From the IMG/VR virus record IMGVR_UViG_3300033553_000816: a stretch of 64,000 bases of DNA; one strand, 5' to 3'. Positions 1 through 64,000 of this stretch are shown here, in pieces. This DNA comes from a virus (taxonomy: Duplodnaviria > Heunggongvirae > Uroviricota > Caudoviricetes). The notes beneath the pieces are model-generated. The model worked only from the letters and a program-made list of their open reading frames with translations. It had not been told where the DNA came from and did no database searches. Made by a program: the position numbers and the translations under genes. Positions within the stretch are counted from its first letter, which is position 1, and each line of letters opens with the position of its first letter.

Positions 1-1160
1 GTTTCATCATTTTCAACATCATCTATCCAAGAAGACATTATATCTTTCTCTTCTTCAGATAAAGTTTCACCCTCAGAGACCACATCAAAAGTGGTTTCAG
101 CTTCCTCATCCTCGACCATCAAATCATCACTCAGGTCATCCCACTGAAGCTCTTCTTCCTGAGGTGCTTCATCTTCATCTGAAATGAAAGCAGCATCCTC
201 TTCTTCCTCAGTTTGTTGATAGTAGTCATCCTCAGCGTATGGCTTCGCAGGTACAGTATCAACTTTGAAGAAATCAAAAACATCCTCCATTCCATTACCG
301 TTTTCGCTTTCAGTTACATCCAACTCTTCCTCAACACTATTACCATAATCTTCTAACTCTTCCTGGGGCTCATCAATGTCATCAGCTAAATCTTCCAAGC
401 CTTCCTCTAGGGGATAGTCATCGTCCTTGCCCTCATTGTCATTCGTAACTTCCTCTTTACTGTAGATACCGTGAAGAGCTTCCTCATCGTTATTCTCCTC
501 TGACAGTAAGTCCTCATCGCCTCTACCGAAGAAACCACCCTTACTACTTTTAGTGTCAGCGTTCTTGTTATCAATCTCTCTGTAGAAGAACTCCCAAGCA
601 TACACGTTCTGCTCTTCCTCAGGGGGACTATCAGAGGAACCTTCAGTCCCGTTATTATCCTCAACACCTATACTGTCAACACCTAAATCTTCAATGTCAG
701 TATCAACCCCATGGGTATCTTCAATCTCTAAAGGGAGGTCATCCAGGCTTTCCTCATTCTCAGGTAGCTCATCACTAGAGGGCGCTTCATCTTCATTATC
801 ATTCTTGTCATCCACCATGTAGGACGTGAACATACGCTCCCATTCGTCTATAGCTTCAGTACCCCTGGGAGGCCATACAACCACCCCTCCCGCATCTTCT
901 TGAAGTTCTGAGGTATCTACGGCCTGAGGCTCACCCACCTCGTTAGACGGCGATTGTTTCACGTGAAACTTTTTGTCCTCCTGGGTAAATTCGTCAATAG
1001 CGTCATAAGGCTCAGTGTCATTTTTCCCAGGTGTATTACCTGCGTTATTCTCTTCCACTTCAAACATGCCTGCCCTCTCATTGTCACCTATAGCGTCTAA
1101 CCAGCTTCCCAGGTAAGCGTCATCTTCCTGTCCGGAGGGAGGGCTTATATTATCAGTCAT
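1..1160 (-). CDS. Highly acidic protein (about 35% Asp/Glu), C-terminus beyond window
   Basis: ATG at 1160-1158 with AGGAG RBS 8 nt upstream (plus-strand actcct at 1171-1176). The frame reads open to position 1, checked by manual translation: MTDNISPPSGQEDDAYLGSWLDAIGDNERAGMFEVEENNAGNTPGKNDTEPYDAIDEF... and later EDDYYQQTEEEEDAAFISDEDEAPQEEELQWDDLSDDLMVEDEEAETT. Edge-truncated ORFs are not listed in the supplied track. Confidence 0.6.
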   Translation of the reverse strand, partial: MTDNISPPSGQEDDAYLGSWLDAIGDNERAGMFEVEENNAGNTPGKNDTEPYDAIDEFTQEDKKFHVKQSPSNEVGEPQAVDTSELQEDAGGVVVWPPRGTEAIDEWERMFTSYMVDDKNDNEDEAPSSDELPENEESLDDLPLEIEDTHGVDTDIEDLGVDSIGVEDNNGTEGSSDSPPEEEQNVYAWEFFYREIDNKNADTKSSKGGFFGRGDEDLLSEENNDEEALHGIYSKEEVTNDNEGKDDDYPLEEGLEDLADDIDEPQEELEDYGNSVEEELDVTESENGNGMEDVFDFFKVDTVPAKPYAEDDYYQQTEEEEDAAFISDEDEAPQEEELQWDDLSDDLMVEDEEAETTFDVVSEGETLSEEEKDIMSSWIDDVENDE

Positions 1161-1199
1161 GTTATCTTAAACTCCTAAGGGGTTCATCACATAAAACAA

Positions 1200-2100
1200 T
1201 ATCGGTTATATACGCTTAATATCTCATATATTCCCATCTCCATAACACCCCCATAAAATAACCTCCAACAACCCAAAACACAACGCACAGAATCTAGTCC
1301 CTTTAAGCACAGAAACCATTCAACCACCCCATCAAAACAAAACAAACCACTCGCCCCAATAAAACACCAGCTGCTACAAAACAGAAAATATGCCCACCTA
1401 AAAACCAAAAAACCATCACACACAAACAACAAGAACCTCCCCCGCTATTTATACAACCAACCAACAACCAAAACAGCCCTCCCCTCATACTACATACAAG
1501 GAACCTCTAAACACCCCTAAGACAAAAACCACTCACACAAACACAAAAACTCCAACAACAAGAAACTCTCCAATAACCCTATACACATATAAACAAACAA
1601 CCCCTATAACTATTACTAGAGAGACCAACACACACAGTTACCTATAAGCATCACCATAGGGGAGATACACCATAGAGACCACACACACTTAACCTCACAC
1701 TCACACTTGTACCTATACGTCTATAACCATTACCCTATACACATACGCCCTATAGACCCGTACCCATTAACCACTATACACACTAACCCTTACACTCCTA
1801 CCTATACGCTATTACCCTATGACCAAATACACTAACCCTTACACTCTTACCTGTACCTGTATACCTATTACTAATTAACCTATAAAGAAACCCTCAACAA
1901 ACAAACCAAAAACCCTTACCTTGAAAATCGTTACGAAACCCAACAACAACGACGCTTCCCGCGTCTTAACAACAACAATAAAGAAACCCAACTTTACACA
2001 ACAAACCCATGAACCTCAACTGATAACAGCTAACGAAACAATGACCCGAAAGAACCCCAGCCTGACACTGCGGGAAACCCCGAAGCCATTTCCCTTAAAC
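1200..2100. repeat. A/C-rich (top strand) low-complexity non-coding region with dispersed short motifs (CCTATAC, ACACTAACCCTTACACTC x2, CACACAC runs)
   Basis: No credible ORF on either strand; the only ORFs (1187..1432 -, 1303..1488 -) are Cys/Phe/Trp-rich compositional artefacts. Motif (t/c)(a/c)CCTATA recurs at about 1579, 1601, 1640, 1699, 1722, 1748, 1800 and 1815. TACACTAACCCTTACACTC occurs twice (about 1779-1797 and 1828-1846). Confidence 0.6.
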
Positions 2101-2144
2101 AAATAAACCCCAAACAACAACGACGCTTCCCGCGTCTTAACAAC
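1935..2144. repeat. Pair of about 38-bp direct repeats (1935-1973 and 2105-2144), each containing palindrome GACGC-ttccc-GCGTC
   Basis: AAACCC..AACAACAACGACGCTTCCCGCGTCTTAACAAC is present twice, 171 bp apart. The 32-nt cores at 1942-1973 and 2113-2144 are identical. Internal 5-bp inverted repeat at 1951-1965 and 2122-2136. Confidence 0.8.
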
Positions 2145-2179
2145 TGAAACACTTTAATTCTTTAGCGGAGCCGCCACGG

Positions 2180-2262
2180 TCTGTCTTCTCGACAGATCCC
2201 TTCTGGCTCCTTGAAAAGATTAACTGCTTAAAAGATTAACTGCTTTAAGGATGAACTGCTTA
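2180..2262. promoter_or_regulatory. Hairpin (TCTGTC-ttctc-GACAGA, 2180-2198) followed by three tandem 15-16-bp iteron-like units AAGATTAACTGCTT(A/T) / AAGGATGAACTGCTTA (2216-2262)
   Basis: Read directly from sequence. Lies at the junction between the A/C-rich and G/T-rich top-strand blocks and between divergent gene blocks. Confidence 0.7.
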
Positions 2263-2516
2263 CCTAGGGAACTGTTTGAGGGTAATACTTTATATGAGGT
2301 TGAGTGTCAAGTTGTGGTGTCGGATAGTTTCGGGTGTGGGGTCGGAGGGGCTGCTTGTGTGTCTTGGTGTGTTGCGCTTGCGCGCCAGTGGTTCATTCCT
2401 TTGGTACACGTTTTGTGTCCTGGGTTATTTAAGGGGTGTGGCGTTGACTTCCATTATAACCAGTGTTATCTGTACGATATTAGCATTAACATCATCATGT
2501 CAGGAGCGTCACCGTT

Positions 2517-2927
2517 ATGGTTTATATAGCTGACACCGCCACTGTATCTGAGCTACATAATGTCATAGATAACTCACGCATTGAAGGCACCGCTCATGTC
2601 GGTAGGAACGTCCTCACTTGTGGTGACGCTGAGGTTTACGGTAACGCTATAATTAAATCACGTAACGTTTTTAAGATAGCTATCTTCACCAACAACTGCC
2701 ATGTTTTCGGTAACGCTATCATAGACGTTTCACACTTCAAAGAAGGGATTAAATTCATCTTCGGAAGGGGCTGTAAAATAGGTGGTTGGTTTGACCTGAG
2801 AGAGTACCCCACCATAGATGACTTCGTAGAAAAATACAGTGAGAACTGTGAGCTGAGTTGGCTCTCGGAAGATGAATATTCAAGTAAGATGCGTTGTGTC
2901 AAAGTAACTGATGTTTGGTTGATGTAA
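2517..2927 (+). CDS. Family A beta-helix-repeat protein (short DNCHVFGNAIID subtype; ends VTDVWLM)
   Basis: ATG verified at 2517. N-terminus MVYIADTATV; C-terminal module GCKIGGWFD...DDFVEKY...VTDVWLM. Paralogous to A2, A3 and A31. Confidence 0.75.
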   Translation: MVYIADTATVSELHNVIDNSRIEGTAHVGRNVLTCGDAEVYGNAIIKSRNVFKIAIFTNNCHVFGNAIIDVSHFKEGIKFIFGRGCKIGGWFDLREYPTIDDFVEKYSENCELSWLSEDEYSSKMRCVKVTDVWLM

Positions 2928-3337
2928 TGGTATACATAGCCCCCACCGCATTCGTCACTAACATGCTCAACATTAAAGATGAAGCTAAAGTCCATGACTA
3001 CGCCACTGTTGACAAACATTCCATCCTGTTAAACGAATCACAAATTTACGGTACCGCGAAAATAGCATCCAACAGCACCATAAAAACTGTTATACTCATC
3101 GACAACTGTCATGTCTTCGGGAACGCTAACCTTGACATCTCGCACCTCCCCAGTGGTCTCAAAATCATCTTCGGAAAAGGATGTAAAATCGGAGGGCAGT
3201 TTGATATGCGACGGTTCATCAATGTTGAAAGTTTCATCTACGAATATAAAGACCGTAAAGAGTTGAGCTCCCATTATGACCGCAGAGGTTTCAACATACT
3301 CAGTGTCAAACTAACTGACGTTTGGGTGATGGGATAA
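2927..3337 (+). CDS. Family A beta-helix-repeat protein
   Basis: ATG at 2927 overlaps the upstream TAA (TAATG) and gives MVYIAPTAFV. The track starts at TTG 2915. Ends LTDVWVMG. Confidence 0.75.
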   Translation: MVYIAPTAFVTNMLNIKDEAKVHDYATVDKHSILLNESQIYGTAKIASNSTIKTVILIDNCHVFGNANLDISHLPSGLKIIFGKGCKIGGQFDMRRFINVESFIYEYKDRKELSSHYDRRGFNILSVKLTDVWVMG

Positions 3338-3341
3338 AATA

Positions 3342-3842
3342 ATGCCATACATAGCCCCTACCGCTCATGTGAGTTTTCATGATAATATTTATGATGACGC
3401 TAGGGTTGAGGACCGCGCTATAATCAACCATAACGGTATACTGTTAGACTCATCTAAAGCTTACTGTAACGCACAGGTCTTATCTAATGATATTCTCAAA
3501 ACCATCATACTCAAAGACAACTGTCATGTGTTCGGTAACGCCATCATAGACATCTCACATTTCACAGGGAACCTGAAACTTATTCTAGGTGAAGGCTGTA
3601 AAGTCGGTGGGCGTTTCGATATGCGGCAGTTCAAAACTGTTGAGGAGTTAGTGGCGGAATACCCTAATAACTCAGAACTAAAAACCATTGAGGAGAACCG
3701 GGATGAAGATCAGTTCGGGTTTATAGATTATGATGATGACCGTCATGGTTATGGTAGGGATATTAGAATAGATTATGATGGTGTGTTATCACCTTACCGG
3801 GTTCTTTCTGTTACGTTGACGAACATTTGGTTAATGGGATGA
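3342..3842 (+). CDS. Family A beta-helix-repeat protein with acidic C-terminal extension
   Basis: MPYIAPTAHV...DNCHVFGNAIIDISHF...GCKVGGRFD...LTNIWLMG. Confidence 0.75.
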   Translation: MPYIAPTAHVSFHDNIYDDARVEDRAIINHNGILLDSSKAYCNAQVLSNDILKTIILKDNCHVFGNAIIDISHFTGNLKLILGEGCKVGGRFDMRQFKTVEELVAEYPNNSELKTIEENRDEDQFGFIDYDDDRHGYGRDIRIDYDGVLSPYRVLSVTLTNIWLMG

Positions 3843-3985
3843 TCTTTCTTTAGAACGCGTTTTGTGTCTCGGAAGTATTAGGGTGTAGAATAAACCCCTC
3901 CCATTATTTTTAACATAATACCCTTTAGGGGACATAAAACTGTGAAGTATTTTTAGGACTGTTTGAGGGCTGCCGCCTTGTCACA

Positions 3986-4300
3986 TTGGGGGGGTGTTTC
4001 TGTTGGGGTTGTATGGAGTTTGGTAGCTGGTGCTGGAGGGCTGGGTGTACATTATTTTTAGCACTGTTGTTTCTTCTCCTCTCTGGTGTGTATCTCTGTT
4101 GGTTCTACTGGAGTTGGAGTACTGCTTGGTATCTCCCCTATGGTGTGTCCCTACTGGAGTTGGACGACTGTTGGTTATCTCTTGTTTGGAGCTGGAGGAC
4201 TGTTCGGTTATTTGCGGAGGTCCGGTTGGCTGTTTATGAGTCGAACTTACTGGGTTTGTGTTTTCCAATATATGCGTTTTGGTTTGGAGGTTAATGTTAT
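3986..4300. repeat. G/T-rich (top strand) region with about 2.5 tandem copies of a ~45-bp unit (TACTGGAGTTGGAGTACTGCTTGGTATCTC...)
   Basis: Units at about 4104-4149, 4150-4190 and 4191-4230. ORFs 3986..4294 (+), 4030..4239 (+) and 3981..4307 (-) are compositional artefacts (Cys/Trp/Phe/Leu-rich). Confidence 0.6.
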
Positions 4301-4847
4301 GGGCCATATCGATTACACTGCCAGTATTACGGCCACTGCTTCTGTTGATGGGTTATCTACGATATATGGATATCCGAGCATTGGGGGACAGTCGGTGGTT
4401 ATTGCATCAACTGTGGATGGTGAGGTTATTATCGAGGATAATGTTAGGCTGAAAGAATGTTAGGTTGAAGGTAGATGTAAGCTAAGTGGTAATTCTGAGC
4501 TGTATCGGTCTGGCGTTAAGGATGATGCTATAGTAGAAGGTAATGTTATTCTGGGAAGTTGTGATATAAGAGATTATGCTTGTATTTATGGAAATGTTAA
4601 ATTAGAAGGCATTTATGTGTCTGGGAATGGTTCTGTTTTTGGGGAAGCTTCATTGCAGGTCTCAGATATAAACGATATGGTTATTGTTCTCCAGGGTAAT
4701 TGTAAGTTTGGTGGGGCGTCTAGTTTTGATGGCTTAAAGACCCCAGTGGATTTCGTCAATAAGTATGGGAGATTCAACGTTGAGGTAAGGCTTAGTGAAA
4801 ATCAACGAACTGTTATTTTTCTAACTGATGTGTGGGATATGGGGTAG
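4299..4847 (+). pseudogene. Family A member disrupted by an in-frame TAG (4461-4463) and an apparent frameshift near 4560
   Basis: GGAGG RBS at 4286-4290, ATG at 4299 giving MGHIDYTASITATASVDG...EDNVRLKEC* . It then resumes with ...SGNGSVFGEASLQ...NCKFGGASSFDGLKTPVDFVNKYG...IFLTDVWDMG (track ORFs 4086..4463 and 4617..4847). The exact frame bookkeeping around 4560-4620 could not be resolved by eye. Confidence 0.5.
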
Positions 4848-4989
4848 GGCCGCTGGGTCGCTTATGGGCACCTGCGGACAGTGTTGTCTCATGGGGGGTT
4901 GCGCATGTTGTGTCTCTGGTTGGGGTTGGAGGGTTGTGTTATACTGGGGTAGAGTTGGTTTTGTTTTGTTGAAAGGTTGGAGGGTTTTT

Positions 4990-5355
4990 ATGGTTCAGTC
5001 TCGTTTTGTTACTGTGGAGTCTGGGGATGAGGTTATTGGTGGTTTGTATGCCGCTGCGTCTTCTGGGGGTTTGTTGGAGTTGAACCTTGTGGTGTTGGTG
5101 CCTGGTTTGGATGTGGTTTCTGAGGGTGTGTTTACTATTTTTGTTGAGAGGTTAGGCGCGGAGGGGCCTGTGTTTGTTCATCCTAATGGTGATGTTGTGT
5201 TGTTGTCTCGGGGTTTTGTTGAGGAGGGTGGTGAGTCTTTTGTGGTTTCTGTTTCTCCGCCTATTGGTGAGTCTCATATGGTGGGGGCTGTTGTTAGGGT
5301 TGGTTCGGAGTTTGAGGGTGTTGTTGGTAGGTTTTTACGGAAACGTTCGGGTTGA
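4990..5355 (+). CDS. Hypothetical protein (Gly/Val-rich) within G/T-rich block
   Basis: GGAGGG RBS then ATG giving MVQSRFVTVESGDEVIGG.... It is the 3' part of track ORF 4828..5355. Composition is strongly shaped by nucleotide bias. Confidence 0.35.
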   Translation: MVQSRFVTVESGDEVIGGLYAAASSGGLLELNLVVLVPGLDVVSEGVFTIFVERLGAEGPVFVHPNGDVVLLSRGFVEEGGESFVVSVSPPIGESHMVGAVVRVGSEFEGVVGRFLRKRSG

Positions 5356-5416
5356 GTTTGTGGTTGTTTGGGGAGGGGTGTAGAAGAAGTAATATGGTGT
5401 TGAAAATAATGGGGGC

Positions 5417-7417
5417 GTGTGTTGTGCGATATGGTTGTCAGGTTATTATGTTTGGAGTTTTGTTATGGTTGATGTTCAGGGAGAGTCTTCTGGGGGTAAT
5501 GAGCGTAGGTTCGTTATGTCACGTGGGTTGGGTCGGGGTGTTGATTTAGCTTCTGGTTTGGGTCGGTTTGCGTCTGAGGGGAGTGGGCGTGGGTTTGTTG
5601 TTTCACGTGGGGTGAAGCGTGGTCTTGCTTTTGTTACTGGTTTGAGTTGGTTTGCGTCTCCTGTTCTTTATTCTATGGGGGTTGTTGCGTTACTCGCTGG
5701 TTTGGGTCAGGCGGATGATAATACGGTTCGTGTGGTTTTGTTTTTTGTTTTTGGTTTAGGTTTACCTTTGTTGTTGACCTTAGCGGTTGTCTCTACTCGT
5801 CGGGTGGAGGAGTTGTTATCTGTGGGGCAGCAGTTTGATCGTGATGTGCGTGAAGCTCCGACTGTGCGTAAGTTGGTTTCTGTTCCTGATGAGTTGTGGA
5901 AAGTTGGGCCTTTGGCTGGTCTTGGTTCTGTTCGTTGTGTTTCAGCGGCGTCTTTCGGTAGTTGGGGTGTTCATGGTGTTCTTGTTTTGTTGGACGCGGA
6001 GTTCCCTGGTGAAGCCCAGGTTAGTTCTGTTCAGTTTGGTTTAGGGGTCACTGAGGGTGTGTTCGATGAGGAGGAGTTGACGCTGGTTGGTCCTGATGTT
6101 GATTTGGGGGTGTGGGATTTTGGGGATGATTTCATTGATTTACGCCCTTTTGGTGTGGTGGCACCGTGGCGGGCTTTCGCGTCGAGTGTTGAGGTTGTGG
6201 CGCGGGCTCTTAACTCTCGTGTGGTTGAGCGTCTTAACGGGGTTCTGAATGAGGGGGTTGTGGTTCACCGTCGTGAGGATCGTTTATTGGTGTGGCAGTC
6301 CCCTGGTGTGGATTTCAGTTTGTATGCGACGACTTCGGGTGTTGCGTCGTTCGCTAATGCGTGGAGTGTTTATCACGCTGAGGAGGGGGTTGCTGTTGAG
6401 GATGATAACACTGTAGCTCAGGAGGAGGGGAAGGTTGCTGGGGTGATGTTTGATTCTGGGATAGCTTCGGAGTTGGCGAGGACTTCGGGTGTTGCTGGGT
6501 TCGCTGACAGGTGGAGCGCTCCCGCTTATGGGTCTTCTGTCGCTGGTCAGCAGGAAGCGGTGGCGCTTGAAACTGCGTCTGTGGGGCGTGTTGTACCTTC
6601 GTCTCGTTTGGGTGTGATATTTGGTGTGGTGATGTTCTATTTTGGGCTTACTGCTGTATCTGCGGGGCTTGCGACTTATGGGCTGCTTAGTTCTGGTGAG
6701 GTTATGGTAGGTGGGGGTTTTAACCTTGTGGTGTCTGTTACGGTGACTGTGGTTAGCGCTGTCGCGGCTGGTTTGTTTTGGCGTTACCTTTCACGGGATG
6801 CTGATCGTAGGAAAGTCTTTGCGCTTGAGGTTCGGCGTTTCGCTAATACCCGGACATGGGATTATGTGATGAAAGATAAGGAGCTGGCTCGTGTGTGGTC
6901 TACTCTCCCTCTTAGTCGTGTTGCGAATTTGAGTATCGGTCCTGTGTCGCGAGGCGCGGGACGTTGGGGTGATGCGGGTGTGGCGCTTGCTATGGGCGAT
7001 TACACTGTTGCGGGTATCCCGGTGAGGACTTTCCTGTCGCGTATGGCGTGGGCTCATTTGGCGGAGGAATCCGCATCAGTTTCTTTTGTTCGTGAGGGTT
7101 TCTCGGAGCGGGCAGCTGGGCTGTTGGGTGGTAGTGATGTTGATGTGGAGTCCGCTGAGTTTAACCGTCGTTGGCGTGTGTTGTCTGATGATCATCGTGC
7201 GGCTCATGCTATGCTCACACCCACAATGATTCTTTTCTTAACTGATGTGGCTGATGAGGGTTTGGCTTTTCATGTTGATGGTGGCCGGGTGTTGTTGTGG
7301 GATGATGGGCGTCGAGTTGATGTTGATTTGACCCGTCGTATGGAGTTGTTGGAACGTTTTGTTGGGGAGTTACCATCATTTTTGCGTGTGAGTTACACTC
7401 CTTATTCTCAAGAGTGA
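5417..7417 (+). CDS. Large hypothetical protein (666 aa; G/V/L/S/R/F/W-rich), probably membrane-associated
   Basis: Long uninterrupted ORF. Internal ~25-aa tandem repeat (SRGLGRGVDLASGLGRFASEG / SRGVKRGLAFVTGLSWFASPV), hydrophobic segments, and a C-proximal motif ILFLTDVADEG resembling the family A terminus. The true start may be downstream, for example MVDVQG at 5465. Confidence 0.5.
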   Translation: MCCAIWLSGYYVWSFVMVDVQGESSGGNERRFVMSRGLGRGVDLASGLGRFASEGSGRGFVVSRGVKRGLAFVTGLSWFASPVLYSMGVVALLAGLGQADDNTVRVVLFFVFGLGLPLLLTLAVVSTRRVEELLSVGQQFDRDVREAPTVRKLVSVPDELWKVGPLAGLGSVRCVSAASFGSWGVHGVLVLLDAEFPGEAQVSSVQFGLGVTEGVFDEEELTLVGPDVDLGVWDFGDDFIDLRPFGVVAPWRAFASSVEVVARALNSRVVERLNGVLNEGVVVHRREDRLLVWQSPGVDFSLYATTSGVASFANAWSVYHAEEGVAVEDDNTVAQEEGKVAGVMFDSGIASELARTSGVAGFADRWSAPAYGSSVAGQQEAVALETASVGRVVPSSRLGVIFGVVMFYFGLTAVSAGLATYGLLSSGEVMVGGGFNLVVSVTVTVVSAVAAGLFWRYLSRDADRRKVFALEVRRFANTRTWDYVMKDKELARVWSTLPLSRVANLSIGPVSRGAGRWGDAGVALAMGDYTVAGIPVRTFLSRMAWAHLAEESASVSFVREGFSERAAGLLGGSDVDVESAEFNRRWRVLSDDHRAAHAMLTPTMILFLTDVADEGLAFHVDGGRVLLWDDGRRVDVDLTRRMELLERFVGELPSFLRVSYTPYSQE

Positions 7418-7463
7418 AAACCAACGCGGAGTACGTGCCCCTGGAATTGGAACTGTGAAGGGT

Positions 7464-7790
7464 TTAGTCTTCTACGTTCATTGCGATATCTTCTACTGAT
7501 GGGTCTAGGTCTGTTGTCCAGTCTTGTATGGTGTCGGGGTATTCTCCCATTATTAGTTGAACGTAGGAGCCTTTGGCTGTGTATAGTCGTAGTTCATCTA
7601 GGTTGTAAGCTTCTGTGAGTACATCATCGGCGTCTTCTACTTTTACGTATTCCCCTCCGTCATATATTTTGGTGACGGGTGTGCCGTGGGATGCCATGGA
7701 TTCTACTATGTCTCTGATGAGTTTTACTTCTCTTTTGTCGGCTTTGTTGATTTGGTTCGTTACGAACGGGATGCGGGGGATGATTGACAT
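7464..7790 (-). CDS. Hypothetical protein
   Basis: 108-aa ORF convergent with the 666-aa gene. Coding strand is A/C-rich, matching the local strand bias. Confidence 0.45.
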   Translation of the reverse strand: MSIIPRIPFVTNQINKADKREVKLIRDIVESMASHGTPVTKIYDGGEYVKVEDADDVLTEAYNLDELRLYTAKGSYVQLIMGEYPDTIQDWTTDLDPSVEDIAMNVED

Positions 7791-8113
7791 GTTGGTTGGT
7801 CCTTTTGTTGTGGTTGTTTTTATTCTATCGGGGTTGGGTTTTGGTTAAAATAACGGGGTTAGTTGAATAGTACCGTTAGTTGCTGTTCGCGTCGATTTGT
7901 GTTTTTGCGATAGCTAGCGTCCTGTTAGCCCAGGTGTCTGGAGTTTCGTCAGGATGTTGGGTGTCCCATGTGACCCGTCCGTTGTTTTGGGTGACTTTGA
8001 TGATGGGATGGTTTTTGTATACGGAGTGTGGGGTTCTAGTTTCGTTCATACTGCTTATTGTATCATGTGTTTATGGGCTGGTCAAGCAAGGGGGAAGTTA
8101 ACTTTGGGTGTGT

Positions 8114-10237
8114 TTACCCAAGGAGGTTGAGTAGTTGGTCTCGGTTGACTTTTTGTTGAACGGTTTTTGTGTTGTGTGCTTTAGCCCATAGTTGAGCTAG
8201 TTCTCCCATGGTGAGGCGTGGGCGTTCAATTTCGTCGTAGACGATTTCCCCTACTGTTGCGTCATCGTTTGATGAGATACCTGATGCTGTTGATCCGTTA
8301 CTGGAGTCTATCCATATCATTTTACCTGTTTCTAGGTTAATTGCGAATGGAACTGATTGTGTGGAAGGGGTGGTGGGTTTGAATGCGGTTGTGATGGTGC
8401 GCGGGTCGAAGGGGTCGCCTTTTTTGGCGTTACTTCTTAGCATAGCTCCGGCGATGAAGTCTACGTTTTTCATTGGCCATCCGGACCAGGATTGTACTGT
8501 CATTGCTACCCATTTCGCTTCGGGGTGGGTTGCGCGTAGTTTGTTCAGGTCAACGTCGATGTATTCGGCGGCGGAGTTTCCGGGTGCTACGTTACAATCA
8601 CCGCTGTAGGTTGCCCATTCACGTGAGTGGTGCCATGCGTTCCATGTGCATACGTCTAGTTTTTGGAATTTGTTGTCAAGGATGATAGCACCGATGTCCA
8701 TGTAGCCGTTTGTATCCTGGTTGTTGTTCCAGTGGCCGAAGATGCGGATTGTGTTTCCTTTTCCTACTGGGGTGAGTTCTTGACCTCGGTCTAATACTCT
8801 GTCCGTGGTTGCTGTGTCACGGCGCACAAGGGGGACAGGTTGCTCGGAGATAATAGCGACTGGTTCCTGTGGCGCTGGGGTGTTTTTGAGGGTTTCTTGG
8901 AGTGCGTCTTTGAGCGCTTGGGCGATAAGGGCAAGGTGGGCGGTTTTGATTTTTGTTGTTGCTTTACGGTCAACCATTGTGTTAGTTAGCCCTGCGACAC
9001 GAGTTACCCTTGTGTTATCGTCGTTTGCTGAGATGACACCGTTGTATGCGGAGATGATAGTTGTGGTTGTTGATTGTGGCCCTGTGTTGCGGATCGCTTC
9101 AGCTAGGGTGTTTACTTCTTGTTTGTTGGCGGTGAGGCGTAGGATAGCTACTGCGCGTCGGAGTAGGTTACCTGGTTGGTTTTCTGTTAGGAGTTTAATT
9201 GCTGTGGTTGCGTCACCTGTGTTCATTGCGGTTTCCACTAGGGAGTTGAGGGTGCGGTAGTTGATGTTGGTGTGGATGATATCTACGGCGCGTTTTTGTT
9301 CGGTGGTGAGTGTGAAATCGTAAGGGTGGACTGCTTTCATGATGGTGCGCCAAAGGTTTATACGGGTGATGAGGCTGTCTGCTTTGAAACCTTCGGTGAG
9401 TGCTCCAAGTTGGTTGATGATGACTTTTCGGGCGGGGCGGGAAATTTTGTTCATACGGACAGCGCGTGCGTGACGGTTCGCGAGGGTGTTGACAGTTAGG
9501 GTGTAGTTGTCGTTCCATTTTTCATTTGCGGGTGCTGTGGCTACTGTAAGAATTACTCGTAGGAGCTGGTCTGTGTTGTTACAGGTGAGTGCTGTTGCGA
9601 TGATGAGCTCGTTGGAGTTGAAGTCACAAATAGTGTGAACGGCTTTTATGAAGGATTGTAGGTTTTCACCGTTGCGGGAGTTTTTTGTGATCTCAACGAT
9701 TGTTTCAAGAGTAGGGTGTTGTAGTTCAATTGCGTTTGTGAGTAGGGTACGTTCGTCTTCAGAGAGAGCTATGGGGCGTGTGGTGAGGGCGCTTATGTAC
9801 TCGCGGGCGGTGTTTGCTGCTGTGAGCACTTTTACTTCGCGGGCGTTACGCATCATGTCTTCTAATGGTAGGCCTTCACGGGCGATGGTGGGGTAGTTGG
9901 GTAGGAACTCTCCGGCTGTCCAGTAGTGCAGGATTTGTTCAACTAGAAGAGTGAGTGTGTCTAGTTGTTCAACTTGTTCTGGGAACCCTGGGTAGATTGG
10001 GGTCATATCTCGGTCTGCGCCAACGATGGTGCGTGCGTCTTCAAGCATGTTAGTTAGAGCTTCAGTGCTCATGGTTCGGAGTTCGTTTACATCAACGATG
10101 AATCCTAAGTTAGCCATCTCTACCATTGCGGCGTTGGTGATTTCGGGAGGGGTGCTCTCAGGGTTGGTTTTGTTTGCGCGCACGACAATTCCGTTGCGGA
10201 GTGCGCTGACGCGGAATTCCTGAGTGATTTTAGCCAT
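8114..10237 (-). CDS. Large Thr/Ala/Asn-rich protein with TerD-like C-terminal domain
   Basis: 707-aa ORF. C-terminal ~200 aa (GNTIRIFGHW...DIGAIILDNKFQ...YSGDCNVAPGNSAAEYIDVDLNKL...KWVAMTVQSWSG...NVDFIAGAMLR) aligns by eye to the TerD family pattern (LGWD...DLDASAFLL..NGKV...HTGDNRTGEGDGDDE.IKIDL...KIIFVVTI...FGQV..AFIR). Confidence 0.6.
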   Translation of the reverse strand: MAKITQEFRVSALRNGIVVRANKTNPESTPPEITNAAMVEMANLGFIVDVNELRTMSTEALTNMLEDARTIVGADRDMTPIYPGFPEQVEQLDTLTLLVEQILHYWTAGEFLPNYPTIAREGLPLEDMMRNAREVKVLTAANTAREYISALTTRPIALSEDERTLLTNAIELQHPTLETIVEITKNSRNGENLQSFIKAVHTICDFNSNELIIATALTCNNTDQLLRVILTVATAPANEKWNDNYTLTVNTLANRHARAVRMNKISRPARKVIINQLGALTEGFKADSLITRINLWRTIMKAVHPYDFTLTTEQKRAVDIIHTNINYRTLNSLVETAMNTGDATTAIKLLTENQPGNLLRRAVAILRLTANKQEVNTLAEAIRNTGPQSTTTTIISAYNGVISANDDNTRVTRVAGLTNTMVDRKATTKIKTAHLALIAQALKDALQETLKNTPAPQEPVAIISEQPVPLVRRDTATTDRVLDRGQELTPVGKGNTIRIFGHWNNNQDTNGYMDIGAIILDNKFQKLDVCTWNAWHHSREWATYSGDCNVAPGNSAAEYIDVDLNKLRATHPEAKWVAMTVQSWSGWPMKNVDFIAGAMLRSNAKKGDPFDPRTITTAFKPTTPSTQSVPFAINLETGKMIWIDSSNGSTASGISSNDDATVGEIVYDEIERPRLTMGELAQLWAKAHNTKTVQQKVNRDQLLNLLG

Positions 10238-10311
10238 GAGATGTCTTCCCTTATTTTTGTTGCTGTTTTATTGTTTTTGATTTAGTTTTCTTAAAAACCC
10301 AGTGTTTCTAA

Positions 10312-10340
10312 ATGTACCATAGCTGTTTCATGTTGTCAAG
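10312..10340 (-). promoter_or_regulatory. Sigma70-like promoter for the 707-aa gene (TTGACA -17 nt- TACATT on minus strand)
   Basis: Reverse complement of 10335-10340 is TTGACA, a 17-nt spacer follows, and the reverse complement of 10312-10317 is TACATT. Confidence 0.35.
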
Positions 10341-10578
10341 TGATGGGTTATTTTGTTTTTGGGTGTATATAAGGGGCGTTTGAAAGTTTAAGTGTCAGGA
10401 AAAGCGAAACGGTGGTTCTATTATCAATTTATGTAGTAACCGCTCCAAGGAGCCTGACATTAAATATTGTAGCACATTTTTTTGAAAGGTCAAATTTATT
10501 TTATGTTTTTATAGAAAATTTTTCTATTTTGTATAGGGGCCGAGCGGGGCGATTGTTAAGGGAGGGCTTTAGGTTTTG

Positions 10579-11136
10579 TTATTTGTTGATTTCTATTTCT
10601 TGTAGGAGCCCAGCCCAGTCGGTTCTGTCTTCTTCTCGCCAGCCAGCTCCAACCATTGTTACTACCCACGTTTCACTGTTGGCTTCTACTTCAGCTAAGA
10701 AATTTTTGACTCTGATGGTGCTGTCTGTTTCGGCGTTAGGTTTTAGAGCGTAACCTTCTGCTCTTCCTAGTTTGACAGGTTCACCGGTTTTGAGGGGTTT
10801 TAGGTTCGGGTTTGAGTTTTTCAGTATCTCTACCTGTTTGCCATAGAAGTTGAACATGACACCTTCATGGTTTTTTAATATAGTCAGGTCACTGGCGCGG
10901 TTGATTTTCAGTTGGTTGTCCGCCATGAAGAACCTGGCTTGTTTTTCGCTGCTGGGTGCGTTTAACGCTATTTGTGTACCGGTCATTGCTATTCCTGTGA
11001 AAATTGACCAAAAAATTACGTAGAGGTTCAGGTCAGCCCGGAATAATGTGAGCATTGCGATTGTCAAAAAAAGCCCTGGTGTTACCCACAGGGCGATTGC
11101 TTTGTTGGATGTACCGTACGGTAAGTGTTTTCTCAT
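10579..11136 (-). CDS. Membrane protein (two N-terminal TM helices + soluble domain)
   Basis: 185-aa ORF. Hydrophobic N-terminus (IALWVTPGLFLTIAMLTLF... IFWSIFTGIAMTG). Confidence 0.55.
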   Translation of the reverse strand: MRKHLPYGTSNKAIALWVTPGLFLTIAMLTLFRADLNLYVIFWSIFTGIAMTGTQIALNAPSSEKQARFFMADNQLKINRASDLTILKNHEGVMFNFYGKQVEILKNSNPNLKPLKTGEPVKLGRAEGYALKPNAETDSTIRVKNFLAEVEANSETWVVTMVGAGWREEDRTDWAGLLQEIEINK

Positions 11137-11260
11137 AATATTTATTGTACACTATTTTTTGTGGTTAAAAAATAATGGGAGTTGCCTTATATCGGGGAGT
11201 ACTTGACTTTGGTTGGGTTTGGTTGTAGGATGGGTAGTGAGTCTACATGGAGGTTTGGTT

Positions 11261-11686
11261 ATGAGTTTTGTTGCTGATACTGCTTCTGTGAATTTTAGGT
11301 CCGTTGTTCTTGATGAAGGTCGGGTTGAAGGTCGGGCTGTTCTTAGAAGTGCTGTGGTGAGGGGTTTCGCAGTGGTTTGTGATGCGGCGGATGTGGCGTA
11401 TTCTTTTGTGAGTGGGCATGCGCGGATTTATGGTACTGCGGTTGTGAAGGACATGCGTGTTCTTAATAGTTCTTGTATTTTCGGTTCCGCACATCTGGTT
11501 GGTAATCGCGACGGTACTATTTATGGGGTTGAGTTACACGGTGATTGTAAGTTCGGCGGGACAGCTTCTTTTGAGGGGCTGAACACTGTACAGGATTTTG
11601 TTGACAGGTATGGGCAGGGTCATGTCAGGGTGGATGAGAATGCGCGTGGCACTGTTATGTTAACTGACGTTTGGGATATGGGTTAG
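11261..11686 (+). CDS. Family A beta-helix-repeat protein
   Basis: GGAGG RBS then ATG at 11261 giving MSFVADTASVNF...DCKFGGTASFEGLNTVQDFVDRYG...LTDVWDMG. The track starts at TTG 11213. Confidence 0.75.
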   Translation: MSFVADTASVNFRSVVLDEGRVEGRAVLRSAVVRGFAVVCDAADVAYSFVSGHARIYGTAVVKDMRVLNSSCIFGSAHLVGNRDGTIYGVELHGDCKFGGTASFEGLNTVQDFVDRYGQGHVRVDENARGTVMLTDVWDMG

Positions 11687-11831
11687 GGACGCAAAATAGG
11701 TTCTTCAACTGGGTTGCTAATATTATTCTCTTGTAGAGAAATGGTCTTTTTCCCTTGACTTCCACTAGGATTGGATGTAGTGTTGTTATAAGTTCACATG
11801 CGTGTGGGATGTAAAGTTAAAGGGGAGAATT

Positions 11832-12071
11832 ATGGTTCGTATTGGTGATGATACTGTGAAGCCTGAGCAGCTGGAGTGGGCTGAAGGCCTCCCTAATGAT
11901 GGGGAATATGAATATACGTCAACGGGACCATGTGATGGCTCCTATTCTATTCGACTTCGCCGCACCCCGCGAGCCCGGATTAAGGATGGCATGTGGGTAC
12001 ATACTCGTGAGTATGGTCAGTGGGAGAGCTCAACTGAGGAGCAGTACCAAGCCGCTTGTCTAGAGAAGTAG
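11832..12071 (+). CDS. Small hypothetical protein
   Basis: AGGGGAGA RBS then ATG at 11832 (MVRIGDDTVKPEQLEW...). Candidate promoter TTGACT-17-TAGTGT at about 11752-11780. Confidence 0.45.
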   Translation: MVRIGDDTVKPEQLEWAEGLPNDGEYEYTSTGPCDGSYSIRLRRTPRARIKDGMWVHTREYGQWESSTEEQYQAACLEK

Positions 12072-12216
12072 GGTAACTAGCTGTTTGAGGACCGCCAGTA
12101 AAAGCAAGTACTCTGGTTGTAACCACATCTAACTGACTAATGTTAGACATGGGGTTGTGCTGGTAACCCTAGCTGTGCTATTGTTCTTCTATAGCAACCC
12201 GATGAGAGGACCTTCG

Positions 12217-12633
12217 ATGAAGCGTTTTGGAACATTTTTTATGATTATGTCACTAGGTGTTGTATTCACGAGTGGTTGCACTGAGGTGGTTCACACTCAG
12301 TCGGACACGCCAGTTATTAAGTCTGAAGCTGGTTGGGATTATTTCTGGCTTCAGCTGAGCGATGACAGGGTTATTTATTGCTTGGATGATGACGCCGGGT
12401 TGCCTTATGGTTCACTTAGTTGTGACTGGTCGAAGTTTTACACTCTGTCTGATGTCCCTGAGGGCGAAAACCTACAGGAAGTGAAGAAGGTTTACGATGA
12501 GGCTATTACCATTAGGAATGGCTACACCGAAACGTTCGTGACTGATTCTCGTGGGATGACGGCACTGTGTGTCTCAAATTCCCTTGGTTTCGAGGATGGG
12601 GTGCTCTCCTGCGGTTGGGAAACTACTGACTGA
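12217..12633 (+). CDS. Putative lipoprotein
   Basis: MKRFGTFFMIMSLGVVFTSGC, a signal peptide with a lipobox Cys. ATG verified at 12217. Confidence 0.55.
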   Translation: MKRFGTFFMIMSLGVVFTSGCTEVVHTQSDTPVIKSEAGWDYFWLQLSDDRVIYCLDDDAGLPYGSLSCDWSKFYTLSDVPEGENLQEVKKVYDEAITIRNGYTETFVTDSRGMTALCVSNSLGFEDGVLSCGWETTD

Positions 12634-12657
12634 GTTGATTGATCCGGGGTGTAAATA

Positions 12658-13188
12658 ATGATTTATATAGATAGCACTGCTTTTGTGGACAAGGATTCTG
12701 AAATTGAGGATGATGCGCGTGTTGAGGGGCGCGTACAGGTTCGGGGTTCTACTGTTCGCGATACGGCTCGGGTTTCCGGACGGGCTACCATTAAGGAAAG
12801 TAATATTTTTGGTTCAGCTGAGGTCTATGGCGACGCTAGGCTGATGGGCTCTTCTATTCGCGGTGAAGCTAGAGTTGGGGGTTCAGCTGAGCTTCATTTC
12901 ACGCATGTTGGCGGTCGCGCTGAAATTTACGGTGACGCTAAGTTGTTTTCTGTTAGTGCCACTGATGACGCTACTGTTTTTGGTAATGCTGTTCTTGCTC
13001 CGGAGGAAGGTTTAGATGTTTCTTTAGGCCATGGGTGTAAGTTCGGTGGTTCCGCTAATTTTATGGGGCTGAAAACCCCTGAAGATTTCGTAGCTAAATA
13101 CGGGGCGCTTAGGGTTGAGGTCCGCAATCTTGACGATTCTAGCCTTTTTCAACTTATTGTGTTGACTGATGTTTGGGATATGGGGTAA
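12658..13188 (+). CDS. Family A beta-helix-repeat protein
   Basis: MIYIDSTAFV...GCKFGGSANFMGLKTPEDFVAKYG...LTDVWDMG. Confidence 0.8.
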   Translation: MIYIDSTAFVDKDSEIEDDARVEGRVQVRGSTVRDTARVSGRATIKESNIFGSAEVYGDARLMGSSIRGEARVGGSAELHFTHVGGRAEIYGDAKLFSVSATDDATVFGNAVLAPEEGLDVSLGHGCKFGGSANFMGLKTPEDFVAKYGALRVEVRNLDDSSLFQLIVLTDVWDMG

Positions 13189-13194
13189 AAAATA

Positions 13195-13689
13195 ATGGAA
13201 TATGTTGCGGATACAGTTCATGTGGATGGAGGTTCCAGAGTTAAGGGGGCCGCACGGGTTGAAGGTAACGTGGTTTTAGTCGACTCGCTCATTTATGGTT
13301 CAGCTGCTGTTTCGGGGAATGTTCGAGTTGAGGCTTCTCATGTGATGGGTGAAGCTGAGGTCAGTGGTTCAGCTGAGCTGCTGCATTCTGCTGTTGGTGG
13401 GGCGGGACGTGTTCACGGAAATGCTGTTCTGGAGAACATTCACGTGTTCGATACTTCTTGTGTTTATGGGGATGCGGTTCTTAAGAGTGAGCTGGGCGAT
13501 GGTTTCATTGTTGAGTTGCAGGGTGACTGTAAGTTCGGTGGGTCTGCAACTTTTAAGGGGCTGGAACTTATTGAAGATTTCATGGAGAAATACGGTGAGG
13601 ATAAAGTAACTTGGAAGAAGTCTAGAAATAAAGTTCGTGGCGAAAAAGGGGAAACTATTGTTCTAACCGATGTTGAAGACATGGGTTAA
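13195..13689 (+). CDS. Family A beta-helix-repeat protein
   Basis: MEYVADTVHV...DCKFGGSATFKGLELIEDFMEKYG...LTDVEDMG. Confidence 0.8.
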   Translation: MEYVADTVHVDGGSRVKGAARVEGNVVLVDSLIYGSAAVSGNVRVEASHVMGEAEVSGSAELLHSAVGGAGRVHGNAVLENIHVFDTSCVYGDAVLKSELGDGFIVELQGDCKFGGSATFKGLELIEDFMEKYGEDKVTWKKSRNKVRGEKGETIVLTDVEDMG

Positions 13690-13703
13690 GCAGAGAAAAC
13701 ATA

Positions 13704-14279
13704 ATGATAACAGGTTTCATTTCTGATAAAGCTAAAGTGGATGTTAACTCCTCCGTGCCTGAACATGCTCGCGTGGAGGATAACGCCGTTGTTACCTACA
13801 GTCACCTGTGGGGGTACTCTAAAATTTATGGTTCAGCCAACGTTGAATATTCTTCTCTACATGACGAATCTCAAATAGGCGGGGTGTCTAATGTTTCAGC
13901 ATGTACCCTCAGGCATAAAGCTAAAATATTGGGGAAAGTAACTGTCGGTTATGCTCAGCTGTATGACAAATCCTGGGTGGACGGTACAGGTGTTATCAGT
14001 AATTCTGTGTTAAGTAATTCCGCTAACGTCTATGGCGACGCTTATTTACGCGGTGTGGATTTGAAGGACAACGCTTCTGTTTTCGGGACGGCTTTTTTGG
14101 AGAATAATTTGAAGGAAACTTATAGGATTGTTCTCCGTGGTAATTGTAAATTCGGTGGTACTGTGAATTTCGACGGGCTGTTATTTCCTGAGAATTTCGT
14201 TAACAAATACGGGCCTGATAAAGTGAAAGTAAGAAAATCTGAAGTTATTTTAACTGATGTGTGGGACATGGGTAGTTAG
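13704..14279 (+). CDS. Family A beta-helix-repeat protein
   Basis: MITGFISDKAKV...NCKFGGTVNFDGL...NFVNKYG...LTDVWDMGS. Confidence 0.8.
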   Translation: MITGFISDKAKVDVNSSVPEHARVEDNAVVTYSHLWGYSKIYGSANVEYSSLHDESQIGGVSNVSACTLRHKAKILGKVTVGYAQLYDKSWVDGTGVISNSVLSNSANVYGDAYLRGVDLKDNASVFGTAFLENNLKETYRIVLRGNCKFGGTVNFDGLLFPENFVNKYGPDKVKVRKSEVILTDVWDMGS

Positions 14280-14345
14280 GTATACCTGTGCTTTTGATCC
14301 TTTATTTAGCCCCTCGTTAGGAATATAATAATCAGGGTATCTTTT

Positions 14346-15035
14346 ATGAAAACACCTTCTCAGGTTCATCCTAAAATAATACTCACAATATGGGATGGTG
14401 TAAAAATGGTTAATGCGTTAGGCTCTGCGGCTTCTACAACCAAAATAGATGGCAATACTTCGGTTAGTAAAGCCGCACGTGTTGAAGGCCACGCTGAAGT
14501 GATAGCTTCCACTTTGGCAGATCAAGCTAAGGTAAGCGATTCCTCCAAGGTGATGAACACTATTCTACATAAAAAATCGCGGGTGTATGGCTCAGCTAAA
14601 GTGTCATCTAGTTTTCTGTATGACAACGCTCAAGTTTATGGGAAAGCGAAATTAGATGTTGTGTCAGTCAGAGATAACGCTAAGGTTTATGGGCATTCAC
14701 GCCTTCTCGGTGGAGATGTAGGCGGTAAATCACAGGTCTATGGGTCTGTTCAAACAAAGTGGTTAGAAGCCGGTGATACAGCACGGATCTATGAGAATGC
14801 TAAAATTAATTCTGTTATAGTGAGAGGGCGCTCCCATGTGTTCGGTAATGCTAACTTGGATAATGATAAGAAAAATAATCTAGTTATTATACTCGAAGGC
14901 AACTGTAAGTTCGGCGGGAGCGCTACTTTTGTAGGGCTGAACACATCTGAAGATTTTGTTAGTAAGTATGGTAAAAATAAAGTTAAAGTAAAAGGCGGGG
15001 AGATTATTTTGACTGACATTTGGGACATGGGATAA
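14346..15035 (+). CDS. Family A beta-helix-repeat protein (long variant)
   Basis: ...NCKFGGSATFVGLNTSEDFVSKYG...LTDIWDMG. The start is uncertain: track ATG at 14346 or internal ATG at 14406. Confidence 0.7.
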   Translation: MKTPSQVHPKIILTIWDGVKMVNALGSAASTTKIDGNTSVSKAARVEGHAEVIASTLADQAKVSDSSKVMNTILHKKSRVYGSAKVSSSFLYDNAQVYGKAKLDVVSVRDNAKVYGHSRLLGGDVGGKSQVYGSVQTKWLEAGDTARIYENAKINSVIVRGRSHVFGNANLDNDKKNNLVIILEGNCKFGGSATFVGLNTSEDFVSKYGKNKVKVKGGEIILTDIWDMG

Positions 15036-15047
15036 GTCGATCATATT

Positions 15048-15572
15048 ATGGTCTATATTGCTGACACAGCTAGTGTCGATCTTAGTTCCAGTATTGTCTC
15101 TTCAGCCGTAATTACAGGTAAAGCAGTTGTTGTAGCAAGTGATGTCAGCGGTGAAGCTGTTATTGATGGAGATGCTAATGTTAGGGGCGCTGCCGTCAGT
15201 AATGACGCTCATATTGGGGGAACCGCCAAAGTCAAAGGAGGGTTCATTTATGGACATGCGCGAGTTGGTGGGCACGCCCATCTTATTGACACTGATGTCA
15301 GGGGGCGCGCTGAGGTGTACGGTAATGCGGAGTTGAAGAATATTGAAGTTAGAGGATCTTCGCATGTGTTTGGTAATGCAAAATTACTTTGGTTTAACGG
15401 GGCGCTCCCAAAAGTTGTTCTAGAGGGTAACTGTAAATTCGGCGGGGAAGCTACCTTCGTTAATATGTTCTTCACTGATGATTTTGTTGACAAATATGGC
15501 GCAGACAAAGTTACCTTAGACACTAACGGCACAATTCATTTAACTGATGTGTGGGACATGGGATTAGATTAG
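15048..15572 (+). CDS. Family A beta-helix-repeat protein
   Basis: MVYIADTASV...NCKFGGEATFVNMFFTDDFVDKYG...LTDVWDMGLD. Confidence 0.8.
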   Translation: MVYIADTASVDLSSSIVSSAVITGKAVVVASDVSGEAVIDGDANVRGAAVSNDAHIGGTAKVKGGFIYGHARVGGHAHLIDTDVRGRAEVYGNAELKNIEVRGSSHVFGNAKLLWFNGALPKVVLEGNCKFGGEATFVNMFFTDDFVDKYGADKVTLDTNGTIHLTDVWDMGLD

Positions 15573-15658
15573 GACTTCGTTGTTAGCGGTTTATGTGCTA
15601 TGCTATATGTTATGACTAAATTAATGTAAAAATAAGTTTAAGAAACAGGAGTTACAGT

Positions 15659-16171
15659 ATGGGGCAAATTTCTAAAACAGCTAAAGTAGATAAAAAATCT
15701 ATTGTTCACCCTAACGCGCGTGTTGAGGGTAATGCAGTTGTCGAACAATCTTGGCTTCAGGATTTGGCTGTTATTAAGGACAGCGCTGAAATGAAATCAA
15801 ATTCTGCAGCTGAAGGGTATTCCCAGATTAGCGGTAACGCAAAAGTTGTCAGCTCGTTCTTACAGGGCAACGCTAAGATCAGTGGTGAAGCTGAAATTCT
15901 TAGAACTTCTCTACTAGATAATGCGGACGTGTCCGGTCGCGCTAAACTAAGTAGCATCCAAGTTAAAGACAACTCTAAAGTTGATGGTAACGCATCACTA
16001 ATAAACCCTTTAGATAATTTTATTATTCTTGCTGGCGCTTGTCATTTCGGTGGGAACGTAACTTTCGAAGGGCTGAAAGACTATAGGGATTTCAAAGCGA
16101 AATATGGTGCAGATAAAGTTAAAGTTAAAGGCGGAGAGGTTACCTTAACTGATGTTGTGGACACGAGATAA
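15659..16171 (+). CDS. Family A beta-helix-repeat protein (divergent terminus LTDVVDTR)
   Basis: AGGAG RBS. MGQISKTAKV...ACHFGGNVTFEGLKDYRDFKAKYG. Confidence 0.75.
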   Translation: MGQISKTAKVDKKSIVHPNARVEGNAVVEQSWLQDLAVIKDSAEMKSNSAAEGYSQISGNAKVVSSFLQGNAKISGEAEILRTSLLDNADVSGRAKLSSIQVKDNSKVDGNASLINPLDNFIILAGACHFGGNVTFEGLKDYRDFKAKYGADKVKVKGGEVTLTDVVDTR

Positions 16172-16185
16172 CCGAGTAAACTAAC

Positions 16186-16680
16186 ATGTCATATATTGCT
16201 GATACTGCTTACATAGATGAGGAAACCCGTGTAGAGGATGCTGCTCGGGTTGAGGGGCACGCCATGGTTAGAGGAACCCACGTTGCCGGTAACGCTAAAA
16301 TTAGTGGCTCAGCTTATGTTTACAATTCTAAAATTTTCGGCAACTCACAGGTTGAAGACCAAGCGTTTGTAGATGGCTGCTGGGTTCAAGATAACGCACA
16401 TATTTACGGTGAAGCTAATGTTCTCACCGCCCTAATAGCGGACAACAGTTGTGTTTTCGGTAAAGCCAACCTAATAGGCGATCATTTTCATATGCCCGCT
16501 AATGACAGTAGCAGATCCAGAACTTTAACTGTAGTTCTACAAGGCAACTGTAAGTTCGGCGGTACAGCAACTTTTGAAGGGCTAAAAACGTTTGAAGATT
16601 TCGTTGAAAAATATGGTTCAGGGAAAGTATCATTAGATAGGACCATGATTGTGTTAACCGATGTGTGGGACATGGGGTAG
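16186..16680 (+). CDS. Family A beta-helix-repeat protein
   Basis: MSYIADTAYI...NCKFGGTATFEGLKTFEDFVEKYG...LTDVWDMG. Confidence 0.8.
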   Translation: MSYIADTAYIDEETRVEDAARVEGHAMVRGTHVAGNAKISGSAYVYNSKIFGNSQVEDQAFVDGCWVQDNAHIYGEANVLTALIADNSCVFGKANLIGDHFHMPANDSSRSRTLTVVLQGNCKFGGTATFEGLKTFEDFVEKYGSGKVSLDRTMIVLTDVWDMG

Positions 16681-16689
16681 GGGAGAAAA

Positions 16690-17277
16690 ATGTCGTATGT
16701 TGCTAATGGGGTTAAAATAGATGGGCACTCAGGGGTTAAAGACTCTGCGCGAGCGGAAGATAAAGTAACTTTACGTAAATCCTTCCTGTATGATCAGTCA
16801 GTCGCCAAAGACCGTGCCGTAATTGAAAACAGCACTTTGACTGGCAATACTTGTGTTAGCGACCTTGCTGATGTTTTATATTCTGAGCTTTCTGTTGAAG
16901 CTAAAGTCAGAGGTAACGCATTTGTTCAGAACTCTGATTTATTTGGCAACGTAACAGTTGAAGATAGCGCAGAAGTTGATAACTGTATAATGGGCGCTTT
17001 AGGTAGCTCCGGCCCAGTACGGGTTTACGGTAACGCTGTTGTTAAGAGCATAAAAGTATTAGGCCCTTGCGTGTTTTTCGGTAACGCTAAGATCAGCCCT
17101 CCGAGTACAAGGATGAAACTAATCTTAGATGACTGTAAGTTCGGGGGTAACGCTAGTTTAGATGCGTTGAAAACTCCCGAAGATATTAAAGATCGTTACG
17201 GCGAAAGTTATGTTAGACTTGAACGTAATGGTGAGGATGTAAATGTTTACTTAACAGGTGTTTGGGATATGGGATAG
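16690..17277 (+). CDS. Family A beta-helix-repeat protein
   Basis: MSYVANGVKI...DCKFGGNASLDALKTPEDIKDRYG...LTGVWDMG. Confidence 0.8.
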   Translation: MSYVANGVKIDGHSGVKDSARAEDKVTLRKSFLYDQSVAKDRAVIENSTLTGNTCVSDLADVLYSELSVEAKVRGNAFVQNSDLFGNVTVEDSAEVDNCIMGALGSSGPVRVYGNAVVKSIKVLGPCVFFGNAKISPPSTRMKLILDDCKFGGNASLDALKTPEDIKDRYGESYVRLERNGEDVNVYLTGVWDMG

Positions 17278-17288
17278 GAGGAGAGTAC

Positions 17289-17801
17289 ATGGTGTATGTA
17301 GCTGAAACTTCTAGTTTCGATAAGAGCTCTAATATTTTTGATAATGCCAGGGTTGAAGATTTTGCGGATGTTTTTGGCGCTCAAATAAAGAACAACGCCA
17401 TTGTTTCTGGTTACGCTCAAATTAACTATTCTGGGCTTAAGGATAACTCTAAAGCAAGTGGTTACGCCAGGGTTGACTATTCAGACCTTCTTGAAGATTC
17501 TCAAGTCAGTGACCATTCTAAGATTTGGGGAGCTACTTTAGGTGGGTCAGCAATAATCTACGGTAACGCTGTCATATCAGGAGTTAACGTAAGAGACACC
17601 TCTTGTGTTTTCGGTGACGCTTCCTTGGATGGAGGGCCCTGGGGTAATAACATATTTTTAGCTGGCAGCTGTAAGTTCGGCGGGAAAGCTAACTTCGACG
17701 GGTTAGTAACTTTTGAGGATTTTGTTGTGAAGTACGGTGCTGACAGGGTTAAGCAGTCGGGGGAAGATCTTGTCCTAACTGATGTGTGGGATATGGGATA
17801 G
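17289..17801 (+). CDS. Family A beta-helix-repeat protein
   Basis: GGAGGAG RBS then ATG at 17289 giving MVYVAETSSF...SCKFGGKANFDGLVTFEDFVVKYG...LTDVWDMG. Confidence 0.8.
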   Translation: MVYVAETSSFDKSSNIFDNARVEDFADVFGAQIKNNAIVSGYAQINYSGLKDNSKASGYARVDYSDLLEDSQVSDHSKIWGATLGGSAIIYGNAVISGVNVRDTSCVFGDASLDGGPWGNNIFLAGSCKFGGKANFDGLVTFEDFVVKYGADRVKQSGEDLVLTDVWDMG

Positions 17802-17933
17802 TAGTAGTTTCTCTTCACAGCTGGTTGTCCTCTATAATTTGCGAGCATCTTAATATTATGCTATGATTCTTATGGTAGTAATAAGAGCTTACTGCCATAA
17901 GTAAGTTTAATCTAACACAAAAAGGGACGTTTG

Positions 17934-18395
17934 ATGTTCACTATTATTTTAATAACTTCTTTTTTACTGTACACCCTTATTGATTTTACCCTAGGGGTGC
18001 GAGACAGGAAAACTAAGAGAGCGACAGCTCTTAAAGCAGGTGTGGAATATAAGGTTAATGGTGCACCTAGCTTCATGTATTTCGATTCGGGCTTTATGTA
18101 CACTCTTTTCATGTCACTCTTCGCCGTGGGAGGGTTCACCGTGATGCTGATGTTTATTTCCTTCACTAACGCGCGTGGAGACACCTACACTGTGATGGAG
18201 AATGACGGCACTAAGCTGTCCTGTCAGAAGGTCTTAACGGAAAGGGATTACAGTCCCCTATGGCCTGGTCTTACTAAAGAGAAATATGTCATCCCGGATG
18301 AAGCTAACTGTGTTGTTGTTGAGAAAGCCAGCAAATGCGAAATAGCTGATGACGGTACCGCTATTTGTCGTGCCGGAGCAGATGAGGGCTTCTAG
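17934..18395 (+). CDS. Small membrane protein (2 TM) with Cys-containing soluble domain
   Basis: MFTIILITSFLLYTLIDF... and a second hydrophobic stretch LFMSLFAVGGFTVMLMFISF. RBS AAGGGA. Confidence 0.5.
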   Translation: MFTIILITSFLLYTLIDFTLGVRDRKTKRATALKAGVEYKVNGAPSFMYFDSGFMYTLFMSLFAVGGFTVMLMFISFTNARGDTYTVMENDGTKLSCQKVLTERDYSPLWPGLTKEKYVIPDEANCVVVEKASKCEIADDGTAICRAGADEGF

Positions 18396-18454
18396 GTAAG
18401 TTTTACGTTATTAGAGAAATTTATCTATAGGACATAAACACGGGAGGTCAGTAT

Positions 18455-18976
18455 ATGGGTTTCATTGCTAAGACAGCTGAAGTTGATGATTTATCTGTAA
18501 TCAGTGGCCGCGCGCTCATTAATGAGAACGCCTCTGTAGTATCATCAAAAATAAGTGAAAACGCTGTTATTAGCGGTTCAGCTGTGATTGAAAGATCTGA
18601 TATTAGAGGAGCAGCGAAAGTATCCGGTTCCGCTTGGGTTGTTGATTCGGAAATAATTGATGACGCTATCATTGAAGGTAAAGTTATTATCACCGGATGT
18701 GTAATTTATGATGAAGCTCATATTTATGACGAAGCGCTCCTGTATCATATAACCGTGGAAGGGGCCAGTGTTTTCGGTAACGCAAAATTACGAAACAACA
18801 TGAACCGAAGTCAAACAGAAATAGTCATCTATGACAGCTGTAAGTTCGGTGGTGACGCTAACTTCAACGGTTTACATAACCTGAGAGACTTTGTTAACAA
18901 ATATGGTGAAGATAAAGCCAAAGGCGCGGATGGCGGAAAATACATCCATTTAAGTAACATCTGGGATATGGGTTAA
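18455..18976 (+). CDS. Family A beta-helix-repeat protein
   Basis: GGGAGG RBS. MGFIAKTAEV...SCKFGGDANFNGLHNLRDFVNKYG...LSNIWDMG. Confidence 0.8.
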   Translation: MGFIAKTAEVDDLSVISGRALINENASVVSSKISENAVISGSAVIERSDIRGAAKVSGSAWVVDSEIIDDAIIEGKVIITGCVIYDEAHIYDEALLYHITVEGASVFGNAKLRNNMNRSQTEIVIYDSCKFGGDANFNGLHNLRDFVNKYGEDKAKGADGGKYIHLSNIWDMG

Positions 18977-18980
18977 GACT

Positions 18981-19439
18981 ATGGCTGAAACCGCTTCGAT
19001 TAGAGACTCCTCAGTGGTTAGAGATTCTGGTCGAGTTGAAGGTAATGCAATAATCGCTAACGGTACTGTCGTTGGTGATCAAGCATCAGTAAGCGGGCAC
19101 GCTACTGTTAACTGGTCAGACATTATGGGGCAAACTAAAGTTAGTGGTAATTCGAAAATTACGAACTCTATTTTAACTGGGGCGTGCGAAGTTTACGGTA
19201 ACGCCCGTATGGATGATATCTTTGTTAGAGGAACTTCATGTATTTTCGGGAACGCTAATTTACGTAACCATTCCCGGTCGAGAATTGTGCTAGAAGGAGA
19301 ATGTAAGTTCGGTGGGCATGCTAATTTTGAGGGGTTAGAAAACTATGAAGATTTCGTTAAAAAATATGGTGAAGATAAAATTAAAAGAGTAAACCGGTAC
19401 GGGATTGTTTTAACCGATGTTTGGGATATGGGCGCATAG
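18981..19439 (+). CDS. Family A beta-helix-repeat protein (close paralog of 35270..35752)
   Basis: MAETASIRDS...ECKFGGHANFEGLENYEDFVKKYGEDKIKRVNRYGIVLTDVWDMGA. Confidence 0.8.
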   Translation: MAETASIRDSSVVRDSGRVEGNAIIANGTVVGDQASVSGHATVNWSDIMGQTKVSGNSKITNSILTGACEVYGNARMDDIFVRGTSCIFGNANLRNHSRSRIVLEGECKFGGHANFEGLENYEDFVKKYGEDKIKRVNRYGIVLTDVWDMGA

Positions 19440-19485
19440 CTAAGCGTCGCCTTATCTAAAATGAAAGAGTTGTATTTTCTTCTTA

Positions 19486-19698
19486 TTACCTTGCGGTAAC
19501 CATTCTATCTTCAATTTCATTTTCCTCCTGGAATTCGTTCCAGCCTTCAGCCATGAGTTCAGCTCGGATAAGATCCGGCTCATCCTGACACATCTGTTGG
19601 AAATGTGAGACTTTATGGTCAGCCAGAGCAAGAGCGTAACCGTATTCTCTCGGGTCAGATCTTCTAGCTTCAGGTACAGACATTCTATATTCACTCAT
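19486..19698 (-). CDS. Small acidic hypothetical protein
   Basis: 70-aa ORF. Its start overlaps the stop of the upstream minus-strand gene (ATGA). Confidence 0.4.
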   Translation of the reverse strand: MSEYRMSVPEARRSDPREYGYALALADHKVSHFQQMCQDEPDLIRAELMAEGWNEFQEENEIEDRMVTAR

Positions 19699-19970
19699 TT
19701 TGTTCCTCCGGAAAAAGTCAACTCAGTGGGGCAGGGCCAGGGTCGCTTACAGTCCCTACAGAGCTTAGCGTCGTTATCAGAAGGCCCGTGTCGCCCCCTA
19801 ACGGCTTTAAGGGCTATCTCAGAACGCGGGTAAGGGCTTTCATTATCGTGACGCTCGCGGGCTTCCTCATAGGTAAGCTCCATGTTACCGCTAAGCTGCC
19901 AGTCACAGCCCCTACAGAACCAACCGTCTGCATGCTGTTGACCATAAATACTAATCTCATGGGTTTTCAT
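19695..19970 (-). CDS. Small Cys-rich hypothetical protein (possible Zn-binding)
   Basis: 91-aa ORF with CRGCDW...CRDCKRPWPC. Confidence 0.45.
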   Translation of the reverse strand: MKTHEISIYGQQHADGWFCRGCDWQLSGNMELTYEEARERHDNESPYPRSEIALKAVRGRHGPSDNDAKLCRDCKRPWPCPTELTFSGGTK

Positions 19971-20049
19971 TTTAACCTCCGGGATAGGGGTGACTATTTA
20001 TTATGTATCATATCATGTCAGACAGCAGGTTGACAACTCTATTAGATAA

Positions 20050-20355
20050 CTAACTTCTGTGTTGTAGACGCGCGAGCTTCTGATCTATACGGTTTAGTTC
20101 CTCAGCGTGAACCATAATTGTGGTCCGGTATAGTGCTTTCTGGCGGTCCTCATACGCATCTTGTTTGCGGAGACCTTTGAAGCCGCCATTGGCGAAGAGC
20201 CAGAGGGCCCACAGCGCGCCGAAGCCAGCGGTGATTGTGGAACCAATGAGCAGACCAGATTCGGCGTTGCCGGTGAGGGTTAGTACCACTGAGAGAACGA
20301 GAACGATGCCGACTATGATTGAGAAAACTACGGTTATGGCCTTGAAATCTTTCAC
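20050..20355 (-). CDS. Small membrane protein
   Basis: 101-aa ORF with two hydrophobic helices (ITVVFSIIVGIVLVLSVVLTL ; GFGALWALWLFA). Confidence 0.45.
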   Translation of the reverse strand: MKDFKAITVVFSIIVGIVLVLSVVLTLTGNAESGLLIGSTITAGFGALWALWLFANGGFKGLRKQDAYEDRQKALYRTTIMVHAEELNRIDQKLARLQHRS

Positions 20356-20514
20356 GGGTTACATCCTTAACGGTTGTTTGGTTTGCCCTTATGAGAATAA
20401 GCTTACGGCATTATCCGCGTTTTAGCAACCCGTATGGCATAAATCGTCGTAACTGGATTTTTGTTACAAGTTTTAGGTTAAGAAAGATGCGGGGTCTTCA
20501 GCCGCGCATATGAA

Positions 20515-20919
20515 TTAACCCTGATTGCGAATATATTCGATCACATTCTTCTCGGAAACATCACCAATGGTTGAGCAGAAGTAGCCGTTAGTCCATAATA
20601 TTTGTTTGTTTTTCCAATAGAAGTTTTGTAGATGCGCCGCTTCACGTTCCCATATGTAATGTGTGGTGAGTTGCTTCATCCTACGTACTACTTGCTCAAT
20701 GGAGAGAGTAGGTTTGAATGTAATAAGTAAGTGGATGTGGTCTTTATCTGTGTTCATTTCAATTATTTTAAAATCAGATTTTCCTTCAGCGACTCTGAAA
20801 GCATCCAGAACAACCTGCTCAATACCTATGAGTGCTTTTTTGCGGTATTTCGTTGAGAAGATAATATGGTAACGTAAACTTGTTTTCGCATGGGCGATAG
20901 ATTTATATTCATGAGTCAT
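20515..20919 (-). CDS. tnpA: IS200/IS605 family transposase TnpA (Y1 HuH)
   Basis: 134 aa, MTHEYKSIAHAKTSLRYHIIFSTKYRKK...HIHLLI. The HuH motif and size are typical of IS200-like TnpA. Confidence 0.85.
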   Translation of the reverse strand: MTHEYKSIAHAKTSLRYHIIFSTKYRKKALIGIEQVVLDAFRVAEGKSDFKIIEMNTDKDHIHLLITFKPTLSIEQVVRRMKQLTTHYIWEREAAHLQNFYWKNKQILWTNGYFCSTIGDVSEKNVIEYIRNQG

Positions 20920-20973
20920 GTGTCATCACCGTTTTCTACCGATATAGTTAACTAGCATATCGGACAAGGGGCG

Positions 20974-22206
20974 GTGTTAACTATGGGTAATAAAAATGCT
21001 CGTATTGCTGCTACTATGCGCGCTACACAAGTGCGCCGCCAGTCCCAATCTTGTCGTGTTTTTCAATTAAAGATCCAATCGAACTCTTTGAATCAGCAAC
21101 AGCAAGTGGCGTTGAAAATGCTTTTTGTGGAAGCTAAATGGTTATATAATCATGCCCTATCCCAAGGTATCACTAAATATGTGCCTGGTAAAACCGTGGA
21201 AGTGAGAAATAAAGAAGGCAAGTTCGAGACCCGCGATCTTACTGTTATTGGTTCACAGATGAAGCAATCTGTCCTCGCAAACATGCATTCAAGTCTCCGT
21301 GGCCTCGCTTCACACAAAAAAGCTGGTAGGCGAGTTGGTTCGCTCAAATATATTTCCCAATACACTTCAGTTGATTTGAAACAATATGGGACCACATATC
21401 GCATCAACAAGAACCGTGTGCGTATCCAAAACATCCCAGGTTGGGTAAAAACACGTGGTTTACACCAATTAGAAGGTTGGGAACTCGCAAACGCTAAACT
21501 TATGAAGAAACCAGATGGTTACTATTTACATGTGACAGCTTTCAAAAACAAAAATGACATCCCAAATACTTTCATACCAGGTACAAAGATAGGGCTAGAT
21601 ATGGGATTAACTACTCACATCACATTGAGTGATGGGACAAAGATTTCCGCAACAGTTGGAGAAACTGACCGTTTAAAACGCTTACAGAAGAAACTCAGTA
21701 AGCAAATTAAAGGGTCAAACAATTATTTGCGGACGCGAACGCTACTACAGCGGGAGCAGCAGAAAAACACCAACCGAAGAAACGATAAAGCCAACAAGGT
21801 AGTGCATGACATCCTCTTAAACGAGCGAATATATATGCAAGATGAAAACCTTATCAGCTGGCGCAAAACCTTCGGCGGCACAAAACAACACGGGTCCATT
21901 CTTGGTCGTGTGAAAAACAAACTCATCAACCATGACAGAGTAACAGTGTTACGAAAAAACTCACCAACCACAAAAATGTGCGAGTGTGGACGTAAAAACA
22001 CTCATTCTTTAAAAGAACGCACCTACTCATGTGCTTGTGGTTATACATTAGACCGTGACATACATGCGGCTCGAAACATGGTGAGGTTATCAATACCTGT
22101 GGAACGCAGGGAATCAACGCTTGTGGAGAACGAGTCAGACTGGTTAGCGCTCAGCGCGAAACAGCGTCGTTCATTGAAACAAGAAGCGTCTAGTTCTTTA
22201 GACTAG
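20974..22206 (+). CDS. tnpB: TnpB (OrfB) RNA-guided endonuclease-family protein
   Basis: 410 aa. RuvC-I IGLDMGL, C-terminal zinc finger CECGRKNTHSLKERTYSCACGYTLDRDIHAARNM (CxxC...CxxC plus RuvC-III). Confidence 0.85.
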   Translation: MLTMGNKNARIAATMRATQVRRQSQSCRVFQLKIQSNSLNQQQQVALKMLFVEAKWLYNHALSQGITKYVPGKTVEVRNKEGKFETRDLTVIGSQMKQSVLANMHSSLRGLASHKKAGRRVGSLKYISQYTSVDLKQYGTTYRINKNRVRIQNIPGWVKTRGLHQLEGWELANAKLMKKPDGYYLHVTAFKNKNDIPNTFIPGTKIGLDMGLTTHITLSDGTKISATVGETDRLKRLQKKLSKQIKGSNNYLRTRTLLQREQQKNTNRRNDKANKVVHDILLNERIYMQDENLISWRKTFGGTKQHGSILGRVKNKLINHDRVTVLRKNSPTTKMCECGRKNTHSLKERTYSCACGYTLDRDIHAARNMVRLSIPVERRESTLVENESDWLALSAKQRRSLKQEASSSLD

Positions 22207-22265
22207 ACGTAGTTCACTGAACGTGCTATCATATATTGTAGGACTAGAGTGAGGTGAAACTGCTG

Positions 22266-22877
22266 ATGGTTTTTATAGCTAAGACCGCTGATGTGGATAG
22301 TCGCGCTCGCATAGAAGAAGATGCGCGAGTTGAGGGGTACGCTACTATTCTTGTCGGAACTGTTCTTGAGGGCTCAGCTGTTGTTAAAGATGACGCTGAG
22401 GTTAGTTGGGTTGCTATGTCTGGTTCAGCTAGAGTCGAAGGTTCCAGTAAAATAGATGGAGGGACTGTTGTGGGCTCCGCACGTGTGAGCGGCAGCGCAA
22501 TCGTTATTTACTCCGATTTACGAGACTCAATTATTATTGAAGGTAAAGCTTCAGCTATTACCTCTGAAATGAGTGGTAATGCGCGGGTTAGCGGTAACGC
22601 TCGAATTGAAAATACTTCTGTGAGAAATTCCTCTGAAATTTATGGTGACGCTGAGCTGAACAACATCGAAGTTAACGACAGCTCACGCATTTTCGGTAAC
22701 GCCCGACTGGTGAGCGTGGTGGACTATGTTTACCTTAAGGGTAATTGTAAGTTCGGCGGTAACGCTAATTTCGATAATCTATTTAATTTTGAGGATTTTG
22801 TAGCGAAGTATGGCGCAGATAAAGTTAGTCGTTACAAATATGGTTTCGTTCTTACTGATGTTTGGGATATGGGGTAA
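22266..22877 (+). CDS. Family A beta-helix-repeat protein
   Basis: GAGGTGA RBS then ATG at 22266 giving MVFIAKTADV...NCKFGGNANFDNLFNFEDFVAKYG...LTDVWDMG. Confidence 0.8.
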   Translation: MVFIAKTADVDSRARIEEDARVEGYATILVGTVLEGSAVVKDDAEVSWVAMSGSARVEGSSKIDGGTVVGSARVSGSAIVIYSDLRDSIIIEGKASAITSEMSGNARVSGNARIENTSVRNSSEIYGDAELNNIEVNDSSRIFGNARLVSVVDYVYLKGNCKFGGNANFDNLFNFEDFVAKYGADKVSRYKYGFVLTDVWDMG

Positions 22878-22881
22878 AGAT

Positions 22882-23452
22882 ATGGTTTCTGTTGCTGACA
22901 CAGCTACCGTGGATACCACAAGTGTATTGAGTGGTTTAGCGCGAGTTGAGGATTATGCTAAAGTCTCAGAAAGTCATGTGGTGCAATTCGCTGTTGCTCG
23001 CGGTTCAGCTTCAGTCAAAAACTCCTCCCTGCGAGGCCATGCTGTGGTCTCCGGCTCATGCTCCCTTGAAGGTTCATCCATCCGAGGGGGGAGCCACTGT
23101 TGAGGGCGCAGCTGTTCTTTATTATGTGATCATGACAGATGAAGCGTATGCTGGTGAAAAGTGTACTGTTCGTAAATCTACTTTAAGGGGTGAAGCTAGG
23201 GTGTATGGCCAGGCTTACATATCTGATATAAAAGTTTATAACAACTGTCATATTTTCGGTAAAGCAAACTTACGTAATCATTTAGTTTCTGGTTTTAATA
23301 TCTCCTTAAGGGGTGAATGTAAGTTCGGAGGGGCAGCTAACTTCGAAGGGTTGAAAACTTTTGGTGACTTCATAAAGAAGTACGGTTCAGATAAAGTGCA
23401 TGTCGTAGATACCCAGAGAGTTGTTTTGACTGACGTTTGGGATATGGGGTAA
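22882..23452 (+). pseudogene. Family A member split by a +1 frameshift in a G6 homopolymer (23086-23091)
   Basis: ATG at 22882 giving MVSVADTATV...EGSSIRGGSHC* (stop at 23103). The C-terminal part continues in the +1 frame (...GGATVEGAAV...ECKFGGAANFEGLKTFGDFIKKYG...LTDVWDMG). Removing one G restores a contiguous protein. Confidence 0.6.
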
Positions 23453-23454
23453 AA

Positions 23455-24207
23455 ATGGGTTACGGCGGTACGTTCGATAATGAAGGTAACTTATTTACTG
23501 ACAGTATCGTGAAAACAGCGCATGTTGATGATAGTTGTTTCATGTCGGACTCTAAAGTCCTGGATAACGCAACGGTTAAAGGTGCCGTAAGGGTGGAGAA
23601 GTCTAATTTACGAGATAACACTGTTGTTTCCGGCAGAGCCCTAATCAAAATTTCTACGCTAACCGGGGCCACTCAAGTCTCAGGTGATTGTTTAGTGGAA
23701 GAATCTTTCTTACGTAACTATTCGAAAGTTGAAGATAAAGCACAGGTCATTCAGTCTTCTTTGTTCAGCGATGTTTCTGTTTCCGGTAACTCTCAGGTAA
23801 CTAACTCTGAGCTGCTGGGTTCTAATGTATTCGTTAAAGATAACGCTAAAGTAATGATGAGTTCCTCATACGGGAATAACGTTTCCATTTCAGATTCCGC
23901 TGTAGTTTCCCAGTGTGTTATTAGCGAAAGTTATGTTAAAATTTATGGTTCAGCGGAGCTTCACAGAGTAAATGTTAAAGGGGTTTGTCATATTTTTGGT
24001 AACGCTGTGGTGTCGCTAAATATAGGTAAAGACACCTATATATCCTTAGTGGGTGACTGTAAGTTCGGTGGGGGCGCTCGGTTAGATTTATTCACCACTG
24101 TTGAAGAGATCATTGAACGTTACGGTAAAGAAAAAGTTAAAACGTCAGAAGAGGGTAGAAGTAAAACTTTGGTAGTGACTTTAACAGATGTTTGGGATAT
24201 GGGGTAA
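23455..24207 (+). CDS. Family A beta-helix-repeat protein (long variant)
   Basis: ATG at 23455 giving MGYGGTFDNEGNLFTDSIVKTAHV...DCKFGGGARLDLFTTVEEIIERYG...LTDVWDMG. Confidence 0.75.
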   Translation: MGYGGTFDNEGNLFTDSIVKTAHVDDSCFMSDSKVLDNATVKGAVRVEKSNLRDNTVVSGRALIKISTLTGATQVSGDCLVEESFLRNYSKVEDKAQVIQSSLFSDVSVSGNSQVTNSELLGSNVFVKDNAKVMMSSSYGNNVSISDSAVVSQCVISESYVKIYGSAELHRVNVKGVCHIFGNAVVSLNIGKDTYISLVGDCKFGGGARLDLFTTVEEIIERYGKEKVKTSEEGRSKTLVVTLTDVWDMG

Positions 24208-24209
24208 AC

Positions 24210-24851
24210 ATGGCTTACATAGCAGATACCGCTTGTGTTGATGATATGACAACTTTACATGGTGATAAAATTCGTGTTGAAGATTATGCGCGTTTAGAGA
24301 GCTGTAATGTAGAAGGTTCCGTAGTTGTTGAAGACCACGCTCATCTGGTTGGCGTTAAACTCCAGCAGCGCGCTTATGTCTCAGAGCGAACTACGGTTGT
24401 TCGGGGTGTGATATTAGGTGAAGCTAAGGTTCGTGGTTATTCTCGCATCAAGGACTGTATTATCGCAGATGAAGCTACAGTTGAAGGTAGCTCTGTTTTG
24501 GAGAACAGTAGCGTTGAGGGGTTTTCTCGCGTATCTGGTAATGCCAAAGTAACGGGTTCTACTGTTGACGGGAATGTACATATTTTTGAGAACGCTACAG
24601 TATTGAATATAAGTGTTTTTGGTGACGCACATATTTTCGGGAAAGCAAAATTAGAATGCCCTAAAATATTATTAGGTAGGTTCGATAGCCTACAGTTCCG
24701 GGTATCTATTAGAGGAGGTAAGTTCAGTGGTAACGCTAACTTTGATGGCCTCAAAACGCAAACAGATTTTGTTAACAAATACGGTAAAGATAAGGTAACT
24801 ATAAGCGATCAGGGTAACGTAACGTTAACTGACGTATGGGACATAGGATGA
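24210..24851 (+). CDS. Family A beta-helix-repeat protein
   Basis: ATG at 24210 giving MAYIADTACV...KFSGNANFDGLKTQTDFVNKYG...LTDVWDIG. Confidence 0.8.
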   Translation: MAYIADTACVDDMTTLHGDKIRVEDYARLESCNVEGSVVVEDHAHLVGVKLQQRAYVSERTTVVRGVILGEAKVRGYSRIKDCIIADEATVEGSSVLENSSVEGFSRVSGNAKVTGSTVDGNVHIFENATVLNISVFGDAHIFGKAKLECPKILLGRFDSLQFRVSIRGGKFSGNANFDGLKTQTDFVNKYGKDKVTISDQGNVTLTDVWDIG

Positions 24852-24933
24852 TGCTTTCAACCGGTTTAACTCACCGTAGTTCGTTAGAGCATACTATACC
24901 CTTATTACATAACACCAAGGAAGGTACAATGCA

Positions 24934-25620
24934 ATGGCTTTTGTAACCAGCTCCCCTCTAATCAACTCGGAATTCAAAGTTGAATTAGTTGAACATGGTA
25001 AGGAAACGTATGTAGGTCCCGACGCTAAGGTGGTTGGAACTAACTTATTCGGTAAAGCCCGCGTTGAGGACAGCGCTTGGGTTTTTGATTCAGAAATTTT
25101 CGATAATGCTGTTATCAAAGAAGACGCTGTTGCTGAAAAATCTATGCTTCACGACTCTGTTATCATTTCAGGGTGGGCCGAGTTATCTTTAGTCGAGGCG
25201 ACAGGGTTTGTAAAAGTTAACGGGAACGCTAAAATCATCAAATCCCATCTTTGGAATAACGCACAGGTAGAAGACTACGCTTTAGTTAAATCGTCTATCA
25301 TACAAGGCAACGCACATTTGAGTGGAAAATCAAAAATTATACACGGTGGGGTTAGTGGTAACGGGAGGATCTACGATCAAGGTACCGCGAATGCTGTGAT
25401 TGTTACTGATGACAGCTGTGTTTTCGGGCATGCTAATCTTGAAGGTAACATTATTGCCGGAAAACAAGTTGTTTTAACTGGTAACTGTAAGTTCGGCGGG
25501 ACAGCTTCTTTCGAGGGGATAGCGAACCTGGACGATTTTATCTACAAATACGGTAAAGATCATGTTGAGATGGTAAAGAACAATATTTTCCTCAAAGACG
25601 TGTGGGACATGGGCTCTTAA
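24934..25620 (+). CDS. Family A beta-helix-repeat protein
   Basis: MAFVTSSPLI...NCKFGGTASFEGIANLDDFIYKYG...LKDVWDMGS. Confidence 0.75.
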   Translation: MAFVTSSPLINSEFKVELVEHGKETYVGPDAKVVGTNLFGKARVEDSAWVFDSEIFDNAVIKEDAVAEKSMLHDSVIISGWAELSLVEATGFVKVNGNAKIIKSHLWNNAQVEDYALVKSSIIQGNAHLSGKSKIIHGGVSGNGRIYDQGTANAVIVTDDSCVFGHANLEGNIIAGKQVVLTGNCKFGGTASFEGIANLDDFIYKYGKDHVEMVKNNIFLKDVWDMGS

Positions 25621-25702
25621 CCAATAAAGGCCACCTTCAAAAGTTGCTTCTGCTTGAATGTCATGATATAATTATAAGATATATATTATTTTAGGAGTAA
25701 AC

Positions 25703-26041
25703 GTGACTGATAGTTCTGGATTACATAGGCAGCAAGCCCTGACGGAGATAAGTGAAGTGATTTATAATGCTTCAGATAACGACGAGGGGACTCACAACGT
25801 GAAGCTAAGCGAAGCTCGGGTATATGCTCACCATGTCCTTGATGCCGGTTACAGGAAACCCTCTCCTCATGTTGTTAACAGTATAGGTGAACTAAAAGAC
25901 TATATGACTATTCTCCCCCACGGTTCGATGCGGCCCCTCTGGTTTTATCGAGGTGAACTTTTTCTTCCCGGTGTGTATGAAGCTGTTCCCGCTGGTCGAA
26001 CAACTTTCCCAGCGACAGTTCTCACTGACGGTAGCCGTTAA
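25703..26041 (+). CDS. Hypothetical protein
   Basis: 112-aa ORF with a GTG start and a GGAG RBS just upstream. No family A/B motifs. Confidence 0.4.
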   Translation: MTDSSGLHRQQALTEISEVIYNASDNDEGTHNVKLSEARVYAHHVLDAGYRKPSPHVVNSIGELKDYMTILPHGSMRPLWFYRGELFLPGVYEAVPAGRTTFPATVLTDGSR

Positions 26042-26078
26042 GACCAGCTTCTATCTGAAAAACATGAGGTAGTTTCAT

Positions 26079-26552
26079 ATGGATTATTCAAAAGACCTTT
26101 CCGGTTCACCCCAGGGCGATAAAAACCAGATTATAGGTAAAGACGCTCAGGTTGAGTATTCCGCTAAGATTGAGAGATCCATAATAAGAGGGTGCGCTCA
26201 TATTGGAGGTAAAGCACAAATTGAATCTTCTTTAATCACCGATAACTGTTCTGTTCTGGATGCGGCTATTGTGATTGAATCTGAGTTGCGTGGCTTCTCA
26301 AAAGTTTATGATAAAGCTTTCATATATGGCATATGGATGGAAGATAACTCATGTGTTTTCGGGGATGCTTATTTGGTAGCTGCTTTCACCGATGAAATGT
26401 TCATTACGCTTAAAGGTGGTTGTAAGTTCGGCGGGTCAGCTACTTTCGAAGGGTTAAATACTTTTGATGACTTCGTTAGGAAGTATGGTGAAGATAAAGT
26501 TGCCCTAGTCGAAGGTGAAATTGTTTTAACTGATGTGTGGGATATGGGGTAA
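26079..26552 (+). CDS. Family A beta-helix-repeat protein
   Basis: GAGGT RBS. MDYSKDL...GCKFGGSATFEGLNTFDDFVRKYG...LTDVWDMG. Confidence 0.8.
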   Translation: MDYSKDLSGSPQGDKNQIIGKDAQVEYSAKIERSIIRGCAHIGGKAQIESSLITDNCSVLDAAIVIESELRGFSKVYDKAFIYGIWMEDNSCVFGDAYLVAAFTDEMFITLKGGCKFGGSATFEGLNTFDDFVRKYGEDKVALVEGEIVLTDVWDMG

Positions 26553-26560
26553 CTAGAAAT

Positions 26561-27157
26561 ATGGTAAATACATTATACACTCCCGCTGAATTTATAGCTG
26601 AAATAGAAGAGAAAACAGCTGACGGCGATATAGGCCATGAGGACCGCAAAATACTTCTACGAGACTTAAGTGAAATTGTAAGCAACATCAACGACAACCC
26701 GGACCCCGCATGTACCCCTCTGAAAATAAGAAACTACGGCTCTAATTTACTGATGACTAGCAGAAACTATGTAAGAGAGTACTCTATTGTAGGTGGCAGC
26801 ACCACGTTAAGGTATGAAACTTGGTATGATCAAGGTCTGTACCACAGGGGGAATGATAAGCCCGCTAAAATTGCTCGCAATGAGAATGGTGTCATCATAG
26901 AAGAAGAGTACTGGGTTCGAGGTAAATTACATCGTGATGGCGATAAACCAGCTCGGGTTGAATATTACAGCAGCAACAAAAACGTGAAGATGGAGTCGTG
27001 GTTCTTTACTGGTGCCCAACGAAGAGATGGTGACAAGCCTACTACTGTACATTATTATGAGGAAGGTAATATAGAAACCTTAAGATGGAATTACTATCGG
27101 GATGGTAAAAAACCACTCCGTTTAGATTATGACATGAATGGCAAGATCGTATCTTAA
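26561..27157 (+). CDS. Family B MORN-like repeat protein (only plus-strand copy)
   Basis: ATG at 26561 giving MVNTLYTPAEFIAEIEEKTADGDIGHEDRKILLRDLSEIVSNINDN, followed by repeats ...HRGNDKPAKIARNENG...EEEYWVRGKLHRDGDKPARVEYYSSN...RRDGDKPTTVHYYEEG.... Confidence 0.8.
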   Translation: MVNTLYTPAEFIAEIEEKTADGDIGHEDRKILLRDLSEIVSNINDNPDPACTPLKIRNYGSNLLMTSRNYVREYSIVGGSTTLRYETWYDQGLYHRGNDKPAKIARNENGVIIEEEYWVRGKLHRDGDKPARVEYYSSNKNVKMESWFFTGAQRRDGDKPTTVHYYEEGNIETLRWNYYRDGKKPLRLDYDMNGKIVS

Positions 27158-27282
27158 CTTATTTTTAAGACAGTCAGATGCTAAGAATTACTTAAATAAA
27201 TTTACCTTACCCAACGTCGATCTGTTTAAGTAATCTCTGTACGATATTCTTTGTGTATTTCAATACCAGGGATAAATAAACT

Positions 27283-27780
27283 ATGGCCAGGTTCACGGAG
27301 CATATCCTCATGGATGAGGGGGCTAGTTTATCTAACGACGCCCAAGTGTCCGCTATCTCCAGACTGCTTGACCATGCGCAGGTTAGTGGAACCGCTGTTA
27401 TTAAAGGGCTTTCCTGGTTAGAGGGAAGAGCCCATGTTTATGGAACGGCACTGCTTGATGGGGTTATTATGAGCGAGGATGCCACTATTGGGGATGATGC
27501 CTGTGTCACAGGGGGTAACTTTAGCGGTTACTCCCGCGTTTATGGGAACGCAACAACACAAAACGTCAGCGCTAAAGGTAACTCAAGTGTATTCGGTAAC
27601 GCTAGTTTATGTAGCGACTATATTAAAGTTCAGTTAGCTGGTGGCTGTAAATTCGGTGGTCACGCAACTTTTGATGACCTATTAGACATAGATGATTTCA
27701 TTAACAAATACGGCACAGGGAACATTGAGATTATAGGTCGTTCTTTAGTTATCTTAACTGACGTTTGGGACATGGGCTAA
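27283..27780 (+). CDS. Family A beta-helix-repeat protein
   Basis: MARFTEHILMDEGASL...GCKFGGHATFDDLLDIDDFINKYG...LTDVWDMG. Confidence 0.75.
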   Translation: MARFTEHILMDEGASLSNDAQVSAISRLLDHAQVSGTAVIKGLSWLEGRAHVYGTALLDGVIMSEDATIGDDACVTGGNFSGYSRVYGNATTQNVSAKGNSSVFGNASLCSDYIKVQLAGGCKFGGHATFDDLLDIDDFINKYGTGNIEIIGRSLVILTDVWDMG

Positions 27781-27781
27781 G

Positions 27782-28402
27782 ATGGCCAAAATCACGGGCG
27801 AGCACACCCCTAAAACTAACTTGGATATGTGGGCCATTTCACCTAACGCTAACGTTGATGTAGTAACGCGGCAGCATCTTAAAAATAAACAAGTATATAT
27901 TGGAGGTAACAGTCATTTAACTGTTGTTATGATAAATGGTGACGTGGAAATTGACGATGACGCTCGAATAAACGTTTCTTACCTTAACGATAACGTCAGA
28001 GTTAATGAGCAAGCAACTATTCACGGTTCTGTTTTATCGAACAGCTCGTATGTTCATGGTCAGGCAACTTTGTACAGTAGCCGCATCTGTGATTCTTCGG
28101 AAATTTTTGGTAACGCCATATTAAGAGACAGCGTAGTTACGGAAGAGGTTATCATCTACGGTAACGCTGACATAAGAAAAATCACCGTTTCAGGATGTTC
28201 GCATATTTTTGGGAAAGCTAAACTGATAAATATGTTATCCCGGAATTACAGTATAATCTTAGAGGGTAGTTGTAAATTTGGTGGCTGGGCAGACATAAGC
28301 ACTTTGACTACCTTTGAAAGCTTCGTTAAAAAATACGGTAAGGATAACGTTAGAGTAGAAACAAATAAAATTGTGTTAACTAATGTTTGGGATATGGGGT
28401 AA
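27782..28402 (+). CDS. Family A beta-helix-repeat protein
   Basis: MAKITGEHTPKTNL...SCKFGGWADISTLTTFESFVKKYG...LTNVWDMG. Confidence 0.75.
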   Translation: MAKITGEHTPKTNLDMWAISPNANVDVVTRQHLKNKQVYIGGNSHLTVVMINGDVEIDDDARINVSYLNDNVRVNEQATIHGSVLSNSSYVHGQATLYSSRICDSSEIFGNAILRDSVVTEEVIIYGNADIRKITVSGCSHIFGKAKLINMLSRNYSIILEGSCKFGGWADISTLTTFESFVKKYGKDNVRVETNKIVLTNVWDMG

Positions 28403-28450
28403 ACTGACAAAAGGGGCGCGCCCTTACTTCCACGACTGACATGTATTTAC

Positions 28451-28960
28451 TTATTGTTTTATAGGCCGGTAGTAGCTGTCCGGGAGTTTAGGGAAGTTCC
28501 CACCGCGAAGGTTACGTTCCGCGAACATTCTAATAACATCTGAACCCACTCCACGTTGGCCTTGGTTGATACGATTAGCGTCTCTTCTTATCAGCTCATC
28601 TATCTCCACTGGGAAGTCTTCGATACGGAGTTGTACTTTTCCTTTGAATTCTTTCGCTATGTCAACTAGCTGCTGTAGGGAATTTAGATTTAAGTTAGTG
28701 TCATCAACTACAACAGAAAACCCAGCCTTAAGAGCTTCGCGGATTTTCCCATGCTGTATTTTAGTTATGTTATCTTCCATTCGGGAAGCTTTGTCGCCAG
28801 TTCCAAACCAGTATGAGCCGTATGTTTCATATCGAAGGTTGTCTCTGTTGACTCGGGTTCGAGTTAAAGAGCTCTCAGATAGCCATTTCTTCGCCCAGGT
28901 GCTCTTACCGGACGCTGGAAGACCCCTAGTTAATACAAGAGTTTGTTGTTCGTTATTCAT
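28451..28960 (-). CDS. Polynucleotide 5'-kinase-like P-loop kinase (T4 Pnk kinase domain only, no phosphatase domain)
   Basis: LTRGLPASGKSTWAKKW (Walker A), NRDNLR, SVVVDDTNLN and RINQGQRGVGSDVIRMF match the T4 PseT/Pnk N-terminal kinase domain pattern (G.PGSGKSTWA; NRD..R; ISDTNLN; R.TKAVP.DVLR.M). Confidence 0.7.
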   Translation of the reverse strand: MNNEQQTLVLTRGLPASGKSTWAKKWLSESSLTRTRVNRDNLRYETYGSYWFGTGDKASRMEDNITKIQHGKIREALKAGFSVVVDDTNLNLNSLQQLVDIAKEFKGKVQLRIEDFPVEIDELIRRDANRINQGQRGVGSDVIRMFAERNLRGGNFPKLPDSYYRPIKQ

Positions 28961-29049
28961 ATTGCGTTACCTCACCGAGTTGTTTCCTACATGTTATATA
29001 AGTAATCCTAGCGGTTTCTATTTTTTTATGATACATTTAATCAGAAGAT

Positions 29050-29556
29050 ATGAGGTTTTATATGACATCGCCCGCAGGTAACCTTTTCCAAGACCGGTCT
29101 TATGCTGCGCCTGGAACTGAGATCTTCAACACCCAACTGTTCGTAGATGCACTTGTTAAAGACACGGCGAGCGTTTTTCGAAGTGAACTTTTCGGCGCTT
29201 GTGAAATTTCAGGTCATGCGCGGGTTGAGAATTCTTTCATCTCCGGTATAGCTAAAATCAAAGATGACGCTGAGATTTATGGTTGCGAAGTGGCTGAATG
29301 TGCCAAAATTTATGGTCAAGCTAAAGTCCGCGATATTAACGTTTCCGATAAAGTACATATTTTTGGAAGAGCTAAACTCTTCAACCGTTTACAGAAGAGC
29401 GCTATTTTCCTTAAAGGGGAATGTAAGTTCGGCGGGACCGTTAATTTCGATAATTTGTTAACCACTGAGGATTTTGTTGATAAATATGGAGCGGACAAAG
29501 CTATTTTAACTGCCGGGGGTATTGCCCTAACTGATGTTTGGGATATGGGAATTTGA
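29050..29556 (+). CDS. Family A beta-helix-repeat protein
   Basis: ECKFGGTVNFDNLLTTEDFVDKYG...LTDVWDMGI. An alternative start at ATG 29062 (MTSPAGN) is preceded by GAGGT. Confidence 0.75.
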   Translation: MRFYMTSPAGNLFQDRSYAAPGTEIFNTQLFVDALVKDTASVFRSELFGACEISGHARVENSFISGIAKIKDDAEIYGCEVAECAKIYGQAKVRDINVSDKVHIFGRAKLFNRLQKSAIFLKGECKFGGTVNFDNLLTTEDFVDKYGADKAILTAGGIALTDVWDMGI

Positions 29557-29570
29557 GGAGGGTTTAAATT

Positions 29571-30080
29571 ATGACAATATCTGATAGCGTAGAGATGGAC
29601 GGGATAAGTAGATGTGATGAAACGGCAACTGTTGATGGTAACGTTATTGTTGAAGCTAGCGATATCTTAGATAACGCACATGTTTATGGCAACGCTAAAC
29701 TCTCCGGTGCGTCCGTTAAAGGTAACGCACATGTTTGTGGGAATACTATTTTCACGTCAAGTAGAGCTGAAGATGACGCTCGCGTTTACGGCAACACAAA
29801 ATTAGTTGGTGTCGCAGTTTTAGAGAACGCACAAGTTTATGAAAACGCTGATTTGGTATCAATCATTATTGAAGGTAACTCACGGGTTTTCGGTAACGCA
29901 AAGTTAGAGAGTAAAAGTAGTAGTTTAATTATCGCGCTTAAAGGTTCCTGTAAGTTCGGCGGCACAGCCAGTTTCGACGGGTTGGACACGTATGATGATT
30001 TTGTTAATAAGTATGGGGAAGAGAACGTCCAAGAACGCTTCCGTGGCTTGAATCTGATTGACGTGTGGGATATGGGTTAA
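29571..30080 (+). CDS. Family A beta-helix-repeat protein
   Basis: MTISDSVEMD...SCKFGGTASFDGLDTYDDFVNKYG...LIDVWDMG. Confidence 0.8.
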   Translation: MTISDSVEMDGISRCDETATVDGNVIVEASDILDNAHVYGNAKLSGASVKGNAHVCGNTIFTSSRAEDDARVYGNTKLVGVAVLENAQVYENADLVSIIIEGNSRVFGNAKLESKSSSLIIALKGSCKFGGTASFDGLDTYDDFVNKYGEENVQERFRGLNLIDVWDMG

Positions 30081-30211
30081 TTGTACCGATAATATAGCAT
30101 ATGGGAAGTAATTATGAGAAAGTTACTTAACCACTACAACCTTTTTGGCTTCTCAGGTGTCTAACACTATGAAGGTAAAAATATCTCAATCAATAAAGTA
30201 GGTAATATATA

Positions 30212-30811
30212 ATGAATTTCTCTGATGGACTCAAGAACTTATCAAACAATGTAGCTGATGACTACTCAGCCAATGCGCCAGATAACTCCGCTAAACTTAT
30301 TAGTAAAGCACGTAGGAACCGCACAGTTTGGGGCTCCAAATTAGGGGCTGCCACTATAGCGGGAGTTGCTACATTAGCTTTCGGTGGACCGGCAATGGCG
30401 GCGGTTATTACGGGTGACACCCCGGCTGACACAGTAGTGGCGGCTACGACTACTACTAGCGAAGCGCCAGCTTCTTCTGACGCGGCTTCAACTGACCCGA
30501 CGAGCGAAGCACCAGCGGCAACAACTGAAACTCCAGACCCGACCACTCAGGCTCCTGTTCCAGCTGCTGACATCCCAGAGGCAACAACCGAAGCTCCGGC
30601 ACGTGTAGTACCGGCAACCCCAGCAACCCCAGCAAACCCAGCGGTACCTAACAGCGCAGGTGTTATTGACCTGACAGGTGGCGTCATAGGGGGTACCTAC
30701 GATGACGATGATGATGAGTACGAAGATCATGAAGACGCATATGACGACGATGATGAGTACGAAGATCATGAAGAAGACGAGTACGAAGATCATGACGAGT
30801 ACGACGACTAA
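30212..30811 (+). CDS. Low-complexity membrane-anchored protein: TM helix, Thr/Pro/Ala-rich linker, acidic C-terminal repeats
   Basis: WGSKLGAATIAGVATLAFGGPAMAAVI (TM), then TTTTSEAPASS...PATPATPANPAVP, then tandem YDDDDDEYEDHEDA / YDDDDEYEDHEEDEYEDHDEYDD at about 30700-30808. Confidence 0.5.
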   Translation: MNFSDGLKNLSNNVADDYSANAPDNSAKLISKARRNRTVWGSKLGAATIAGVATLAFGGPAMAAVITGDTPADTVVAATTTTSEAPASSDAASTDPTSEAPAATTETPDPTTQAPVPAADIPEATTEAPARVVPATPATPANPAVPNSAGVIDLTGGVIGGTYDDDDDEYEDHEDAYDDDDEYEDHEEDEYEDHDEYDD

Positions 30812-30884
30812 AATACAAATAAGCCCTCAGCTGTTATGCTATAGTTGTTTTTATCAAAAGACAACTAAGAACGGTTTTTAGCTT

Positions 30885-31289
30885 ATGAATAATTTAACTG
30901 CTTGTGTTAATTCCTTTACAGTTGGTCGCTCACCAGAGCCTATCCAAATTTTCGTTGTTGACTCTGACGGGGGTAATATCGAAGAGCTTTTAGGGTGGTG
31001 CGAAGGAACTTTGAGTGCCATTAGTATCGTCCCAGGTGGCAAACCTGGTTCTCGTGTATATGGTCCGGATATAAGTGTCTACTATCACGATCCTAGCCAT
31101 GAACGACGGGTTAAAAAAGTAGTTGGCCTATCAGCAGGCCCGCGAGGTAAAGACTGGTATTCGTTCCAGAAGGACTTCGGCGCAGAACCAACTGCTGTCC
31201 TAGTTAAAAGAGTGAACCGTAAAGAGAACACGGCTTCAGTCATCCCGGAGTACGTATCTGATTTACGTAGACAAGGCTATGATCTTTAG
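30885..31289 (+). CDS. Hypothetical protein
   Basis: 134-aa ORF with an ordinary amino-acid composition. Confidence 0.45.
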   Translation: MNNLTACVNSFTVGRSPEPIQIFVVDSDGGNIEELLGWCEGTLSAISIVPGGKPGSRVYGPDISVYYHDPSHERRVKKVVGLSAGPRGKDWYSFQKDFGAEPTAVLVKRVNRKENTASVIPEYVSDLRRQGYDL

Positions 31290-31435
31290 TAGTCACATTT
31301 GTGTGTCTTTTATATGAATTTGGCACAAAGTAACATCTGCGTGACTCTTGAAGCCTCTTTTGCCTCGCAGTTTAGTTGAAAATGAGTTCAAAGTATGCTA
31401 AGATAATTTCAAAATCCTAACAGAAAGATTAAAAT

Positions 31436-32572
31436 ATGCAATTCAGTATTGGGTTAACCCTACTTGTTCTCGCGGTTATTATCGCGATCCCGTCCTTCAT
31501 TGTTATGCGCAAGTCAGCTAAAGACTTAATGACCGCTACGGTTGAAGAGGCCAAGTTGTCCGAAGAGACTGCGCGTATTGAGGATGAACGCAACTCTCGT
31601 CAACGCAACTCTCGTGATAGCTATTCCAGTTATTCTACCTCTAACCCTAGTTCAAGTTCTTCGAAGAAGCGTAACTCGCCTACTACTATCCTAACTAACA
31701 CGCTGAAGGCTGCTAAGTTCGGCCTTCTGACAAGTGCCGCGCTCGGTTTTCTTAGTTTAGTTTTCATTCTCCCGGCGATGTTCTACACTCAGGATGTGGG
31801 AGAATCTAAGGTTCAGGTTTCGTGGACTGGTGACCTTATTGGTCAGACCACAGAGACGGGTCTTCACTTCAAAGCTCCTTGGGTTAATGTAAAGACGTTC
31901 GACATTCGTAACAACCTGGTCGCTTATGTCGCTGATGGAACTACTAACTATTCGGGTAATAAGACAACTGGACCGCAGGTTACTTTCCAGGACCGCGAGG
32001 GTGTGACTGGCAACATGGATATTACTTTGCGTTATTCGCTGGCACCTGACAGTGTTCTTGCTATTTACTCGGACTTCCGAACTCAGGATGCGTTTGTCAC
32101 TCGCGTTATCTCAGAGGGTATTCGCGCTGAAGCGCGTCTAGCTCCGTCCACTAAGAACACCATTGAGGTTTATAACGACCGTCAGGGTGTAGCGCAGGAC
32201 ATTTGGAATGGTCTTGAAACCCGATGGGGGGACCTTGGTATTATTATTGAGGATGTTGCTGTTCAGGAAATCCGTTACTCCCCTGAGGTTATTTCACGGT
32301 TCGATGACGCCCAGTCTGCCCGTATCGCTATTGATAAGGCTGAGGCTGACAAGGAAGCCGCTCTAGTTCAAGCAGACACAGCTGTCATCCAGGCTCAAGG
32401 CCGGGCTGACGCTCAGGTTGTTGAAGCGCAGGGGCAAGCAGAATCTAACGACATCCTCACGCAGAGCTTGTCAGAGGAAATTCTAACTCAGCGTTACATT
32501 GATGCGCTACAGACAGGCACAGTGTTTGTTGTTCCTGAGGGTTCAACCCCGTTCATCACAGCAAACAAGTAA
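31436..32572 (+). CDS. SPFH/band-7 (stomatin/prohibitin/HflK/C-like) membrane protein
   Basis: N-terminal TM helix (LTLLVLAVIIAIPSFIV), Ser-rich linker, then an SPFH-like core (VQVSWTGDLIGQTTETGLHFKAPW...ITLRYSL...VISEGIRAEARLA...IIIEDVAVQEIRYSPEV...AIDKAEADKEAALVQADTAVIQAQGRADAQ). Confidence 0.6.
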   Translation: MQFSIGLTLLVLAVIIAIPSFIVMRKSAKDLMTATVEEAKLSEETARIEDERNSRQRNSRDSYSSYSTSNPSSSSSKKRNSPTTILTNTLKAAKFGLLTSAALGFLSLVFILPAMFYTQDVGESKVQVSWTGDLIGQTTETGLHFKAPWVNVKTFDIRNNLVAYVADGTTNYSGNKTTGPQVTFQDREGVTGNMDITLRYSLAPDSVLAIYSDFRTQDAFVTRVISEGIRAEARLAPSTKNTIEVYNDRQGVAQDIWNGLETRWGDLGIIIEDVAVQEIRYSPEVISRFDDAQSARIAIDKAEADKEAALVQADTAVIQAQGRADAQVVEAQGQAESNDILTQSLSEEILTQRYIDALQTGTVFVVPEGSTPFITANK

Positions 32573-32687
32573 TAATGTTTTAAGGGCAGTAGCCCCTGGC
32601 TGGTTCATTCTAGCTGGGGGCTACTGCTTTGATATGAACATCTAACAAATATGCTACAATAAAAGCACCTAAGGAAAGGACATAGCA

Positions 32688-33032
32688 ATGGAGACACTCG
32701 CTGTAGCTCCACTTTTCCTGCTTATATTAGCTCATTACGTAGCTGATTTCGGGCTTCAAACAGAGTTCATGGCAACCATGAAAGGTAAAGTACACACCGA
32801 CCCTCATGGTATTCATTCTCTACTGGGGCATTCCGCTATACATGGCGCTATGACCGTTGCTGCTTTAACAGTAGTTGGACTACCGTGGTTCATTCCTGCT
32901 TTACTTATTATCCTCGCCCACGGAACCATTGATTATTTCAAAAGTAACCACAACTCTTTCGGGGTCCACGTGGACCAAGCCCTCCATATGACTAGTATTG
33001 TAATGGTGTGGATGGTGGCCTTGAATTTGTAA
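32688..33032 (+). CDS. Small His-rich polytopic membrane protein (possibly DUF3307-like)
   Basis: 114 aa with 3-4 hydrophobic helices and conserved-looking HYVADFGLQ ... LAHGTIDY ... DQALH motifs. Confidence 0.45.
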   Translation: METLAVAPLFLLILAHYVADFGLQTEFMATMKGKVHTDPHGIHSLLGHSAIHGAMTVAALTVVGLPWFIPALLIILAHGTIDYFKSNHNSFGVHVDQALHMTSIVMVWMVALNL

Positions 33033-33129
33033 ACTTAGCATCACAATAGCTCGTTTTGTAGCTATTTAGATGTGAGTTTATTAGAACCGATATGTATCTC
33101 AGAAAATAAAAATCATTAATCACTTAATT

Positions 33130-33545
33130 GTGTAGCAACTTATTCCGATATTCGTAGTATAAAATGAAAATAGTATGATAGGATACTAATGAGATTAAGT
33201 GAATACGCCACCAAACATGGTATACAGTACCGTACAGCGTGGAACCCTGCCTACACCTCACAAGAATGTAGCAAGTGCGGCTGGTTATCCGAAACAAACC
33301 GCAAAACACAAACAAATTTCCAATGCACAAAATGTGCTTGGACTGGTCACGCGGACGTTAACGCGGCACGAAACATTTTGGGACGTTCCCAGAATGGTGC
33401 CGCATGGTTATATGTTAAACGTGATATTATCCGCGAGCGCCTGCTCGTGCGATACTCTGAGAAAAACACTCAGAGAACGCCTTCAACAGTAAGGCTAGCT
33501 GATACTCCCCGCTCACGCGGGAAAGTAGCCAGCTTAACTTAATTC
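33130..33545 (+). mobile_element. Miniature internally deleted IS607-family element (left end + right end only)
   Basis: 33130-33245 is about 85% identical to the left end and tnpA 5' region of the IS607-like element at 62929-63045 (GTGTAGCAACTTA...GATAGGATAC.AATGAGATTAAGTGAATACGCC). The embedded ORF fuses the first 19 TnpA codons to the last ~98 TnpB codons. Confidence 0.65.
33189..33542 (+). pseudogene. tnpA(N-terminus 19 aa)::tnpB(C-terminal Zn-finger/RuvC-III) fusion remnant
   Basis: MRLSEYATKHGIQYRTAWN, identical to the start of TnpA 62988. It joins to PAYTSQECSKCGWLSETNRKTQTNFQCTKCAWTGHADVNAARNILGRSQ, the TnpB C-terminal signature. Confidence 0.7.
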
Positions 33546-33555
33546 ATGAAATACC

Positions 33556-33834
33556 ATGAAAAAGGATACTGTTATGATGAGGATATTACCGGAGGTATTG
33601 AATAAAATGACAGAACTTAGATTAGTAGCTGAAAGCGAAGAATATGAGATGGTTCATAATCTTCAGGAGTTAGAGCAATTAAATCCTAACACCCCTTTAC
33701 TTACGGCGGCGGATGGCCTTTGCCACGCAGCAGATATTACTTATGACTTACGTAGGTCTGCAGACACTTTCAACCTGAATGTCTTTCCAGCTACTATTTT
33801 AGTTAAAAAGATCAGAGAAACACCGTCTAACTGA
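33556..33834 (+). CDS. Hypothetical protein
   Basis: 92-aa ORF. The start may be the internal MMRILPEV. Confidence 0.35.
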   Translation: MKKDTVMMRILPEVLNKMTELRLVAESEEYEMVHNLQELEQLNPNTPLLTAADGLCHAADITYDLRRSADTFNLNVFPATILVKKIRETPSN

Positions 33835-33856
33835 AAAGGATGAGGAGCCCCCGTTT

Positions 33857-34195
33857 ATGTCCTCTAATCATCATGATGCAGATGAGCTTTACAGTTACCG
33901 TATGGCTTATCATCTACATGCTATTCAGCTATGGGTTAATTCCGGGTTTCCTGTAGTTAAATCTTTAAGACACTCTGATGGTGAGTTATGTTTCGGCGGG
34001 GATGTCTTTATTGTTTCAGCTGAACTCCCCACCGGGCAGGTAACTAATCACTACAAATTAAAGCACTGGGATATGTTTAGTGTCCCGGAAGTGGAATTAG
34101 CTCCTGAATATGATGGGCATACACCACAAGTTGCACTTAAAAGGTTACTCGATGCGGCTGATAGTTTCAGCACAACACAAAATATGGGAGAATGA
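33857..34195 (+). CDS. Hypothetical protein
   Basis: 112-aa ORF with an RBS-like GGATGAGGAG upstream. Confidence 0.4.
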   Translation: MSSNHHDADELYSYRMAYHLHAIQLWVNSGFPVVKSLRHSDGELCFGGDVFIVSAELPTGQVTNHYKLKHWDMFSVPEVELAPEYDGHTPQVALKRLLDAADSFSTTQNMGE

Positions 34196-34197
34196 AA

Positions 34198-34568
34198 TGG
34201 GTATCAACGACGAACTAAGAGAACTATGTGACCGACCTTTCCTTGACTTAACGAACCCTCTTTCCCGAGAGGACATGCTACGCATGGAAGGCGCTTCCCT
34301 TTTAGCTGATGAGGTAAGGGAAATACTCGATAAAGCAGTTGCAAAGCAAACTGTGGAAACTAAAGAGGAGTTAGATGCCTTGCCTCTTTGGACAATGATA
34401 GTGGATGATGATAATGATTTCATGGAGAAAGTCCAAAAAGTACAAAGACGCCGAGGGTTAGAGCCTCTCATAAGCGAACCGTTCTGGTCTTATGTTCGAG
34501 CTGATGAAACACACAAAGGGCCTGTGCTCCTACCAGCAAGAGTAGTTGCTTTAGGCGATGCTCGCTAA
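34198..34568 (+). CDS. Hypothetical protein
   Basis: ATG at 34198 giving MGINDELRELCDRPF.... Its start overlaps the upstream stop (ATGAAATGG). The track starts at 34110. Confidence 0.4.
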
Positions 34569-34651
34569 AATATAAACTAAAAAGCCAGCGGAACCTAAAT
34601 TCTTACTGATAGATAAAATATTACATTCAAAATGTTTATACGGGGTAGATA

Positions 34652-35263
34652 ATGGTTTACATTTCTGAGACGGCTTCTGTTGATACTTTCTCTACCCTAG
34701 AAGGAAAAGTAAAAGTTCTCGGTAAAGCTAAAATTATAAGCTCTATCTTAGAGGGGAACGTTCGCGTGACCCAGAATGCTTCAGTGAGAAGATCTAGCTT
34801 AACGGGTTCTTCTGTCGTGTCGGGTAACGCTAAAGTTGTTTCATCAGGCATCCACCATGAAGCTCAGGTTTCAGGTGACGCTGTTCTTGAAAGATCTTTT
34901 GTGGACGATAAAACTGTTGTTAAAGATAACGCCGTGGTCGCAGATTCTAATGTTGGAGAAGAAGCTCAGGTAAGAGGTCGAGCTAAAATTATGGACAGTA
35001 AAGTAGGTGGGATGGCGGACATATATGAAAACGCTGAGGTTACCGGAATTAATGTTCACGGGAAATCAAATATTTACGGTAATGCTCGTTTAATTTCCCC
35101 TTTAGCTTTTAAAATTATTTTAGCTGGGAGCTGTAAGTTCAGCGGGAAAGCGAACTTTGATGGTTTAACAACGCTTGAGGATTTTGTTGGTAAATACGGG
35201 GCAGATAAAGTTGATATGTACGATCATGTTATGACAATCACTGACGTTTGGGACATGGGGTAA
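34652..35263 (+). CDS. Family A beta-helix-repeat protein
   Basis: MVYISETASV...SCKFSGKANFDGLTTLEDFVGKYG...ITDVWDMG. Confidence 0.8.
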   Translation: MVYISETASVDTFSTLEGKVKVLGKAKIISSILEGNVRVTQNASVRRSSLTGSSVVSGNAKVVSSGIHHEAQVSGDAVLERSFVDDKTVVKDNAVVADSNVGEEAQVRGRAKIMDSKVGGMADIYENAEVTGINVHGKSNIYGNARLISPLAFKIILAGSCKFSGKANFDGLTTLEDFVGKYGADKVDMYDHVMTITDVWDMG

Positions 35264-35269
35264 GGGAAT

Positions 35270-35752
35270 ATGGCAGAAATAGCTGACACCGCTTTCGTGG
35301 CTGAAACCGCTTCGCTCAGAGATGAAGCTGTAGTCAGAGGCACCGCACGTGTTGAAGATAAAGCAATAATAATTAATGGCTCCGTTATTTGCGAGCAAGC
35401 GGTTATAAGTGGGAGCGCTACAGTCAGCTGGTCTGACATTATGGGGCAAGCTAAAGTTAGTGGGGACGCTAAAGTTTCGAGCTCTATCTTGAATGGGGCT
35501 TGTGAGATTTACGGGAACGCCAAATTAGATGGTCTTCATATTCGTGGCACGTCAAGTGTTTTTGGCGAAGCTAATTTACATAATTATACCCGCGCAAGAG
35601 TTGTTTTAGACGATAACTGTAAATTCGGTGGGACAGCTAATTTTGATGATCTAGAAACGTATGAGGATTTTGCTAAAAAATATGGTGAAAATAAAGTTGA
35701 AAGAGTGAGACAGTATGGTGTAATTTTAACTGACATTTGGGATATGGGATAA
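35270..35752 (+). CDS. Family A beta-helix-repeat protein (close paralog of 18981..19439)
   Basis: MAEIADTAFVAETASLRDEAVV...SWSDIMGQAKVSG...NCKFGGTANFDDLETYEDFAKKYGENKVERVRQYGVILTDIWDMG. Confidence 0.8.
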   Translation: MAEIADTAFVAETASLRDEAVVRGTARVEDKAIIINGSVICEQAVISGSATVSWSDIMGQAKVSGDAKVSSSILNGACEIYGNAKLDGLHIRGTSSVFGEANLHNYTRARVVLDDNCKFGGTANFDDLETYEDFAKKYGENKVERVRQYGVILTDIWDMG

Positions 35753-35762
35753 GGAGATAATT

Positions 35763-36128
35763 ATGGGCAAAATAGCTGACACGGCTAACTTCATTGGCTC
35801 TAAAATAGTTGGAGATAAAGTTAGTATTATGGATAACGCTGAAGTTTATTATTCTAAAATCTCTGAGAACGCTCAGATCTACGAGAGCGCTTACCTTTAT
35901 GAAGTTGATGTGAGAGGTGACGCACATGTTTTCGGTAAGGCTATGCTTGAAAACAATTTGATAACATCCCATAATGTTGTTATATCCGATGGATGTAAAA
36001 TCGGGGGTTTCGCAACTTTCACTAGTTTAGGCACCCCAGAAGATTTTGTTGCTAAATACGGTGAAGATAAAGTTGAGATTAGAGAGAAAGACATGGTTTT
36101 AACTAACGTGTGGGATATGGGTATTTAA
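35763..36128 (+). CDS. Family A beta-helix-repeat protein (shortest, 121 aa)
   Basis: MGKIADTANF...GCKIGGFATFTSLGTPEDFVAKYG...LTNVWDMGI. Confidence 0.8.
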   Translation: MGKIADTANFIGSKIVGDKVSIMDNAEVYYSKISENAQIYESAYLYEVDVRGDAHVFGKAMLENNLITSHNVVISDGCKIGGFATFTSLGTPEDFVAKYGEDKVEIREKDMVLTNVWDMGI

Positions 36129-36188
36129 CGGTTGTTTTCATTGACCGTGTTTCGTGATATAATTCTAATAATAAGATAAGGAACTCCC

Positions 36189-36371
36189 ATGAGAACATAT
36201 TTATGGTTAAGACAAGACGGCCATGATGAGCTTGCTACTGATACGGAAGCAACAGAACGTAAACTAGTTGGCCGGGGTTACGGTAAAGTCCGTGCGGTTT
36301 GGCCTCCGGCTTACCGGACACAGCGCCAAATAGTCAACTGGTGGCAGGATAACCGACCGGCTCTACGGTGA
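36189..36371 (+). CDS. Small hypothetical protein
   Basis: 60-aa ORF with an RBS-like AAGGAA upstream. Support is weak. Confidence 0.25.
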   Translation: MRTYLWLRQDGHDELATDTEATERKLVGRGYGKVRAVWPPAYRTQRQIVNWWQDNRPALR

Positions 36372-36442
36372 AGCACGAGTTTATGGGCTAGTGACGTTAG
36401 AGTATGGCTTAGTGGTGTTCTATAAAGTAAAGGATAACATAA

Positions 36443-37069
36443 ATGGATATCGAAATTATCACCGCTAAACCAGAGCAGCTCCCTGAAATACTCGAATTAG
36501 AGACGAAGTGCTTCCCAGTCGGAGACCCAATACGCATGCCAGCGGAACTTGGTGAACTCGCTGAGGATCTCGGAGCCGGAGAATTACTTATAGCGAGCCC
36601 ATCGCAGGCTAACAAATCAACTAAGATTCTTGGATGGTTGAATTTCCGGGGCCACCAACGACTACATCTTCCAGCTGAGCTACCTCAGATCTCATACATT
36701 TCTGCTATCGGCGTTACTTCAGAATCCCGCCGCCTTAGTGTCGCTCAACAACTTCTTCGTAACCTCCTGGCCCAGCATCCAGACGTAGCTCACTTTACAT
36801 CTGTACACCCTGAAAATACCGCAAGTATGAAACTCTTCCTGGCTTGTGGTTTTAACATTTCGGCTTACGTTCCTGACCTGTTCGGTCCCAAGATCGGCAG
36901 GAACCTCCTTATAAACACGCCAACTGTTGGGCAATGGCAAGGGCATTCCCTGGTCTTGGTTGACGAAGATAGGGTAGATGTAAATTCGGAGGGTTATGTT
37001 CGTAATTACTCTCCTGCTCTGCCACATGGGAACTTACGGTTAGCGACTGTAAAACTAAATGGAGAGTAA
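36443..37069 (+). CDS. GNAT-family N-acetyltransferase
   Basis: Motif-A-like ISAIGVTSESRRLSVAQQLLRNLL and motif-B-like ENTASMKLFLACGF. 208 aa. Confidence 0.55.
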   Translation: MDIEIITAKPEQLPEILELETKCFPVGDPIRMPAELGELAEDLGAGELLIASPSQANKSTKILGWLNFRGHQRLHLPAELPQISYISAIGVTSESRRLSVAQQLLRNLLAQHPDVAHFTSVHPENTASMKLFLACGFNISAYVPDLFGPKIGRNLLINTPTVGQWQGHSLVLVDEDRVDVNSEGYVRNYSPALPHGNLRLATVKLNGE

Positions 37070-37172
37070 TAGTAGAATAACTTGCCTACTCTACGCTAAA
37101 TAGAGTTGAATATTTTTGACTTCTGTTCAATTGCGTGCTAAAATAACTATCATACGTAGGAAGGCTTAGGAT

Positions 37173-37499
37173 ATGGTTTTTATCAGCAGTTTAGTTGTCG
37201 CAGCATCTATCGTTGGTTTTTGTGTCCACAAAGAGAGCAGATATTCGCATAGGGACTGGTATTTCCTTGCTACAATGGTTTCAATCGTAGAGGGCATTCT
37301 CATTCTCGTTCTTTTCGCCAGTACCAGTGACGGCGCTGATGAGGACTACACTACTGTCGTTAATGGCGATAAGTTTTATTGTGAGCGTGGGGTTTATACA
37401 TTCGATGCTTCTTATGTCTGGCCCGGATGGGTTGTAGAGCATCACTCTGATGATGATGCGGAAGCGGTATGCTATTTTGTTCGCACTATCGAGGATTAA
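37173..37499 (+). CDS. Small membrane protein (2 TM)
   Basis: 108 aa. Hydrophobic segments VFISSLVVAASIVGF and FLATMVSIVEGILILVLFA. Confidence 0.4.
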   Translation: MVFISSLVVAASIVGFCVHKESRYSHRDWYFLATMVSIVEGILILVLFASTSDGADEDYTTVVNGDKFYCERGVYTFDASYVWPGWVVEHHSDDDAEAVCYFVRTIED

Positions 37500-37551
37500 C
37501 GAGCAGTAGTTAATTTATAGATATTAGAGGACACAAAACAAGTAATAGGGA

Positions 37552-38133
37552 TTGGGCGAAGTTATGGGACATGTGGCTGAAACCGCTAGGTGCGATTCTC
37601 ATAGTTTCATTTCCGGTGAAGCTCGTTTAGAAGATGATGGGTTAGCTGTTGAAAGCACTATTGCCGACTTCTCAGTAGTTAAAGGCTCAGCGGTTATCTC
37701 ATCTTCACGCATACAGGAGAACGCGCTTGTTTACGGCAACAGTAAGGTCATATACTCCGGCGTTGCTGGGCATGGGCAGGTTTACGGTAAAGCTAGGGTG
37801 AGAGAAGGCAGTACTGTTGATAAAGACGGTCGGGTTCATGGGAACGCCAGGCTATCCAACTCACATATCACAGATCAGGCTGAAGTTTATGGTAACGCTG
37901 ACCTCAGGAATGTAGTGGTAAAAGGAACTTCCCATGTTTTTGGAGATGCTGCTATCAATCTAGGTCACGCAAAGCTCATAGTTTTAGAAGGTAATTGTAA
38001 GCTCGGAGGTAAAGTTAAATTCACTGAGAAAAATACGCTAGCTGACTTCGTTAAAAAGTACGGGGAGAATAATGTCAGGCTACAGGGGGAAGCTATTATT
38101 CTTACTGATGTGTGGGACTTAGGTGGCGCTTAA
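37552..38133 (+). CDS. Family A beta-helix-repeat protein (terminus LTDVWDLGGA)
   Basis: NCKLGGKVKFTEKNTLADFVKKYG.... The likely start is internal MGHVAETARC at about 37564. Confidence 0.75.
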   Translation: MGEVMGHVAETARCDSHSFISGEARLEDDGLAVESTIADFSVVKGSAVISSSRIQENALVYGNSKVIYSGVAGHGQVYGKARVREGSTVDKDGRVHGNARLSNSHITDQAEVYGNADLRNVVVKGTSHVFGDAAINLGHAKLIVLEGNCKLGGKVKFTEKNTLADFVKKYGENNVRLQGEAIILTDVWDLGGA

Positions 38134-38187
38134 AACCCCACAGGAGCCTCTGTGCGCCCGCTAGAGACGTTTAATAAGGAGAACGTA

Positions 38188-38421
38188 ATGAGCACACGCA
38201 AACCTAAAGATCTTGCCGCTATCAAGCGCGCAGAAGAATATGCTGATTTGCCTCACTTCCCTGGGGATTTTCGTTACCTACCGGGAGCTAGGGTTTATCG
38301 GATAGGATGTTGGGCTGAAGGTTGTGATTATTGGACAGACGGAACTAAAACAGCTGTAGCTAAAGCAGTTGTTAACCACTGTAACTCAGAGAATGCTAAA
38401 GAAGCAGCTAAAAGCAACTGA
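38188..38421 (+). CDS. Hypothetical protein
   Basis: AAGGAGAA RBS then ATG at 38188 (MSTRKPKDLAAIKRAEEY...). Confidence 0.4.
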   Translation: MSTRKPKDLAAIKRAEEYADLPHFPGDFRYLPGARVYRIGCWAEGCDYWTDGTKTAVAKAVVNHCNSENAKEAAKSN

Positions 38422-38472
38422 AACCGATAGTACAGTTATTATAAACCGTATAAAACAAAAGGATATAATATA

Positions 38473-38667
38473 ATGAGTCATCTTGACAAGAAGTACGTTC
38501 CAGTTATTGTTGTTTACCCATGGCATGAACGTGTACGCGGAGTAGCGCCCCTATATCACGCTACCTGTGAGGATCACCCTAATTTCACTCCGTGTGATAA
38601 GGGCACAAGTATTCTTGAGATAGTTGAGAACCATCTAATAGAAGATCACCCTGAAACTAAATTTTAG
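38473..38667 (+). CDS. Small hypothetical protein
   Basis: 64-aa ORF preceded by AAGGATA. Confidence 0.35.
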   Translation: MSHLDKKYVPVIVVYPWHERVRGVAPLYHATCEDHPNFTPCDKGTSILEIVENHLIEDHPETKF

Positions 38668-38748
38668 TAACTGATTACTGTTGCTTTGCGTGCCATAATA
38701 TGGTACTGTACCAATAACAGTTTATTGAATTAAGGACGGACAGAGAAT

Positions 38749-39177
38749 ATGGCACCTTCACCCTACCAAATGAAGTTGAAGAGTATGCTTACGGATGAGC
38801 GTATTTTCACTGGTCCGCTGAGGAAAGCCCTTGAGGATAATATTAAATTCAGTTATAAGAGCACATCACATATTCTGAGAGCTGAAGTTAGTATCACACA
38901 AGCAGCTAAGATCATTGTTTCAGCTGATTATGAGATGAGTGCCTCGGATAAGCTAACTATGTGGAGTTTACTTGGCTCATACTCCACCAACTACGACCTA
39001 GCTTATTTAGGCGAAGTGCTTGAGATTAACCTAAGCTATGTTGTCTTGACGCTCAGGAGAATTATTGCGGGGCTTAATGACAACGAATACGACGATAATG
39101 ACCTTAAGCTCGCCGCTGCCGCTCTAATTGAAGCTGGTAAGGAAATTAAAGCCTTCTCAGATTCCTTAACCCACTAA
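38749..39177 (+). CDS. Hypothetical protein
   Basis: 142-aa ORF preceded by AAGGACGGA. Confidence 0.45.
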   Translation: MAPSPYQMKLKSMLTDERIFTGPLRKALEDNIKFSYKSTSHILRAEVSITQAAKIIVSADYEMSASDKLTMWSLLGSYSTNYDLAYLGEVLEINLSYVVLTLRRIIAGLNDNEYDDNDLKLAAAALIEAGKEIKAFSDSLTH

Positions 39178-39214
39178 CTTGACTTTAATGTCATCACCAT
39201 GATAGGATACGAAT

Positions 39215-39919
39215 ATGAAAGGTACTAGCCACGCGATAACAGGAGCAGCAGCTTGGGTTGCTGTGTCCGTTCCGCTTGATTTAACTCCGGCAGCACGCCC
39301 GTTCGAGATTGTACTCGGTTGTTTTGTTGCTGGTGGAGCGGCGCTCGCCGCTGACTGGGACCATGCTGGTACTACTATCTCTAAGTCCTTAGGGTTCATT
39401 TCGCTGTTTATATCTAAAGTAATTAACGTTGTTTCAGGCGGACACCGAAAAGGTACTCACTCTATTCTTGGGACGTTAGCTTTCGCCCTTCTCATGTGGG
39501 GCTCAACTCAGCTTGTAACTAACGGCATGGTTATCGCTCCCGCTATAGTCGCTTTCTTCTTAGCTTCCTTGTTCTTCTCCATTACATCTGAAACTTTCCT
39601 AGGGAGAATCTCTAAGTTCGCCATTCTAGGTTCAGTTGCTACAGCTGTAGCTGTTTTCGTAATGACAGCTAGTGACACACAAATTCCCCTTGACCCCCGC
39701 GAAGGGCTAAACTGGTTCCTCGCGTCAGCGGTGATAGGTTACATCGCTCATATCATCGGGGATTTCATTACAACCGCTGGTGTGCCGCTACTCTACCCGT
39801 TCACTAACTTCCATTTCAAATTCCCAATCCTAGGTAACGCAGGTAGTTTCCGTGAGAAGCTCTTCGTTCCCGGTGTGACACTCGCTGTAGCTATCTGGAC
39901 TGTGATGTCTTTCCTTTAG
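39215..39919 (+). CDS. Membrane-bound metal-dependent hydrolase-like protein (DUF457/YdjM-like)
   Basis: MKGTSHAITGAAAW...DWDHAG...GGHRKGTHSILG... plus 5-6 hydrophobic helices, a pattern typical of DUF457. Confidence 0.5.
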   Translation: MKGTSHAITGAAAWVAVSVPLDLTPAARPFEIVLGCFVAGGAALAADWDHAGTTISKSLGFISLFISKVINVVSGGHRKGTHSILGTLAFALLMWGSTQLVTNGMVIAPAIVAFFLASLFFSITSETFLGRISKFAILGSVATAVAVFVMTASDTQIPLDPREGLNWFLASAVIGYIAHIIGDFITTAGVPLLYPFTNFHFKFPILGNAGSFREKLFVPGVTLAVAIWTVMSFL

Positions 39920-40458
39920 AAAAGGACATTCAGTTTAAGCCTGTAATACTTAACGAGTTTGAAAAGAACATCAACATCAATAGTTGAGTTCCCTTCCTCT
40001 ATTTCTTTAATCCGTATAGGCCTTATTTTTAAGCTAGAAGCAACTTGTTTCTGAGTTTGATTACGCTGCTCACGGACCCTCAAAAGAACTGTACCTAAAG
40101 TCTTAGCGTCACCTATGAGACGCGCTGATTCTGTGCCCGTGGCCCGGTTATGGCCTATGTGAAGGTAATGGCAGTGCGAGCATCGGTAAACGTTAGTGGC
40201 TGGTTCATCAAGAATTCGTTTAGGTATTTCATTCTCAGCTCTAAACTTCTTCTTCCATTCCCATTTGTTATCACGCTCAGTTTTACATTGCCTGGGAGCG
40301 TCATCCACTTTAGCGTAAGGCTGAGCGAAATTACCGCACCTGTAGGAGCAGAACATCCCCTCTAAAACAACTTCGTTCAGTTTTTTGTTACATTTCCTAC
40401 ATCTTTGACGCTCGGGGTATGTTTTCTCTGCCATGTTTTCAATATCGGCGGTTACCAT
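39916..40458 (-). CDS. Putative transcriptional regulator: N-terminal Cys-rich Zn-ribbon region + C-terminal HTH_XRE
   Basis: CRKCNKK...CSYRCG...CKTERD...CSHCHY, then LIGDAKTLGTVLLRVREQRNQTQKQVASSLKIRPIRIKEIEEG (helix-turn-helix). Confidence 0.5.
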   Translation of the reverse strand: MVTADIENMAEKTYPERQRCRKCNKKLNEVVLEGMFCSYRCGNFAQPYAKVDDAPRQCKTERDNKWEWKKKFRAENEIPKRILDEPATNVYRCSHCHYLHIGHNRATGTESARLIGDAKTLGTVLLRVREQRNQTQKQVASSLKIRPIRIKEIEEGNSTIDVDVLFKLVKYYRLKLNVLF

Positions 40459-40534
40459 AACTGATCCCCGTTAGACATTTCAACGTAATGCTGATATAAT
40501 AAAACCATCAACTGCGAAGGGTAGGCTTAGGGTT

Positions 40535-41008
40535 ATGTCAACTTTTGTAGCGTCGAGCGCTAAAGCAGATAGTAAAACCAAGCTAGTTGGTAACGCCAGT
40601 ATAGAAGAACACGCTGAAGTTTCGAATGCCATACTTTCCGGTGACGCTCGGGTTCATGGTTCAGCTACAGTGGAGAACGCCATCTTGCGGAATGATGTAC
40701 AAGTATATGATAAAGCAGAAGTGAAAGGGATACTCTTCCCCGATGAGGTGGCTGGGTTTATTATCATGTCAGACAACTGTCATATCTTCGGTAACGCTAA
40801 ACTGGTAAACAACATTGAAGGTCGTTTCGCTCTTATTCTAAAAGGGGAGTGTAAGTTCGGTGGTAACGCAACAACAGATGAGCTTGTCGATCCGCTTGAT
40901 TTCATAGAGAAATACGGTTCAAAGAAAGCTAAAATCCGTTATGACCGCGAGGATAGTATTATTTTAGGTTCAACCGTGACATTAACCGATGTGTGGGATA
41001 TGGGATAA
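40535..41008 (+). CDS. Family A beta-helix-repeat protein (DNCHIFGNAKL subtype, like A1-A3)
   Basis: MSTFVASSAKAD...SDNCHIFGNAKLVNN...ECKFGGNATTDELVDPLDFIEKYG...LTDVWDMG. Confidence 0.8.
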   Translation: MSTFVASSAKADSKTKLVGNASIEEHAEVSNAILSGDARVHGSATVENAILRNDVQVYDKAEVKGILFPDEVAGFIIMSDNCHIFGNAKLVNNIEGRFALILKGECKFGGNATTDELVDPLDFIEKYGSKKAKIRYDREDSIILGSTVTLTDVWDMG

Positions 41009-41111
41009 GATGTTTCTATTGTTGTATTTCTCTCGGTAATATGCTAAACTTAAAGCAACGTAAGAGGAGTAAGGCTATGTTTACCTCTCGGTTAGTAGAA
41101 AAGAGAAAAAT

Positions 41112-41396
41112 ATGAATCTCCGTATTGAGCTGGAAGCGTGGGTTGTTAAGCACGAAGCTAAAAACGGCCAACCTGATTGCGTCCAGGCGCGTGACATCCG
41201 CGCTATCCTCATTAACTCACAGGCACAGGTTGTGCCAGCCGAGCCTTCAGAGTTTAGATTCACTGATGAGGAGTGGCGTAAATATCAAGAAATGCCAGAC
41301 CAGGGTTATTCACATCGGCACCACCTCGAACACGTAGTCAACCGATGGCTTAAGACTCAGGCACAAGCCAGCCACCCATCAGAAGGAGTAAAATAA
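41112..41396 (+). CDS. Hypothetical protein
   Basis: 94-aa ORF. Confidence 0.4.
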   Translation: MNLRIELEAWVVKHEAKNGQPDCVQARDIRAILINSQAQVVPAEPSEFRFTDEEWRKYQEMPDQGYSHRHHLEHVVNRWLKTQAQASHPSEGVK

Positions 41397-41572
41397 TGGC
41401 TATTTCAGAAGAAGAAGTAGACGCAGCTATGAGGAAGCATGTAGATTCAATGCGCTCTGACGGGCAGTCCGCTCCGTCAGCAATAGCGGTTGATATGCTT
41501 CGAGGTTCGTCATTCGCGCTTGGTGCTTATTGGGCTCTCAACGCTGAGCGCCAAGCAAGGGAAGCCGAATAG
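41396..41572 (+). CDS. Small hypothetical protein (58 aa; not in track)
   Basis: ATG overlaps the upstream TAA (TAATG). MAISEEEVDAAMRKHVDSMRSDGQSAPSAIAVDMLRGSSFALGAYWALNAERQAREAE. Confidence 0.25.
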   Translation: MAISEEEVDAAMRKHVDSMRSDGQSAPSAIAVDMLRGSSFALGAYWALNAERQAREAE

Positions 41573-41634
41573 CTAGTAGTACCAACTGTTGGTTTAACTG
41601 TGATGTGTGGGGTGTAGGTTAACGTTGTTTTTAT

Positions 41635-41877
41635 TTAAGCTACTGTCACGTTCTTAACTACAACGAACTTACCTGATGCTATTTTAACAATCCATTCGTT
41701 ATTAGACGCTATAACTTGTTTACCGTTGGCATCTATGAAACGAAGGAAAAGTGGTAAACCATAATCGGTTCCAACATAAGCGTCACACCATTCAGATATC
41801 TCATAATAATCATTATCTGAGAGCCTGACAGCATCTAACGTTTCGTTCACGAGTTCAGCTTTGACTATTTTTAACAT
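41635..41877 (-). CDS. Hypothetical protein
   Basis: 80-aa ORF. Confidence 0.4.
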   Translation of the reverse strand: MLKIVKAELVNETLDAVRLSDNDYYEISEWCDAYVGTDYGLPLFLRFIDANGKQVIASNNEWIVKIASGKFVVVKNVTVA

Positions 41878-41956
41878 TCCTACTCTCCTTGAATTGTTTC
41901 TACATATCTAACAGAATTATTTTAAGATTAAGTGAAAACCATATTTGTGAGTCTTA

Positions 41957-42523
41957 TTAAGGCATGTCCATGGTTGAAGGAATTTCAAACAACCCGTCAA
42001 CACCATAAATCCTAGGTATCGCACAGATCTCATTCAAAGTTAAAGTTTTTGTTTTAGTGAAGAAACCTATGGGTCGGCTTTGTTTTTGAATTAACCGTGA
42101 ACTTACGAATTGTAAAGAGTCCGGGGCTGAGTTGCTGTTAAGAACAGTGATTTGGCTCCATTTCTTTTTTTTGAAATCTTCACCTTCGAGCTCACCAACA
42201 AGTACGCTGTCATGGTTAAGGTAATTCTCAGCTGCGTAAAGGCTTTGTTTTCTAGCTTCGAACGGCTTATTCCTCAACCAAGCTTCAGGGATATTAGGGG
42301 ATGAGCATGTTTTAATCTCAAACATCACAACTTCGTTAGAGGTGATGAGAAGACTGTCACACAGCTCATTCATATGTAAGTTCTCTTGAGGTGTGGCCCT
42401 CCAAGAAAACTGGGGGCTCTTAATAACCCTTACAGCACTATTGGAACTGAACATGTCCCTCAGCGTTGAGTATAGAAGATCTTCATCAACCCTGGAGAGC
42501 TTATCTGTTACGGTCTCGGACAT
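41957..42523 (-). CDS. Hypothetical protein
   Basis: 188-aa ORF with an ordinary composition. Confidence 0.45.
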   Translation of the reverse strand: MSETVTDKLSRVDEDLLYSTLRDMFSSNSAVRVIKSPQFSWRATPQENLHMNELCDSLLITSNEVVMFEIKTCSSPNIPEAWLRNKPFEARKQSLYAAENYLNHDSVLVGELEGEDFKKKKWSQITVLNSNSAPDSLQFVSSRLIQKQSRPIGFFTKTKTLTLNEICAIPRIYGVDGLFEIPSTMDMP

Positions 42524-42638
42524 ATTTCTCCTTTACCTATGATTAAATTATATCAGCTCCCCGCGAAGATGTCAAATCTGAAGTACGGAGATTAAGGCAC
42601 GTTAGAAAGAGATAGACAGTAAATACAAGGCGGAAAAT

Positions 42639-42812
42639 ATGGGTAAGAAAGAAGATCAGAAACCAGCTGAGCGTAAAGATAATGAAACGCATGCCCAGCT
42701 AGATTTTGAATCAATCAGAAAAGAACTCTTCTCAAAAGATTCTGAGGAACGCGAAAAAGCATACCGAGAGTATGATGCTAAACATTTGGGCTGGCCTTGG
42801 AACATAAAATAG
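42639..42812 (+). CDS. Small charged protein (57 aa; not in track), paralog of 42852..43004
   Basis: MGKKEDQKPAERKDNETHAQLDFESIRKELFSKDSEEREKAYREYDAKHLGWPWNIK. The competing minus-strand ORF 42656..42967 is Cys/Phe-rich junk. Confidence 0.3.
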   Translation: MGKKEDQKPAERKDNETHAQLDFESIRKELFSKDSEEREKAYREYDAKHLGWPWNIK

Positions 42813-42851
42813 AAACACAGATAACAGCACAACATATAAGGAGATACGACT

Positions 42852-43004
42852 ATGAACAAGCAGAAGCAAAAAGCTGTACGTGAAAGTGATGGCATCTCAT
42901 CAGATTTTCTTAAAGCCAGAGAAGAACTGTTCGCAAAAGATTTAGCTGCCCGCGCAGCAGAATACAAAGAATATAGTCAGCAACGCGCGCGGAAAAACAC
43001 ATAA
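42852..43004 (+). CDS. Small charged protein (50 aa; not in track), paralog of 42639..42812
   Basis: AAGGAG RBS. MNKQKQKAVRESDGISSDFLKAREELFAKDLAARAAEYKEYSQQRARKNT. Shares the DF..(I/A)R(K/E)ELF(S/A)KD...AY(R/K)EY core with its paralog. Confidence 0.3.
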   Translation: MNKQKQKAVRESDGISSDFLKAREELFAKDLAARAAEYKEYSQQRARKNT

Positions 43005-43018
43005 GGGGATGTGAAACA

Positions 43019-43342
43019 ATGCCTGTAAGAAAAATGATGGATAACAAAGGACGGGTCCGCTACAACCCGGTTAATGAGGAGGGGTTTGGTCTGTATGAAA
43101 TCTCTGACGGCTTCGGTAAAGGTAGCTACAGGCAAGCGTACGTGCGCGACGAACTAGCTAACCGACCTTTAACGGCAGAAGAAAAGATCATGGAAGTTAG
43201 CGTTGACCTGGTTTTGTATCGGAGTGAAGAAAGAGCGGAGAGGGCTTTCCAAGATAGGAAGCAATCACAACAGTCAGCAGCGGATAAAGCTGAAAGAGAT
43301 GCTCTTGAAGAAGACAGTAAGACCTTCCGAGAAGTCAAATAA
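43019..43342 (+). CDS. Hypothetical protein
   Basis: 107-aa ORF with an AAGGGGA RBS. Confidence 0.45.
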   Translation: MPVRKMMDNKGRVRYNPVNEEGFGLYEISDGFGKGSYRQAYVRDELANRPLTAEEKIMEVSVDLVLYRSEERAERAFQDRKQSQQSAADKAERDALEEDSKTFREVK

Positions 43343-43361
43343 CAACTTAGCTAACACAAAG

Positions 43362-43404
43362 AAAAACCCTCCTTCACTTAGGGGGTAAGTAGAGGAGGGT
43401 TTTT
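43362..43404. terminator. Bidirectional rho-independent terminator
   Basis: AAAAACCCTCCT-(17-nt loop)-AGGAGGGTTTTT: a 12-bp stem flanked by an A-run and a T-run, lying between convergent genes. Confidence 0.6.
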
Positions 43405-43420
43405 CTATAAAGATTAGATG

Positions 43421-43636
43421 TTACGTGAACATCTTGATGAGCTTACCAAGGGAGAAACCAACACTGGTCTTCCGGTAAACCTTGTTGTACACAGCGCGCT
43501 TAGGGTTCTTCACCCATCCGGCACCCTTATTACCGTAGAACGGAATAACAGAACTTTTGATTTGGCGCTTCAGGCGGCCAGTGGTGGCTGCCTTGAGGGA
43601 CTTCTGCGGGTTAATCTTACGGATACCGAACTTCAT
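43421..43636 (-). CDS. Small very basic protein (possible nucleic-acid binding)
   Basis: 71 aa, Lys/Arg-rich (MKFGIRKINPQKSLKAATTGRLKRQIKSS...). Confidence 0.4.
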   Translation of the reverse strand: MKFGIRKINPQKSLKAATTGRLKRQIKSSVIPFYGNKGAGWVKNPKRAVYNKVYRKTSVGFSLGKLIKMFT

Positions 43637-43752
43637 ATTTTTAACTCCTTAAATCAGCTTTTCTGCCGTTGCGTTGTTAACTACTCTAACTCAACGTTAG
43701 GGAAAAGTCAAATAAATTATCTAGCTGTCCGACCATCATCAAGGAGATCAAC

Positions 43753-44010
43753 ATGTCTAAAGATTTATGTTTCGTTATCAGAGGAAGAGAAACCAGAATT
43801 CCTTTCAAGGATCTTCGACACACAATTGTTGTAGGTGGACTGAACATGTCTTTACATCCCAGGGGACCTATGCTCACCGTGGAATGTGAAGAGTGCGGTT
43901 ATCTACGAAAAGCCAGGTTTCATGACAGCATAGCTAACTATGAAGGCAATCCTCTTTTCTGCTGCCAAGCTTGTGGTAAATATAACCTTATTGATCTTGT
44001 TATGAGTTGA
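43753..44010 (+). CDS. Small Cys-containing hypothetical protein (possible Zn-ribbon)
   Basis: CEECGYL...CCQACGKY. Confidence 0.4.
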   Translation: MSKDLCFVIRGRETRIPFKDLRHTIVVGGLNMSLHPRGPMLTVECEECGYLRKARFHDSIANYEGNPLFCCQACGKYNLIDLVMS

Positions 44011-44096
44011 TCAGCTTATAGCGATGCTATTTGACAAATCACTGAACCAATGCTACTTTTTCTTCATAAAGATTTCCAAACATGAAGGAGAATTAC

Positions 44097-44387
44097 ATGA
44101 AGGTTCGAAATAAGGTTTTTATGGTAGTCATGTCAACAGCAGTTGTTTTAGGGGTTTCTGCTTGTGGGCAGGCCCCGTGGGAAGATTCGATGAAAGACCT
44201 CGAAGGTGTTACTTTCCACAGCCCCACCCAAGTTAAAGCGTGGAACAACGTTGATGCACACCCGAACATCGTTGAATTATGCCTAGATGGTGTTGCTTTC
44301 GCGACTACCACTCGTGAATTTGAGAATGTTTTCCGAGTTCCTGAGTGGGATTACCTGTGCGATAAGCCCGAGGGGTGGACCGACTAA
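44097..44387 (+). CDS. Putative lipoprotein
   Basis: AAGGAG RBS then ATG at 44097 giving MKVRNKVFMVVMSTAVVLGVSAC (lipobox). The track starts at 44082. Confidence 0.5.
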   Translation: MKVRNKVFMVVMSTAVVLGVSACGQAPWEDSMKDLEGVTFHSPTQVKAWNNVDAHPNIVELCLDGVAFATTTREFENVFRVPEWDYLCDKPEGWTD

Positions 44388-44407
44388 ACGAAAAATACTT
44401 AGCGAAG

Positions 44408-44450
44408 GCGGCTGAACGCACACTCTAGACAACGCGTTCAGCTGCTTTTT
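44408..44450 (+). terminator. Rho-independent terminator
   Basis: GCGGCTGAACGC-(14-nt loop)-GCGTTCAGCTGC, a 12-bp stem with one G.U pair, followed by TTTTT. Confidence 0.55.
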
Positions 44451-44453
44451 GTC

Positions 44454-44482
44454 TTGACAAAAAATATTAGTTGAGGTATACT
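44454..44482 (+). promoter_or_regulatory. Near-consensus sigma70-type promoter (TTGACA -17 nt- TATACT)
   Basis: TTGACA at 44454-44459, a 17-nt spacer, TATACT at 44477-44482. AGGGAGA RBS and ATG at 44514 lie downstream. Confidence 0.5.
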
Positions 44483-44513
44483 TTACTTACTATATAAACT
44501 TTCAGGGAGAAAA

Positions 44514-44897
44514 ATGTTTAATTTTGGTGATGTTGCTCGAATCCGAGCTGAATGTACGCCCGAAGAGCGGCGCGAATATGCTTTTGATTTCTATGAGGAC
44601 GAAACGCGCTTAGAGAAACTACAGGGCATGTGGTTCTGGCTTTACGGCCCGTCTTACCTTATTGACTTCTATCGTGGAGCGCGAAGTTATGTTCGTAATC
44701 CTGTTGGTGAGTTCCGTGCGGCTCGCAATTGGGCGGCGCGCCCTAAGAAAGCCGGAGATAAAGTTTACTACCATGAGGAGGGTCCTTACGAAGTTCTCTT
44801 CATCGACCCTAACAACCCTGATGAGCTCACTATTGACATTGACGGTAACGAAGCAAAAGTTTCATATGAAGCGTGCTGTGAACCGTACAGAGGGTAA
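44514..44897 (+). CDS. Hypothetical protein
   Basis: 127-aa ORF preceded by a promoter and an RBS. Confidence 0.5.
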   Translation: MFNFGDVARIRAECTPEERREYAFDFYEDETRLEKLQGMWFWLYGPSYLIDFYRGARSYVRNPVGEFRAARNWAARPKKAGDKVYYHEEGPYEVLFIDPNNPDELTIDIDGNEAKVSYEACCEPYRG

Positions 44898-44914
44898 CTC
44901 TTTTACTTGAGCGG

Positions 44915-45595
44915 TTGCCAAAACAAGATTTTCGGTGTATGGTAAAAGCATATTCAATGGTAAACGGAGCGCTCTATATGACAAGCACGGTAAATAATCT
45001 AGTTAGCTTCATCAACGATGCCCCCGAGATGGCTAATTTTAAACAAACAGTGAAACGCGAAAGTAAAAACTTACTGACTTCTTTCGAAGATTTCACTGAC
45101 GCGCTGTTGAGAGACCCTAAATTCATCGTCTGGGCTTTGACCGGCAAAACGGCTTACACTGATAGCACAGTTGAAGCTTTCGGCACCCTAATGTCAGCAG
45201 TTAGGGAACATGTTATTTATGAACAGCTGGAAAACGTTTTTTACATTACAGCTGAAGTGAATTATCGTTCAGAATTCAACGATAAGAATGTAGCGGATAG
45301 CTTTAGTAGAAAAACCCTTGGGGTGCCGTTCATTGGTGTCGGTGATCCTAGCAACCTCACCATCTTGGATGTTGGTTTCATAGGTAAACGCCCCGGTTTG
45401 AGAGTTTATGATCAAAATATTATGAACAAAGAAATCGGTAAGCGAGTCAGGGACATTAAAGACGTTTCCTTCGGGTCTGTACAAGCTAAAGGTTGGGGTT
45501 TCGAAAAAATGAATTATCGGTTTTTCGTTAATAGCCTAAAAGGAAATAACCTTCCCATCTCCGAGGACTTTGTTAGGCCACCCATTCATTTCTAA
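44915..45595 (+). CDS. Hypothetical protein
   Basis: 226-aa ORF. The start may be an internal ATG (MVNGALYMTSTV). Confidence 0.45.
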   Translation: MPKQDFRCMVKAYSMVNGALYMTSTVNNLVSFINDAPEMANFKQTVKRESKNLLTSFEDFTDALLRDPKFIVWALTGKTAYTDSTVEAFGTLMSAVREHVIYEQLENVFYITAEVNYRSEFNDKNVADSFSRKTLGVPFIGVGDPSNLTILDVGFIGKRPGLRVYDQNIMNKEIGKRVRDIKDVSFGSVQAKGWGFEKMNYRFFVNSLKGNNLPISEDFVRPPIHF

Positions 45596-45609
45596 TTAGG
45601 TAAAAAATA

Positions 45610-46404
45610 TCAGCTTCCTTTAGTTATCCACGTTTCGTCTTTCCCCGCTATTATCCGTAACCTAGCTTCACCGCCGCCGAATACTCTGACTGGACCTTGG
45701 AAGCGGCATGACTCTACTGTTGCTTTATCATGTGCCATGAAGTTGCTTGAGAATTTAGATGCTTTAACATCTATCGGACCTCTAGTTGTTACTTTTCCTT
45801 CGAAAAGACAGTTGAAGATAGTACTATTCTCGCCTTCTAATATTTCTACATCATCTAAAAAGTCAGCATTTTCAATCTCAACTTTCTTTTTGCTTATAAT
45901 CTTTACGTTGTTAGTGAATTTAGCACTATGAGCTATCACGTTAACCAGCTCAGCTTCATGAACATTTCTGTTACGCCCCTCACCCATTCTGAAATGAACT
46001 AATTTACTGTCACGTATGTTGAGTTTATAATTGTCGAAGTAAGAAGCATCCAATGTCGTCGTGTTATGTATGACCCCGGAACATCTTTCGAAAACGGTGT
46101 CGTGAATCTCCGAATAATCTGATCCTGATATAGCCAAAGAGGAGTTCTCACTTATTCGTGCGCGGCTTAACTTCACGTTACCTTCGACCCTACTAGAACC
46201 TAATACTTTAGATTCTTTATCCACCCAACAGTCCCCCTCTTGTGAAAGGTTATGGTAGCCAGAAACTTCACCCCCGATATCTCCTTTTTTAACACCAGCT
46301 AGTGGGATGTTTCTGACTGCTTTGATGATACCGGAACTTCCTTTACCGCCTGAGGGTAATATAACATATTTTATTTTCTCAGCATAATCGTCTTCAGTTG
46401 TCAT
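45610..46404 (-). CDS. Hypothetical beta-strand-repeat protein (distinct from families A/B)
   Basis: 264 aa. The middle part has short repeats (SRVEGNVKLSRARISENSSLAISGSDYSEI...). It is the last gene of the minus-strand block. Confidence 0.5.
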   Translation of the reverse strand: MTTEDDYAEKIKYVILPSGGKGSSGIIKAVRNIPLAGVKKGDIGGEVSGYHNLSQEGDCWVDKESKVLGSSRVEGNVKLSRARISENSSLAISGSDYSEIHDTVFERCSGVIHNTTTLDASYFDNYKLNIRDSKLVHFRMGEGRNRNVHEAELVNVIAHSAKFTNNVKIISKKKVEIENADFLDDVEILEGENSTIFNCLFEGKVTTRGPIDVKASKFSSNFMAHDKATVESCRFQGPVRVFGGGEARLRIIAGKDETWITKGS

Positions 46405-46448
46405 ATTTTCCCCTTTGTAAACAAGTAGAGCGTTAAGTTGTTTCGCTA

Positions 46449-47066
46449 TTAGCCATAATATTCGCTAACGTTATTTCCGTTCTCATCATAAGATATAGCG
46501 GTGGGGCCTCCGTCTGTTCTTCCTGACCCACCTGTTTTGACAGCCCATTCCTCTAGCGTTTTGCGCCCTCTCTCATCATAATGGGTGTAAGCCGGTAGAT
46601 TGCCTGTACGATGTTTAACTCCGTCCTCCCGGAATTCTTCCACGGCGAGTTTACCGTTACGATGCCAAGCTCTTACAGTAGGGTTACCTCCAGCTCGATG
46701 TATTTTATTATCTTTATACCAGGTGTGAGCTTCGAGTGGCCCCTCATCGTAATAAGCAATCGAAGCTGGGTGATCTCCATAACTGTTTATCATTCCTTCT
46801 TTAAGCCATATTCTGACAAAAAGCATTCCGGCATAATTGTAATCTCGGGCGTAGTTACGGGTGGATATTTTTACGTGGTGTGTGTAAGGGTCTCTTTTAA
46901 TTTCCACGGGCCCGTTATCGAGGTCGCCAGCTATACTCATATCATCTAAAATTTCAGACATGTCTTTTAATAGTATCTGCCAATAGGTCTCTAAATTAGC
47001 ATCTTCTTGGATGGCTCGTTCTAAAGTCTCTATGAAACTTGCTGCGTTAATTCTGTTGTTAGACAT
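46449..47066 (-). CDS. Family B MORN-like repeat protein
   Basis: N-terminal domain ...AASFIETLERAIQEDANLETYWQILLKDMSEILDDM, then repeats ...HRAGGNPTVRAWHRNGKL..EE. Confidence 0.75.
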   Translation of the reverse strand: MSNNRINAASFIETLERAIQEDANLETYWQILLKDMSEILDDMSIAGDLDNGPVEIKRDPYTHHVKISTRNYARDYNYAGMLFVRIWLKEGMINSYGDHPASIAYYDEGPLEAHTWYKDNKIHRAGGNPTVRAWHRNGKLAVEEFREDGVKHRTGNLPAYTHYDERGRKTLEEWAVKTGGSGRTDGGPTAISYDENGNNVSEYYG

Positions 47067-47068
47067 CT

Positions 47069-47923
47069 TTATTCCCTGCTTCGATAATTATATGCTAACG
47101 GACCTTCAGGAATTGGATCTGTTGGTCGCCCGTTAACATGCCATTCTTCTTTAATTACTTTACCATGATCGTTATATTGTATGAGTGCTGGACCTCCATC
47201 ATCACGGTGAAGCTTCCCTCTCACTCGCCATTCTTCAGTGGCTTTTTTACCGCCAACACCGCTGTGGATTAGTGCTGGCAGGTTACCGTCACGATGAAGC
47301 TGCCCGTTGATATACCATTCCTCTACTGTTTTATACCCGTCATGACTGTACCAGTATGTGACTGCTGGCTTATCACCATCACGATGGAATTTACCTTTTA
47401 TGCGCCACTCTTCAATTATTTTACGCCCAGTTTCTTCATTATAGTATGTGAGTGCGGAGTTTCCTTGGCGGTGAAGGTCGCCGTTCTCTCGCCATTCTTC
47501 CCCAGCCACCCTACCGTCATTATAGTAAGTTCTTTTAGCTGGTTTACCTCCGTCACGGTGCAGCTTACCTTTCTTATACCATTCTTCGTATGATAATTGG
47601 CTACTATCAGTGTCATAGTATATTACCCCTGGATTATCCTTATAGCTATGGCTTGTGTTGCCTTCTCTGCTGAACCAACTTTTACTTGATACCTTCCCAG
47701 TTGAAATGTACTCCCGGAGATAACAACGTGTCGATACGGTGATAGACCCTATCGGGCTTATCCTTGTGATGTAGATATGCCCGGCGTCTGTGTCTGGCAG
47801 GTTTACTTCATCCAAGATGCTGGACATGTCCCGCAGTAACAAGCTCCTGTAGGGCTGTAAGGCAGAATCCTTGATTAGGGCTTCATCTAAAGCTTCTATG
47901 AAATTAACTGCGTTAAATGACAT
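47069..47923 (-). CDS. Family B MORN-like repeat protein (about 9 repeats)
   Basis: ...SLLLRDMSSILDEVN..., then repeats KKGKLHRDGGKPAKRTYYNDGRVAGEEWRENGDLHR.... Confidence 0.8.
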   Translation of the reverse strand: MSFNAVNFIEALDEALIKDSALQPYRSLLLRDMSSILDEVNLPDTDAGHIYITRISPIGSITVSTRCYLREYISTGKVSSKSWFSREGNTSHSYKDNPGVIYYDTDSSQLSYEEWYKKGKLHRDGGKPAKRTYYNDGRVAGEEWRENGDLHRQGNSALTYYNEETGRKIIEEWRIKGKFHRDGDKPAVTYWYSHDGYKTVEEWYINGQLHRDGNLPALIHSGVGGKKATEEWRVRGKLHRDDGGPALIQYNDHGKVIKEEWHVNGRPTDPIPEGPLAYNYRSRE

Positions 47924-47925
47924 TT

Positions 47926-48612
47926 TTATATCTCCTCTAAGATCTGGCCATTTTCACGGTAAATTATTGCGCGTGGCCCATGATAACCAGCGGGTCGGGT
48001 TTCGTCATAAAACAGCTCTGATTGGATTTGTCCGTTATGGAAGTACTCAATCTCAACCGGTTTACCTGGTTCTCTAGAGAGTTTACCTTCTAATCTCCAT
48101 TCCTCCTTACATACATTCCCGTTCTCATAGTAATATACTTCTGCTGGTTTATCACCCTCCCGGTGTGGTTTGTTACCTTCCTGGTACCAGGCTTCCGAGT
48201 CTACATTACCGTTCGCATGGTAGCTTACGAAAGTTGGTTTATCGCCCCCTCGAAACCAATCCCCTTCATTATGCCACGCTTCGGATGATTTGTAAGAACT
48301 TCCTTCATGGTAGGTAATAACAGCTGGCTTACCACCCTCACGGTGCTCTTTACCGTCCTTATACCAAGTCTCTGAGATTACATGGTTTTTGAAATAAAAC
48401 CTACGATATGATTTTGTTGATATCATAAAGTGTTGACCTATGGAAACAAAATTGAATGTTGCTGCAGTATCCCCGGCATTGTAAGCTTCGTTAAGCATGG
48501 TGGACATATCTTCCAAAGCTTTTTTACGATCAGACACGGTTACTTTACCTGAGTTGAACAGCTGCTCTAAAATATTTATGTAATCAGCTGCAGACATATT
48601 CTCATGAACCAT
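47926..48612 (-). CDS. Family B MORN-like repeat protein
   Basis: AADYINILEQLF...RKKALEDMSTMLNEA, then repeats ...HREGGKPAVITYHEG. Confidence 0.8.
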   Translation of the reverse strand: MVHENMSAADYINILEQLFNSGKVTVSDRKKALEDMSTMLNEAYNAGDTAATFNFVSIGQHFMISTKSYRRFYFKNHVISETWYKDGKEHREGGKPAVITYHEGSSYKSSEAWHNEGDWFRGGDKPTFVSYHANGNVDSEAWYQEGNKPHREGDKPAEVYYYENGNVCKEEWRLEGKLSREPGKPVEIEYFHNGQIQSELFYDETRPAGYHGPRAIIYRENGQILEEI

Positions 48613-49298
48613 TAGACGGCACCACCGTTTGTTTTCAGGATGAACAGCTGACCGTTCATGAAATATTTGTTCTCTAAAGCCATGCCGTTTTTAGAATATA
48701 TTACCTCTACAGGGTATGTTAGATCTTCCCTGAGATGCTCACCTTTGATACACCATTCCTCCATGTAGACCTTTCCGTTCTCATGGTAACGTATAAGAGC
48801 GGGTTTATCCCCACTGCGGTGCTTGTAACGACCTTCTAGCCAAACTTCAGCGGAGAGATTACCGTTCTCATGGAATGTTCTCATGGAGGGCTTATCCCCG
48901 TCCCTGTGGAGTTTACCTTCCCTCCACCATTGTTCAGATAGTATATTACCGCCATCTTCATAAAGCATGAAAGCTGGTTTATCACCCTCGCGGTGTTTAC
49001 GCCCGGCTTTGTTTGTGAATCTGCGGCTCTCTATTGTGCTTTCAGATGTATAAATCCTTTCGTAGCTGGGGCTACGTAAACATAAATTACCTTCTTCTTT
49101 TCGTATAGAGACAGTACTATCGGCGTCAGCCTGCTGGGTATTTTGAATAGGGTCATCGTTAAGGTCATCCAACAGTGAGTTCATATCTTTCAAGAGGACT
49201 GAGCGGTCCTTTTGGGTTATGCTACCGTCGTCCGTTGCGGTTTCTATTAGAGTGATAAGGGCAGCTGCTGTAATCAAAGGTTCGTTTTTTATCCCCAT
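48612..49298 (-). CDS. Family B MORN-like repeat protein
   Basis: ...DRSVLLKDMNSLLDDLND..., then repeats ...HREGDKPAFMLYEDGGNILSEQWWREGKLHRDGDKPS.... Confidence 0.8.
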   Translation of the reverse strand: MGIKNEPLITAAALITLIETATDDGSITQKDRSVLLKDMNSLLDDLNDDPIQNTQQADADSTVSIRKEEGNLCLRSPSYERIYTSESTIESRRFTNKAGRKHREGDKPAFMLYEDGGNILSEQWWREGKLHRDGDKPSMRTFHENGNLSAEVWLEGRYKHRSGDKPALIRYHENGKVYMEEWCIKGEHLREDLTYPVEVIYSKNGMALENKYFMNGQLFILKTNGGAV

Positions 49299-49300
49299 GA

Positions 49301-49693
49301 TCAGTATCCGTGTGCCTCTCTTATTTCTCTTTTACCTATCTTCCCATCATACCACGATTCTAGCCTAATAACAAGCTCGTCATCATCATAGACAATCACT
49401 GCTGGTTTATCCCCCTCGCGATGTAGTTTACCGCTCCTGACCCATATCTCTTGTGTTTTCTTCCCATACTTGGATAAAGACAGTTCATAGTTGCTACTTG
49501 ATAGTAATATCCCACTGTCATCTGCCCTTCGATATATTTTCAACTCTTCTTCCGTGCCGTCTTTACCATTAAGTTTACTAACTATAGCGGACACACCAAC
49601 TAATAAGGCTTTGCGTTGCTGCAAGTTAATGACCCCGTGTTTGAAGTTGACTTCAACTTCACCTATCAGATCAGCTGCCGTAATATTAACCAT
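49301..49693 (-). CDS. Family B MORN-like repeat protein (short)
   Basis: AADLIGEVEVNFKHGVINLQQRKALLVGVSAIVSKLN, then ...GKLHREGDKPAVIVYDDD. Confidence 0.75.
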   Translation of the reverse strand: MVNITAADLIGEVEVNFKHGVINLQQRKALLVGVSAIVSKLNGKDGTEEELKIYRRADDSGILLSSSNYELSLSKYGKKTQEIWVRSGKLHREGDKPAVIVYDDDELVIRLESWYDGKIGKREIREAHGY

Positions 49694-50276
49694 TATGTAC
49701 CGCGCGTTTCTTAAATTCCTCTTGCTTTATCAGAGCCCCATGACTGTAATGTGCCATATGGGTAACCTCGCCCGAGTTATCATATTTTATGACAGCCGGT
49801 TCATTGAGTTCGCTACCTAATTTACCTTTATCATCATACCATTGCTCTATGTGTTTGTTGCCGTTCTGGTGGTAAAAAATTAGGGACGGTTTACTGTCAG
49901 CACGATACCGGGTGTCGCTTCTGAAATACTCTTCGCTGAGTATCTCACCCGTGTCGTAATATGTTATGAAAGCTGGGGCATCATTATCGCGGTGCCGCCT
50001 GAATTCTTTCAACCATTTATCGTATTTCAAAGCGTCTTTAGTGTAGTACCTTTCATAGTTTCGGCCAGCTATCAACAGGGACCCGTCATTACCATCTTCA
50101 ATAACTAATGAGGTTAAAGAACTTTTACTTTCGTTAAGGTTGCGAACTGTTTCTTCTAAGTCGCCAACAGCTAATTCAAAGAGCTGGCGTGAGATTTTAT
50201 TTAATCTGTATTTGCTCTCTAGCTTTTTTATCAAATATTCAACAGAGAATACTTCCTCTAGTTCTGTATCTTCCAT
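49686..50276 (-). CDS. Family B MORN-like repeat protein
   Basis: Repeats ...HRDNDAPAFITYYDTGEILSEEYF...SKPSLIFYHQNGN.... Confidence 0.75.
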   Translation of the reverse strand: MEDTELEEVFSVEYLIKKLESKYRLNKISRQLFELAVGDLEETVRNLNESKSSLTSLVIEDGNDGSLLIAGRNYERYYTKDALKYDKWLKEFRRHRDNDAPAFITYYDTGEILSEEYFRSDTRYRADSKPSLIFYHQNGNKHIEQWYDDKGKLGSELNEPAVIKYDNSGEVTHMAHYSHGALIKQEEFKKRAVHNG

Positions 50277-50344
50277 TTTTATATTCTCCGTTGAATTGAA
50301 AAGCGTTATTGCTGTTATTCTTTCTCTAACTTATATTTCGGCTT

Positions 50345-50839
50345 TTAACCTAAAAAATTACCATTCTCGTCGTATTCGTTAAGCTTTTCTGGCTGCCCCG
50401 GTAGTTGAGGCCAGAATTTAGCGCTAATATTACCGTTAGTATGGTAAAAAATTTGGTCAGGTTTATTAGGCTCGTTCTCGCGCCGCTTTTCCGAAGACCA
50501 ATTTTCGCTTAACTTACTGCCATCAGGCCTGTATTTAACTAAGTCCGGTTTGTCATCTCCTCTATAAAGAATTCCGTGGCTGGACCACCCTTCGAAACTT
50601 TTAGTGCCGTTCGGGTTGTAAACCCTCCTGTATGTGTTCGTTTCAATAGAGTAATTACCGCCTTCGTTAAGTGTGTTAACGAAATCTATTTCATCACTGT
50701 TTTCGTTAATGTTTTCAACTATTTCAGACATGTCTCGCATGAATATTTTACGTTCAGCTTCTGAAATTTCTTTTTTGGCAACTGCTTTTTCTATTGCTTT
50801 TATGAAGTCAGCTGCGGTGAAAAATTCTCTATGTGTCAT
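50345..50839 (-). CDS. Family B MORN-like repeat protein
   Basis: Likely start MTHREFFTAADFIKAIEKA (the track starts earlier, at 50887, overlapping the neighbour). ...RKIFMRDMSEIVENINEN. Confidence 0.75.
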   Translation of the reverse strand: MTHREFFTAADFIKAIEKAVAKKEISEAERKIFMRDMSEIVENINENSDEIDFVNTLNEGGNYSIETNTYRRVYNPNGTKSFEGWSSHGILYRGDDKPDLVKYRPDGSKLSENWSSEKRRENEPNKPDQIFYHTNGNISAKFWPQLPGQPEKLNEYDENGNFLG

Positions 50840-51405
50840 CCGCGCCTCCGAATTTCTAATCCGCTTATTACCCTGCCGTTTTCCCATTTTTCTGTTAGGA
50901 TTACATTGTTGTTATGGTCGTAAGTGACTTTAGCTGGTTTACCGCCAAGCCTGTGAAGACGATCATTCACATACCAGGATTCTGTATCAACATTTCCGTT
51001 AGGGTGGTAACTTATTGTAGTGGGTAAATCATTTCCTCTTGAAAGCTTCCCATATTCCCACCATTGTTCAGATTTAGGGGAACCTTTAGCGTAATAAATT
51101 ATTCTAGCTGGTTTACCATTCAGCCTGTGTGGACGGTGCTGATAATCCAACCATGTTTCTTCTAAGGGTATGGTGCTTCCTTTCTCATAAAACCTGTTAT
51201 ACCATGAGGTGATGACGGATACTCTGTCGTGGTTGTTACTGAAAGAGATGTTCATAATTCCGTTAGTGTCGTTCTCATTGAAATTATCTACCAGCTCAGA
51301 CATGTCTTTAAGTAGTAGTTGTCTTTCCTTCTCGGTTATTTTACCTACTTTTAAACTTTCGTCAACGTCAGAAATGAAGTCCGCTGCTGTGTAGAAGTGT
51401 GACAT
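50836..51405 (-). CDS. Family B MORN-like repeat protein
   Basis: Likely start MSHFYTAADFISDVDESL at 51405 with AAAGGA upstream (the track start is 51462). ...QLLLKDMSELVDNFNEN. Confidence 0.75.
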   Translation of the reverse strand: MSHFYTAADFISDVDESLKVGKITEKERQLLLKDMSELVDNFNENDTNGIMNISFSNNHDRVSVITSWYNRFYEKGSTIPLEETWLDYQHRPHRLNGKPARIIYYAKGSPKSEQWWEYGKLSRGNDLPTTISYHPNGNVDTESWYVNDRLHRLGGKPAKVTYDHNNNVILTEKWENGRVISGLEIRRRG

Positions 51406-51448
51406 GATAAAGATTCCTTTGTTATGTTTAAGATCGGACTGATTGTTT

Positions 51449-52042
51449 TTAATGCCTGTCATAAGTTATTTTAGTTGGCTTCCCGCCACCTCTTGAATAC
51501 TCACCATTTATTAACCACTCTTCAGATTTTATTTTACCATTATCATAATAACGGATGGAAGCTGGTTTATCGCCTTTACGATGGCACTGGTCGTTTTCAT
51601 ACCACTCTTCAACTCCGAGTACCCCATTTTCGTGGCGTAGTAACAAAGCTGGTTTATCTGACCCTCGATGTAAACCGCCGTCTTTATGCCAGTATTGAGA
51701 AACTACTTGCCCGTCTTCTTGGTAACCTATTGAGCTTGGGGTATCTTTGTAGCTTTGTTTGTTGTTTCTGCTGTTATAATTTGTTTCTTTGTCTTTTATA
51801 CCATCTGTAGTGTACCGTCTAGCATAGTTTGGATTACTCACCTCAATATCACCCATGTACTCACCAATTCCTATTACATGGTTGAGCTCAGGGGAACTAT
51901 AATAATAGTTCATTTTATCTAAAATGTCAGACATGTCTCGTAACAAGAATTTCTTATATTTCTCAAAGTACTGTTTTCTGCTACAAATTTCATCTAAAAT
52001 AGCTATGAAATCAGCCGCACGGTAAGGACTGTTATTGCCCAT
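51449..52042 (-). CDS. Family B MORN-like repeat protein
   Basis: AADFIAILDEICS...KFLLRDMSDILDKMN, then repeats ...HRGSDKPALLLRHENG...HRKGDKPASIRYYDNG. Confidence 0.8.
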   Translation of the reverse strand: MGNNSPYRAADFIAILDEICSRKQYFEKYKKFLLRDMSDILDKMNYYYSSPELNHVIGIGEYMGDIEVSNPNYARRYTTDGIKDKETNYNSRNNKQSYKDTPSSIGYQEDGQVVSQYWHKDGGLHRGSDKPALLLRHENGVLGVEEWYENDQCHRKGDKPASIRYYDNGKIKSEEWLINGEYSRGGGKPTKITYDRH

Positions 52043-52059
52043 GTTAGGTTCCTCTCTTT

Positions 52060-52680
52060 TTAATATTTGAGCAGATATTCTTCTCTATCAACTGTGCCGT
52101 TTTCTTTATAAAACACTCTCGCTGGTTTAGTGAACTTTTCAACCTCTGTGAAGCCTTTTGTGTTGTGTTGAATGTATTTGAGATTACCGTTCTCATAATA
52201 TTCGAGACTCACGGGTCCGTTAGTCTCTCTGTGTATTTCCCCAAATATACGCCACTGCTTTAATTTTAGTTTACCGTTCAGGTAATATTCTAGGATAGCT
52301 GGCTCATCTCCGCTGCGGTTTATTCTGTTATGTGAGTACCATACTTCTTTTTCTATGTTTCTGTTCTTATGATAGGTTGTGATAGCTGGTTTGTCATTAT
52401 CGCGCCCCGGTTCGTTGGTTCCTTCTTCGAAATAGTTGTCGCTAACCAGATGACCTTCTTTGTATGTACGACGGTATATTCCGTTATAGACATAGAGGCT
52501 GCTGCTGAAAGGTTTCTCACCTCTTATAAGAACTTTCTTAGCGTTGGAATTTTCGTTCAGTTTTTCAACAATGTCGGAGATATCTCGGAGGAGGATTTTG
52601 CGTTCATCAGCTGAAATAGCGTTAATTCTGAAATTACTTTCAACTAAATATATGAAATCAGCTGCCTGGTATGACCCCAT
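52060..52680 (-). CDS. Family B MORN-like repeat protein
   Basis: AADFIYLVESNF...RKILLRDISDIVEKLNEN, then repeats. Confidence 0.8.
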   Translation of the reverse strand: MGSYQAADFIYLVESNFRINAISADERKILLRDISDIVEKLNENSNAKKVLIRGEKPFSSSLYVYNGIYRRTYKEGHLVSDNYFEEGTNEPGRDNDKPAITTYHKNRNIEKEVWYSHNRINRSGDEPAILEYYLNGKLKLKQWRIFGEIHRETNGPVSLEYYENGNLKYIQHNTKGFTEVEKFTKPARVFYKENGTVDREEYLLKY

Positions 52681-52682
52681 TA

Positions 52683-53330
52683 TTACGCGTCCTTCCTTTT
52701 CAAACCGTCAAGCCACCGTTCTTGATTTTTGATAGCTCCGTCCCGGAAATATTCAATAACAGCTGGTTTATCATTTTCACGACTCAGTAATCCCCTAACC
52801 ATCCACTCTTCTGACATTACTATCCCGCTCTCATAATACTCTATGAAAGCTGGTTCATCACCATCACGGTTTGTGTTACCTTCAGTTGCCCATTTTTTAT
52901 GTTTCACTTTACCATCAGTGTAATATGAGATTATAGCTGGTTTATCACCATCACGATGTAACATACCATTTGCGCGCCATATTTCTTTCTCTACATTACC
53001 GTTATTATAATAAAATTTCGCCACAGGTTTGTCACCATCGCGAGAGTACGCTGCGTATTCTCTTGAGAACCATTCCTCAGAAAGTAGTTTACCGTTCTCA
53101 TAGTTTCTTCTGTACCTCGGGCTGTGTAAAACTAGCCCTACGGGATGTATTGATTTTATTGTCATGGATTTTATTGTCATATCGCCAGGTGAGTTGTTGA
53201 CTTCGCGAAGCGTATCTAATATCCCAGCCATGTCGCGCAAAAGTAACTTACGTTGGGGTTCGCTTATTTCTTTTCTAATTAGACTATCCTCTATAATTGA
53301 AAGGAAATCCGCTGCGGATATATTTCCCAT
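52683..53330 (-). CDS. Family B MORN-like repeat protein
   Basis: AADFLSIIEDSL...RKLLLRDMAGILDTL, then repeats ...HRDGDKPAIISYYTDGKVKHKKW.... Confidence 0.8.
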   Translation of the reverse strand: MGNISAADFLSIIEDSLIRKEISEPQRKLLLRDMAGILDTLREVNNSPGDMTIKSMTIKSIHPVGLVLHSPRYRRNYENGKLLSEEWFSREYAAYSRDGDKPVAKFYYNNGNVEKEIWRANGMLHRDGDKPAIISYYTDGKVKHKKWATEGNTNRDGDEPAFIEYYESGIVMSEEWMVRGLLSRENDKPAVIEYFRDGAIKNQERWLDGLKRKDA

Positions 53331-54047
53331 TTACCCGTTCCCCTTAGAGAGTGTACTTGTTTGATTAGTATTGCCTTCCCGGTTATAATACTCAATAGTT
53401 GGTTTACCACCGGGGCGAATGGGAGCACCATTTACATACCATTCTTTTATAGCTAATATTCCATTCTCATAGTAGCTGATTACAGCTGGTTTACCATCTT
53501 CACGATGATTTTTGTTGTTTTTAATCCAGACTTCGCGCTCTAAGTTGCCGTTTTCATAGTAATGTACAAAAGCCGGTCTATCGCCATCACGATTCATTTT
53601 ATGGCCTTCTTTCCACATTAAAGTGGACTCTTTACCACTTCTGTAATATGAAACTGTGGTTGGTTTATCACCCCTACGAAAAGGCATTCCGTTTTGGTTC
53701 CAGTGGTTGAGTTCAACTTCACCGTTATCGCGGTATAATATATGTGAAGGTTCATCATTATAGTCCCTGTGGTTAAGACTACTATCGCCCTCTTTAACCC
53801 AACTTTCTGATGATATTATTCCGCTCTTGTTATAGGACCTTTGATACGTTTCGCTTCTGATGCCGGGTCGTAAAGTACTTAAACCGATTTCGACATTACC
53901 GGTACCTATTTTATTTAGAATGTCAGACATGTCTCTGATGATAGCTCGGCGGATGATCACACTTATTGTACCACCCTCATAGGCAGCCTCAATTAGAACT
54001 AACATATCCGAAGCGGTTGCAATATTTTCCATTAAACACATCCTCAA
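53331..54047 (-). CDS. Family B MORN-like repeat protein
   Basis: ...RRAIIRDMSDILNKI..., then repeats ...FRRGDKPTTVSYYRSG...NRDGDRPAFVHYYENG.... Confidence 0.8.
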   Translation of the reverse strand: MRMCLMENIATASDMLVLIEAAYEGGTISVIIRRAIIRDMSDILNKIGTGNVEIGLSTLRPGIRSETYQRSYNKSGIISSESWVKEGDSSLNHRDYNDEPSHILYRDNGEVELNHWNQNGMPFRRGDKPTTVSYYRSGKESTLMWKEGHKMNRDGDRPAFVHYYENGNLEREVWIKNNKNHREDGKPAVISYYENGILAIKEWYVNGAPIRPGGKPTIEYYNREGNTNQTSTLSKGNG

Positions 54048-54186
54048 GGAGCTTCACTACGGGGTTCCTAACAGCTAAGAAAACGAGTATAATAATTATA
54101 GGCAGAGTAGCTTCAAAAATAGCTCCCTTGTTTTTACGAAAACTAAACTCATTTAATAACAACATTATATCTAGCACACCCAACAC
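53989..54186 (-). CDS. Small membrane protein
   Basis: 65 aa with two hydrophobic segments, sitting in the gap between B sub-arrays. Overlaps the end of 53331..54047, so it is uncertain. Confidence 0.25.
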   Translation of the reverse strand: MLGVLDIMLLLNEFSFRKNKGAIFEATLPIIIILVFLAVRNPVVKLLEDVFNGKYCNRFGYVSSN

Positions 54187-54187
54187 G

Positions 54188-54376
54188 CTAACCTATCACG
54201 GCACGCTTTAGATTGTTATAAGTATAAATCACTAAAACATAAGGAAGTACTATCGGCCATACTGTGATTATGTATGGGCTGAGTTGGTCAACCCGATTAG
54301 GCTCTGTTCTGCTCAAAGCAAAGAACCCAGCTGCGTTCATAATGAGCACAAAAAATACGATAACTACTGTTAACAC
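54188..54376 (-). CDS. Small membrane protein (2 TM)
   Basis: MLTVVIVFFVLIMNAAGFFAL...ITVWPIVLPYVLVIYTY. Confidence 0.35.
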   Translation of the reverse strand: MLTVVIVFFVLIMNAAGFFALSRTEPNRVDQLSPYIITVWPIVLPYVLVIYTYNNLKRAVIG

Positions 54377-54491
54377 AATAGGCCACCAATCTGTTTATAT
54401 AATACTGAAATTATATCACAAATAGGCCAGCTGTTACGCTTTTAAGGGTTTCCGCGTTCTATATGCCATACGCTCCAACCTTCGATTATAT

Positions 54492-55094
54492 TTATATTAA
54501 TGTATGCCTAATAGAATTATCTTCGTTATAGTATATGACTTTTGGTTTACCGGATTCCCTGTAACCTTGGTTGTTTACCCACCATTCTTCCGCTAGGATT
54601 TTACCGCTCTCATAGTACGCTACTATAGCTGGCTTATCCCCATTGCGGTGCGTCCCGTTGTTCTGCCCCCAACGCGCGGAGCATATTCTACCGTTAGTAT
54701 GATACTCTATTACAGCTGGTTTATCCCCGCTGCGGGTCACTATTCCGTTTTCAGCCCATCGTTCAAAACTCACAGTGCCGTTACTATAGTAATGTATGGC
54801 TGCTGGTTTATCCCCTTCACGATGTGGCCTATCTAAACCGTCGTTCTCATGCCACTCTTCTGAGGATATTGTCCCACCAAAATATTTCCTAATATACCCT
54901 GAAGCTTTTAACTCTAGATGAACGTTAAAACTCCGTAAAGATATATTGTTTGTTACATCCCCGGAGTAGCTAATTGCGTCAAGTATTTCGGACATGTCTT
55001 TAAGAAAGATTTTACGATCCTGGGAGGTTATTTCCATATGTTCAACAGCCCTGTCTAGATGAGTTATGAAAGCAGCGGCAGTTATTTCATTCAT
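54492..55094 (-). CDS. Family B MORN-like repeat protein
   Basis: AAAFITHLDRAVE...RKIFLKDMSEILDAIS, then repeats ...HREGDKPAAIHYYSNG...RSGDKPAVIEYHTNG.... Confidence 0.8.
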   Translation of the reverse strand: MNEITAAAFITHLDRAVEHMEITSQDRKIFLKDMSEILDAISYSGDVTNNISLRSFNVHLELKASGYIRKYFGGTISSEEWHENDGLDRPHREGDKPAAIHYYSNGTVSFERWAENGIVTRSGDKPAVIEYHTNGRICSARWGQNNGTHRNGDKPAIVAYYESGKILAEEWWVNNQGYRESGKPKVIYYNEDNSIRHTLI

Positions 55095-55687
55095 AATATA
55101 ACCACTCCGTCTTCCCTGTAGTACACAGATTCTGGTTTATCAGATTCCCTGTACCGCTGGTTGTTTTTCCACCATTCTTCATAAGATATTCTACCGTTCT
55201 CATGATATCCTACGTTAGCTGGTTTATCGCCGTTCCTGTGTATTCCCCCTGATGACCACCATTGCTCATAAGCTTTTCCGCCATTCTCATAATAAAATAC
55301 TGCAGCTGGTTTATCGCCATTTCTGTGTATGCCTTTATCATAGTCTCTCCACTGTTCGGTTTTTTTATTTCCGTTATAATGGTACTCTATTAAAGAAGGT
55401 TTATCGTTAGGTCTACAGTTAACACCTTTCCATAACCATTGTTCTGACTGTAGCGTGTACTCATAGTAAATCCTCACATAAGTTGGTCCGTTAACGACAA
55501 CATACCCGTCTCGGCCAGAAGTTATCTTTACAGCAGTGGTTGAATCGGGTGTTTCATTTAAGGCATCCAGAATGTCAGACATGTCGCGTAACAGGATCAT
55601 GCGACCTTTGTTATCTAAGCCGTTGTTTGTAACAGCTTCATCTAACATGGTTAAGAAATCAGACGCTGTAATTTGTTTTTCGCTCAT
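55091..55687 (-). CDS. Family B MORN-like repeat protein
   Basis: ASDFLTMLDEAV...RMILLRDMSDILDALNE, then repeats. Confidence 0.8.
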   Translation of the reverse strand: MSEKQITASDFLTMLDEAVTNNGLDNKGRMILLRDMSDILDALNETPDSTTAVKITSGRDGYVVVNGPTYVRIYYEYTLQSEQWLWKGVNCRPNDKPSLIEYHYNGNKKTEQWRDYDKGIHRNGDKPAAVFYYENGGKAYEQWWSSGGIHRNGDKPANVGYHENGRISYEEWWKNNQRYRESDKPESVYYREDGVVIL

Positions 55688-56381
55688 CGTAAGAACCCCT
55701 TCCTCTTTCCGTATATGTCATAAGGTTTGGTTTACCTGCTTTGCGGAATATTTTCCCACTTCTTCTCCAACTTTCTTCGCTGACGTTACCGTTATCGTAA
55801 TACTTTATGATAGCTGGTTTATCATCATCACGGTGCCACAGCCCTTTAATGGACCACCCTTCGAATATTATTATGCCTTTCCGGTTGTAGTTAATTTCAG
55901 CTGGTTTGTCGCCATCACGATGTTTTGTATCATCAGTGAACCATTCTTCTGATAATTTCTCACCGCTTCTGTAATATTTTATGCGAGCTGGTTTATCGCC
56001 ATCATGATTTAATTTACCGTACTCTATCCAAGATTCTTCCACTACAGATCCTGTGTCTTCTCCATAAATTATTTTAGCTGGTTTACCTCCCAGCCGGTGT
56101 GTAAAAGTGTTCATATGCCATTTTTCAATCGACATTTTTTGGTTATGATAATTCCTCTGGTAGTTAGCGCTTATGAATTCTAAAAACCCATTCCCGTAAT
56201 GAGTTATTCTGATTTCCTTACTGCTGGTTTCGCTTTTGGAGAGATTAGGGGCAGGGGCGGCGGCATCAAGGATTGAAGGCATTTCTTTAAGTAGAAAAAT
56301 GCGCTCCTGGTTGGTTATTTTACCCAACTGAACATGGCTATCTAAGCTAGCTAAGAAATCAGCTGCGTTCATCTCTACCAT
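55659..56381 (-). CDS. Family B MORN-like repeat protein
   Basis: AADFLASLDSHV...RIFLLKEMPSILDAA, then repeats ...HRLGGKPAKIIYGED...HDGDKPARIKYYRSG.... Confidence 0.8.
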   Translation of the reverse strand: MVEMNAADFLASLDSHVQLGKITNQERIFLLKEMPSILDAAAPAPNLSKSETSSKEIRITHYGNGFLEFISANYQRNYHNQKMSIEKWHMNTFTHRLGGKPAKIIYGEDTGSVVEESWIEYGKLNHDGDKPARIKYYRSGEKLSEEWFTDDTKHRDGDKPAEINYNRKGIIIFEGWSIKGLWHRDDDKPAIIKYYDNGNVSEESWRRSGKIFRKAGKPNLMTYTERGRGSYDERKTNYSV

Positions 56382-56457
56382 ATGCGCGGCACTGCTCCTA
56401 CTCTGAAGGTATGCGCTTCAAGGTTAACTATGATAATATCTGTCGGGCATTTTAACA

Positions 56458-56718
56458 TTATATCTCCATAGAAGATATGCGGTTACAGCTCCGGCATATC
56501 CAATGTAAAGAATGGTCGTCATGTACATCTTCGTTATATAAGTTTATGGTGTACTCAATGTAATTAAAATCAGGGTCCTCAGCGATTTTTTCATCTATTT
56601 CAGCATCAGTTAGCACCGGGTAGTAAAGTTTACAGTCTATATCTGGGTTACCGCCGAACAGTCTTTCCTGCTCACCTATGGTACAGAGTTTCATAACAAC
56701 AGTTTTTTCTTCAGTCAT
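56458..56718 (-). CDS. Family C small zinc-ribbon protein (paralog of 62537..62782)
   Basis: MTEEKTVVMKLCTIGEQ...DCKLYYPVLTDAEIDEKIAEDPDFNYIEY...HWICRSCN. Shares the C..C ... YYPV.T..EIDE....PDFNYI......HWIC..CN core. Confidence 0.7.
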   Translation of the reverse strand: MTEEKTVVMKLCTIGEQERLFGGNPDIDCKLYYPVLTDAEIDEKIAEDPDFNYIEYTINLYNEDVHDDHSLHWICRSCNRISSMEI

Positions 56719-56818
56719 TTTGCCACGCCCTTAAATATTTTCCTCAATCGATAATATATACCTATCGAGCATACGTCTACAATAGATTATAGCACCTTAC
56801 GAAGTTAACTTCAACTGT

Positions 56819-57247
56819 TTAGTAAACATCTTCTTGAGTGTCCGCATCTGCGCTGTAGTTGATAACAGCTGGTTTGCCTCCGCTGCGCATTATCGCATTT
56901 CTTTTGAACCATGTAGCAACGCGCCTGCGCCCTTTCTTATCATATACTATGCGGGCAGGCATATCACCTTCACGATGGGTTTTATTCTCTAGGAGCCATT
57001 CTTCTGCGGCAATAATACCTTCGTCAGAATAATACCTTGTGTAAGTATCAGTTTCAATAGATAAGAAATATCCGGGTTTTCTCCCTATGAATATTTCTTG
57101 TGCAGGTCCGTTCTCTTTTGTTTTATTTAGCATGTCCGCCATGTCATGTAGAAGGATTTTACGCTCATCTTCGGATATTGTTTCAGTTTCGACTTTTGTC
57201 TCTAATTCAGCTAAGAAGTCAGACGCTGTTATATCATGATTAACCAT
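56819..57247 (-). CDS. Family B MORN-like repeat protein (short)
   Basis: ASDFLAELETKVE...RKILLHDMADMLNKTKEN, then ...HREGDMPARIVYDKKG.... Confidence 0.75.
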   Translation of the reverse strand: MVNHDITASDFLAELETKVETETISEDERKILLHDMADMLNKTKENGPAQEIFIGRKPGYFLSIETDTYTRYYSDEGIIAAEEWLLENKTHREGDMPARIVYDKKGRRRVATWFKRNAIMRSGGKPAVINYSADADTQEDVY

Positions 57248-57298
57248 CTTATGTTAACAGAGCTCCTGAAATGAATTGTTGCTGGCTTATATCGGAAA

Positions 57299-57742
57299 TT
57301 ACCAGTGGTGCCGTTCGGTTGTTCTTTCTTCACCGTTCTCATAGTAATGTACAACAGTTTCTTTATCTCCTTTACGGTAAGCTTCTCCGTGATGGAACCA
57401 ATGTTCCATTTTTTTGTTACCGTTCTCATAGTATCTGATGGACGCTGGTTTACCGCCGCCCCTGTGTTTCAGCTTCTCATACATCCAGAACTCACGCTCT
57501 GGCCTGCCGTTCCCACGATAAGTTACATCATAGTTGTTGCTACTAACATCAAGGTATCTTTCTGTTCCTATCCTGAAGGTTCGGATAGTTAAATATTCTA
57601 TAACCCCGTTCTCGCTGGCTTTATCTAAAATATCAAGCATATCTCTCAACAGAGTTTTTCGTTCACTGTCAGATATTAGCTTCTCAGTATGCGCTTTCTC
57701 TATTTCAGTTATGAAATATGTTGTCGTTATTTTATCCTTCAT
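57299..57742 (-). CDS. Family B MORN-like repeat protein
   Basis: Likely start MKDKITTTYFITEIEKA (the track start is 57769). ...RKTLLRDMLDILDKASEN. Confidence 0.75.
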   Translation of the reverse strand: MKDKITTTYFITEIEKAHTEKLISDSERKTLLRDMLDILDKASENGVIEYLTIRTFRIGTERYLDVSSNNYDVTYRGNGRPEREFWMYEKLKHRGGGKPASIRYYENGNKKMEHWFHHGEAYRKGDKETVVHYYENGEERTTERHHW

Positions 57743-58202
57743 CTGCGTATCCTTGCTGTATGCCATCAACCCAGTGCTCTTCTCTCATAACAGTTCCATC
57801 GGGTCGATAAAAAATTGCTGCCGGTAAACCATTATCACGATGTTCATCCCCGGAGGAGAACCACTCCTCAGATTTTATTTTACCGTTTGTATAGTAGTTT
57901 ATTACAGCTGGCTTATCTCCGCCTCTATTCTGAGCGCCTTCCTGGTCGTTCCATTCTTCGCTAGCTATAACCCCTGTTTTGTAGTACCCTCTGATGTAAC
58001 CAAAACTCACAACAAACGCGTTATGTTCAAGAAAAACTGTGTTAACTGACGAGTTTGCCATATAGTTCTCGTTTATTTTTTCAATAATGTCGGACATGTC
58101 GCGTAAAAATATTTTACGACCTTTTTCTGAAACCCTACCGTTTTTAACTGCTGTTTCAACACGGGAGATAAAATCAGCTGCGGTTATTTTATCTTTCATC
58201 AC
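57732..58202 (-). CDS. Family B MORN-like repeat protein
   Basis: MMKDKITAADFISRVETAV...RKIFLRDMSDIIEKINEN. Confidence 0.8.
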   Translation of the reverse strand: MMKDKITAADFISRVETAVKNGRVSEKGRKIFLRDMSDIIEKINENYMANSSVNTVFLEHNAFVVSFGYIRGYYKTGVIASEEWNDQEGAQNRGGDKPAVINYYTNGKIKSEEWFSSGDEHRDNGLPAAIFYRPDGTVMREEHWVDGIQQGYADEG

Positions 58203-58205
58203 TGG

Positions 58206-58667
58206 TTACCTATTCCGCCTGGAGCCGTTAACCCAGTACTGTTCGTTTATGATTAAACCATCATTATTGTAGGAAACTAATGCTGGTAGGTTATTCTCAC
58301 GGTGCTGGAGGCCATGTAAGTGCCATCCTTCACTTTGTATTTTACCGTTTTCATAATATTCAATTAGGGCAGGTTTATCATTACGCCTAGATAAGCCCTT
58401 TTCGTTAGTCCATTCTTCGATAGCTATAACTCCTGTAATATAATAAGTTCTCACGTATCCTGAGCTTATAATAGCTGTCCTATATTTGAAAAAATCTGGG
58501 AAATAGATATTTACAGGGCCGCCTATGTACTGCTCATTTATTTTATCAACAATGTCAGACATGTCCCGTAGAAGAACTTTTCGGCCCAGCTCTAAAACTT
58601 TATCTTCCATAATGGCTTCTTCAATACCGGATATGAAATCCGCTGTGGTGTATTCTGTGTGGCTCAT
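58206..58667 (-). CDS. Family B MORN-like repeat protein
   Basis: TADFISGIEEAIMEDKVLELGRKVLLRDMSDIVDKINEQ. Confidence 0.8.
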   Translation of the reverse strand: MSHTEYTTADFISGIEEAIMEDKVLELGRKVLLRDMSDIVDKINEQYIGGPVNIYFPDFFKYRTAIISSGYVRTYYITGVIAIEEWTNEKGLSRRNDKPALIEYYENGKIQSEGWHLHGLQHRENNLPALVSYNNDGLIINEQYWVNGSRRNR

Positions 58668-58686
58668 TACTTAGTCCTATCAGATT

Positions 58687-59331
58687 TTAATTCCGGCGTT
58701 GTACTCGGCTACCGGTGACCCAAAATTCTTCTTCCGCAATTTCACCCTGCTGGTCATAAATTATTCTAGCTGGTTTACCTCCGTCACGATGTATTTCACC
58801 TTTACGGTACCATTGCTCTAGATAAACTTTTCCGTTCTCATAATACTCTATGTAAGACGGCTTGTCACTGTTACGCTGCCGGATACCCCCTTGCGCCCAC
58901 TCTTCTATGTTAGGCTGATTATTATGACCATACATTATGTAAGACGGCTTGTCGTCCTCACGGTTGCGAACACCTTTGTATCTCCATTCTTCTATGTCTA
59001 GCTTGCCGTTCTCATCATATGATATGTAAGCTGGTTTGTCGCCCTCTCGATGTAACTCCTTGAAGTCGTTGTTCTTATACCAAACTTCTGTACTGAGCTT
59101 ATGGTTATAATATGTTCTGACATATCCGGGGAGTTTGAGTTCGAAGAAGTTACCAGCGCCCACCCCTGATCTTATGGATATTGTTTTTTCTGTTCTTCTC
59201 CCGTAATAGATTGAATCTAATATGGCAGGCATGTCTTTGAGTAAAAGTTTTCGCTCCTGGTTACCTATGATCCCTTGTTCAATAGCTTCATCCAGGTAAG
59301 CTAAAAAATCAGCTGCGTCCAGTCTGCTCAT
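58687..59331 (-). CDS. Family B MORN-like repeat protein
   Basis: AADFLAYLDEAIEQGIIGNQERKLLLKDMPAILDSI, then repeats ...HREGDKPAYISYDENG.... Confidence 0.8.
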   Translation of the reverse strand: MSRLDAADFLAYLDEAIEQGIIGNQERKLLLKDMPAILDSIYYGRRTEKTISIRSGVGAGNFFELKLPGYVRTYYNHKLSTEVWYKNNDFKELHREGDKPAYISYDENGKLDIEEWRYKGVRNREDDKPSYIMYGHNNQPNIEEWAQGGIRQRNSDKPSYIEYYENGKVYLEQWYRKGEIHRDGGKPARIIYDQQGEIAEEEFWVTGSRVQRRN

Positions 59332-59356
59332 AAATCTTACCTTCCTTAATGTTGTT

Positions 59357-60175
59357 CTAATATTTAACTTTAATGCCTAAGGTAATGCGGTGGTTCTTCC
59401 CTCCGAAAGTACTTCCGTTAACCCAAATCTCTTCTGTTGTTACATTACCCTGCTGATCGTAAACTATTTTAGCTGGTTTGTCATTATCCCTGTTTATTTT
59501 CCCATGAGTTTCGGTGAACCAAACTTCTCCCCATAGTTTACCGTCCTCATAATATTTTATGTGCGCAGGTTTATCATCAGCCCTGAATTTAAGACCTTCT
59601 TTAAGCCACTGCTGGTTCTTCACCTTACCGTTATTATAGTAATTTATGACAGCTGGTTCATCACCATCGCGATGTGTTTTACCTTCTTTAACCCATTCCT
59701 CTAAATAAGGTTTACCATTTTCGAAATACGCTATTTTAGCTGGCTTACCCCCGTCACGATGAAGTTCTTCATCCCTATACCAATGCTCTATGTGCACTTG
59801 GCCGTTTTCGTGATAGCTGATAGCTGCTGGTTTATCACCAGACCTGTTAAGCATCTCGTTGATACCCCTAAAAGTTTCGCGCTGAAGGCTGTAGTTAGCA
59901 GAATACACTCGTGTGTACATTTCACTTTCAACTTTCAACCTACCTTCATAGTTGTTATTGAAAATAATACGACGTGAAGGGGTGCCGTTCTCATGTGCTT
60001 TGTTGAGGATGTCTGACATGTCCCGTAACAGTATTTTGTAATCCTGAAGTGAGATGCGGTTGTTCTCTAAAGCTTCCTCAGCTTTGGTTATGAAATTAGC
60101 TGCGCTGCTGTCATTAGCCATATCTGGGTTTTTGGTTGACTTTATTGTGTAGTTGGGACTGAATGATATTTTCAT
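59357..60175 (-). CDS. Family B MORN-like repeat protein
   Basis: AANFITKAEEALENNRISLQDYKILLRDMSDILNKAHEN, then about 7 repeats. Confidence 0.8.
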   Translation of the reverse strand: MKISFSPNYTIKSTKNPDMANDSSAANFITKAEEALENNRISLQDYKILLRDMSDILNKAHENGTPSRRIIFNNNYEGRLKVESEMYTRVYSANYSLQRETFRGINEMLNRSGDKPAAISYHENGQVHIEHWYRDEELHRDGGKPAKIAYFENGKPYLEEWVKEGKTHRDGDEPAVINYYNNGKVKNQQWLKEGLKFRADDKPAHIKYYEDGKLWGEVWFTETHGKINRDNDKPAKIVYDQQGNVTTEEIWVNGSTFGGKNHRITLGIKVKY

Positions 60176-60181
60176 AGCGCT

Positions 60182-60853
60182 TCACCTCGTGACTGTACTC
60201 GGTTTGCCGTTAAGCCGCTGGTTGATACCGTTATGGTACCATATTTCTTTTGAGACACGGCCATCAGAGCTGTAACTAATATGCGCTGGTTTATCATCAT
60301 CGCGATGCCGCCTACCTTCCGAATGCCACTGTTCGAGTACTTTTGCGGTACCTTCATTATTATACATTATAAGTGACGGTTTGTCATCTTCTCGGTCATG
60401 TAAATTATTTTCAAACCATTGTTCAATGGAGACAGTGCTATTCTCATTGTAAAAAACCATAGCTGGTTTACCATCAGCTCTTACTAGAACATCTTCTTGG
60501 AACCATTCCTCAGAGATGATATTCCCTTTCGTGGTGTAAGCTATCCTCGCTGGTTTATTATCGTCACGGTGAAGTTCACCGGAGCTGTTATAAAAATGCT
60601 CTATTCTCAGTGTGTTCGGCGGGGCGTAATATGTTCTCTCGTAACGTGAGTTAGATATGGAGAGAACCTCTTCTTCTTGTTCTATTCTTAAATTCTCGTC
60701 GCTTTTACCTTCGTTGAACCTATCCAAAATGGTTGACAGGTCATCTAGCAGCATTTTCCGGCTGTCATTTGAAATGGTACCCTGCTCGAAGTGGGAATCT
60801 ATTTCTGATAGTAAGGTCGCGGCGTTATAGAAGATATCACTCATGTTAAACAC
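60182..60853 (-). CDS. Family B MORN-like repeat protein
   Basis: AATLLSEIDSHFEQGTISNDSRKMLLDDLSTILDRFNE, then repeats ...HRDDNKPARIAYTTKG.... Confidence 0.8.
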   Translation of the reverse strand: MFNMSDIFYNAATLLSEIDSHFEQGTISNDSRKMLLDDLSTILDRFNEGKSDENLRIEQEEEVLSISNSRYERTYYAPPNTLRIEHFYNSSGELHRDDNKPARIAYTTKGNIISEEWFQEDVLVRADGKPAMVFYNENSTVSIEQWFENNLHDREDDKPSLIMYNNEGTAKVLEQWHSEGRRHRDDDKPAHISYSSDGRVSKEIWYHNGINQRLNGKPSTVTR

Positions 60854-60883
60854 CCCTTGCTGAATCTAATATCGGAGATAAAC

Positions 60884-61585
60884 TTAATCATCATTTTTAA
60901 CAAAAGCTATCTGCTCACCGTACTCAAACCATTCTTTCGAAGTTACCTCACCGTTTTCGCGATATTCTATTACAGCTGGCCCACCGCTATCACGATGAGG
61001 AGCCCCTTCATCTTTCCATGCTTCTTTAGCTACCTGACCGTTATAATAATATTTTATATAAGCTGGTTTATCTCCGCCTCTAGACATGTTCCCTTGGGCA
61101 TACCACATTTCACAGTATATTTTTCCATCAGCAAAATACTCTACATAAGCTGGTTCATCCCCATTACGATGCCTCTTACCGTTTTCGAACCAATATTGTA
61201 ACTCTATTTCACCTTTTGTGTGATACCTAATATATCCGGGGTAATCTTCGAAGCTGTGACGATCTCCTCTTTTGTTAAAAGTTACTTCATCAGTCAGCAC
61301 CCATTCGGGACCATACATATCTGAGTAATGTATGGTGACATAATTGTTTTGGATTGTGAGTAGAGCCTCTTTAGAAAACACAAGTAAACCGCTGTGATGG
61401 CCTAATCCTGGTCTGTTTAATTTATCTAAAATTATTGACATGTCACGCAACATAATTTTACGTTGAGGTTCGGAAACTTTATCTTCTTTTACGCCAGAAT
61501 TTATGGCAGCAATAAGCTCAGCTGCGGAATGTAAGCTTCTGCCCATCGCCATAATCCTTTCGTATGGTTTAACTGTTACCGGCAA
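60884..61585 (-). CDS. Family B MORN-like repeat protein
   Basis: AAELIAAINSGVKEDKVSEPQRKIMLRDMSIILDKLNRP, then repeats. Confidence 0.8.
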   Translation of the reverse strand: MPVTVKPYERIMAMGRSLHSAAELIAAINSGVKEDKVSEPQRKIMLRDMSIILDKLNRPGLGHHSGLLVFSKEALLTIQNNYVTIHYSDMYGPEWVLTDEVTFNKRGDRHSFEDYPGYIRYHTKGEIELQYWFENGKRHRNGDEPAYVEYFADGKIYCEMWYAQGNMSRGGDKPAYIKYYYNGQVAKEAWKDEGAPHRDSGGPAVIEYRENGEVTSKEWFEYGEQIAFVKNDD

Positions 61586-61652
61586 TATCGCCTTACCTGC
61601 CTTGTTAAAAATATTCTACTGAAGTTCTCTCGCCTTTTGCGAACCACCCTTT

Positions 61653-62528
61653 CTAATACAGCTCACCGTTTTCACGATACATTACCATAGCAGGCATGCC
61701 ACCCTCTCGGTGAAATTCACCATGGACGAACCATTCTTCTTTAGCTACCTGACCGTTTTCATAGTATTCTATTGTAGCAGGCCTTTCATTATCGCGGTGG
61801 AATTCACCAAGGTTGAACCATTCTTCTGAAGCTACCTGACCGTTTTCGCTATATGTTATAGTAGCAGGCATGTCACCTTCTCGGCCAAGTTTACCATGGA
61901 TGAACCATTCTTCTGAAGCCACCTGGCTGTTTTTATAATATTTCACACAAGCTGGCTTATCGCCGTTACGGTAAAAAGATTCTTCAGTTTTCCATTCTTC
62001 TAAAGCAACCTGTCCGTCAGGGTAATATTCGATACGTGACGGTTTTCCGCTGATACATGCGGTACGCCCCCATTTCCACCATTCTTCTTTACGTACCTGG
62101 CCATTTGAATAATATTCAATATAAGCGGGCTGGTCGTTATCGCGATGCTGCGCGTGCTCGAAATGCCAGTACTGCTCTTCTGGTGTGCCGTCAGGGTAGT
62201 ATCTCGCATATGAAGGCTCACCCTGGAAACTATGGTAACCCTGCCCGCCTATGAGGGTTTCCTCTTCAACCACTCCCCAATCAGATCTTCCCTTATTTGA
62301 ATAGTAGATTCTAGTGATGGGGCTGCGCACTAAGAGTTTTCCCCCTTGATCGCTTATAACTATACTCCCGTAAGTAAGTATTTTGGGCCTATTGAATTTC
62401 TCTAGAAGAGAAGGGATATTACTTAACAACATTTTACGTTGAGGTTCAGAAATAATACCTTCCTCTATACTAGAGTTTATTGCGGTAAGCAGCTCAGCGG
62501 CTGAATAGAAACCTTTACGTGTTGACAT
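61653..62528 (-). CDS. Family B MORN-like repeat protein (about 10 repeats, longest)
   Basis: AAELLTAINSSIEEGIISEPQRKMLLSNIPSLLEKFNRP, then repeats ...HRDNDQPAYIEYYSNGQVRKEEWW.... Confidence 0.8.
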   Translation of the reverse strand: MSTRKGFYSAAELLTAINSSIEEGIISEPQRKMLLSNIPSLLEKFNRPKILTYGSIVISDQGGKLLVRSPITRIYYSNKGRSDWGVVEEETLIGGQGYHSFQGEPSYARYYPDGTPEEQYWHFEHAQHRDNDQPAYIEYYSNGQVRKEEWWKWGRTACISGKPSRIEYYPDGQVALEEWKTEESFYRNGDKPACVKYYKNSQVASEEWFIHGKLGREGDMPATITYSENGQVASEEWFNLGEFHRDNERPATIEYYENGQVAKEEWFVHGEFHREGGMPAMVMYRENGELY

Positions 62529-62536
62529 GGGAAACC

Positions 62537-62782
62537 CTACGCGTCGTCGTACTTTGCGTCATTGCAGTACTCACATATCCAATGTAAAGATTCGTCGCCG
62601 TGAACCTCATCCTCATAAGCGTCCCGACTAAAGGTTATGTAATTAAAATCAGGGTTCTCTTTGACCCGCTCATCTATCTCCTGCAGAGTGAACACAGGGT
62701 AATAGACTTTACAGCGTTTAGATCCTGAACCCTCAAGCCCGAGTTCACATACCTTAACTATGCGCGTGTCTTCTGTTGCCAT
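62537..62782 (-). CDS. Family C small zinc-ribbon protein (first gene of minus-strand array)
   Basis: MATEDTRIVKVCELGLEGSGSKRCKVYYPVFTLQEIDERVKENPDFNYITF...HWICEYCN. RBS AAGGGAAC. Confidence 0.7.
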   Translation of the reverse strand: MATEDTRIVKVCELGLEGSGSKRCKVYYPVFTLQEIDERVKENPDFNYITFSRDAYEDEVHGDESLHWICEYCNDAKYDDA

Positions 62783-62987
62783 TTCCAGTTCCCTTAGTTT
62801 CTTAAATAACTGCTGTTTATCTTAGCATAAAATTCTCTGATAAACAATAGCGGTCAATTTAACCTCTTTAGAACTTATTATTGTACCACTGGTCAAAGTG
62901 GTCTTTTTGGATTTTTATTAGTGGTTTAGTGTAGCAACTTATGCCGATATCCGTGGTATAATATGAAAATAATACGATAGGATACCA

Positions 62988-63560
62988 ATGAGATTAAGTG
63001 AATACGCCACAAAACATGGTATACAGTACCGCACTGCGTGGAATCGTTTCAAGGAGAATAAAATCCCTGGCGCTTATCAGGATGATGGTGGAAGGATTGT
63101 TGTTCCTGATCCTGATAAACCTAAAATGGATATTAAGAAAGTAGCTATATACGCTCGGGCGAGTAACACTCAACGGCGCGGTGATCTTGATGCTCAAGCG
63201 AAACGCCTAACGGATTGGGCTATTTCGAATGGTTTTGAGGTAACCCATATTGTTAAAGAAGTCGGGTCAGGGGTGAGCGATAAGCGAAAGAAACTACATG
63301 CGTTACTGGCTAAAGACGATTATGGCACTCTACTTGTTGAACATAAAGACAGGCTCACTCGTTTTGGCTTCGAATGGTTCGTTTCCCTGCTTGCTGCTCA
63401 GGGTAAAGAAATACAGGTGTTACGTCCACCTGAGAATGAGGAAGCTGATATCATTGCGGATCTCACAGCGATTGTTTATTCTTTCACCGCGAGGTTGTAC
63501 GGGCAGAGACGCGCTTCACGGGCCCAGGAAGCTGTCCAAGAGGTCTTAGATGGCAACTAG
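62988..63560 (+). CDS. tnpA: IS607-family serine recombinase transposase TnpA (MerR-like HTH + resolvase domain)
   Basis: MRLSEYATKHGIQYRTAWNRFKENKIPGAYQDDGGRIVVPD (HTH), then VAIYARASNTQRRGDLDAQ...GTLLVEHKDRLTRFGFEW (resolvase catalytic core). Confidence 0.8.
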   Translation: MRLSEYATKHGIQYRTAWNRFKENKIPGAYQDDGGRIVVPDPDKPKMDIKKVAIYARASNTQRRGDLDAQAKRLTDWAISNGFEVTHIVKEVGSGVSDKRKKLHALLAKDDYGTLLVEHKDRLTRFGFEWFVSLLAAQGKEIQVLRPPENEEADIIADLTAIVYSFTARLYGQRRASRAQEAVQEVLDGN

Positions 63561-64000
63561 AGCATACAAGGTTACTTCGTTAGCTAACTCAGGTAAGGAC
63601 GCGCAGGTTTTTGCGCTGCTTACCCCATGGAGAACAGCTTTGAATGAAGTGACAGACTACGCTTACCGCCATTTTACTTTACAAGGAAAACCAGTACCTA
63701 AGAGGTTTTCTTTACGCACAATGAACCTTGAAACACCTTTATCCGCTAGACAAATAAATTCTGTGTGGGTCCAAGCGTTCGGAGGTTTAAGTTCCTGGGA
63801 AACTCGTATACAAGCCCAATATAAAGCTTATGTGGCACACTCAAATTTGGATGAATTCACAAAAATCACTCTCTACAGAATAAACAAGTACCGCGCATGG
63901 TTCAACACTTCACTTGCCTTACCCATGTGGGCGGATGAGATTGGTGAGTTAACTCATGTGAAAGCCGGGGAGAAAATCGAGTGGGATGTGTCTGCTGACA
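63550..64000 (+). CDS. tnpB: TnpB (IS607-associated), N-terminal part; continues beyond window
   Basis: ATG at 63550 overlaps the tnpA 3' end. MATRAYKVTSLANSGKDAQVFALLTPWRTALNEVTDYAYRHF... is a typical TnpB N-terminus. Not in track because it is edge-truncated. Confidence 0.7.
   Translation, partial: MATRAYKVTSLANSGKDAQVFALLTPWRTALNEVTDYAYRHFTLQGKPVPKRFSLRTMNLETPLSARQINSVWVQAFGGLSSWETRIQAQYKAYVAHSNLDEFTKITLYRINKYRAWFNTSLALPMWADEIGELTHVKAGEKIEWDVSAD

Follow-up and report, generated by a model that had tools for sequence, protein, structure and literature searches.

Results

Gene content of the locus

The window, a 64-kb stretch of a phage-like genome of ~203 kb (202,758 bp), contains an interval of 1356 bp without a credible gene (1161-2516), bounded by an acidic-protein gene and by the first gene of the A array, which starts at 2517. 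The acidic-protein gene (3-1160, minus strand) begins with an ATG at 1160 accompanied by a TAGGAG Shine-Dalgarno sequence, extends past the left end of the window and is the sole gene visible to the left of the compositional switch point described below. Its 386 visible codons encode a protein with 34% D+E and a pI of 4.05, for which homologue searches detected no homologue. The A array consists of three paralogous plus-strand genes, A1 to A3 (2517-2927, 2927-3337 and 3342-3842).

The absence of credible ORFs over about 1.35 kb, as claimed in the original prediction, agrees with a comparison to L003/L006, the sole relative compared, by which coding potential was ruled out for ORFs 1187-1432, 1303-1488, 1921-2106 and 2251-2529. 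The frame of ORF 2251-2529 (plus strand) is not kept, because the indels relative to L003 have lengths of 4, 6, 1, 9, 3, 4 and 6. In ORF 1303-1488 (minus strand), non-synonymous substitutions account for three of the four in the conserved part, with synonymous change near zero against a dS of ~1.3 in neighbouring genes. The sequence surrounding ORF 1921-2106 (plus strand) cannot be aligned with the relative.

Near-identical DNA was not found in phage and plasmid collections, exact-pattern scans of viral, metagenome and genome collections with the conserved blocks and the hairpin repeat described below returned no match, and locus searches guided by the acidic protein, a 707-aa protein, P0009 (encoded by a 17.4-kb contig) and an A-array alignment found no locus. 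Sample SRR13628066 contains the phage, and samples ERR10493341 and ERR10493343 contain the relative. Rfam 15 covariance models run over 1-12000 gave only two chance matches (E 0.59 and 0.68), both outside the gap, and no tRNA or tmRNA genes were found; an Rfam RNA or tRNA identity for the gap was therefore rejected.

The A/C-rich spacer and its repeats

Between 1241 and 2150 the plus strand is rich in A and C and poor in G (A.42, C.34, G.07, T.17; calculated from minus-strand figures). The spacer is also given as 82% A+C and 5% G, with G at 5-7% overall, and the stretch 1241-1640 has A.465, C.352, G.052 and T.13. The A+C content per 100 bp stays at 67-85% until ~2150, in agreement with the earlier statement that the top strand is A/C-rich up to about 2100. 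The counterpart of the spacer in the relative has A.39, C.37, G.06 and T.17, although identity between the two outside the conserved blocks is only 49-55%; the composition has been kept despite fast evolution.

A degenerate internal duplication aligns 1573-1973 to 1729-2144. A regular satellite structure of ~160 bp was considered and rejected, as only pairwise degenerate duplications are present. The dispersed CCTATA motifs that had been noticed number eight, all on the plus strand between 1578 and 1879, versus 0.83 expected (0/1000 local shuffles). A cluster of CCCTATACAC-type repeats (1575-1810, plus strand) keeps a single orientation throughout; it includes 35-nt repeats starting at 1678 and 1773, with a third copy at 1822-1856 just beyond it. 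Three copies of CTATACAC lie in this cluster versus 0.13 expected, which is three quarters of all copies in the window. The relative has four copies of CTATACAC versus 0.11 expected, as well as five copies of its own 15-nt family, CCCTATACACCAATA, and the CTATACAC-type family is thus common to both genomes.

Toward the right end of the spacer lie two direct repeats (1939-1973 and 2110-2144, plus strand) spaced 171 bp apart, each bearing a GACGC-TTCCC-GCGTC hairpin (1951-1965 and 2122-2136; -7.5 kcal/mol, z -3.1 and -4.7). These repeats had been described as 38 bp long; the exact match is 32 nt (1942-1973 and 2113-2144), or 35 nt at 97%, where shuffles expect none. They are absent from the relative. 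They do not qualify as intrinsic terminators, which have a G+C-rich stem and a U run kept in relatives: a terminator scan flagged them on the minus strand only, with a 5-bp stem and the tail GTTGTTGTT. A public short-read contig identical to the window (L001) begins at 2115, inside the second copy, which we infer to be a break at the repeated 32-mer. No clear dinucleotide preference, as a deaminase sequence-context signature, was seen in the spacer or in the G/T-rich island described below.

Conserved blocks, compound palindrome and tandem repeats

Alignment of the window to L003 identified five noncoding blocks that are 83-97% identical between the two genomes, against 43-61% elsewhere, and that stay conserved while dS in A1 and A3 has reached 1.3-1.4. 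Apart from the palindrome B4, the blocks adjoin the genes, with B1-B3 toward the acidic gene and B5-B6 toward A1 (88-97% versus the 43-61% background). Block B1 (1283-1307) reads CGCACAG..TCT.GTCCCTTTAAGC, and block B2 (1361-1414; 93% identity) includes CAGCTG and is conserved at the nucleotide level rather than the protein level. Block B3 (1436-1475, minus strand; 97% identity) reads TTGTATAAATAGCGGGGGAGG on the minus strand. Its motif TTGTATAAATA-NN-GGGGG (TATAAATA-GGGGG) has a single occurrence in the window and is found again in the relative upstream of a DUF3137-like gene, in the orientation of that gene, which suggests that B3 may be a promoter-like element directed at the acidic gene. 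Block B5 (2271-2320, plus strand; 92% identity) contains ACTGTTTGAGGGTAATACTTTATATGAGG..GTGTCAAG; its ACTGTTTGAGGG is found again at 3958 and the G/T-rich run begins at this block, so B5 is probably the start of a rightward leader. Block B6 (2369-2435, plus strand; 88% identity), within the G/T-rich leader, includes GCGCTTGCGCGC and a small hairpin, ACACGTTTTGTGTC, and a 24-nt motif within it (2396-2419) is repeated directly past the A3 stop (3845-3868) in both genomes. A sigma-70 scan gave seven sites versus 6.9 expected and none in the conserved blocks, so that B3 and B5 are promoter-like only by position and recurrence. Promoters of T7-like or other single-subunit polymerases in the strings CACCATAGGGGAGA and TAACCCTTACACTC were rejected, as the strings do not recur elsewhere in the window.

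Block B4 (2164-2213; 83% identity) forms a compound palindrome where the skew switches. Its outer arms are GGAGCC (2167-2172) and GGCTCC (2205-2210), and its inner hairpin pairs 2178-2185 with 2191-2198; the TCTGTC/GACAGA hairpin of the original prediction is present at 2180-2196 as the inner portion of this larger structure. The fold has z = -4.2 on the plus strand and -4.4 on the minus strand. Across the two genomes, 27 of the 28 cells of its 14 pairs are paired, with one compensatory change from C-G to T-A and one broken pair. A protelomerase target site was rejected because B4 falls short of a near-perfect palindrome.

Directly to the right of B4 are AT-rich tandem 16-mers (2214-2277, plus strand) in three copies plus a degenerate one (2262-2277, read by eye). 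The unit, AAAAGATTAACTGCTT, is present in 3.1 copies at 2214-2262 and nowhere else in the window, in line with the three tandem 15-16-bp units reported before. The array belongs to the most AT-rich 30-mers of the gap (77%), and the 16-bp period corresponds to 1.5 helical turns, so the units are not helically phased. In their place the relative has the AGATTMA core only, as AAGACTTAACAGCTT followed by (GATTCAA)x3. The tandem 16-mers are a candidate unwinding or binding element.

The repeats singled out in the original prediction are therefore lineage-specific and are not the conserved parts of the gap, which are the compound palindrome, four other blocks and the CTATACAC family, none of which it had highlighted.

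Strand composition on the two sides of the gap

Across the window, cumulative keto skew is lowest at 2152, from where it rises without interruption as far as 63.6 kb; since the curve covers 64 kb of the 202,758-bp genome, this low point may be a local one. The cumulative T-A and G-C skews have their minima at 2151 and 2210, respectively. G-C skew peaks at 45,534 (~45.5 kb), where gene orientation flips, while the keto curve keeps climbing across the minus-strand gene block. Because it is the GC skew and not the keto skew that turns at this flip, the keto skew is not driven by gene orientation.

Third codon positions read on the plus strand give G/(A+G) and T/(C+T) values of.424/.632 for 32 plus-strand genes and.428/.645 for 25 minus-strand genes. 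In the acidic gene the values are.32 (.324) and.48 (.476), reversed in sign relative to the right side. The third-position bias thus tracks the DNA strand and not the gene, and it reverses at the gap, with the polarity of the G/T-rich leading strands diverging on both sides.

The bias is extreme close to the gap. The stretch 2281-2516 is 67% G+T, and an island of extreme G/T excess (3843-13700, plus strand) is independent of gene orientation. From 4.8 to 13.7 kb its third positions are 72-88% G+T on the plus strand in both orientations, with G/(A+G) and T/(C+T) at.84/.89 in plus-strand genes (4828-5355, 5417-7417 and 11213-11686) and.78/.78 in minus-strand genes (7464-7790, 7876-8049, 8114-10237 and 10579-11136). 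Third-position G+T is down to ~.55 by 15 kb. The predicted G/T-richness for tens of kilobases holds as a mild excess, but the extreme bias is seen only at 2281-2516 and from 3843 to ~13,700. Between these extremely biased stretches, the A-array genes (2517-3842) are unskewed (third-position G+T.46), as they are in the relative. G/T-rich leaders as a general intergenic property of this genome were rejected, as the other intergenic regions of the window are all neutral, with G+T of.44-.57.

The relative shares both the composition of the spacer and the skew of the island, where its orthologue has third-position G.39 and T.47. By comparison, the WXIN homologue of the gene at 8114-10237 (47% amino-acid identity) has no such bias (third-position C.49, G.36), indicating that the island bias was acquired in this genome. 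For this single gene with a close homologue, a donor genome as the source of the bias was rejected.

Discussion

Based on the arrangement above, our best reading, to which we give a probability of roughly 45%, is that replication starts bidirectionally in the gap, in an origin zone that overlaps divergent control elements. The gap would be a non-coding control region separating two diverging gene blocks, and its right-hand 130 bp (~2150-2280), which hold B4 and the AT-rich tandem patch, most likely form the replication start zone, because the gene-free stretch sits at an orientation-independent reversal of bias. On either side of this core, the displaced strand may remain single-stranded for longer, whether it serves as template for the lagging strand or is the strand left free in a D-loop or R-loop. 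Such an exposed strand would gather C-to-T and A-to-G changes, which would lead to an A/C-rich spacer to the left of the core and a G/T-rich island to its right. The CTATACAC-type and AGATTMA repeats are putative binding sites for a protein. If B3 is the acidic-gene promoter and B5/B6 the start of a rightward leader, origin and promoters would overlap, as they also do in phages T7 and T4.

The part of the predicted bidirectional origin that stands is the orientation-independent switch with the polarity of an origin. What does not stand is its supposed machinery: of the hairpin repeats and the 16-mers, both lineage-specific, the former are absent from the relative and the latter replaced. The A-array genes, at a distance of 240-1600 bp from the core, show no skew in either genome, even though their synonymous sites are saturated between the two. 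A smooth origin bias that depends on distance does not predict this, and the unskewed array needs an extra assumption, such as later insertion of the cassette, codon selection or cassette exchange. DnaA boxes (TTWTNCACA) number zero in 1161-2516 and four in the whole window, E. coli Chi sites are absent, and no initiator, helicase, primase or Rep-like domain was found in ORFs from 3 to 12,000 with Pfam, NCBIfam and PHROGs. Literature searches on keto skew in phages and on MORN paralogues in jumbo phages found nothing useful.

The switch resembles the skew-defined origins of bacterial chromosomes and large phages in that a G/T excess changes sign and leading-strand polarity diverges, at synonymous sites and regardless of gene orientation. 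Compared with the usual replication skew, the bias near the switch is much more pronounced, with G+T reaching 88% at third positions; it is patchy in sparing the A array and fades within ~12 kb, and the window has neither DnaA boxes in the gap nor a detected initiator gene. With iteron origins such as phage lambda ori and those of iteron plasmids, the region has in common a gene-free cluster of direct repeats, an AT-rich patch and a palindrome. It contains at least three tandem direct repeats of initiator-site length (3.1 plus one degenerate); unlike iterons, however, these are unphased at a 16-bp period, are not conserved in the relative, which has 7-nt repeats instead, and have no detected initiator adjacent to or enclosing them. 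The T4 origins ori(uvsY) and ori(34) are R-loop origins with a promoter and an unwinding element. In a similar way, a promoter-like block adjoins the AT-rich patch here and TGCTT(A/T)A strings resemble a MotA box, but the spacing from box to minus-10 does not fit, the TGCTT strings are lost in the relative and the contents of the window are in no way T4-like.

An unlikely explanation of the bias is that replication starts at the control region by a mitochondrion-like, prolonged strand displacement (D-loop or R-loop) that leaves kilobases single-stranded on each side, or a host or phage single-strand DNA deaminase acting on the exposed strands. Its footprint would comprise the 72-88% G+T at synonymous sites, the 5% G of the spacer and, in a resident gene, a nonsense codon likely created by C-to-T change. 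As in the vertebrate mitochondrial control region, one strand is A/C-rich with ~5% G, C-to-T and A-to-G changes apparently fall on the same strand, and a synonymous bias in genes of both strands is anchored at a non-coding region. In contrast to the mitochondrial asymmetry, the pattern is mirror-imaged about the gap and, in a double-stranded DNA genome of 203 kb, is confined to ~14 kb, and we know of no strand-displacement replication in such phages. On grounds of polarity, single-strand transfer of the conjugative oriT type and 5'-to-3' end resection would both be at odds with the observed bias, and they were rejected.

It is also conceivable, though somewhat doubtful, that the gap is purely a transcriptional control region with divergent promoters and untranslated G/U-rich leaders but no replication start, the mirror-image bias coming from exposure of the non-template strand in transcription bubbles or R-loops, above all where the polymerase is not trailed by ribosomes. 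The conserved blocks occupy the sites expected of promoters and leaders, the B3 motif recurs and B5 opens the G/T-rich run. Skew is seen in the untranslated stretches 2281-2516 and 3843-4300 and in the A4 pseudogene but is mild or absent in the translated genes A1-A3 and the acidic gene, a pattern expected if translation protects from R-loops. Yet the most skewed genes, 4828-5355 and 5417-7417 (third-position G+T.85-.88), are apparently translated plus-strand genes; the minus-strand genes at 7464-11136 share the plus-strand bias, which would require strong antisense read-through; and the mild plus-strand keto excess continues over 17 kb of minus-strand genes. Moreover, were B3 the acidic-gene promoter, leftward transcripts would not include 1490-2150, a stretch upstream of it, and sigma-70 sites are no commoner than chance. 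A further view of the A/C-rich strand, that it yields an unstructured C-rich, G-poor RNA which either insulates by loading Rho or acts as a sponge for an RNA-binding protein, is extremely improbable. With 5% G and 35% C across 900 nt and many AAN-type runs, such an RNA could hardly fold, but it matches no Rfam family, no promoter or terminator flanks the spacer, the sequence is unconserved except for B1-B3 and the repeat motif, the AAN runs are lost in the relative and the orientation-independent bias of the coding genes is left without explanation.

Two other explanations concern the history or the ends of the DNA. We consider it quite improbable that the region is a mosaic relic, that is, old or foreign, formerly GC-rich DNA with past strand-specific deamination, in which function today is limited to the promoter and leader blocks and the switch point itself plays no part. 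Such a history would account for the GC content of the island (.45-.55 versus.40-.44 in the rest of the window), for the best relatives of its genes being in actinobacteriophages, for a third-position pattern that fits one-strand C-to-T change of a donor GC-rich at third positions, for sharp skew boundaries that match gene cassettes, and for the difference in gene content between window and relative. It conflicts with the spacer, which is only ~50% identical between the genomes yet has 5-6% G in both, indicating that the bias has still been acting since their split. The genome's own beta-solenoid family members at 12157-13689 are skewed as well (third-position G+T.70), the conservation of B4 at the switch point argues against a functionless site, and a relic would explain neither the strand excess in the far field nor its change of sign at the same point. 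A genome end or packaging region, with the window spanning a terminal-repeat junction of the circularised assembly and the array and palindrome as signals for terminase, concatemer processing or injection, is very unlikely in our view; phage T5, for example, has a repeat-laden injection-stop region. A further comparison is with the left end of phage T7, where a repeat array lies beside the terminal repeat, together with a secondary origin at phiOL and an AT-rich patch, early promoters and the acidic gene 0.3. T7 161-400, just interior to the terminal repeat, has A.37, C.28, G.11 and T.24, and CTAAAG occurs 11 times on one strand in the first 340 bp, followed by the early promoters and the acidic-protein gene. 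The array in the window is likewise A/C-rich, G-poor and made of short repeats on one strand (eight CCTATA and three CTATACAC), with an AT-rich patch and an acidic-protein gene nearby, and it is followed by leaders and small genes; the 13-nt CTTAAAAGATTAA also occurs in the AT-rich patch past T7 phiOL, a post hoc observation. Against this, there is no sequence homology to T7 past that one 13-mer, the T7 array is ~240 bp long with a composition set by the repeat itself, T7 genes all run in one direction whereas the acidic gene diverges, and no terminal repeat is visible in the window. Joined ends with internal bidirectional replication would predict G/T and then A/C on the plus strand, the opposite of what is seen, and 5'-to-3' resection of ends would expose the opposite strands. 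The start of contig L001 at 2115 lies within a repeated 32-mer and so need not be a physical end.

To our knowledge, the replication origins of jumbo and uncultivated phages have almost never been mapped. For a bidirectional origin at this gap, the orientation-independent reversal at synonymous sites, located at a conserved palindrome, provides a concrete site for cloning and testing. The unusual aspect of the bias is its strength and confinement, with both transitions near saturation on one strand over ~11 kb and mirrored on the opposite side. If the bias is mutational, it would record which strand is exposed around a phage origin, and it would mean that mutation pressure acting locally is able to alter the codon usage of a viral genome and, apparently, to disable one of its genes. 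For annotation, caution is warranted, as gene callers place spurious hydrophobic ORFs in G/T-rich DNA of this kind.

Strand composition around the gene-free gap

The most unusual finding is a mirror-image, kilobase-scale and near-saturated transition bias around a gene-free gap, part of which lies beyond the region originally singled out. The gap spans 1356 bp between the acidic-protein gene (- strand, ATG at 1160; 34% D+E, pI 4.05) and A1, the first of three paralogous genes on the + strand (A1-A3, the A array, 2517-3842). As originally described, its top strand is A/C-rich (A+C 67-85% per 100 bp until ~2150; A.465, C.352, G.052 and T.13 in 1241-1640) and turns G/T-rich after the repeats (67% G+T in 2281-2516). 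No such skew was found in the other intergenic regions of the window. The cumulative (G+T)-(A+C) curve reaches its lowest point in the whole window at 2152 and then climbs without reversal to 63.6 kb, and cumulative T-A is minimal at 2151. Cumulative G-C has its minimum at 2210 and its maximum at 45,534, where the genes change strand; GC skew, unlike keto skew, therefore tracks coding orientation.

Third-position ratios, always read on the + strand for each gene group, support this distinction. G/(A+G) and T/(C+T) are.424 and.632 for 32 + strand genes at 14-64 kb and.428 and.645 for 25 - strand genes at 39-63 kb, so a modest strand-borne excess exists; its sign is flipped in the acidic-protein gene (.324 and.476), the sole gene to the left. 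The excess is far stronger in a G/T-rich island (3843-13700), with.84 and.89 for + strand genes,.78 and.78 for - strand genes, and.66 and.73 for three genes at 12157-13689. From 4.8 to 13.7 kb, third positions are 72-88% G+T on the + strand in either gene orientation (+ strand: 4828-5355, 5417-7417, 11213-11686; - strand: 7464-7790, 7876-8049, 8114-10237, 10579-11136), falling to ~.55 by 15 kb. The A array, between the switch point and the island, is spared (.39 and.50).

Purine and pyrimidine ratios are both shifted in the island, the apparent + strand changes being C-to-T and A-to-G, and no dinucleotide context stands out as preferred. C-to-T together with A-to-G on one strand is the pattern expected of single-stranded DNA damage, as in mitochondrial genomes. 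The A/C-rich spacer (~1241-2150) is the mirror image of the island, with a composition that would fit GC-rich sequence after G-to-A change on the + strand. The island's G+C content is raised (.45-.55 versus.40-.44). Its 707-aa protein (8114-10237, -) is 47% identical to a Mycobacterium phage WXIN protein; it also hits phrog_33734 and, at E 3e-57 but short of the curated cut-off, the MXAN_6230/SCO0854 RING-domain family. The coding strand of this gene is A/C-rich at third positions, whereas the WXIN homologue has no such bias, which was therefore acquired in the window's genome.

The A family has a fourth member (4302-4847; 182 codons, ending in LTDVWDMG), an otherwise intact ORF interrupted by a single TAG in frame at 4461-4463, a position that could plausibly have been CAG. 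C is down to.12 in this gene, which is probably a pseudogene produced by C-to-T bias. The relative described below has neither this gene nor that at 4981-5355.

Conservation in a relative

The relative is represented by two overlapping short public contigs from sister samples, L003 (2911 bp) and L006 (2775 bp), which cover the counterpart of ~1250 to ~7400. A-gene orthologues share 61-74% protein identity (dS 1.3-1.4 for A1 and A3). Five noncoding blocks stand out from this divergence, namely B2 (1361-1414, 93% identical), B3 (1436-1475, 97%), B4 (2161-2213, 83%), B5 (2271-2320, 92%) and B6 (2369-2435, 88%), the remaining gap being 43-61% identical. The diverged part of the relative's spacer is still G-poor (A.39, C.37, G.06, T.17), so the bias has been maintained in both lines since their split, and the relative's island gene is skewed to the same degree (third-position G.39, T.47).

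B4 is a compound palindrome exactly at the switch point, with an outer stem of 6 bp and an inner stem of 8 bp. Across the two sequences 27/28 cells are paired, with one broken pair and one compensatory C-G to T-A change, which from two sequences is only an anecdote. B3 reads TTGTATAAATAGCGGGGGAGG on the minus strand, a motif that in the relative also lies upstream of a DUF3137-like gene and in that gene's orientation, which suggests a promoter.

The claim that the gap holds no credible ORFs was borne out, as ORFs there fail comparative tests. The frame of 2251-2529 (+) is broken by indels relative to the relative. Where 1303-1488 (-) overlaps the conserved blocks, 3/4 substitutions are non-synonymous and synonymous change is almost nil, against dS of ~1.3 in neighbouring genes. 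Automatic annotation of the public assemblies puts hydrophobic ORFs of 29-93 aa on the G/T-rich strand here (L003 78-719, -; window 2251-2529, +), although the DNA is noncoding, and these look like composition artefacts.

All the repeats originally reported are present and far above chance: an exact 32-nt direct repeat (1942-1973 and 2113-2144) carrying the GACGC-N5-GCGTC hairpin, the TCTGTC/GACAGA hairpin, tandem 16-nt units (2214-2262) and eight CCTATA motifs on the same strand. The hairpin-bearing repeats were not found in the relative, and the 16-mers are replaced there by AAGACTTAACAGCTT with (GATTCAA)x3 and GATTAAC, an AGATTMA core being the sole recurring part. As origin elements, the proposed iterons and hairpin repeats thus give way to a reading as lineage-specific decoration. 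What both genomes have in common is a CTATACAC repeat (three copies in the window's spacer, 0.13 expected; four in the relative's, 0.11 expected), embedded in single orientation throughout in 13-15-nt units, CCCTATACACATA in the window and, in the relative, five copies of CCCTATACACCAATA. Palindrome B4, blocks B2, B3, B5 and B6, and the CCCTATACAC repeats are better candidates for function. A short-read contig identical to the window, L001, begins at window position 2115 within the second copy of the 32-mer, a break taken to be an assembly effect of the repeat and not a physical end.

Origin and alternative readings

In replication skew, a bidirectional origin has G/T-rich strands running 5' to 3' away on both sides. 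The polarity at ~2200 is of this type, with such strands running outward both ways. At the switch point lie a conserved palindrome and an AT-rich repeat patch, and next to it a short conserved motif is arrayed on one strand; together with the polarity, these features therefore lead us to rank first an origin zone overlapping divergent control elements, at a probability of about 0.45. The original prediction is thus partly supported: its strand switch stands, resting on the keto minimum and on a third-position bias independent of gene orientation, and its assignment to iterons and hairpins is not supported. Several points are difficulties for the origin reading. The window shows a single gene to the left and about a third of the whole genome. 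Among the ORFs from 3 to 12,000 no initiator gene turned up, nor did a DnaA box in the gap. A further difficulty is the A array, unskewed in both genomes yet only 240-1600 bp from the core. A simple distance-dependent origin bias cannot explain the latter without an added assumption, which might be later insertion of the array as a cassette (a 24-nt motif lies on both flanks), codon selection (A2 third positions are 41% C) or cassette exchange.

Bias arising from transcription or R-loops would account for skewed untranslated stretches beside unskewed translated A genes, but it cannot explain the far-field excess, the - strand genes or those + strand genes that are translated and yet strongly skewed, and we regard it as rather unlikely. 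The sharp, cassette-like boundaries and the island's higher G+C would suit a relic or mosaic, an improbable reading that leaves the maintained G depletion and the conserved B4 unexplained. Polarity would argue against a genome end or packaging region, which we likewise consider improbable, and slightly more so, even with a real analogue in the left end of T7 (A.37, C.28, G.11 in 161-400). An A/C-rich RNA that loads Rho or serves as a sponge for a protein is very improbable; neither an Rfam match nor a promoter or terminator turned up for it, and the relative does not conserve its sequence.

Other sequence features

The 24-nt motif, TTC.TTT.G.AC.CGTTTTGTGTC, contains a small hairpin and brackets the A1-A3 cassette on either side in both genomes (2396-2419 and 3845-3868; L003 ~1140-1165 and 2636-2662), and ACTGTTTGAGGG is likewise duplicated (2271 and 3958); these may mark a cassette boundary, insertion or processing site. 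The spacer (1652-1668, +) and the G/T-rich leader 2.5 kb away (4129-4145, -) share CACCATAGGGGAGATAC as a perfect inverted match of 17 nt, and a similar string, ATCTCCTATGGTGTGTCC, is retained in the relative's leader. The motif (G)TAGATTATTTTTAGCACTGTT (3946-3963 and 4051-4068; twice in L006) forms an AT-rich patch inside G/T-rich leaders of both genomes, has AGATTA and ACTGYTT strings in common with the tandem 16-mers, and may be a regulatory site or promoter. Within those 16-mers, the 13-nt CTTAAAAGATTAA (2226-2238) is identical to T7 426-438, part of an AT-rich patch just downstream of the phiOL promoter; noticed post hoc, this may be chance.

The window looks like DNA of a phage or jumbo phage, with densely packed genes and Shine-Dalgarno sites, and its proteins are encoded on one 202,758-bp contig in NCBI and JGI records. 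Long arrays of beta-solenoid or bactofilin-like paralogues occupy the + strand (2.5-45.6 kb) and a MORN-like array the - strand (45.6-62.5 kb). Very large arrays lie at 12157-30080, 34652-41008 and 45610-62528, with members of 150-290 aa that are beta-solenoid, bactofilin or hexapeptide-like on the + strand and MORN variants on the - strand, some of the latter with 87-bp internal tandem repeats (55169-55330, 61688-61942). The window also carries an SPFH gene, a serine recombinase (resolvase) gene (62988-63560, +) and a TnpB/OrfB-type gene (20974-22206, +) that is 37% identical to a Thermus phage phiLo gene.

Follow-up and report, generated by a model that had tools for sequence, protein, structure and literature searches.

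The beta-solenoid gene array and its broken member

The window, that is, the whole 64,000-nt stretch of DNA analysed here, carries a long array of related genes. An all-against-all comparison of its open reading frames (ORFs) grouped 30 beta-solenoid proteins, all encoded on the + strand from 2517 to 41008, and a gene at 4299..4847, disrupted by a TAG codon and missed by the ORF filter, brings this family (Family A) to about 31 members. The proteins are 140–250 aa long and differ in repeat number. They share a conserved N-terminus (M.Y.ADTA.VD...ARVE) and end in an invariant-rich C-terminal domain of ~55 aa (CKFGG.A.F.GL.T.EDFV.KYG.DKV...LTDVWDMG), which matched no Pfam family. The N-terminal two-thirds gave weak Pfam matches to LbH, hexapeptide, bactofilin, and YdcK-solenoid models. 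PF18836 scored 25.5 against a gathering cut-off of 30, and PF25084 28–45 against 54; every match to YdcK, bactofilin, and EIF2B-LbH stayed below its gathering score, and the sole family to reach its cut-off was Hexapep_GlmU, which came out just above it in a few paralogs.

The array is tightly packed, such that the terminal codons of one gene (TGG GAT ATG GGG TAA) give a GGGG Shine–Dalgarno-like element to the next. At Family A junctions, for example 22866–22884, 23441–23457, and 24196–24212, the ATG of the next gene lies 1–7 nt past the stop codon.

The gene under study begins in the same manner. The GGGG and TAA stop of its upstream paralog (22266..22877) occupy 22871..22877 on the + strand, forming a Shine–Dalgarno-like element 8 nt before its own ATG, and a comparison of upstream contexts at 22 family starts showed that this GGGG-TAA-ATG layout matches that of the neighbouring members. 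From this ATG, a frame-0 ORF of 73 aa runs over 22882..23103 on the + strand (MVSVADTATV...SSIRGGSHC). It codes for an N-terminus typical of the family (MVSVADTATVD...ARVEDYAKV...) plus about four solenoid rungs, until a premature TGA (23101–23103) closes it four codons past a run of six G at 23086..23091 (context CCGAGGGGGGAGCC). The frame-0 reading across the break is ...TCC ATC CGA GGG GGG AGC CAC TGT TGA, so that the run, the longest homopolymer within the gene, fills two glycine codons. The original prediction had placed the end of this ORF directly after the G6 run, as the sequence bears out.

In the +1 frame, no stop codon intervenes between 22940 and a TAA at 23450–23452, and the reading is ...GGATVEGAAVL...ECKFGGAANFEGLKTFGDFIKKYG...LTDVWDMG. 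Its part past the break (23087..23452, + strand; ...GGATVEGAAVL...ECKFGGAANFEGLKTFGDFIKKYGSDKVHVVDTQRVVLTDVWDMG) supplies the other solenoid rungs together with the C-terminal domain conserved in the family (CKFGG..F.GL.T..DF..KYG.DKV...LTDVWDMG). Deleting one G from the run yields an uninterrupted protein of 189 aa with the junction peptide SSIRGGATVEGAAVLYYVIMTDEAYAGEK, and adding two G yields one of 190 aa. The frame can be rescued only by +1 (or −2) decoding; the −1 frame is closed.

Family similarity continues across the break in the +1 frame

We mapped family similarity onto the reading frames by tblastn with all paralogs. Similarity lay in frame 1 over 22873–23097 and in frame 2 over 23051–23449, and this was the sole frame switch inside a family unit within the window. 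On a leave-one-out family HMM, the repaired protein reached 185 bits, as against 49.6 bits for the N-terminal and 145 bits for the C-terminal fragment, which places it within the range of intact members from outside the window (113–227 bits). Judged by these sequence scores, the repaired protein is among the better independent members on the family profile, and the homology on each side of the break is above chance. These results uphold two further statements of the original prediction, namely that the family-typical C-terminal half continues in the +1 frame and that removal of a single G restores a family-like protein of 189 aa.

The position of the break could be narrowed down by alignment. 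The repaired protein aligned gap-free across the junction with all 21 other members in the alignment (P0002 and 20 paralogs from the window), as well as with its nearest outside relative, P0025, an intact protein of 190 aa from ERR10493341 that is 44% identical to it (junction residues SSIRGGATVEGAAVL in the repaired protein and SSVKGAARVEGDVLL in P0025). At the conserved G.A.V.G.A positions, the +1 frame supplies Ala and Val, where frame 0 supplies Ser and Cys. The gap-free junction and the matching residues on conserved positions indicate that the break sits in the G run itself and that a G5 run, read as GGG GGA (Gly-Gly), is the simplest ancestral state.

Structure prediction agreed with the alignment. 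AlphaFold2, run with the family alignment, modelled the repaired protein as one continuous solenoid with 17-residue rungs (mean pLDDT 81); 10-residue blocks from residue 41 to 90, including the junction, had pLDDT values of 93–95. The model thus supports a predicted solenoid fold for Family A, and its rung length equals that of the YdcK repeat model PF18836 (17 residues). A Foldseek search of the model against the PDB recovered generic solenoids only, at E values of 0.046 or higher. In the sole pair examined, the repaired protein and P0025, the length difference corresponds to a 17-residue block, i.e., one modelled rung, which suggests that whole rungs may be gained or lost between family members.

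Relatives of the family in public data

Among INPHARED phages, no match was returned at the DNA level (megablast, blastn) or by tblastn with the repaired protein, nor did a megablast search of 20000–32000 against PLSDB plasmids give one, and a scan with the family alignment detected no Family A relatives in IMG/VR, GTDB species representatives, or JGI metagenomes. A word-indexed protein search retrieved only the broken ORF itself and one wastewater protein, 41% identical. An exhaustive profile search uncovered about 20 Family A members outside the window. The only relatives reside on short metagenomic contigs, from wastewater ERR2607436 and ERR10493341/ERR10493343 (L005–L008, L002/L003). On these contigs, orthologs of other window members are 63–81% identical and the gene order is rearranged, pointing to a fast turnover of the family. 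For the broken gene itself, no ortholog was found among the outside members, the best match being the 44% identical P0025, which is at paralog level. For the comparison with orthologous loci of related genomes that had been proposed as a check of the original prediction, public data thus offered no ortholog of the broken gene.

The locus itself is represented in public records by a 165-aa ORF (22955..23452, + strand), called as protein P0001 on a 202,758-bp contig (NCBI and JGI) and in Logan. It begins with 44 residues of out-of-frame sequence, and none of NCBI, JGI, and Logan calls the 73-aa ORF of the N-terminus. P0001 should instead be entered as a frameshifted pseudogene, or else as a protein of 189 aa whose record notes the frameshift. 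The exact products of a G5 allele (189 aa) and a G8 allele (190 aa) were both absent among ~15 billion public proteins.

Genomic surroundings

Inside the array, upstream of the paralog at 22266..22877, lies an IS200/IS605-type pair at 20515–22206, consisting of tnpA (Y1 transposase, − strand) and tnpB (+ strand). The nearest relatives of the TnpB protein, only ~45–50% identical over most of their length, derive from Synergistaceae and Fretibacterium MAGs, Pseudoclavibacter, and a Bifidobacterium plasmid. A serine-recombinase-like “transposase” (phrog_6620) is encoded at 62988–63560, with a shorter paralog ~30 kb away at 33189–33542. A 115-nt stretch upstream of the two copies is 91% identical (33130–33244 and 62929–63043), and the sequence likeness suggests that these may be copies of a repeated mobile element.

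The window also contains a second tandem family, of 25 MORN_2-like proteins, 24 of which are encoded on the − strand at 46449–62528 and one at 26537–27157 (+ strand). Several alignments of this family pass through a stop codon at 61653–61655 and through a same-frame boundary at 58203–58205; judging from these alignments, the family may also contain truncated copies.

Between 4000 and 10000, the window displays an extreme asymmetry between the strands, with a GC skew of +0.3 to +0.48 and an AT skew of about −0.4, along with a higher GC content and G/T-rich ORFs. A 707-aa ORF at 8114–10237 (− strand) has a match in phrog_33734 and shares 47% identity with a Mycobacterium phage WXIN protein. This protein and an SPFH protein have their best matches in actinobacterial phages (41–47% identity), and PHROG matches include a polynucleotide kinase and a “transposase” of the serine-recombinase type. 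From this gene content, we infer that the window is probably part of a large phage or of a mobile element resembling one.

A probable slippage insertion in one redundant paralog

The G run differs from those of its paralogs in length. The 31 family genes contain 14 G5 runs, about eight of which are in-frame GGG GGN (Gly-Gly) pairs; such pairs occur in several intact paralogs, and the sole G6 of the family is the frame-breaking one. The tract is thus best described as an ordinary Gly-Gly G5 run plus one base. At the DNA level, the locus has two hallmarks of a frameshifted pseudogene: intact homologs lack the interruption and their likeness to this gene carries on past it in another frame, and the lesion is present in the DNA, as contigs of two sequencing runs carry G6.

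We consider it probable that a single G was recently inserted by slippage into this Gly-Gly G5 run, truncating one redundant paralog to a 73-aa stub. Replication slippage would have added one G to an ordinary run, turning GGG GGA into GGG GGG A. Ribosomes starting at the ATG at 22882 would then stop at the TGA ending at 23103 and release a solenoid stub lacking the C-terminal domain, and the C-terminal 120 codons would no longer be decoded from the native start. The event appears to be recent, since nothing else in the gene has decayed, and it seems to be tolerated owing to the high redundancy and fast turnover of the family. The frameshift leaves ~350 untranslated nt before the next start, which could conceivably have a polar effect on the genes that follow.

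A second member of the family is also disrupted. The gene at 4299..4847 (+ strand) contains an in-frame TAG at 4461–4463, through which 23 paralog HSPs read, and the same TAG is found in a Logan contig (L009) from SRR13628066. Reassignment of TAG was rejected as an explanation for this gene, as TAG terminates 18 of the 93 ORFs of the window. Apart from these two genes, all Family A members, both in the window and among the ~20 outside it, are single ORFs. A second member with a nonsense codon fits a birth-and-death family, in which at least two of about 31 copies would be dead and a very large, almost unique tandem family is losing members. Such a loss fits a rapidly evolving, redundant gene family, and its mechanism is an ordinary one.

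We infer from these observations that the mutation went from G5 to G6, that function was lost, and that switching is not selected for. No ortholog of the gene occurs in public data, so that the ancestral G5 and relaxed selection are presumed, and a functional gene that is decoded by slippage or that switches would equally be expected to be free of secondary decay. Of the three options in the original prediction, whose title stressed slippage or phase variation, recent pseudogenisation, with a putative loss of function, is the one favoured by the evidence, namely a single lesion, no further decay, and a second nonsense-bearing member.

Alternative explanations

Of the alternatives, a reversible phase-variable tract fares best, though we regard it as unlikely. 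In this scenario, polymerase slippage toggles the run between G6 (OFF) and G5 (ON), so that expression of the paralog is bet-hedged. The tract does lie inside the ORF, a one-base change flips the frame, the gene is otherwise undamaged, and the gene content of the window is partly phage-like. Moreover, homopolymers of at least 6 bases in phages T2 and T4 have been reported to mutate reversibly at raised rates and were termed contingency loci (2025 preprint, PMC12633550, which also treats the T4 rIIA homopolymer tract). By this liberal threshold, however, only the OFF state (G6) qualifies, and the ON state (G5) falls short. The polyG tracts of Fletchervirus, as cited in that preprint, are longer (7–11 G) and lie in receptor-binding genes.

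The distribution of G runs further argues against this scenario. Runs of at least six G occur five times in the window, compared with 19.7 ± 5 in dinucleotide-preserving shuffles, a roughly four-fold depletion, and no C6 run exists within the window. The tract is hence neither enriched in the window nor common to related genes, since no other family member has a G6. Other long G runs are a G7 at 3988–3994 and G6 runs at 4893–4898 and at 32226–32231, the last inside the SPFH gene. Both sequencing runs have the same G6 consensus, in contigs that by their nature cannot display minority reads, and neither a G5 nor a G8 allele turned up in the public protein search described above. The description of the tract as a classic contingency locus therefore finds no support, given an ON state of only G5, the depletion of G runs of six or more, and a tract that amounts to a Gly-Gly G5 run plus one base.

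A bolder version of the same idea, which we put forward as a speculation with little chance of being correct, is that, in a large genome of a mobile or phage-like kind, the G5/G6 tract serves as a short but working contingency site that reversibly switches one gene in a diversified array of ~30 beta-solenoid genes. If so, the recurrent in-frame GGG GGN runs of the family would act as joint low-rate switches that vary which paralogs a population expresses. The finding would gain weight only if reads showed true G5/G6 switching.

It is similarly doubtful that the true sequence is G5, the gene being intact and the sixth G an artefact of sequencing or assembly. Homopolymers are a classic site of indel errors, and here a single-base change restores a perfect gene. 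We nevertheless recovered G6 from Logan re-assemblies of two separate runs, which makes an assembly error unlikely. Contig SRR13628066_270669 (2583 nt) corresponds to window 22025–24607 and contig SRR13628065_31563 (1753 nt) to window 21445–23197; both are 100% identical to the window, so that 21445–24607 is covered without a difference, both read G6, and neither breaks at the tract. This support comes from consensus contigs, which hide minority G5 reads, and the two runs may share one DNA preparation. Other Logan contigs from SRR13628065/SRR13628066, of 8.7 kb, 3.0 kb, and 2.8 kb, are likewise 100% identical to the window, indicating that the reads are accurate, and the second lesion of the family, the TAG, is a base substitution, unlike a homopolymer error. 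The sequencing-error option of the original prediction thus loses most of its ground with the agreement of the SRR13628065 and SRR13628066 assemblies.

Programmed recoding appears even less plausible. It would entail either a +1 shift on GGG_GGG or transcript slippage losing one G, giving rise to both a 73-aa and a 189-aa product. The site itself is slippery, as the P-site tRNA-Gly could re-pair perfectly on GGG GGG when shifted by +1; the G run resembles a Shine–Dalgarno sequence, and both halves of the gene are undecayed. In contrast, the site has none of the stimulators of +1 shifting (an A-site codon that is rare or a stop, an upstream Shine–Dalgarno sequence at the right spacing, or a downstream RNA structure). 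The codon after the run, AGC, is a common one (12.2 per 1000). A stretch of 141 nt that spans the site and extends downstream of it had a predicted fold no better than that of shuffled sequences (MFE z-score −0.27), and Rfam gave no match over 19400–24500. A conserved frameshift in homologs was not found either, the other members in the window and the ~20 outside it having no frame switch. Transcriptional slippage in bacteria normally needs long A/T runs, typically of 8–9 or more, and the present run consists of six G only. Two further candidates were rejected: a prfB-like shift at the UGU UGA that ends frame 0, where the tRNA cannot re-pair in +1, and a −1 frameshift, the −1 frame being closed. 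The programmed +1/−1 slippage of the original prediction is thereby left with a closed frame on one side and, on the other, a shift devoid of stimulator, RNA structure, and conservation.

Hardly any likelihood attaches to a functional split gene, in which the 73-aa stub would be kept as a useful product alongside a C-terminal fragment initiated internally: the native start and Shine–Dalgarno-like element of the N-terminal fragment are intact and public records list the long +1-frame ORF (165–168 aa) as a gene, but the split would cut the solenoid mid-way where the AlphaFold2 model is continuous across the break, the 165-aa ORF opens with 44 out-of-frame residues that bear no family similarity, all other members lack this architecture, and by eye no Shine–Dalgarno-like motif precedes the internal in-frame ATG at ~23132. 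Promoter and terminator scans around the locus gave matches at chance level only.

Comparison with known systems

The N-terminal two-thirds of Family A bear a weak Pfam likeness to solenoids of the YdcK-type/left-handed beta-helix and bactofilin-like kinds, from which the family differs in its C-terminal domain, one without a Pfam counterpart.

Among recoding systems, the prfB-type +1 frameshift takes place at CUU UGA C with an upstream Shine–Dalgarno sequence. The broken gene is similar in that its downstream part lies in the +1 frame and in that a G-rich Shine–Dalgarno-like sequence is present. It differs in that its shift site lacks a stop or hungry codon as well as any spacing logic, and in that neither conservation nor an RNA structure is seen.

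PolyG/polyC contingency loci are known in Campylobacter, Neisseria, and Haemophilus. The present tract shares with them a coding-region G tract whose length sets the frame. Unlike them, it is much shorter (G6, with an ON state of G5), is not enriched, and is not common to the paralogs.

A parallel to our preferred reading, a slippage insertion into a Gly-Gly run, is offered by Streisinger-type homopolymer frameshift mutations, such as those at the run hot spots of T4 rII. The broken gene departs from these in being a fixed consensus state seen in one genome only. In common with them, it has a single-base insertion in the longest mononucleotide run of the gene and a stop codon soon after, and the change would in principle be reversible by the same slippage.

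What the first reader, a model, noticed from the sequence alone, without database searches (positions are those of the whole stretch)
33130..33545. Miniature IS607 derivative retaining only both ends: tnpA start fused to tnpB C-terminus, a possible stand-alone omega-RNA locus
The 33130-33245 segment reproduces the left end and first 19 codons of the IS607-type tnpA at 62929-63045 at about 85% identity. It then jumps directly into the last ~98 codons of a TnpB (PAYTSQECSKCGW...CTKCAW.GHADVNAARNI). This is the structure expected from an internal deletion that keeps both element ends. In IS200/605/607 elements the TnpB guide RNA (omega RNA or right-end RNA) is transcribed from the 3' end of tnpB and the right end, the very part retained here. 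This remnant could therefore still supply a guide RNA, and a homing target, for the full-length TnpB at 63550 acting in trans, analogous to MITE-like derivatives. It also documents IS607 activity inside this element.
Basis: partly seen in the sequence, partly recalled or inferred. Interest (0 to 1): 0.6.

Follow-up and report, generated by a model that had tools for sequence, protein, structure and literature searches.

The report
Miniature IS607 remnant keeping guide RNA
This is a 443-base stripped-down copy of an IS607-type jumping gene in a large phage-like genome; it has lost both its enzymes but keeps both ends and an intact guide-RNA fold, an expected kind of non-autonomous derivative rather than a new system.

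Summary
Window 33130-33244 matches the left end plus the first tnpA codons of the IS607 copy at 62929 at 91% (not 85%). It runs in frame into the last 98 codons of a TnpB.

The element ends at about 33572 (...GGATACTGT), not 33545.

The 3' end of the resident full-length copy lies beyond the window and could not be retrieved. Two proxies stand in for it:
- A tnpA-less tnpB element elsewhere on the same 202,758-bp contig matches 33243-33572 at 90.7%.
- An intact IS607 relative (TnpA 84% identical) carries homologues of both halves.

Window 33421-33572 is a strongly structured RNA (z = -5.5). Across six relatives, 21 of 49 pairs show compensatory changes. The omega-RNA scaffold is therefore complete in the mini-element.

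Two independent assemblies span both flank junctions, so it is not a chimera.

It is not a recent deletion of the resident copy. The left ends differ by 9%, and every difference in the tnpA codons is synonymous.

Mobilisation by TnpA and loading by TnpB in trans are inferred, not shown. Only one copy was seen and no empty site was found.

Verdict: a natural omega-RNA-only, non-autonomous IS607 derivative. It is a new member of a known kind, of modest interest.

The parts
33130..33188 (+). Left end (non-coding, 59 nt). It starts with GTGT and carries a -10-like TATAAA (33158-33163) and an AGGA ribosome-binding site (33180-33183).
   Evidence: Homology to four other left ends begins exactly here, each with an unrelated 5' flank: IS607-1 at 62929, ENA variant L095, tnpB-only element in L012, and L096. 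IS607-1 has TGGTATAAT at the matching place (sequence). The consensus scan did not call a full sigma-70 promoter on the + strand.
33189..33245 (+). First 19 codons of tnpA. The amino acids are identical to TnpA of IS607-1.
   Evidence: The 4 nucleotide differences to IS607-1 and the 5 differences to the ENA variant are all synonymous.
33243..33245 (+). Deletion junction. The AAC codon is shared by tnpA (N19) and tnpB (N of I-N-P-A-Y-T), giving 2-3 nt of microhomology.
   Evidence: Alignment A4 shows tnpA ...GCGTGGAA|TCG, tnpB-2 ...CAATAAA|CCCTGCC and mini ...GCGTGGAA|CCCTGCC. Homology to tnpB-2 starts at 33243.
33246..33542 (+). Last 98 codons of a TnpB plus the stop codon. It holds the zinc finger CxxC...CxxC and the RuvC-III motif HADVNAARNI. 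RuvC-I and RuvC-II are absent.
   Evidence: Pfam PF07282 3.2e-16. 89% amino-acid identity to the TnpB-2 C-terminus. Alignment A5 places the retained part after the RuvC-II glutamate.
33189..33542 (+). In-frame fusion ORF of 117 aa (TnpA 1-19 joined to TnpB C-terminal 98 aa). It is probably a by-product and cannot be a nuclease.
   Evidence: The exact protein (P0002) is on record only on the 202,758-bp source contig.
33421..33572 (+). Predicted omega-RNA (reRNA) scaffold of about 150 nt. It has five stem-loops plus a closing helix and overlaps the tnpB 3' end and the right end.
   Evidence: The 197-nt stretch 33380-33576 that contains the scaffold has a minimum free energy of -69.3 kcal/mol against -45.2 +/- 4.4 for shuffles, z = -5.5. 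Of 21 substitutions against the tnpB-2 copy, 0 of 62 pairs are broken and 5 pairs are doubly compensated. Covariance model R1 hits the 3' ends of related IS607 tnpB genes (L096 57.6 bits; L097 25; L094 21). 21 of 49 pairs show changes on both sides, and 93% of cells are paired against 27-40% in slid controls.
33543..33572 (+). Non-coding terminal 30 nt of the right end, finishing in GGATACTGT.
   Evidence: Homology to the tnpB-2 element ends at ...GATACTGT. The same terminal motif sits at the matching place in L094 and L096. The sister lineage L097/L099 ends ...GATACTCT.
33573..33592 (+). Predicted guide portion of the omega-RNA (flanking DNA just past the right end). Its exact start and length are uncertain.
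   Evidence: Inferred by analogy with ISXfa1 (144-nt scaffold plus about 17-nt guide beyond the boundary; paper 10.1101/2023.08.09.552727). The flanks of the different copies diverge from this point on.
62929..64000 (+). Resident autonomous IS607 copy (IS607-1). Left end 62929-62987, tnpA 62988-63560, tnpB-1 from 63550 running off the window. It is a candidate supplier of TnpA and TnpB in trans.
   Evidence: NCBIfam transpos_IS607 160.6 bits. Logan contig L001 extends tnpB-1 to 274 aa, ending in the RuvC-I motif.

Best explanation
Window 33130-33572 is a 443-bp non-autonomous derivative of an IS607-family insertion sequence. An internal deletion with 2-3 nt of microhomology joined tnpA codon 19 to the last 98 codons of tnpB. 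This removed the serine-recombinase catalytic domain and the RuvC-I and RuvC-II parts of TnpB.

Shown:
- Both transposon ends are present.
- The full omega-RNA scaffold (about 33421-33572) is intact.
- The element sits in an intergenic spacer, in the same orientation as its neighbours.
- The same genome holds an autonomous copy (TnpA + TnpB-1) and a tnpB-only copy (TnpB-2).

Inferred:
- Transcription from the left-end tnpA promoter, or read-through from upstream genes, runs across the fusion ORF into the scaffold.
- TnpB made by a resident copy processes and binds this RNA. Its guide is the roughly 16-20 nt of flank after 33572.
- If TnpA (from IS607-1) excises the mini-element, the TnpB-RNA complex would cut the vacated site and restore the element by recombination, as shown for IS605 and IS607 TnpB.
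- The 117-aa fusion protein is a by-product.
For: Left end: 91% identity to IS607-1. The boundary is fixed by five copies with unrelated 5' flanks.

Right half: 90.7% over 332 nt to the tnpB-2 3' end and right end on the same contig. The homology starts at the junction and ends at ...GATACTGT. The intact relative L096 (TnpA 84% identical) has homologues of both halves.

RNA: z = -5.5. No pair is broken by the 21 substitutions against tnpB-2, and 5 pairs are compensated. With the mini-only fold as reference, P is about 0.015. 21 of 49 pairs covary across six sequences.

Enzyme suppliers: TnpA meets the NCBIfam IS607 equivalog. TnpB-2 has the D/E/D and CxxC motifs and meets guided_TnpB.

Assembly: both flank junctions are present in two independent Logan assemblies.

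Literature: 60-bp ends suffice for TnpA(Ser) excision of a laboratory mini-IS, and IS607 TnpB cuts the donor joint (10.1101/2023.11.20.567912). PATEs carry omega-RNAs that need TnpB in trans (PMC10055086).
Against: - No expression data exist.
- No sigma-70 promoter on the + strand passed the simple scan, and no terminator was found.
- Only one copy was found in the window and in L012.
- No empty site and no further copies were found in public collections, so mobility is undemonstrated.
- The compensatory changes arose in the parental lineages. They prove the RNA is real in the family, not that the mini copy is under selection.
- The TAM is unknown. The mini's 5' flank (AATT before GTGT) differs from the TTA/TTAT/GTT seen at the other copies.
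- Compatibility of TnpB-1 with this scaffold is untested. The TnpB-1 N-terminal 274 aa are only 71% identical to TnpB-2, and its own 3' end was not seen.
Confidence: 0.7

Rival explanations
1. It is an inert relic. The anatomy is the same (a deletion derivative of an IS607), but it is neither transcribed into a working guide RNA nor mobilised. The intact RNA fold and open frame only reflect how recent the deletion is.
For: A single copy was found. No empty site or other copies were found anywhere. No strong promoter or terminator was called. All tnpA-codon differences are synonymous, so the divergence predates the deletion and there has been little time for decay.
Against: Every functional module needed in cis is intact: the left end, the right end and 62/62 scaffold pairs. 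Two potential TnpB suppliers and a TnpA supplier are in the same genome. The left end keeps the -10-like box and the ribosome-binding site (sequence).
Confidence: 0.25
2. It arose from recombination between two separate family members, for example between the left part of one IS607 and the tnpB 3' part of a neighbouring or tnpB-only element, rather than from a deletion inside one element.
For: The family is mosaic. The mini left end is closest to IS607-1 (91%) and its right half is 91% to tnpB-2. tnpB-1 and tnpB-2 are only about 73-78% identical in their 5' parts, yet become identical for at least 30 nt at nt 793.
Against: The junction has only 2-3 nt of microhomology at non-homologous positions. 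That is typical of illegitimate deletion, not homologous exchange. The unseen IS607-1 3' end may be just as similar to the mini.
Confidence: 0.1
3. The 117-aa fusion protein is the functional product, for example a zinc-finger regulator or a TnpB antagonist.
For: The fusion is in frame, keeps the start codon and ribosome-binding site, and the ORF is uninterrupted.
Against: In-frame joining has a prior of one in three. Only 19 residues of the TnpA DNA-binding region remain. RuvC-I and RuvC-II are missing. The exact protein is on record on one contig only. Non-synonymous changes cluster in the tail, where RNA stems are kept at the expense of the protein.
Confidence: 0.03
4. It is an assembly chimera created by repeats shared between IS607 copies.
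For: Exact 28-36-nt runs are shared with tnpB-2. Logan contigs break at 33272 and 33534.
Against: Logan contigs from two runs (SRR13628065 and SRR13628066) each run from unique 5' flank through the distinctive left end and across the junction to 33272. Others run from 33534 into unique 3' flank, all at 100% identity. The break at 33272 is exactly what a 32-nt repeat with tnpB-2 predicts for k = 31.
Confidence: 0.02

Closest known systems
IS607-family insertion sequences (H. pylori IS607, ISXfa1, C. botulinum IStron)
   Same: Serine-recombinase TnpA that meets NCBIfam transpos_IS607. tnpB lies downstream and overlaps tnpA. There are no terminal inverted repeats or target duplications. The guide RNA overlaps the tnpB 3' end and the right end, with a scaffold of about 150 nt as in ISXfa1 (144 nt).
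   Different: The item at 33130-33572 has neither a working tnpA nor a working tnpB. The ends carry GT (GTGT...CTGT) rather than the GG core of IS607, ISXfa1 and Cbo. The TnpB is distant from characterised ones (NCBIfam IS607_TnpB 34 bits against a cut-off of 350). No Rfam family, RAGATH-18 included, matches the RNA.
PATEs: protein-less IS200/IS605 derivatives that still encode omega-RNA (Meers et al., PMC10055086)
   Same: A non-autonomous mini-element that keeps both ends and a guide RNA. It would depend on TnpA and TnpB made elsewhere in the genome.
   Different: PATEs belong to the Y1-transposase, single-strand hairpin-end family. This item derives from a serine-recombinase, double-strand IS607. 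PATEs are usually multi-copy, whereas only one copy was seen here.
Laboratory mini-IS of the C. botulinum IS607 IStron (Zedaveinyte et al., 10.1101/2023.11.20.567912)
   Same: Left end plus right end without tnpA or tnpB. It is excised by TnpA(Ser) supplied in trans, and 60-bp ends suffice.
   Different: That construct was engineered. This one is natural, with 116 nt from the left and 330 nt from the right, and it carries an in-frame gene-fragment fusion.
tnpB-only non-autonomous IS605/IS607 elements (IS1341-like)
   Same: They are degenerate family members that rely on TnpA in trans. One such element (left end + tnpB-2 + right end, no tnpA) is on the same contig (L012 about 9803-11401).
   Different: Those keep a full TnpB. 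The mini-element keeps only the part of tnpB that overlaps the RNA.

Membership tests
IS607 family (the lineage the mini-element derives from) | Serine-recombinase TnpA with an N-terminal DNA-binding region | tested here: met
   Window 62988-63557 scores 160.6 bits on NCBIfam NF033518 transpos_IS607 (cut-off 110). Pfam Resolvase 2.8e-15. The mini keeps codons 1-19 only.
IS607 family (the lineage the mini-element derives from) | tnpB (RuvC + zinc finger) downstream of tnpA in the same orientation | tested here: met
   The tnpB-1 ATG at 63550 overlaps the tnpA stop at 63558-63560. TnpB-2 scores 100.5 bits on NCBIfam guided_TnpB (cut-off 100), and the D/E/D and CxxC columns are conserved. The relatives L096 and L097 have the same layout.
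IS607 family (the lineage the mini-element derives from) | No terminal inverted repeats and no target-site duplication | tested here: met
   The repeat finder reports no terminal inverted repeat. The flanks are ...CACTTAATT and TATGATGAGG..., with no duplication.
IS607 family (the lineage the mini-element derives from) | The same core dinucleotide at both junctions (GG in characterised members) | tested here: inconclusive
   The ends read GTGT... and ...CTGT. The sister lineage reads GTCT... and ...CTCT, so the third base of the left end and the second-to-last base of the right end covary. This is consistent with a GT or CT core, but no empty site was found to prove it.
IS607 family (the lineage the mini-element derives from) | Guide RNA (omega/reRNA) overlapping the tnpB 3' end and right end | tested here: met
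   Structure and covariation. Expression could not be tested.
Non-autonomous (MITE/PATE-like) derivative of that IS | Both ends homologous to those of autonomous copies | tested here: met
   Left end 91% to IS607-1. Right end 90.7% to the tnpB-2 element, with a covariance-model hit to the intact L096. The right end of IS607-1 itself was not seen.
Non-autonomous (MITE/PATE-like) derivative of that IS | No functional transposase or nuclease of its own | tested here: met
   Only TnpA residues 1-19 and the TnpB C-terminal 98 aa remain.
Non-autonomous (MITE/PATE-like) derivative of that IS | Evidence of mobilisation (several copies, or filled and empty sites) | tested here: not met
   There is one copy in the window and none in L012. 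No empty site or other copy was found in the viral, metagenome or genome collections. Only about 85 kb of the 203-kb genome could be searched.
PATE in the strict sense (IS200/IS605) | Y1-transposase family ends (sub-terminal hairpins) | tested here: not met
   The ends are those of a serine-recombinase IS607. The Y1 element in the window (20515-22206) is unrelated.
RAGATH-18-type IS607 reRNA (Rfam) | Match to the Rfam covariance model | tested here: not met
   A cmscan of 32900-33900 at E-value up to 10 returned only chance hits.

The most novel reading that the evidence does not exclude
The mini-element is a live omega-RNA-only satellite in a jumbo-phage genome. It is kept in place, or spread, by TnpB and TnpA borrowed from sibling copies. 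Alternatively, its guide has been put to use: the 18 nt just past the right end (33573-33590) match a second site in the same genome at 16 of 18 positions (12493-12510; 0.04 expected by chance). That would point to RNA-guided action on another phage locus.
Probability: 0.1. Interest if true: 0.6.

Novelty: new member of a known kind. Interest (0 to 1): 0.3.

Why it matters
It is a clean natural example of something so far described mainly for IS200/IS605 (PATEs) and built artificially for IS607. The transposon is reduced to its two ends plus the guide RNA, and it sits in the same genome as an autonomous copy and a tnpB-only copy.

That three-stage series, in a 203-kb phage-like genome, gives a compact test bed for three questions:
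- Does IS607 TnpB serve guide RNAs in trans?
- Are these short ends enough for TnpA?
- What are the core dinucleotide and TAM of this GT-ended lineage?

It does not change current understanding of TnpB or IS607 biology.

Tried and rejected
Attempts to obtain the 3' end of IS607-1:
- Look-ups with window proteins returned only short Logan contigs.
- The TnpB-1 N-terminus found no full-length protein.
- The source contig is served only outside the window region.

Searches for close relatives or empty sites:
- Megablast against INPHARED phages found nothing.
- IMG/VR scans with TnpB-1, Band_7 and WDGH neighbours found nothing close.
- The JGI metagenome scan with TnpB-2 found no confirmed relative.
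- Exact-pattern scans for the right end, left end and empty site found nothing.
- GTDB relatives of the TnpB are at most 41% identical and gave no significant covariance-model match.

Other checks:
- The Rfam scan gave only chance hits.
- The promoter and terminator scan gave nothing on the + strand.
- An 8-nt repeat, ACTTAATT (5' flank 33122-33129 and inside the right end 33537-33544), was considered as a target duplication or nested insertion. It was rejected because homology to other right ends continues 28 nt past it.
- Assembly chimera was rejected.
- A disrupted paralogue as the explanation for the 12493 match was rejected: the reading frames differ and there is no flank similarity.

Full report
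OBSERVATION

Window 33130-33244 aligns without gaps to 62929-63043 at 91.3% (blastn). An ungapped count gives 105/116. Homology starts sharply at GTGTAGCAAC, and the upstream flanks are unrelated.

The ORF at 33189-33542 encodes 117 aa. Residues 1-19 (MRLSEYATKHGIQYRTAWN) are identical to the start of the ORF at 62988-63560. The remaining 98 residues are a TnpB C-terminus (Pfam PF07282, 3.2e-16).

The ORF at 62988 is an IS607 transposase by NCBIfam's curated cut-off (NF033518, 160.6 bits against 110). It is followed by an overlapping tnpB start at 63550 that runs off the window.

WHERE THE WINDOW COMES FROM

The exact fusion protein and the exact TnpA are on record on one 202,758-bp contig, JAFMNT010905086.1 of metagenome assembly GCA_023268315.1. 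Identical DNA occurs in Logan assemblies of SRR13628065 and SRR13628066.

Gene content is phage-like (PHROG hits; L012 genes). Nothing close is in INPHARED or IMG/VR.

THE RIGHT HALF

The 3' end of the copy at 62929 (IS607-1) lies beyond the window. I could not obtain it. Two substitutes were found.

First, the same contig carries a second TnpB, which I call tnpB-2 (P0001/P0122). It is 486 aa counted from the ATG at L012 9911. It has a recognisable left end (GTGTGGCGACTAGTGCC, about 70% to the IS607-1 left end) and no tnpA. Its 3' end matches window 33243-33572 at 90.7% over 332 nt. In the alignment, homology begins exactly at the junction (AACCCTGCC...). It ends at ...GATACTGT, 30 nt past the stop codon, after which the flanks differ.

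Second, an intact IS607 from another metagenome (L096) has a TnpA 84% identical to the window's and a 492-aa TnpB. It has homologues of both halves of the mini-element: 74% over 117 nt at the left, and 76% over 216 nt at the right. It also gives a 57.6-bit covariance-model hit at its right end.

The two halves therefore belong to the two ends of one IS607 lineage. The element spans 33130 to about 33572, not 33545.

BOUNDARIES

Five copies with unrelated 5' flanks all begin with GTGT: IS607-1, the mini-element, ENA variant L095, the tnpB-2 element and L096. Their right ends finish with GATACTGT.

A sister lineage (L097-L099, TnpA 68% identical) begins with GTCT and ends with GATACTCT. The third base of the left end and the second-to-last base of the right end therefore change together. 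That is what a shared crossover dinucleotide (GT here, CT there) would give for a serine recombinase. It is GG in the characterised IS607, ISXfa1 and Cbo elements (papers). This is an inference, because no empty site was found.

THE RNA

The 197-nt stretch 33380-33576 folds at -69.3 kcal/mol, against -45.2 +/- 4.4 for shuffles (z = -5.5).

The mini and tnpB-2 copies differ at 21 positions in this stretch. None breaks any of the 62 consensus pairs, and five pairs are doubly compensated. One example is the hairpin CCCGC-TCAC-GCGGG against AGCGT-GTGA-ACGCT, which changes the encoded protein tail but keeps the stem.

The consensus structure was itself derived from the pair of sequences, which biases that test. 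I therefore repeated it with the mini-only fold. Four of 50 pairs break, and two of those involve non-homologous flank bases. P is about 0.015 against random substitutions.

A covariance model built from the two copies finds only this one site in the window. It hits the 3' ends of tnpB genes in L096, L097/L098, L099 and L094. On that six-sequence alignment, 21 of 49 pairs have changes on both sides. 93% of cells are paired, against 27-40% when partners are slid. The alignment is fitted to the model, so these counts lean towards the structure.

The scaffold is about 150 nt (33421-33572), similar to the 144 nt measured for ISXfa1. It lies 176 nt downstream of the deletion junction, so it is complete. 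No Rfam family matches it.

ORIGIN

The junction reads as follows:
- tnpA: ...GCGTGGAA|TCG
- tnpB-2: ...CAATAAA|CCCTGCC
- mini: ...GCGTGGAA|CCCTGCC

This is a 2-3 nt microhomology, as expected for an illegitimate deletion.

The mini-element is not a fresh deletion of IS607-1. The left ends differ at 11 of 116 positions. All four differences inside the 19 tnpA codons are synonymous, as are all five differences to the ENA variant. The divergence therefore accumulated while tnpA was still functional, in a distinct parent.

The family looks mosaic. tnpB-1 and tnpB-2 are 73-78% identical over their 5' parts, yet become identical for at least 30 nt at nt 793. Both Logan contigs stop exactly there.

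NOT AN ARTEFACT

Logan contigs from two runs go from unique 5' flank through the left end and across the junction to 33272. Others go from 33534 into unique 3' flank. All are at 100% identity.

The stop at 33272 is exactly what the 32-nt exact repeat with tnpB-2 (33243-33274) predicts for k = 31. The start at 33534 implies another copy identical over 33533-33563. This is not tnpB-2, which differs at 33535. The right end of IS607-1 is the obvious candidate, but that is an inference.

MECHANISM

Shown:
- Both ends are intact.
- The scaffold is intact.
- A TnpA gene and an intact TnpB gene (tnpB-2), plus the 5' part of a second (tnpB-1), are in the same genome.

From the literature:
- TnpA(Ser) excises mini-elements with 60-bp ends in trans, and IS607 TnpB cuts the donor joint.
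- TnpB processes its own mRNA 3' end into omega-RNA (title and abstract of PMC10278001).
- PATEs carry omega-RNAs that need TnpB in trans.

Inferred:
- The left end keeps a -10-like TATAAA. IS607-1 has TGGTATAAT at the same place. It also keeps the ribosome-binding site and the ATG, so transcripts should run through the short ORF into the scaffold.
- TnpB-2 or TnpB-1 would load this RNA, with the flank after 33572 serving as guide.
- After TnpA-mediated excision, the vacated site would be cut and refilled.

Against:
- There are no expression data.
- No promoter passed the simple scan.
- Only a single copy was seen.
- The TAM is unknown. The mini's 5' flank (AATT) differs from the TTA/TTAT/GTT of the other copies.

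COMPARISON AND NOVELTY

It works like a PATE (the IS200/IS605 omega-RNA-only derivatives) and like the engineered Cbo mini-IS. By descent it is an IS607-family element. It is not a PATE in the strict sense, because its ends are not of the Y1 type.

My two literature searches turned up no description of a natural omega-RNA-only IS607 derivative. That is not proof of absence. The kind is fully expected from current models.

Rating: new member of a known kind, interest about 0.3.

Noticed in passing
window 20515-22206: A separate IS200/IS605-type element. A Y1 TnpA (20515-20919, minus strand, Pfam Y1_Tnp 3e-32) sits divergently next to a 410-aa TnpB (20974-22206). That TnpB is only 26% identical to the IS607-type TnpB.
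   Followed up: partly
L012 about 9803-11401 (contig JAFMNT010905086.1, 119-121 kb): A tnpB-only member of the same IS607 lineage: left-end-like GTGTGGCGAC..., a 486-aa TnpB-2 with intact D/E/D and zinc finger, the right end, and no tnpA. The genome therefore holds an autonomous form, a tnpB-only form and an RNA-only form.
   Followed up: yes
window 12493-12510: TACGATGAGGCTATTACC matches the predicted guide of the mini-element (33573-33590) at 16 of 18 positions. 0.04 matches are expected by chance. It lies inside ORF 12157-12633, in a different reading frame, with no flank similarity. It remains unexplained and may be coincidence.
   Followed up: partly
L001 4343-4372 (tnpB-1 nt 793-822) and L012 10703-10732: tnpB-1 and tnpB-2 are about 73-78% identical upstream, but become identical for at least 30 nt at the RuvC-I motif. 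Both Logan contigs end there. This suggests a mosaic or gene-conversion boundary between copies.
   Followed up: partly
window 33122-33129 and 33537-33544: The 8 nt just before the left end (ACTTAATT) recur inside the right end, 28 nt before its tip. The flank TCACTTAAT is also the reverse complement of tnpA codons 2-5 (33194-33202). This is probably chance in AT-rich DNA.
   Followed up: partly
window 12157-19439, 22254-30080, 34652-35752, 46449-60853: Long arrays of paralogous 150-230-aa ORFs with weak beta-solenoid, left-handed beta-helix or bactofilin-like hits fill much of the window.
   Followed up: no
L095 (ENA ERZ27253054, 1383-bp contig): A variant of the same IS607 with a different 5' flank. 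The nearly identical TnpA belongs to the same 90% cluster, and the left end matches IS607-1 at 104 of 116 positions. The lineage therefore occurs in at least two independent datasets.
   Followed up: partly
L094 2758-4041: A group II intron-type reverse transcriptase (RVT_1 + GIIM) lies about 1.5 kb from the related TnpB of P0007.
   Followed up: no
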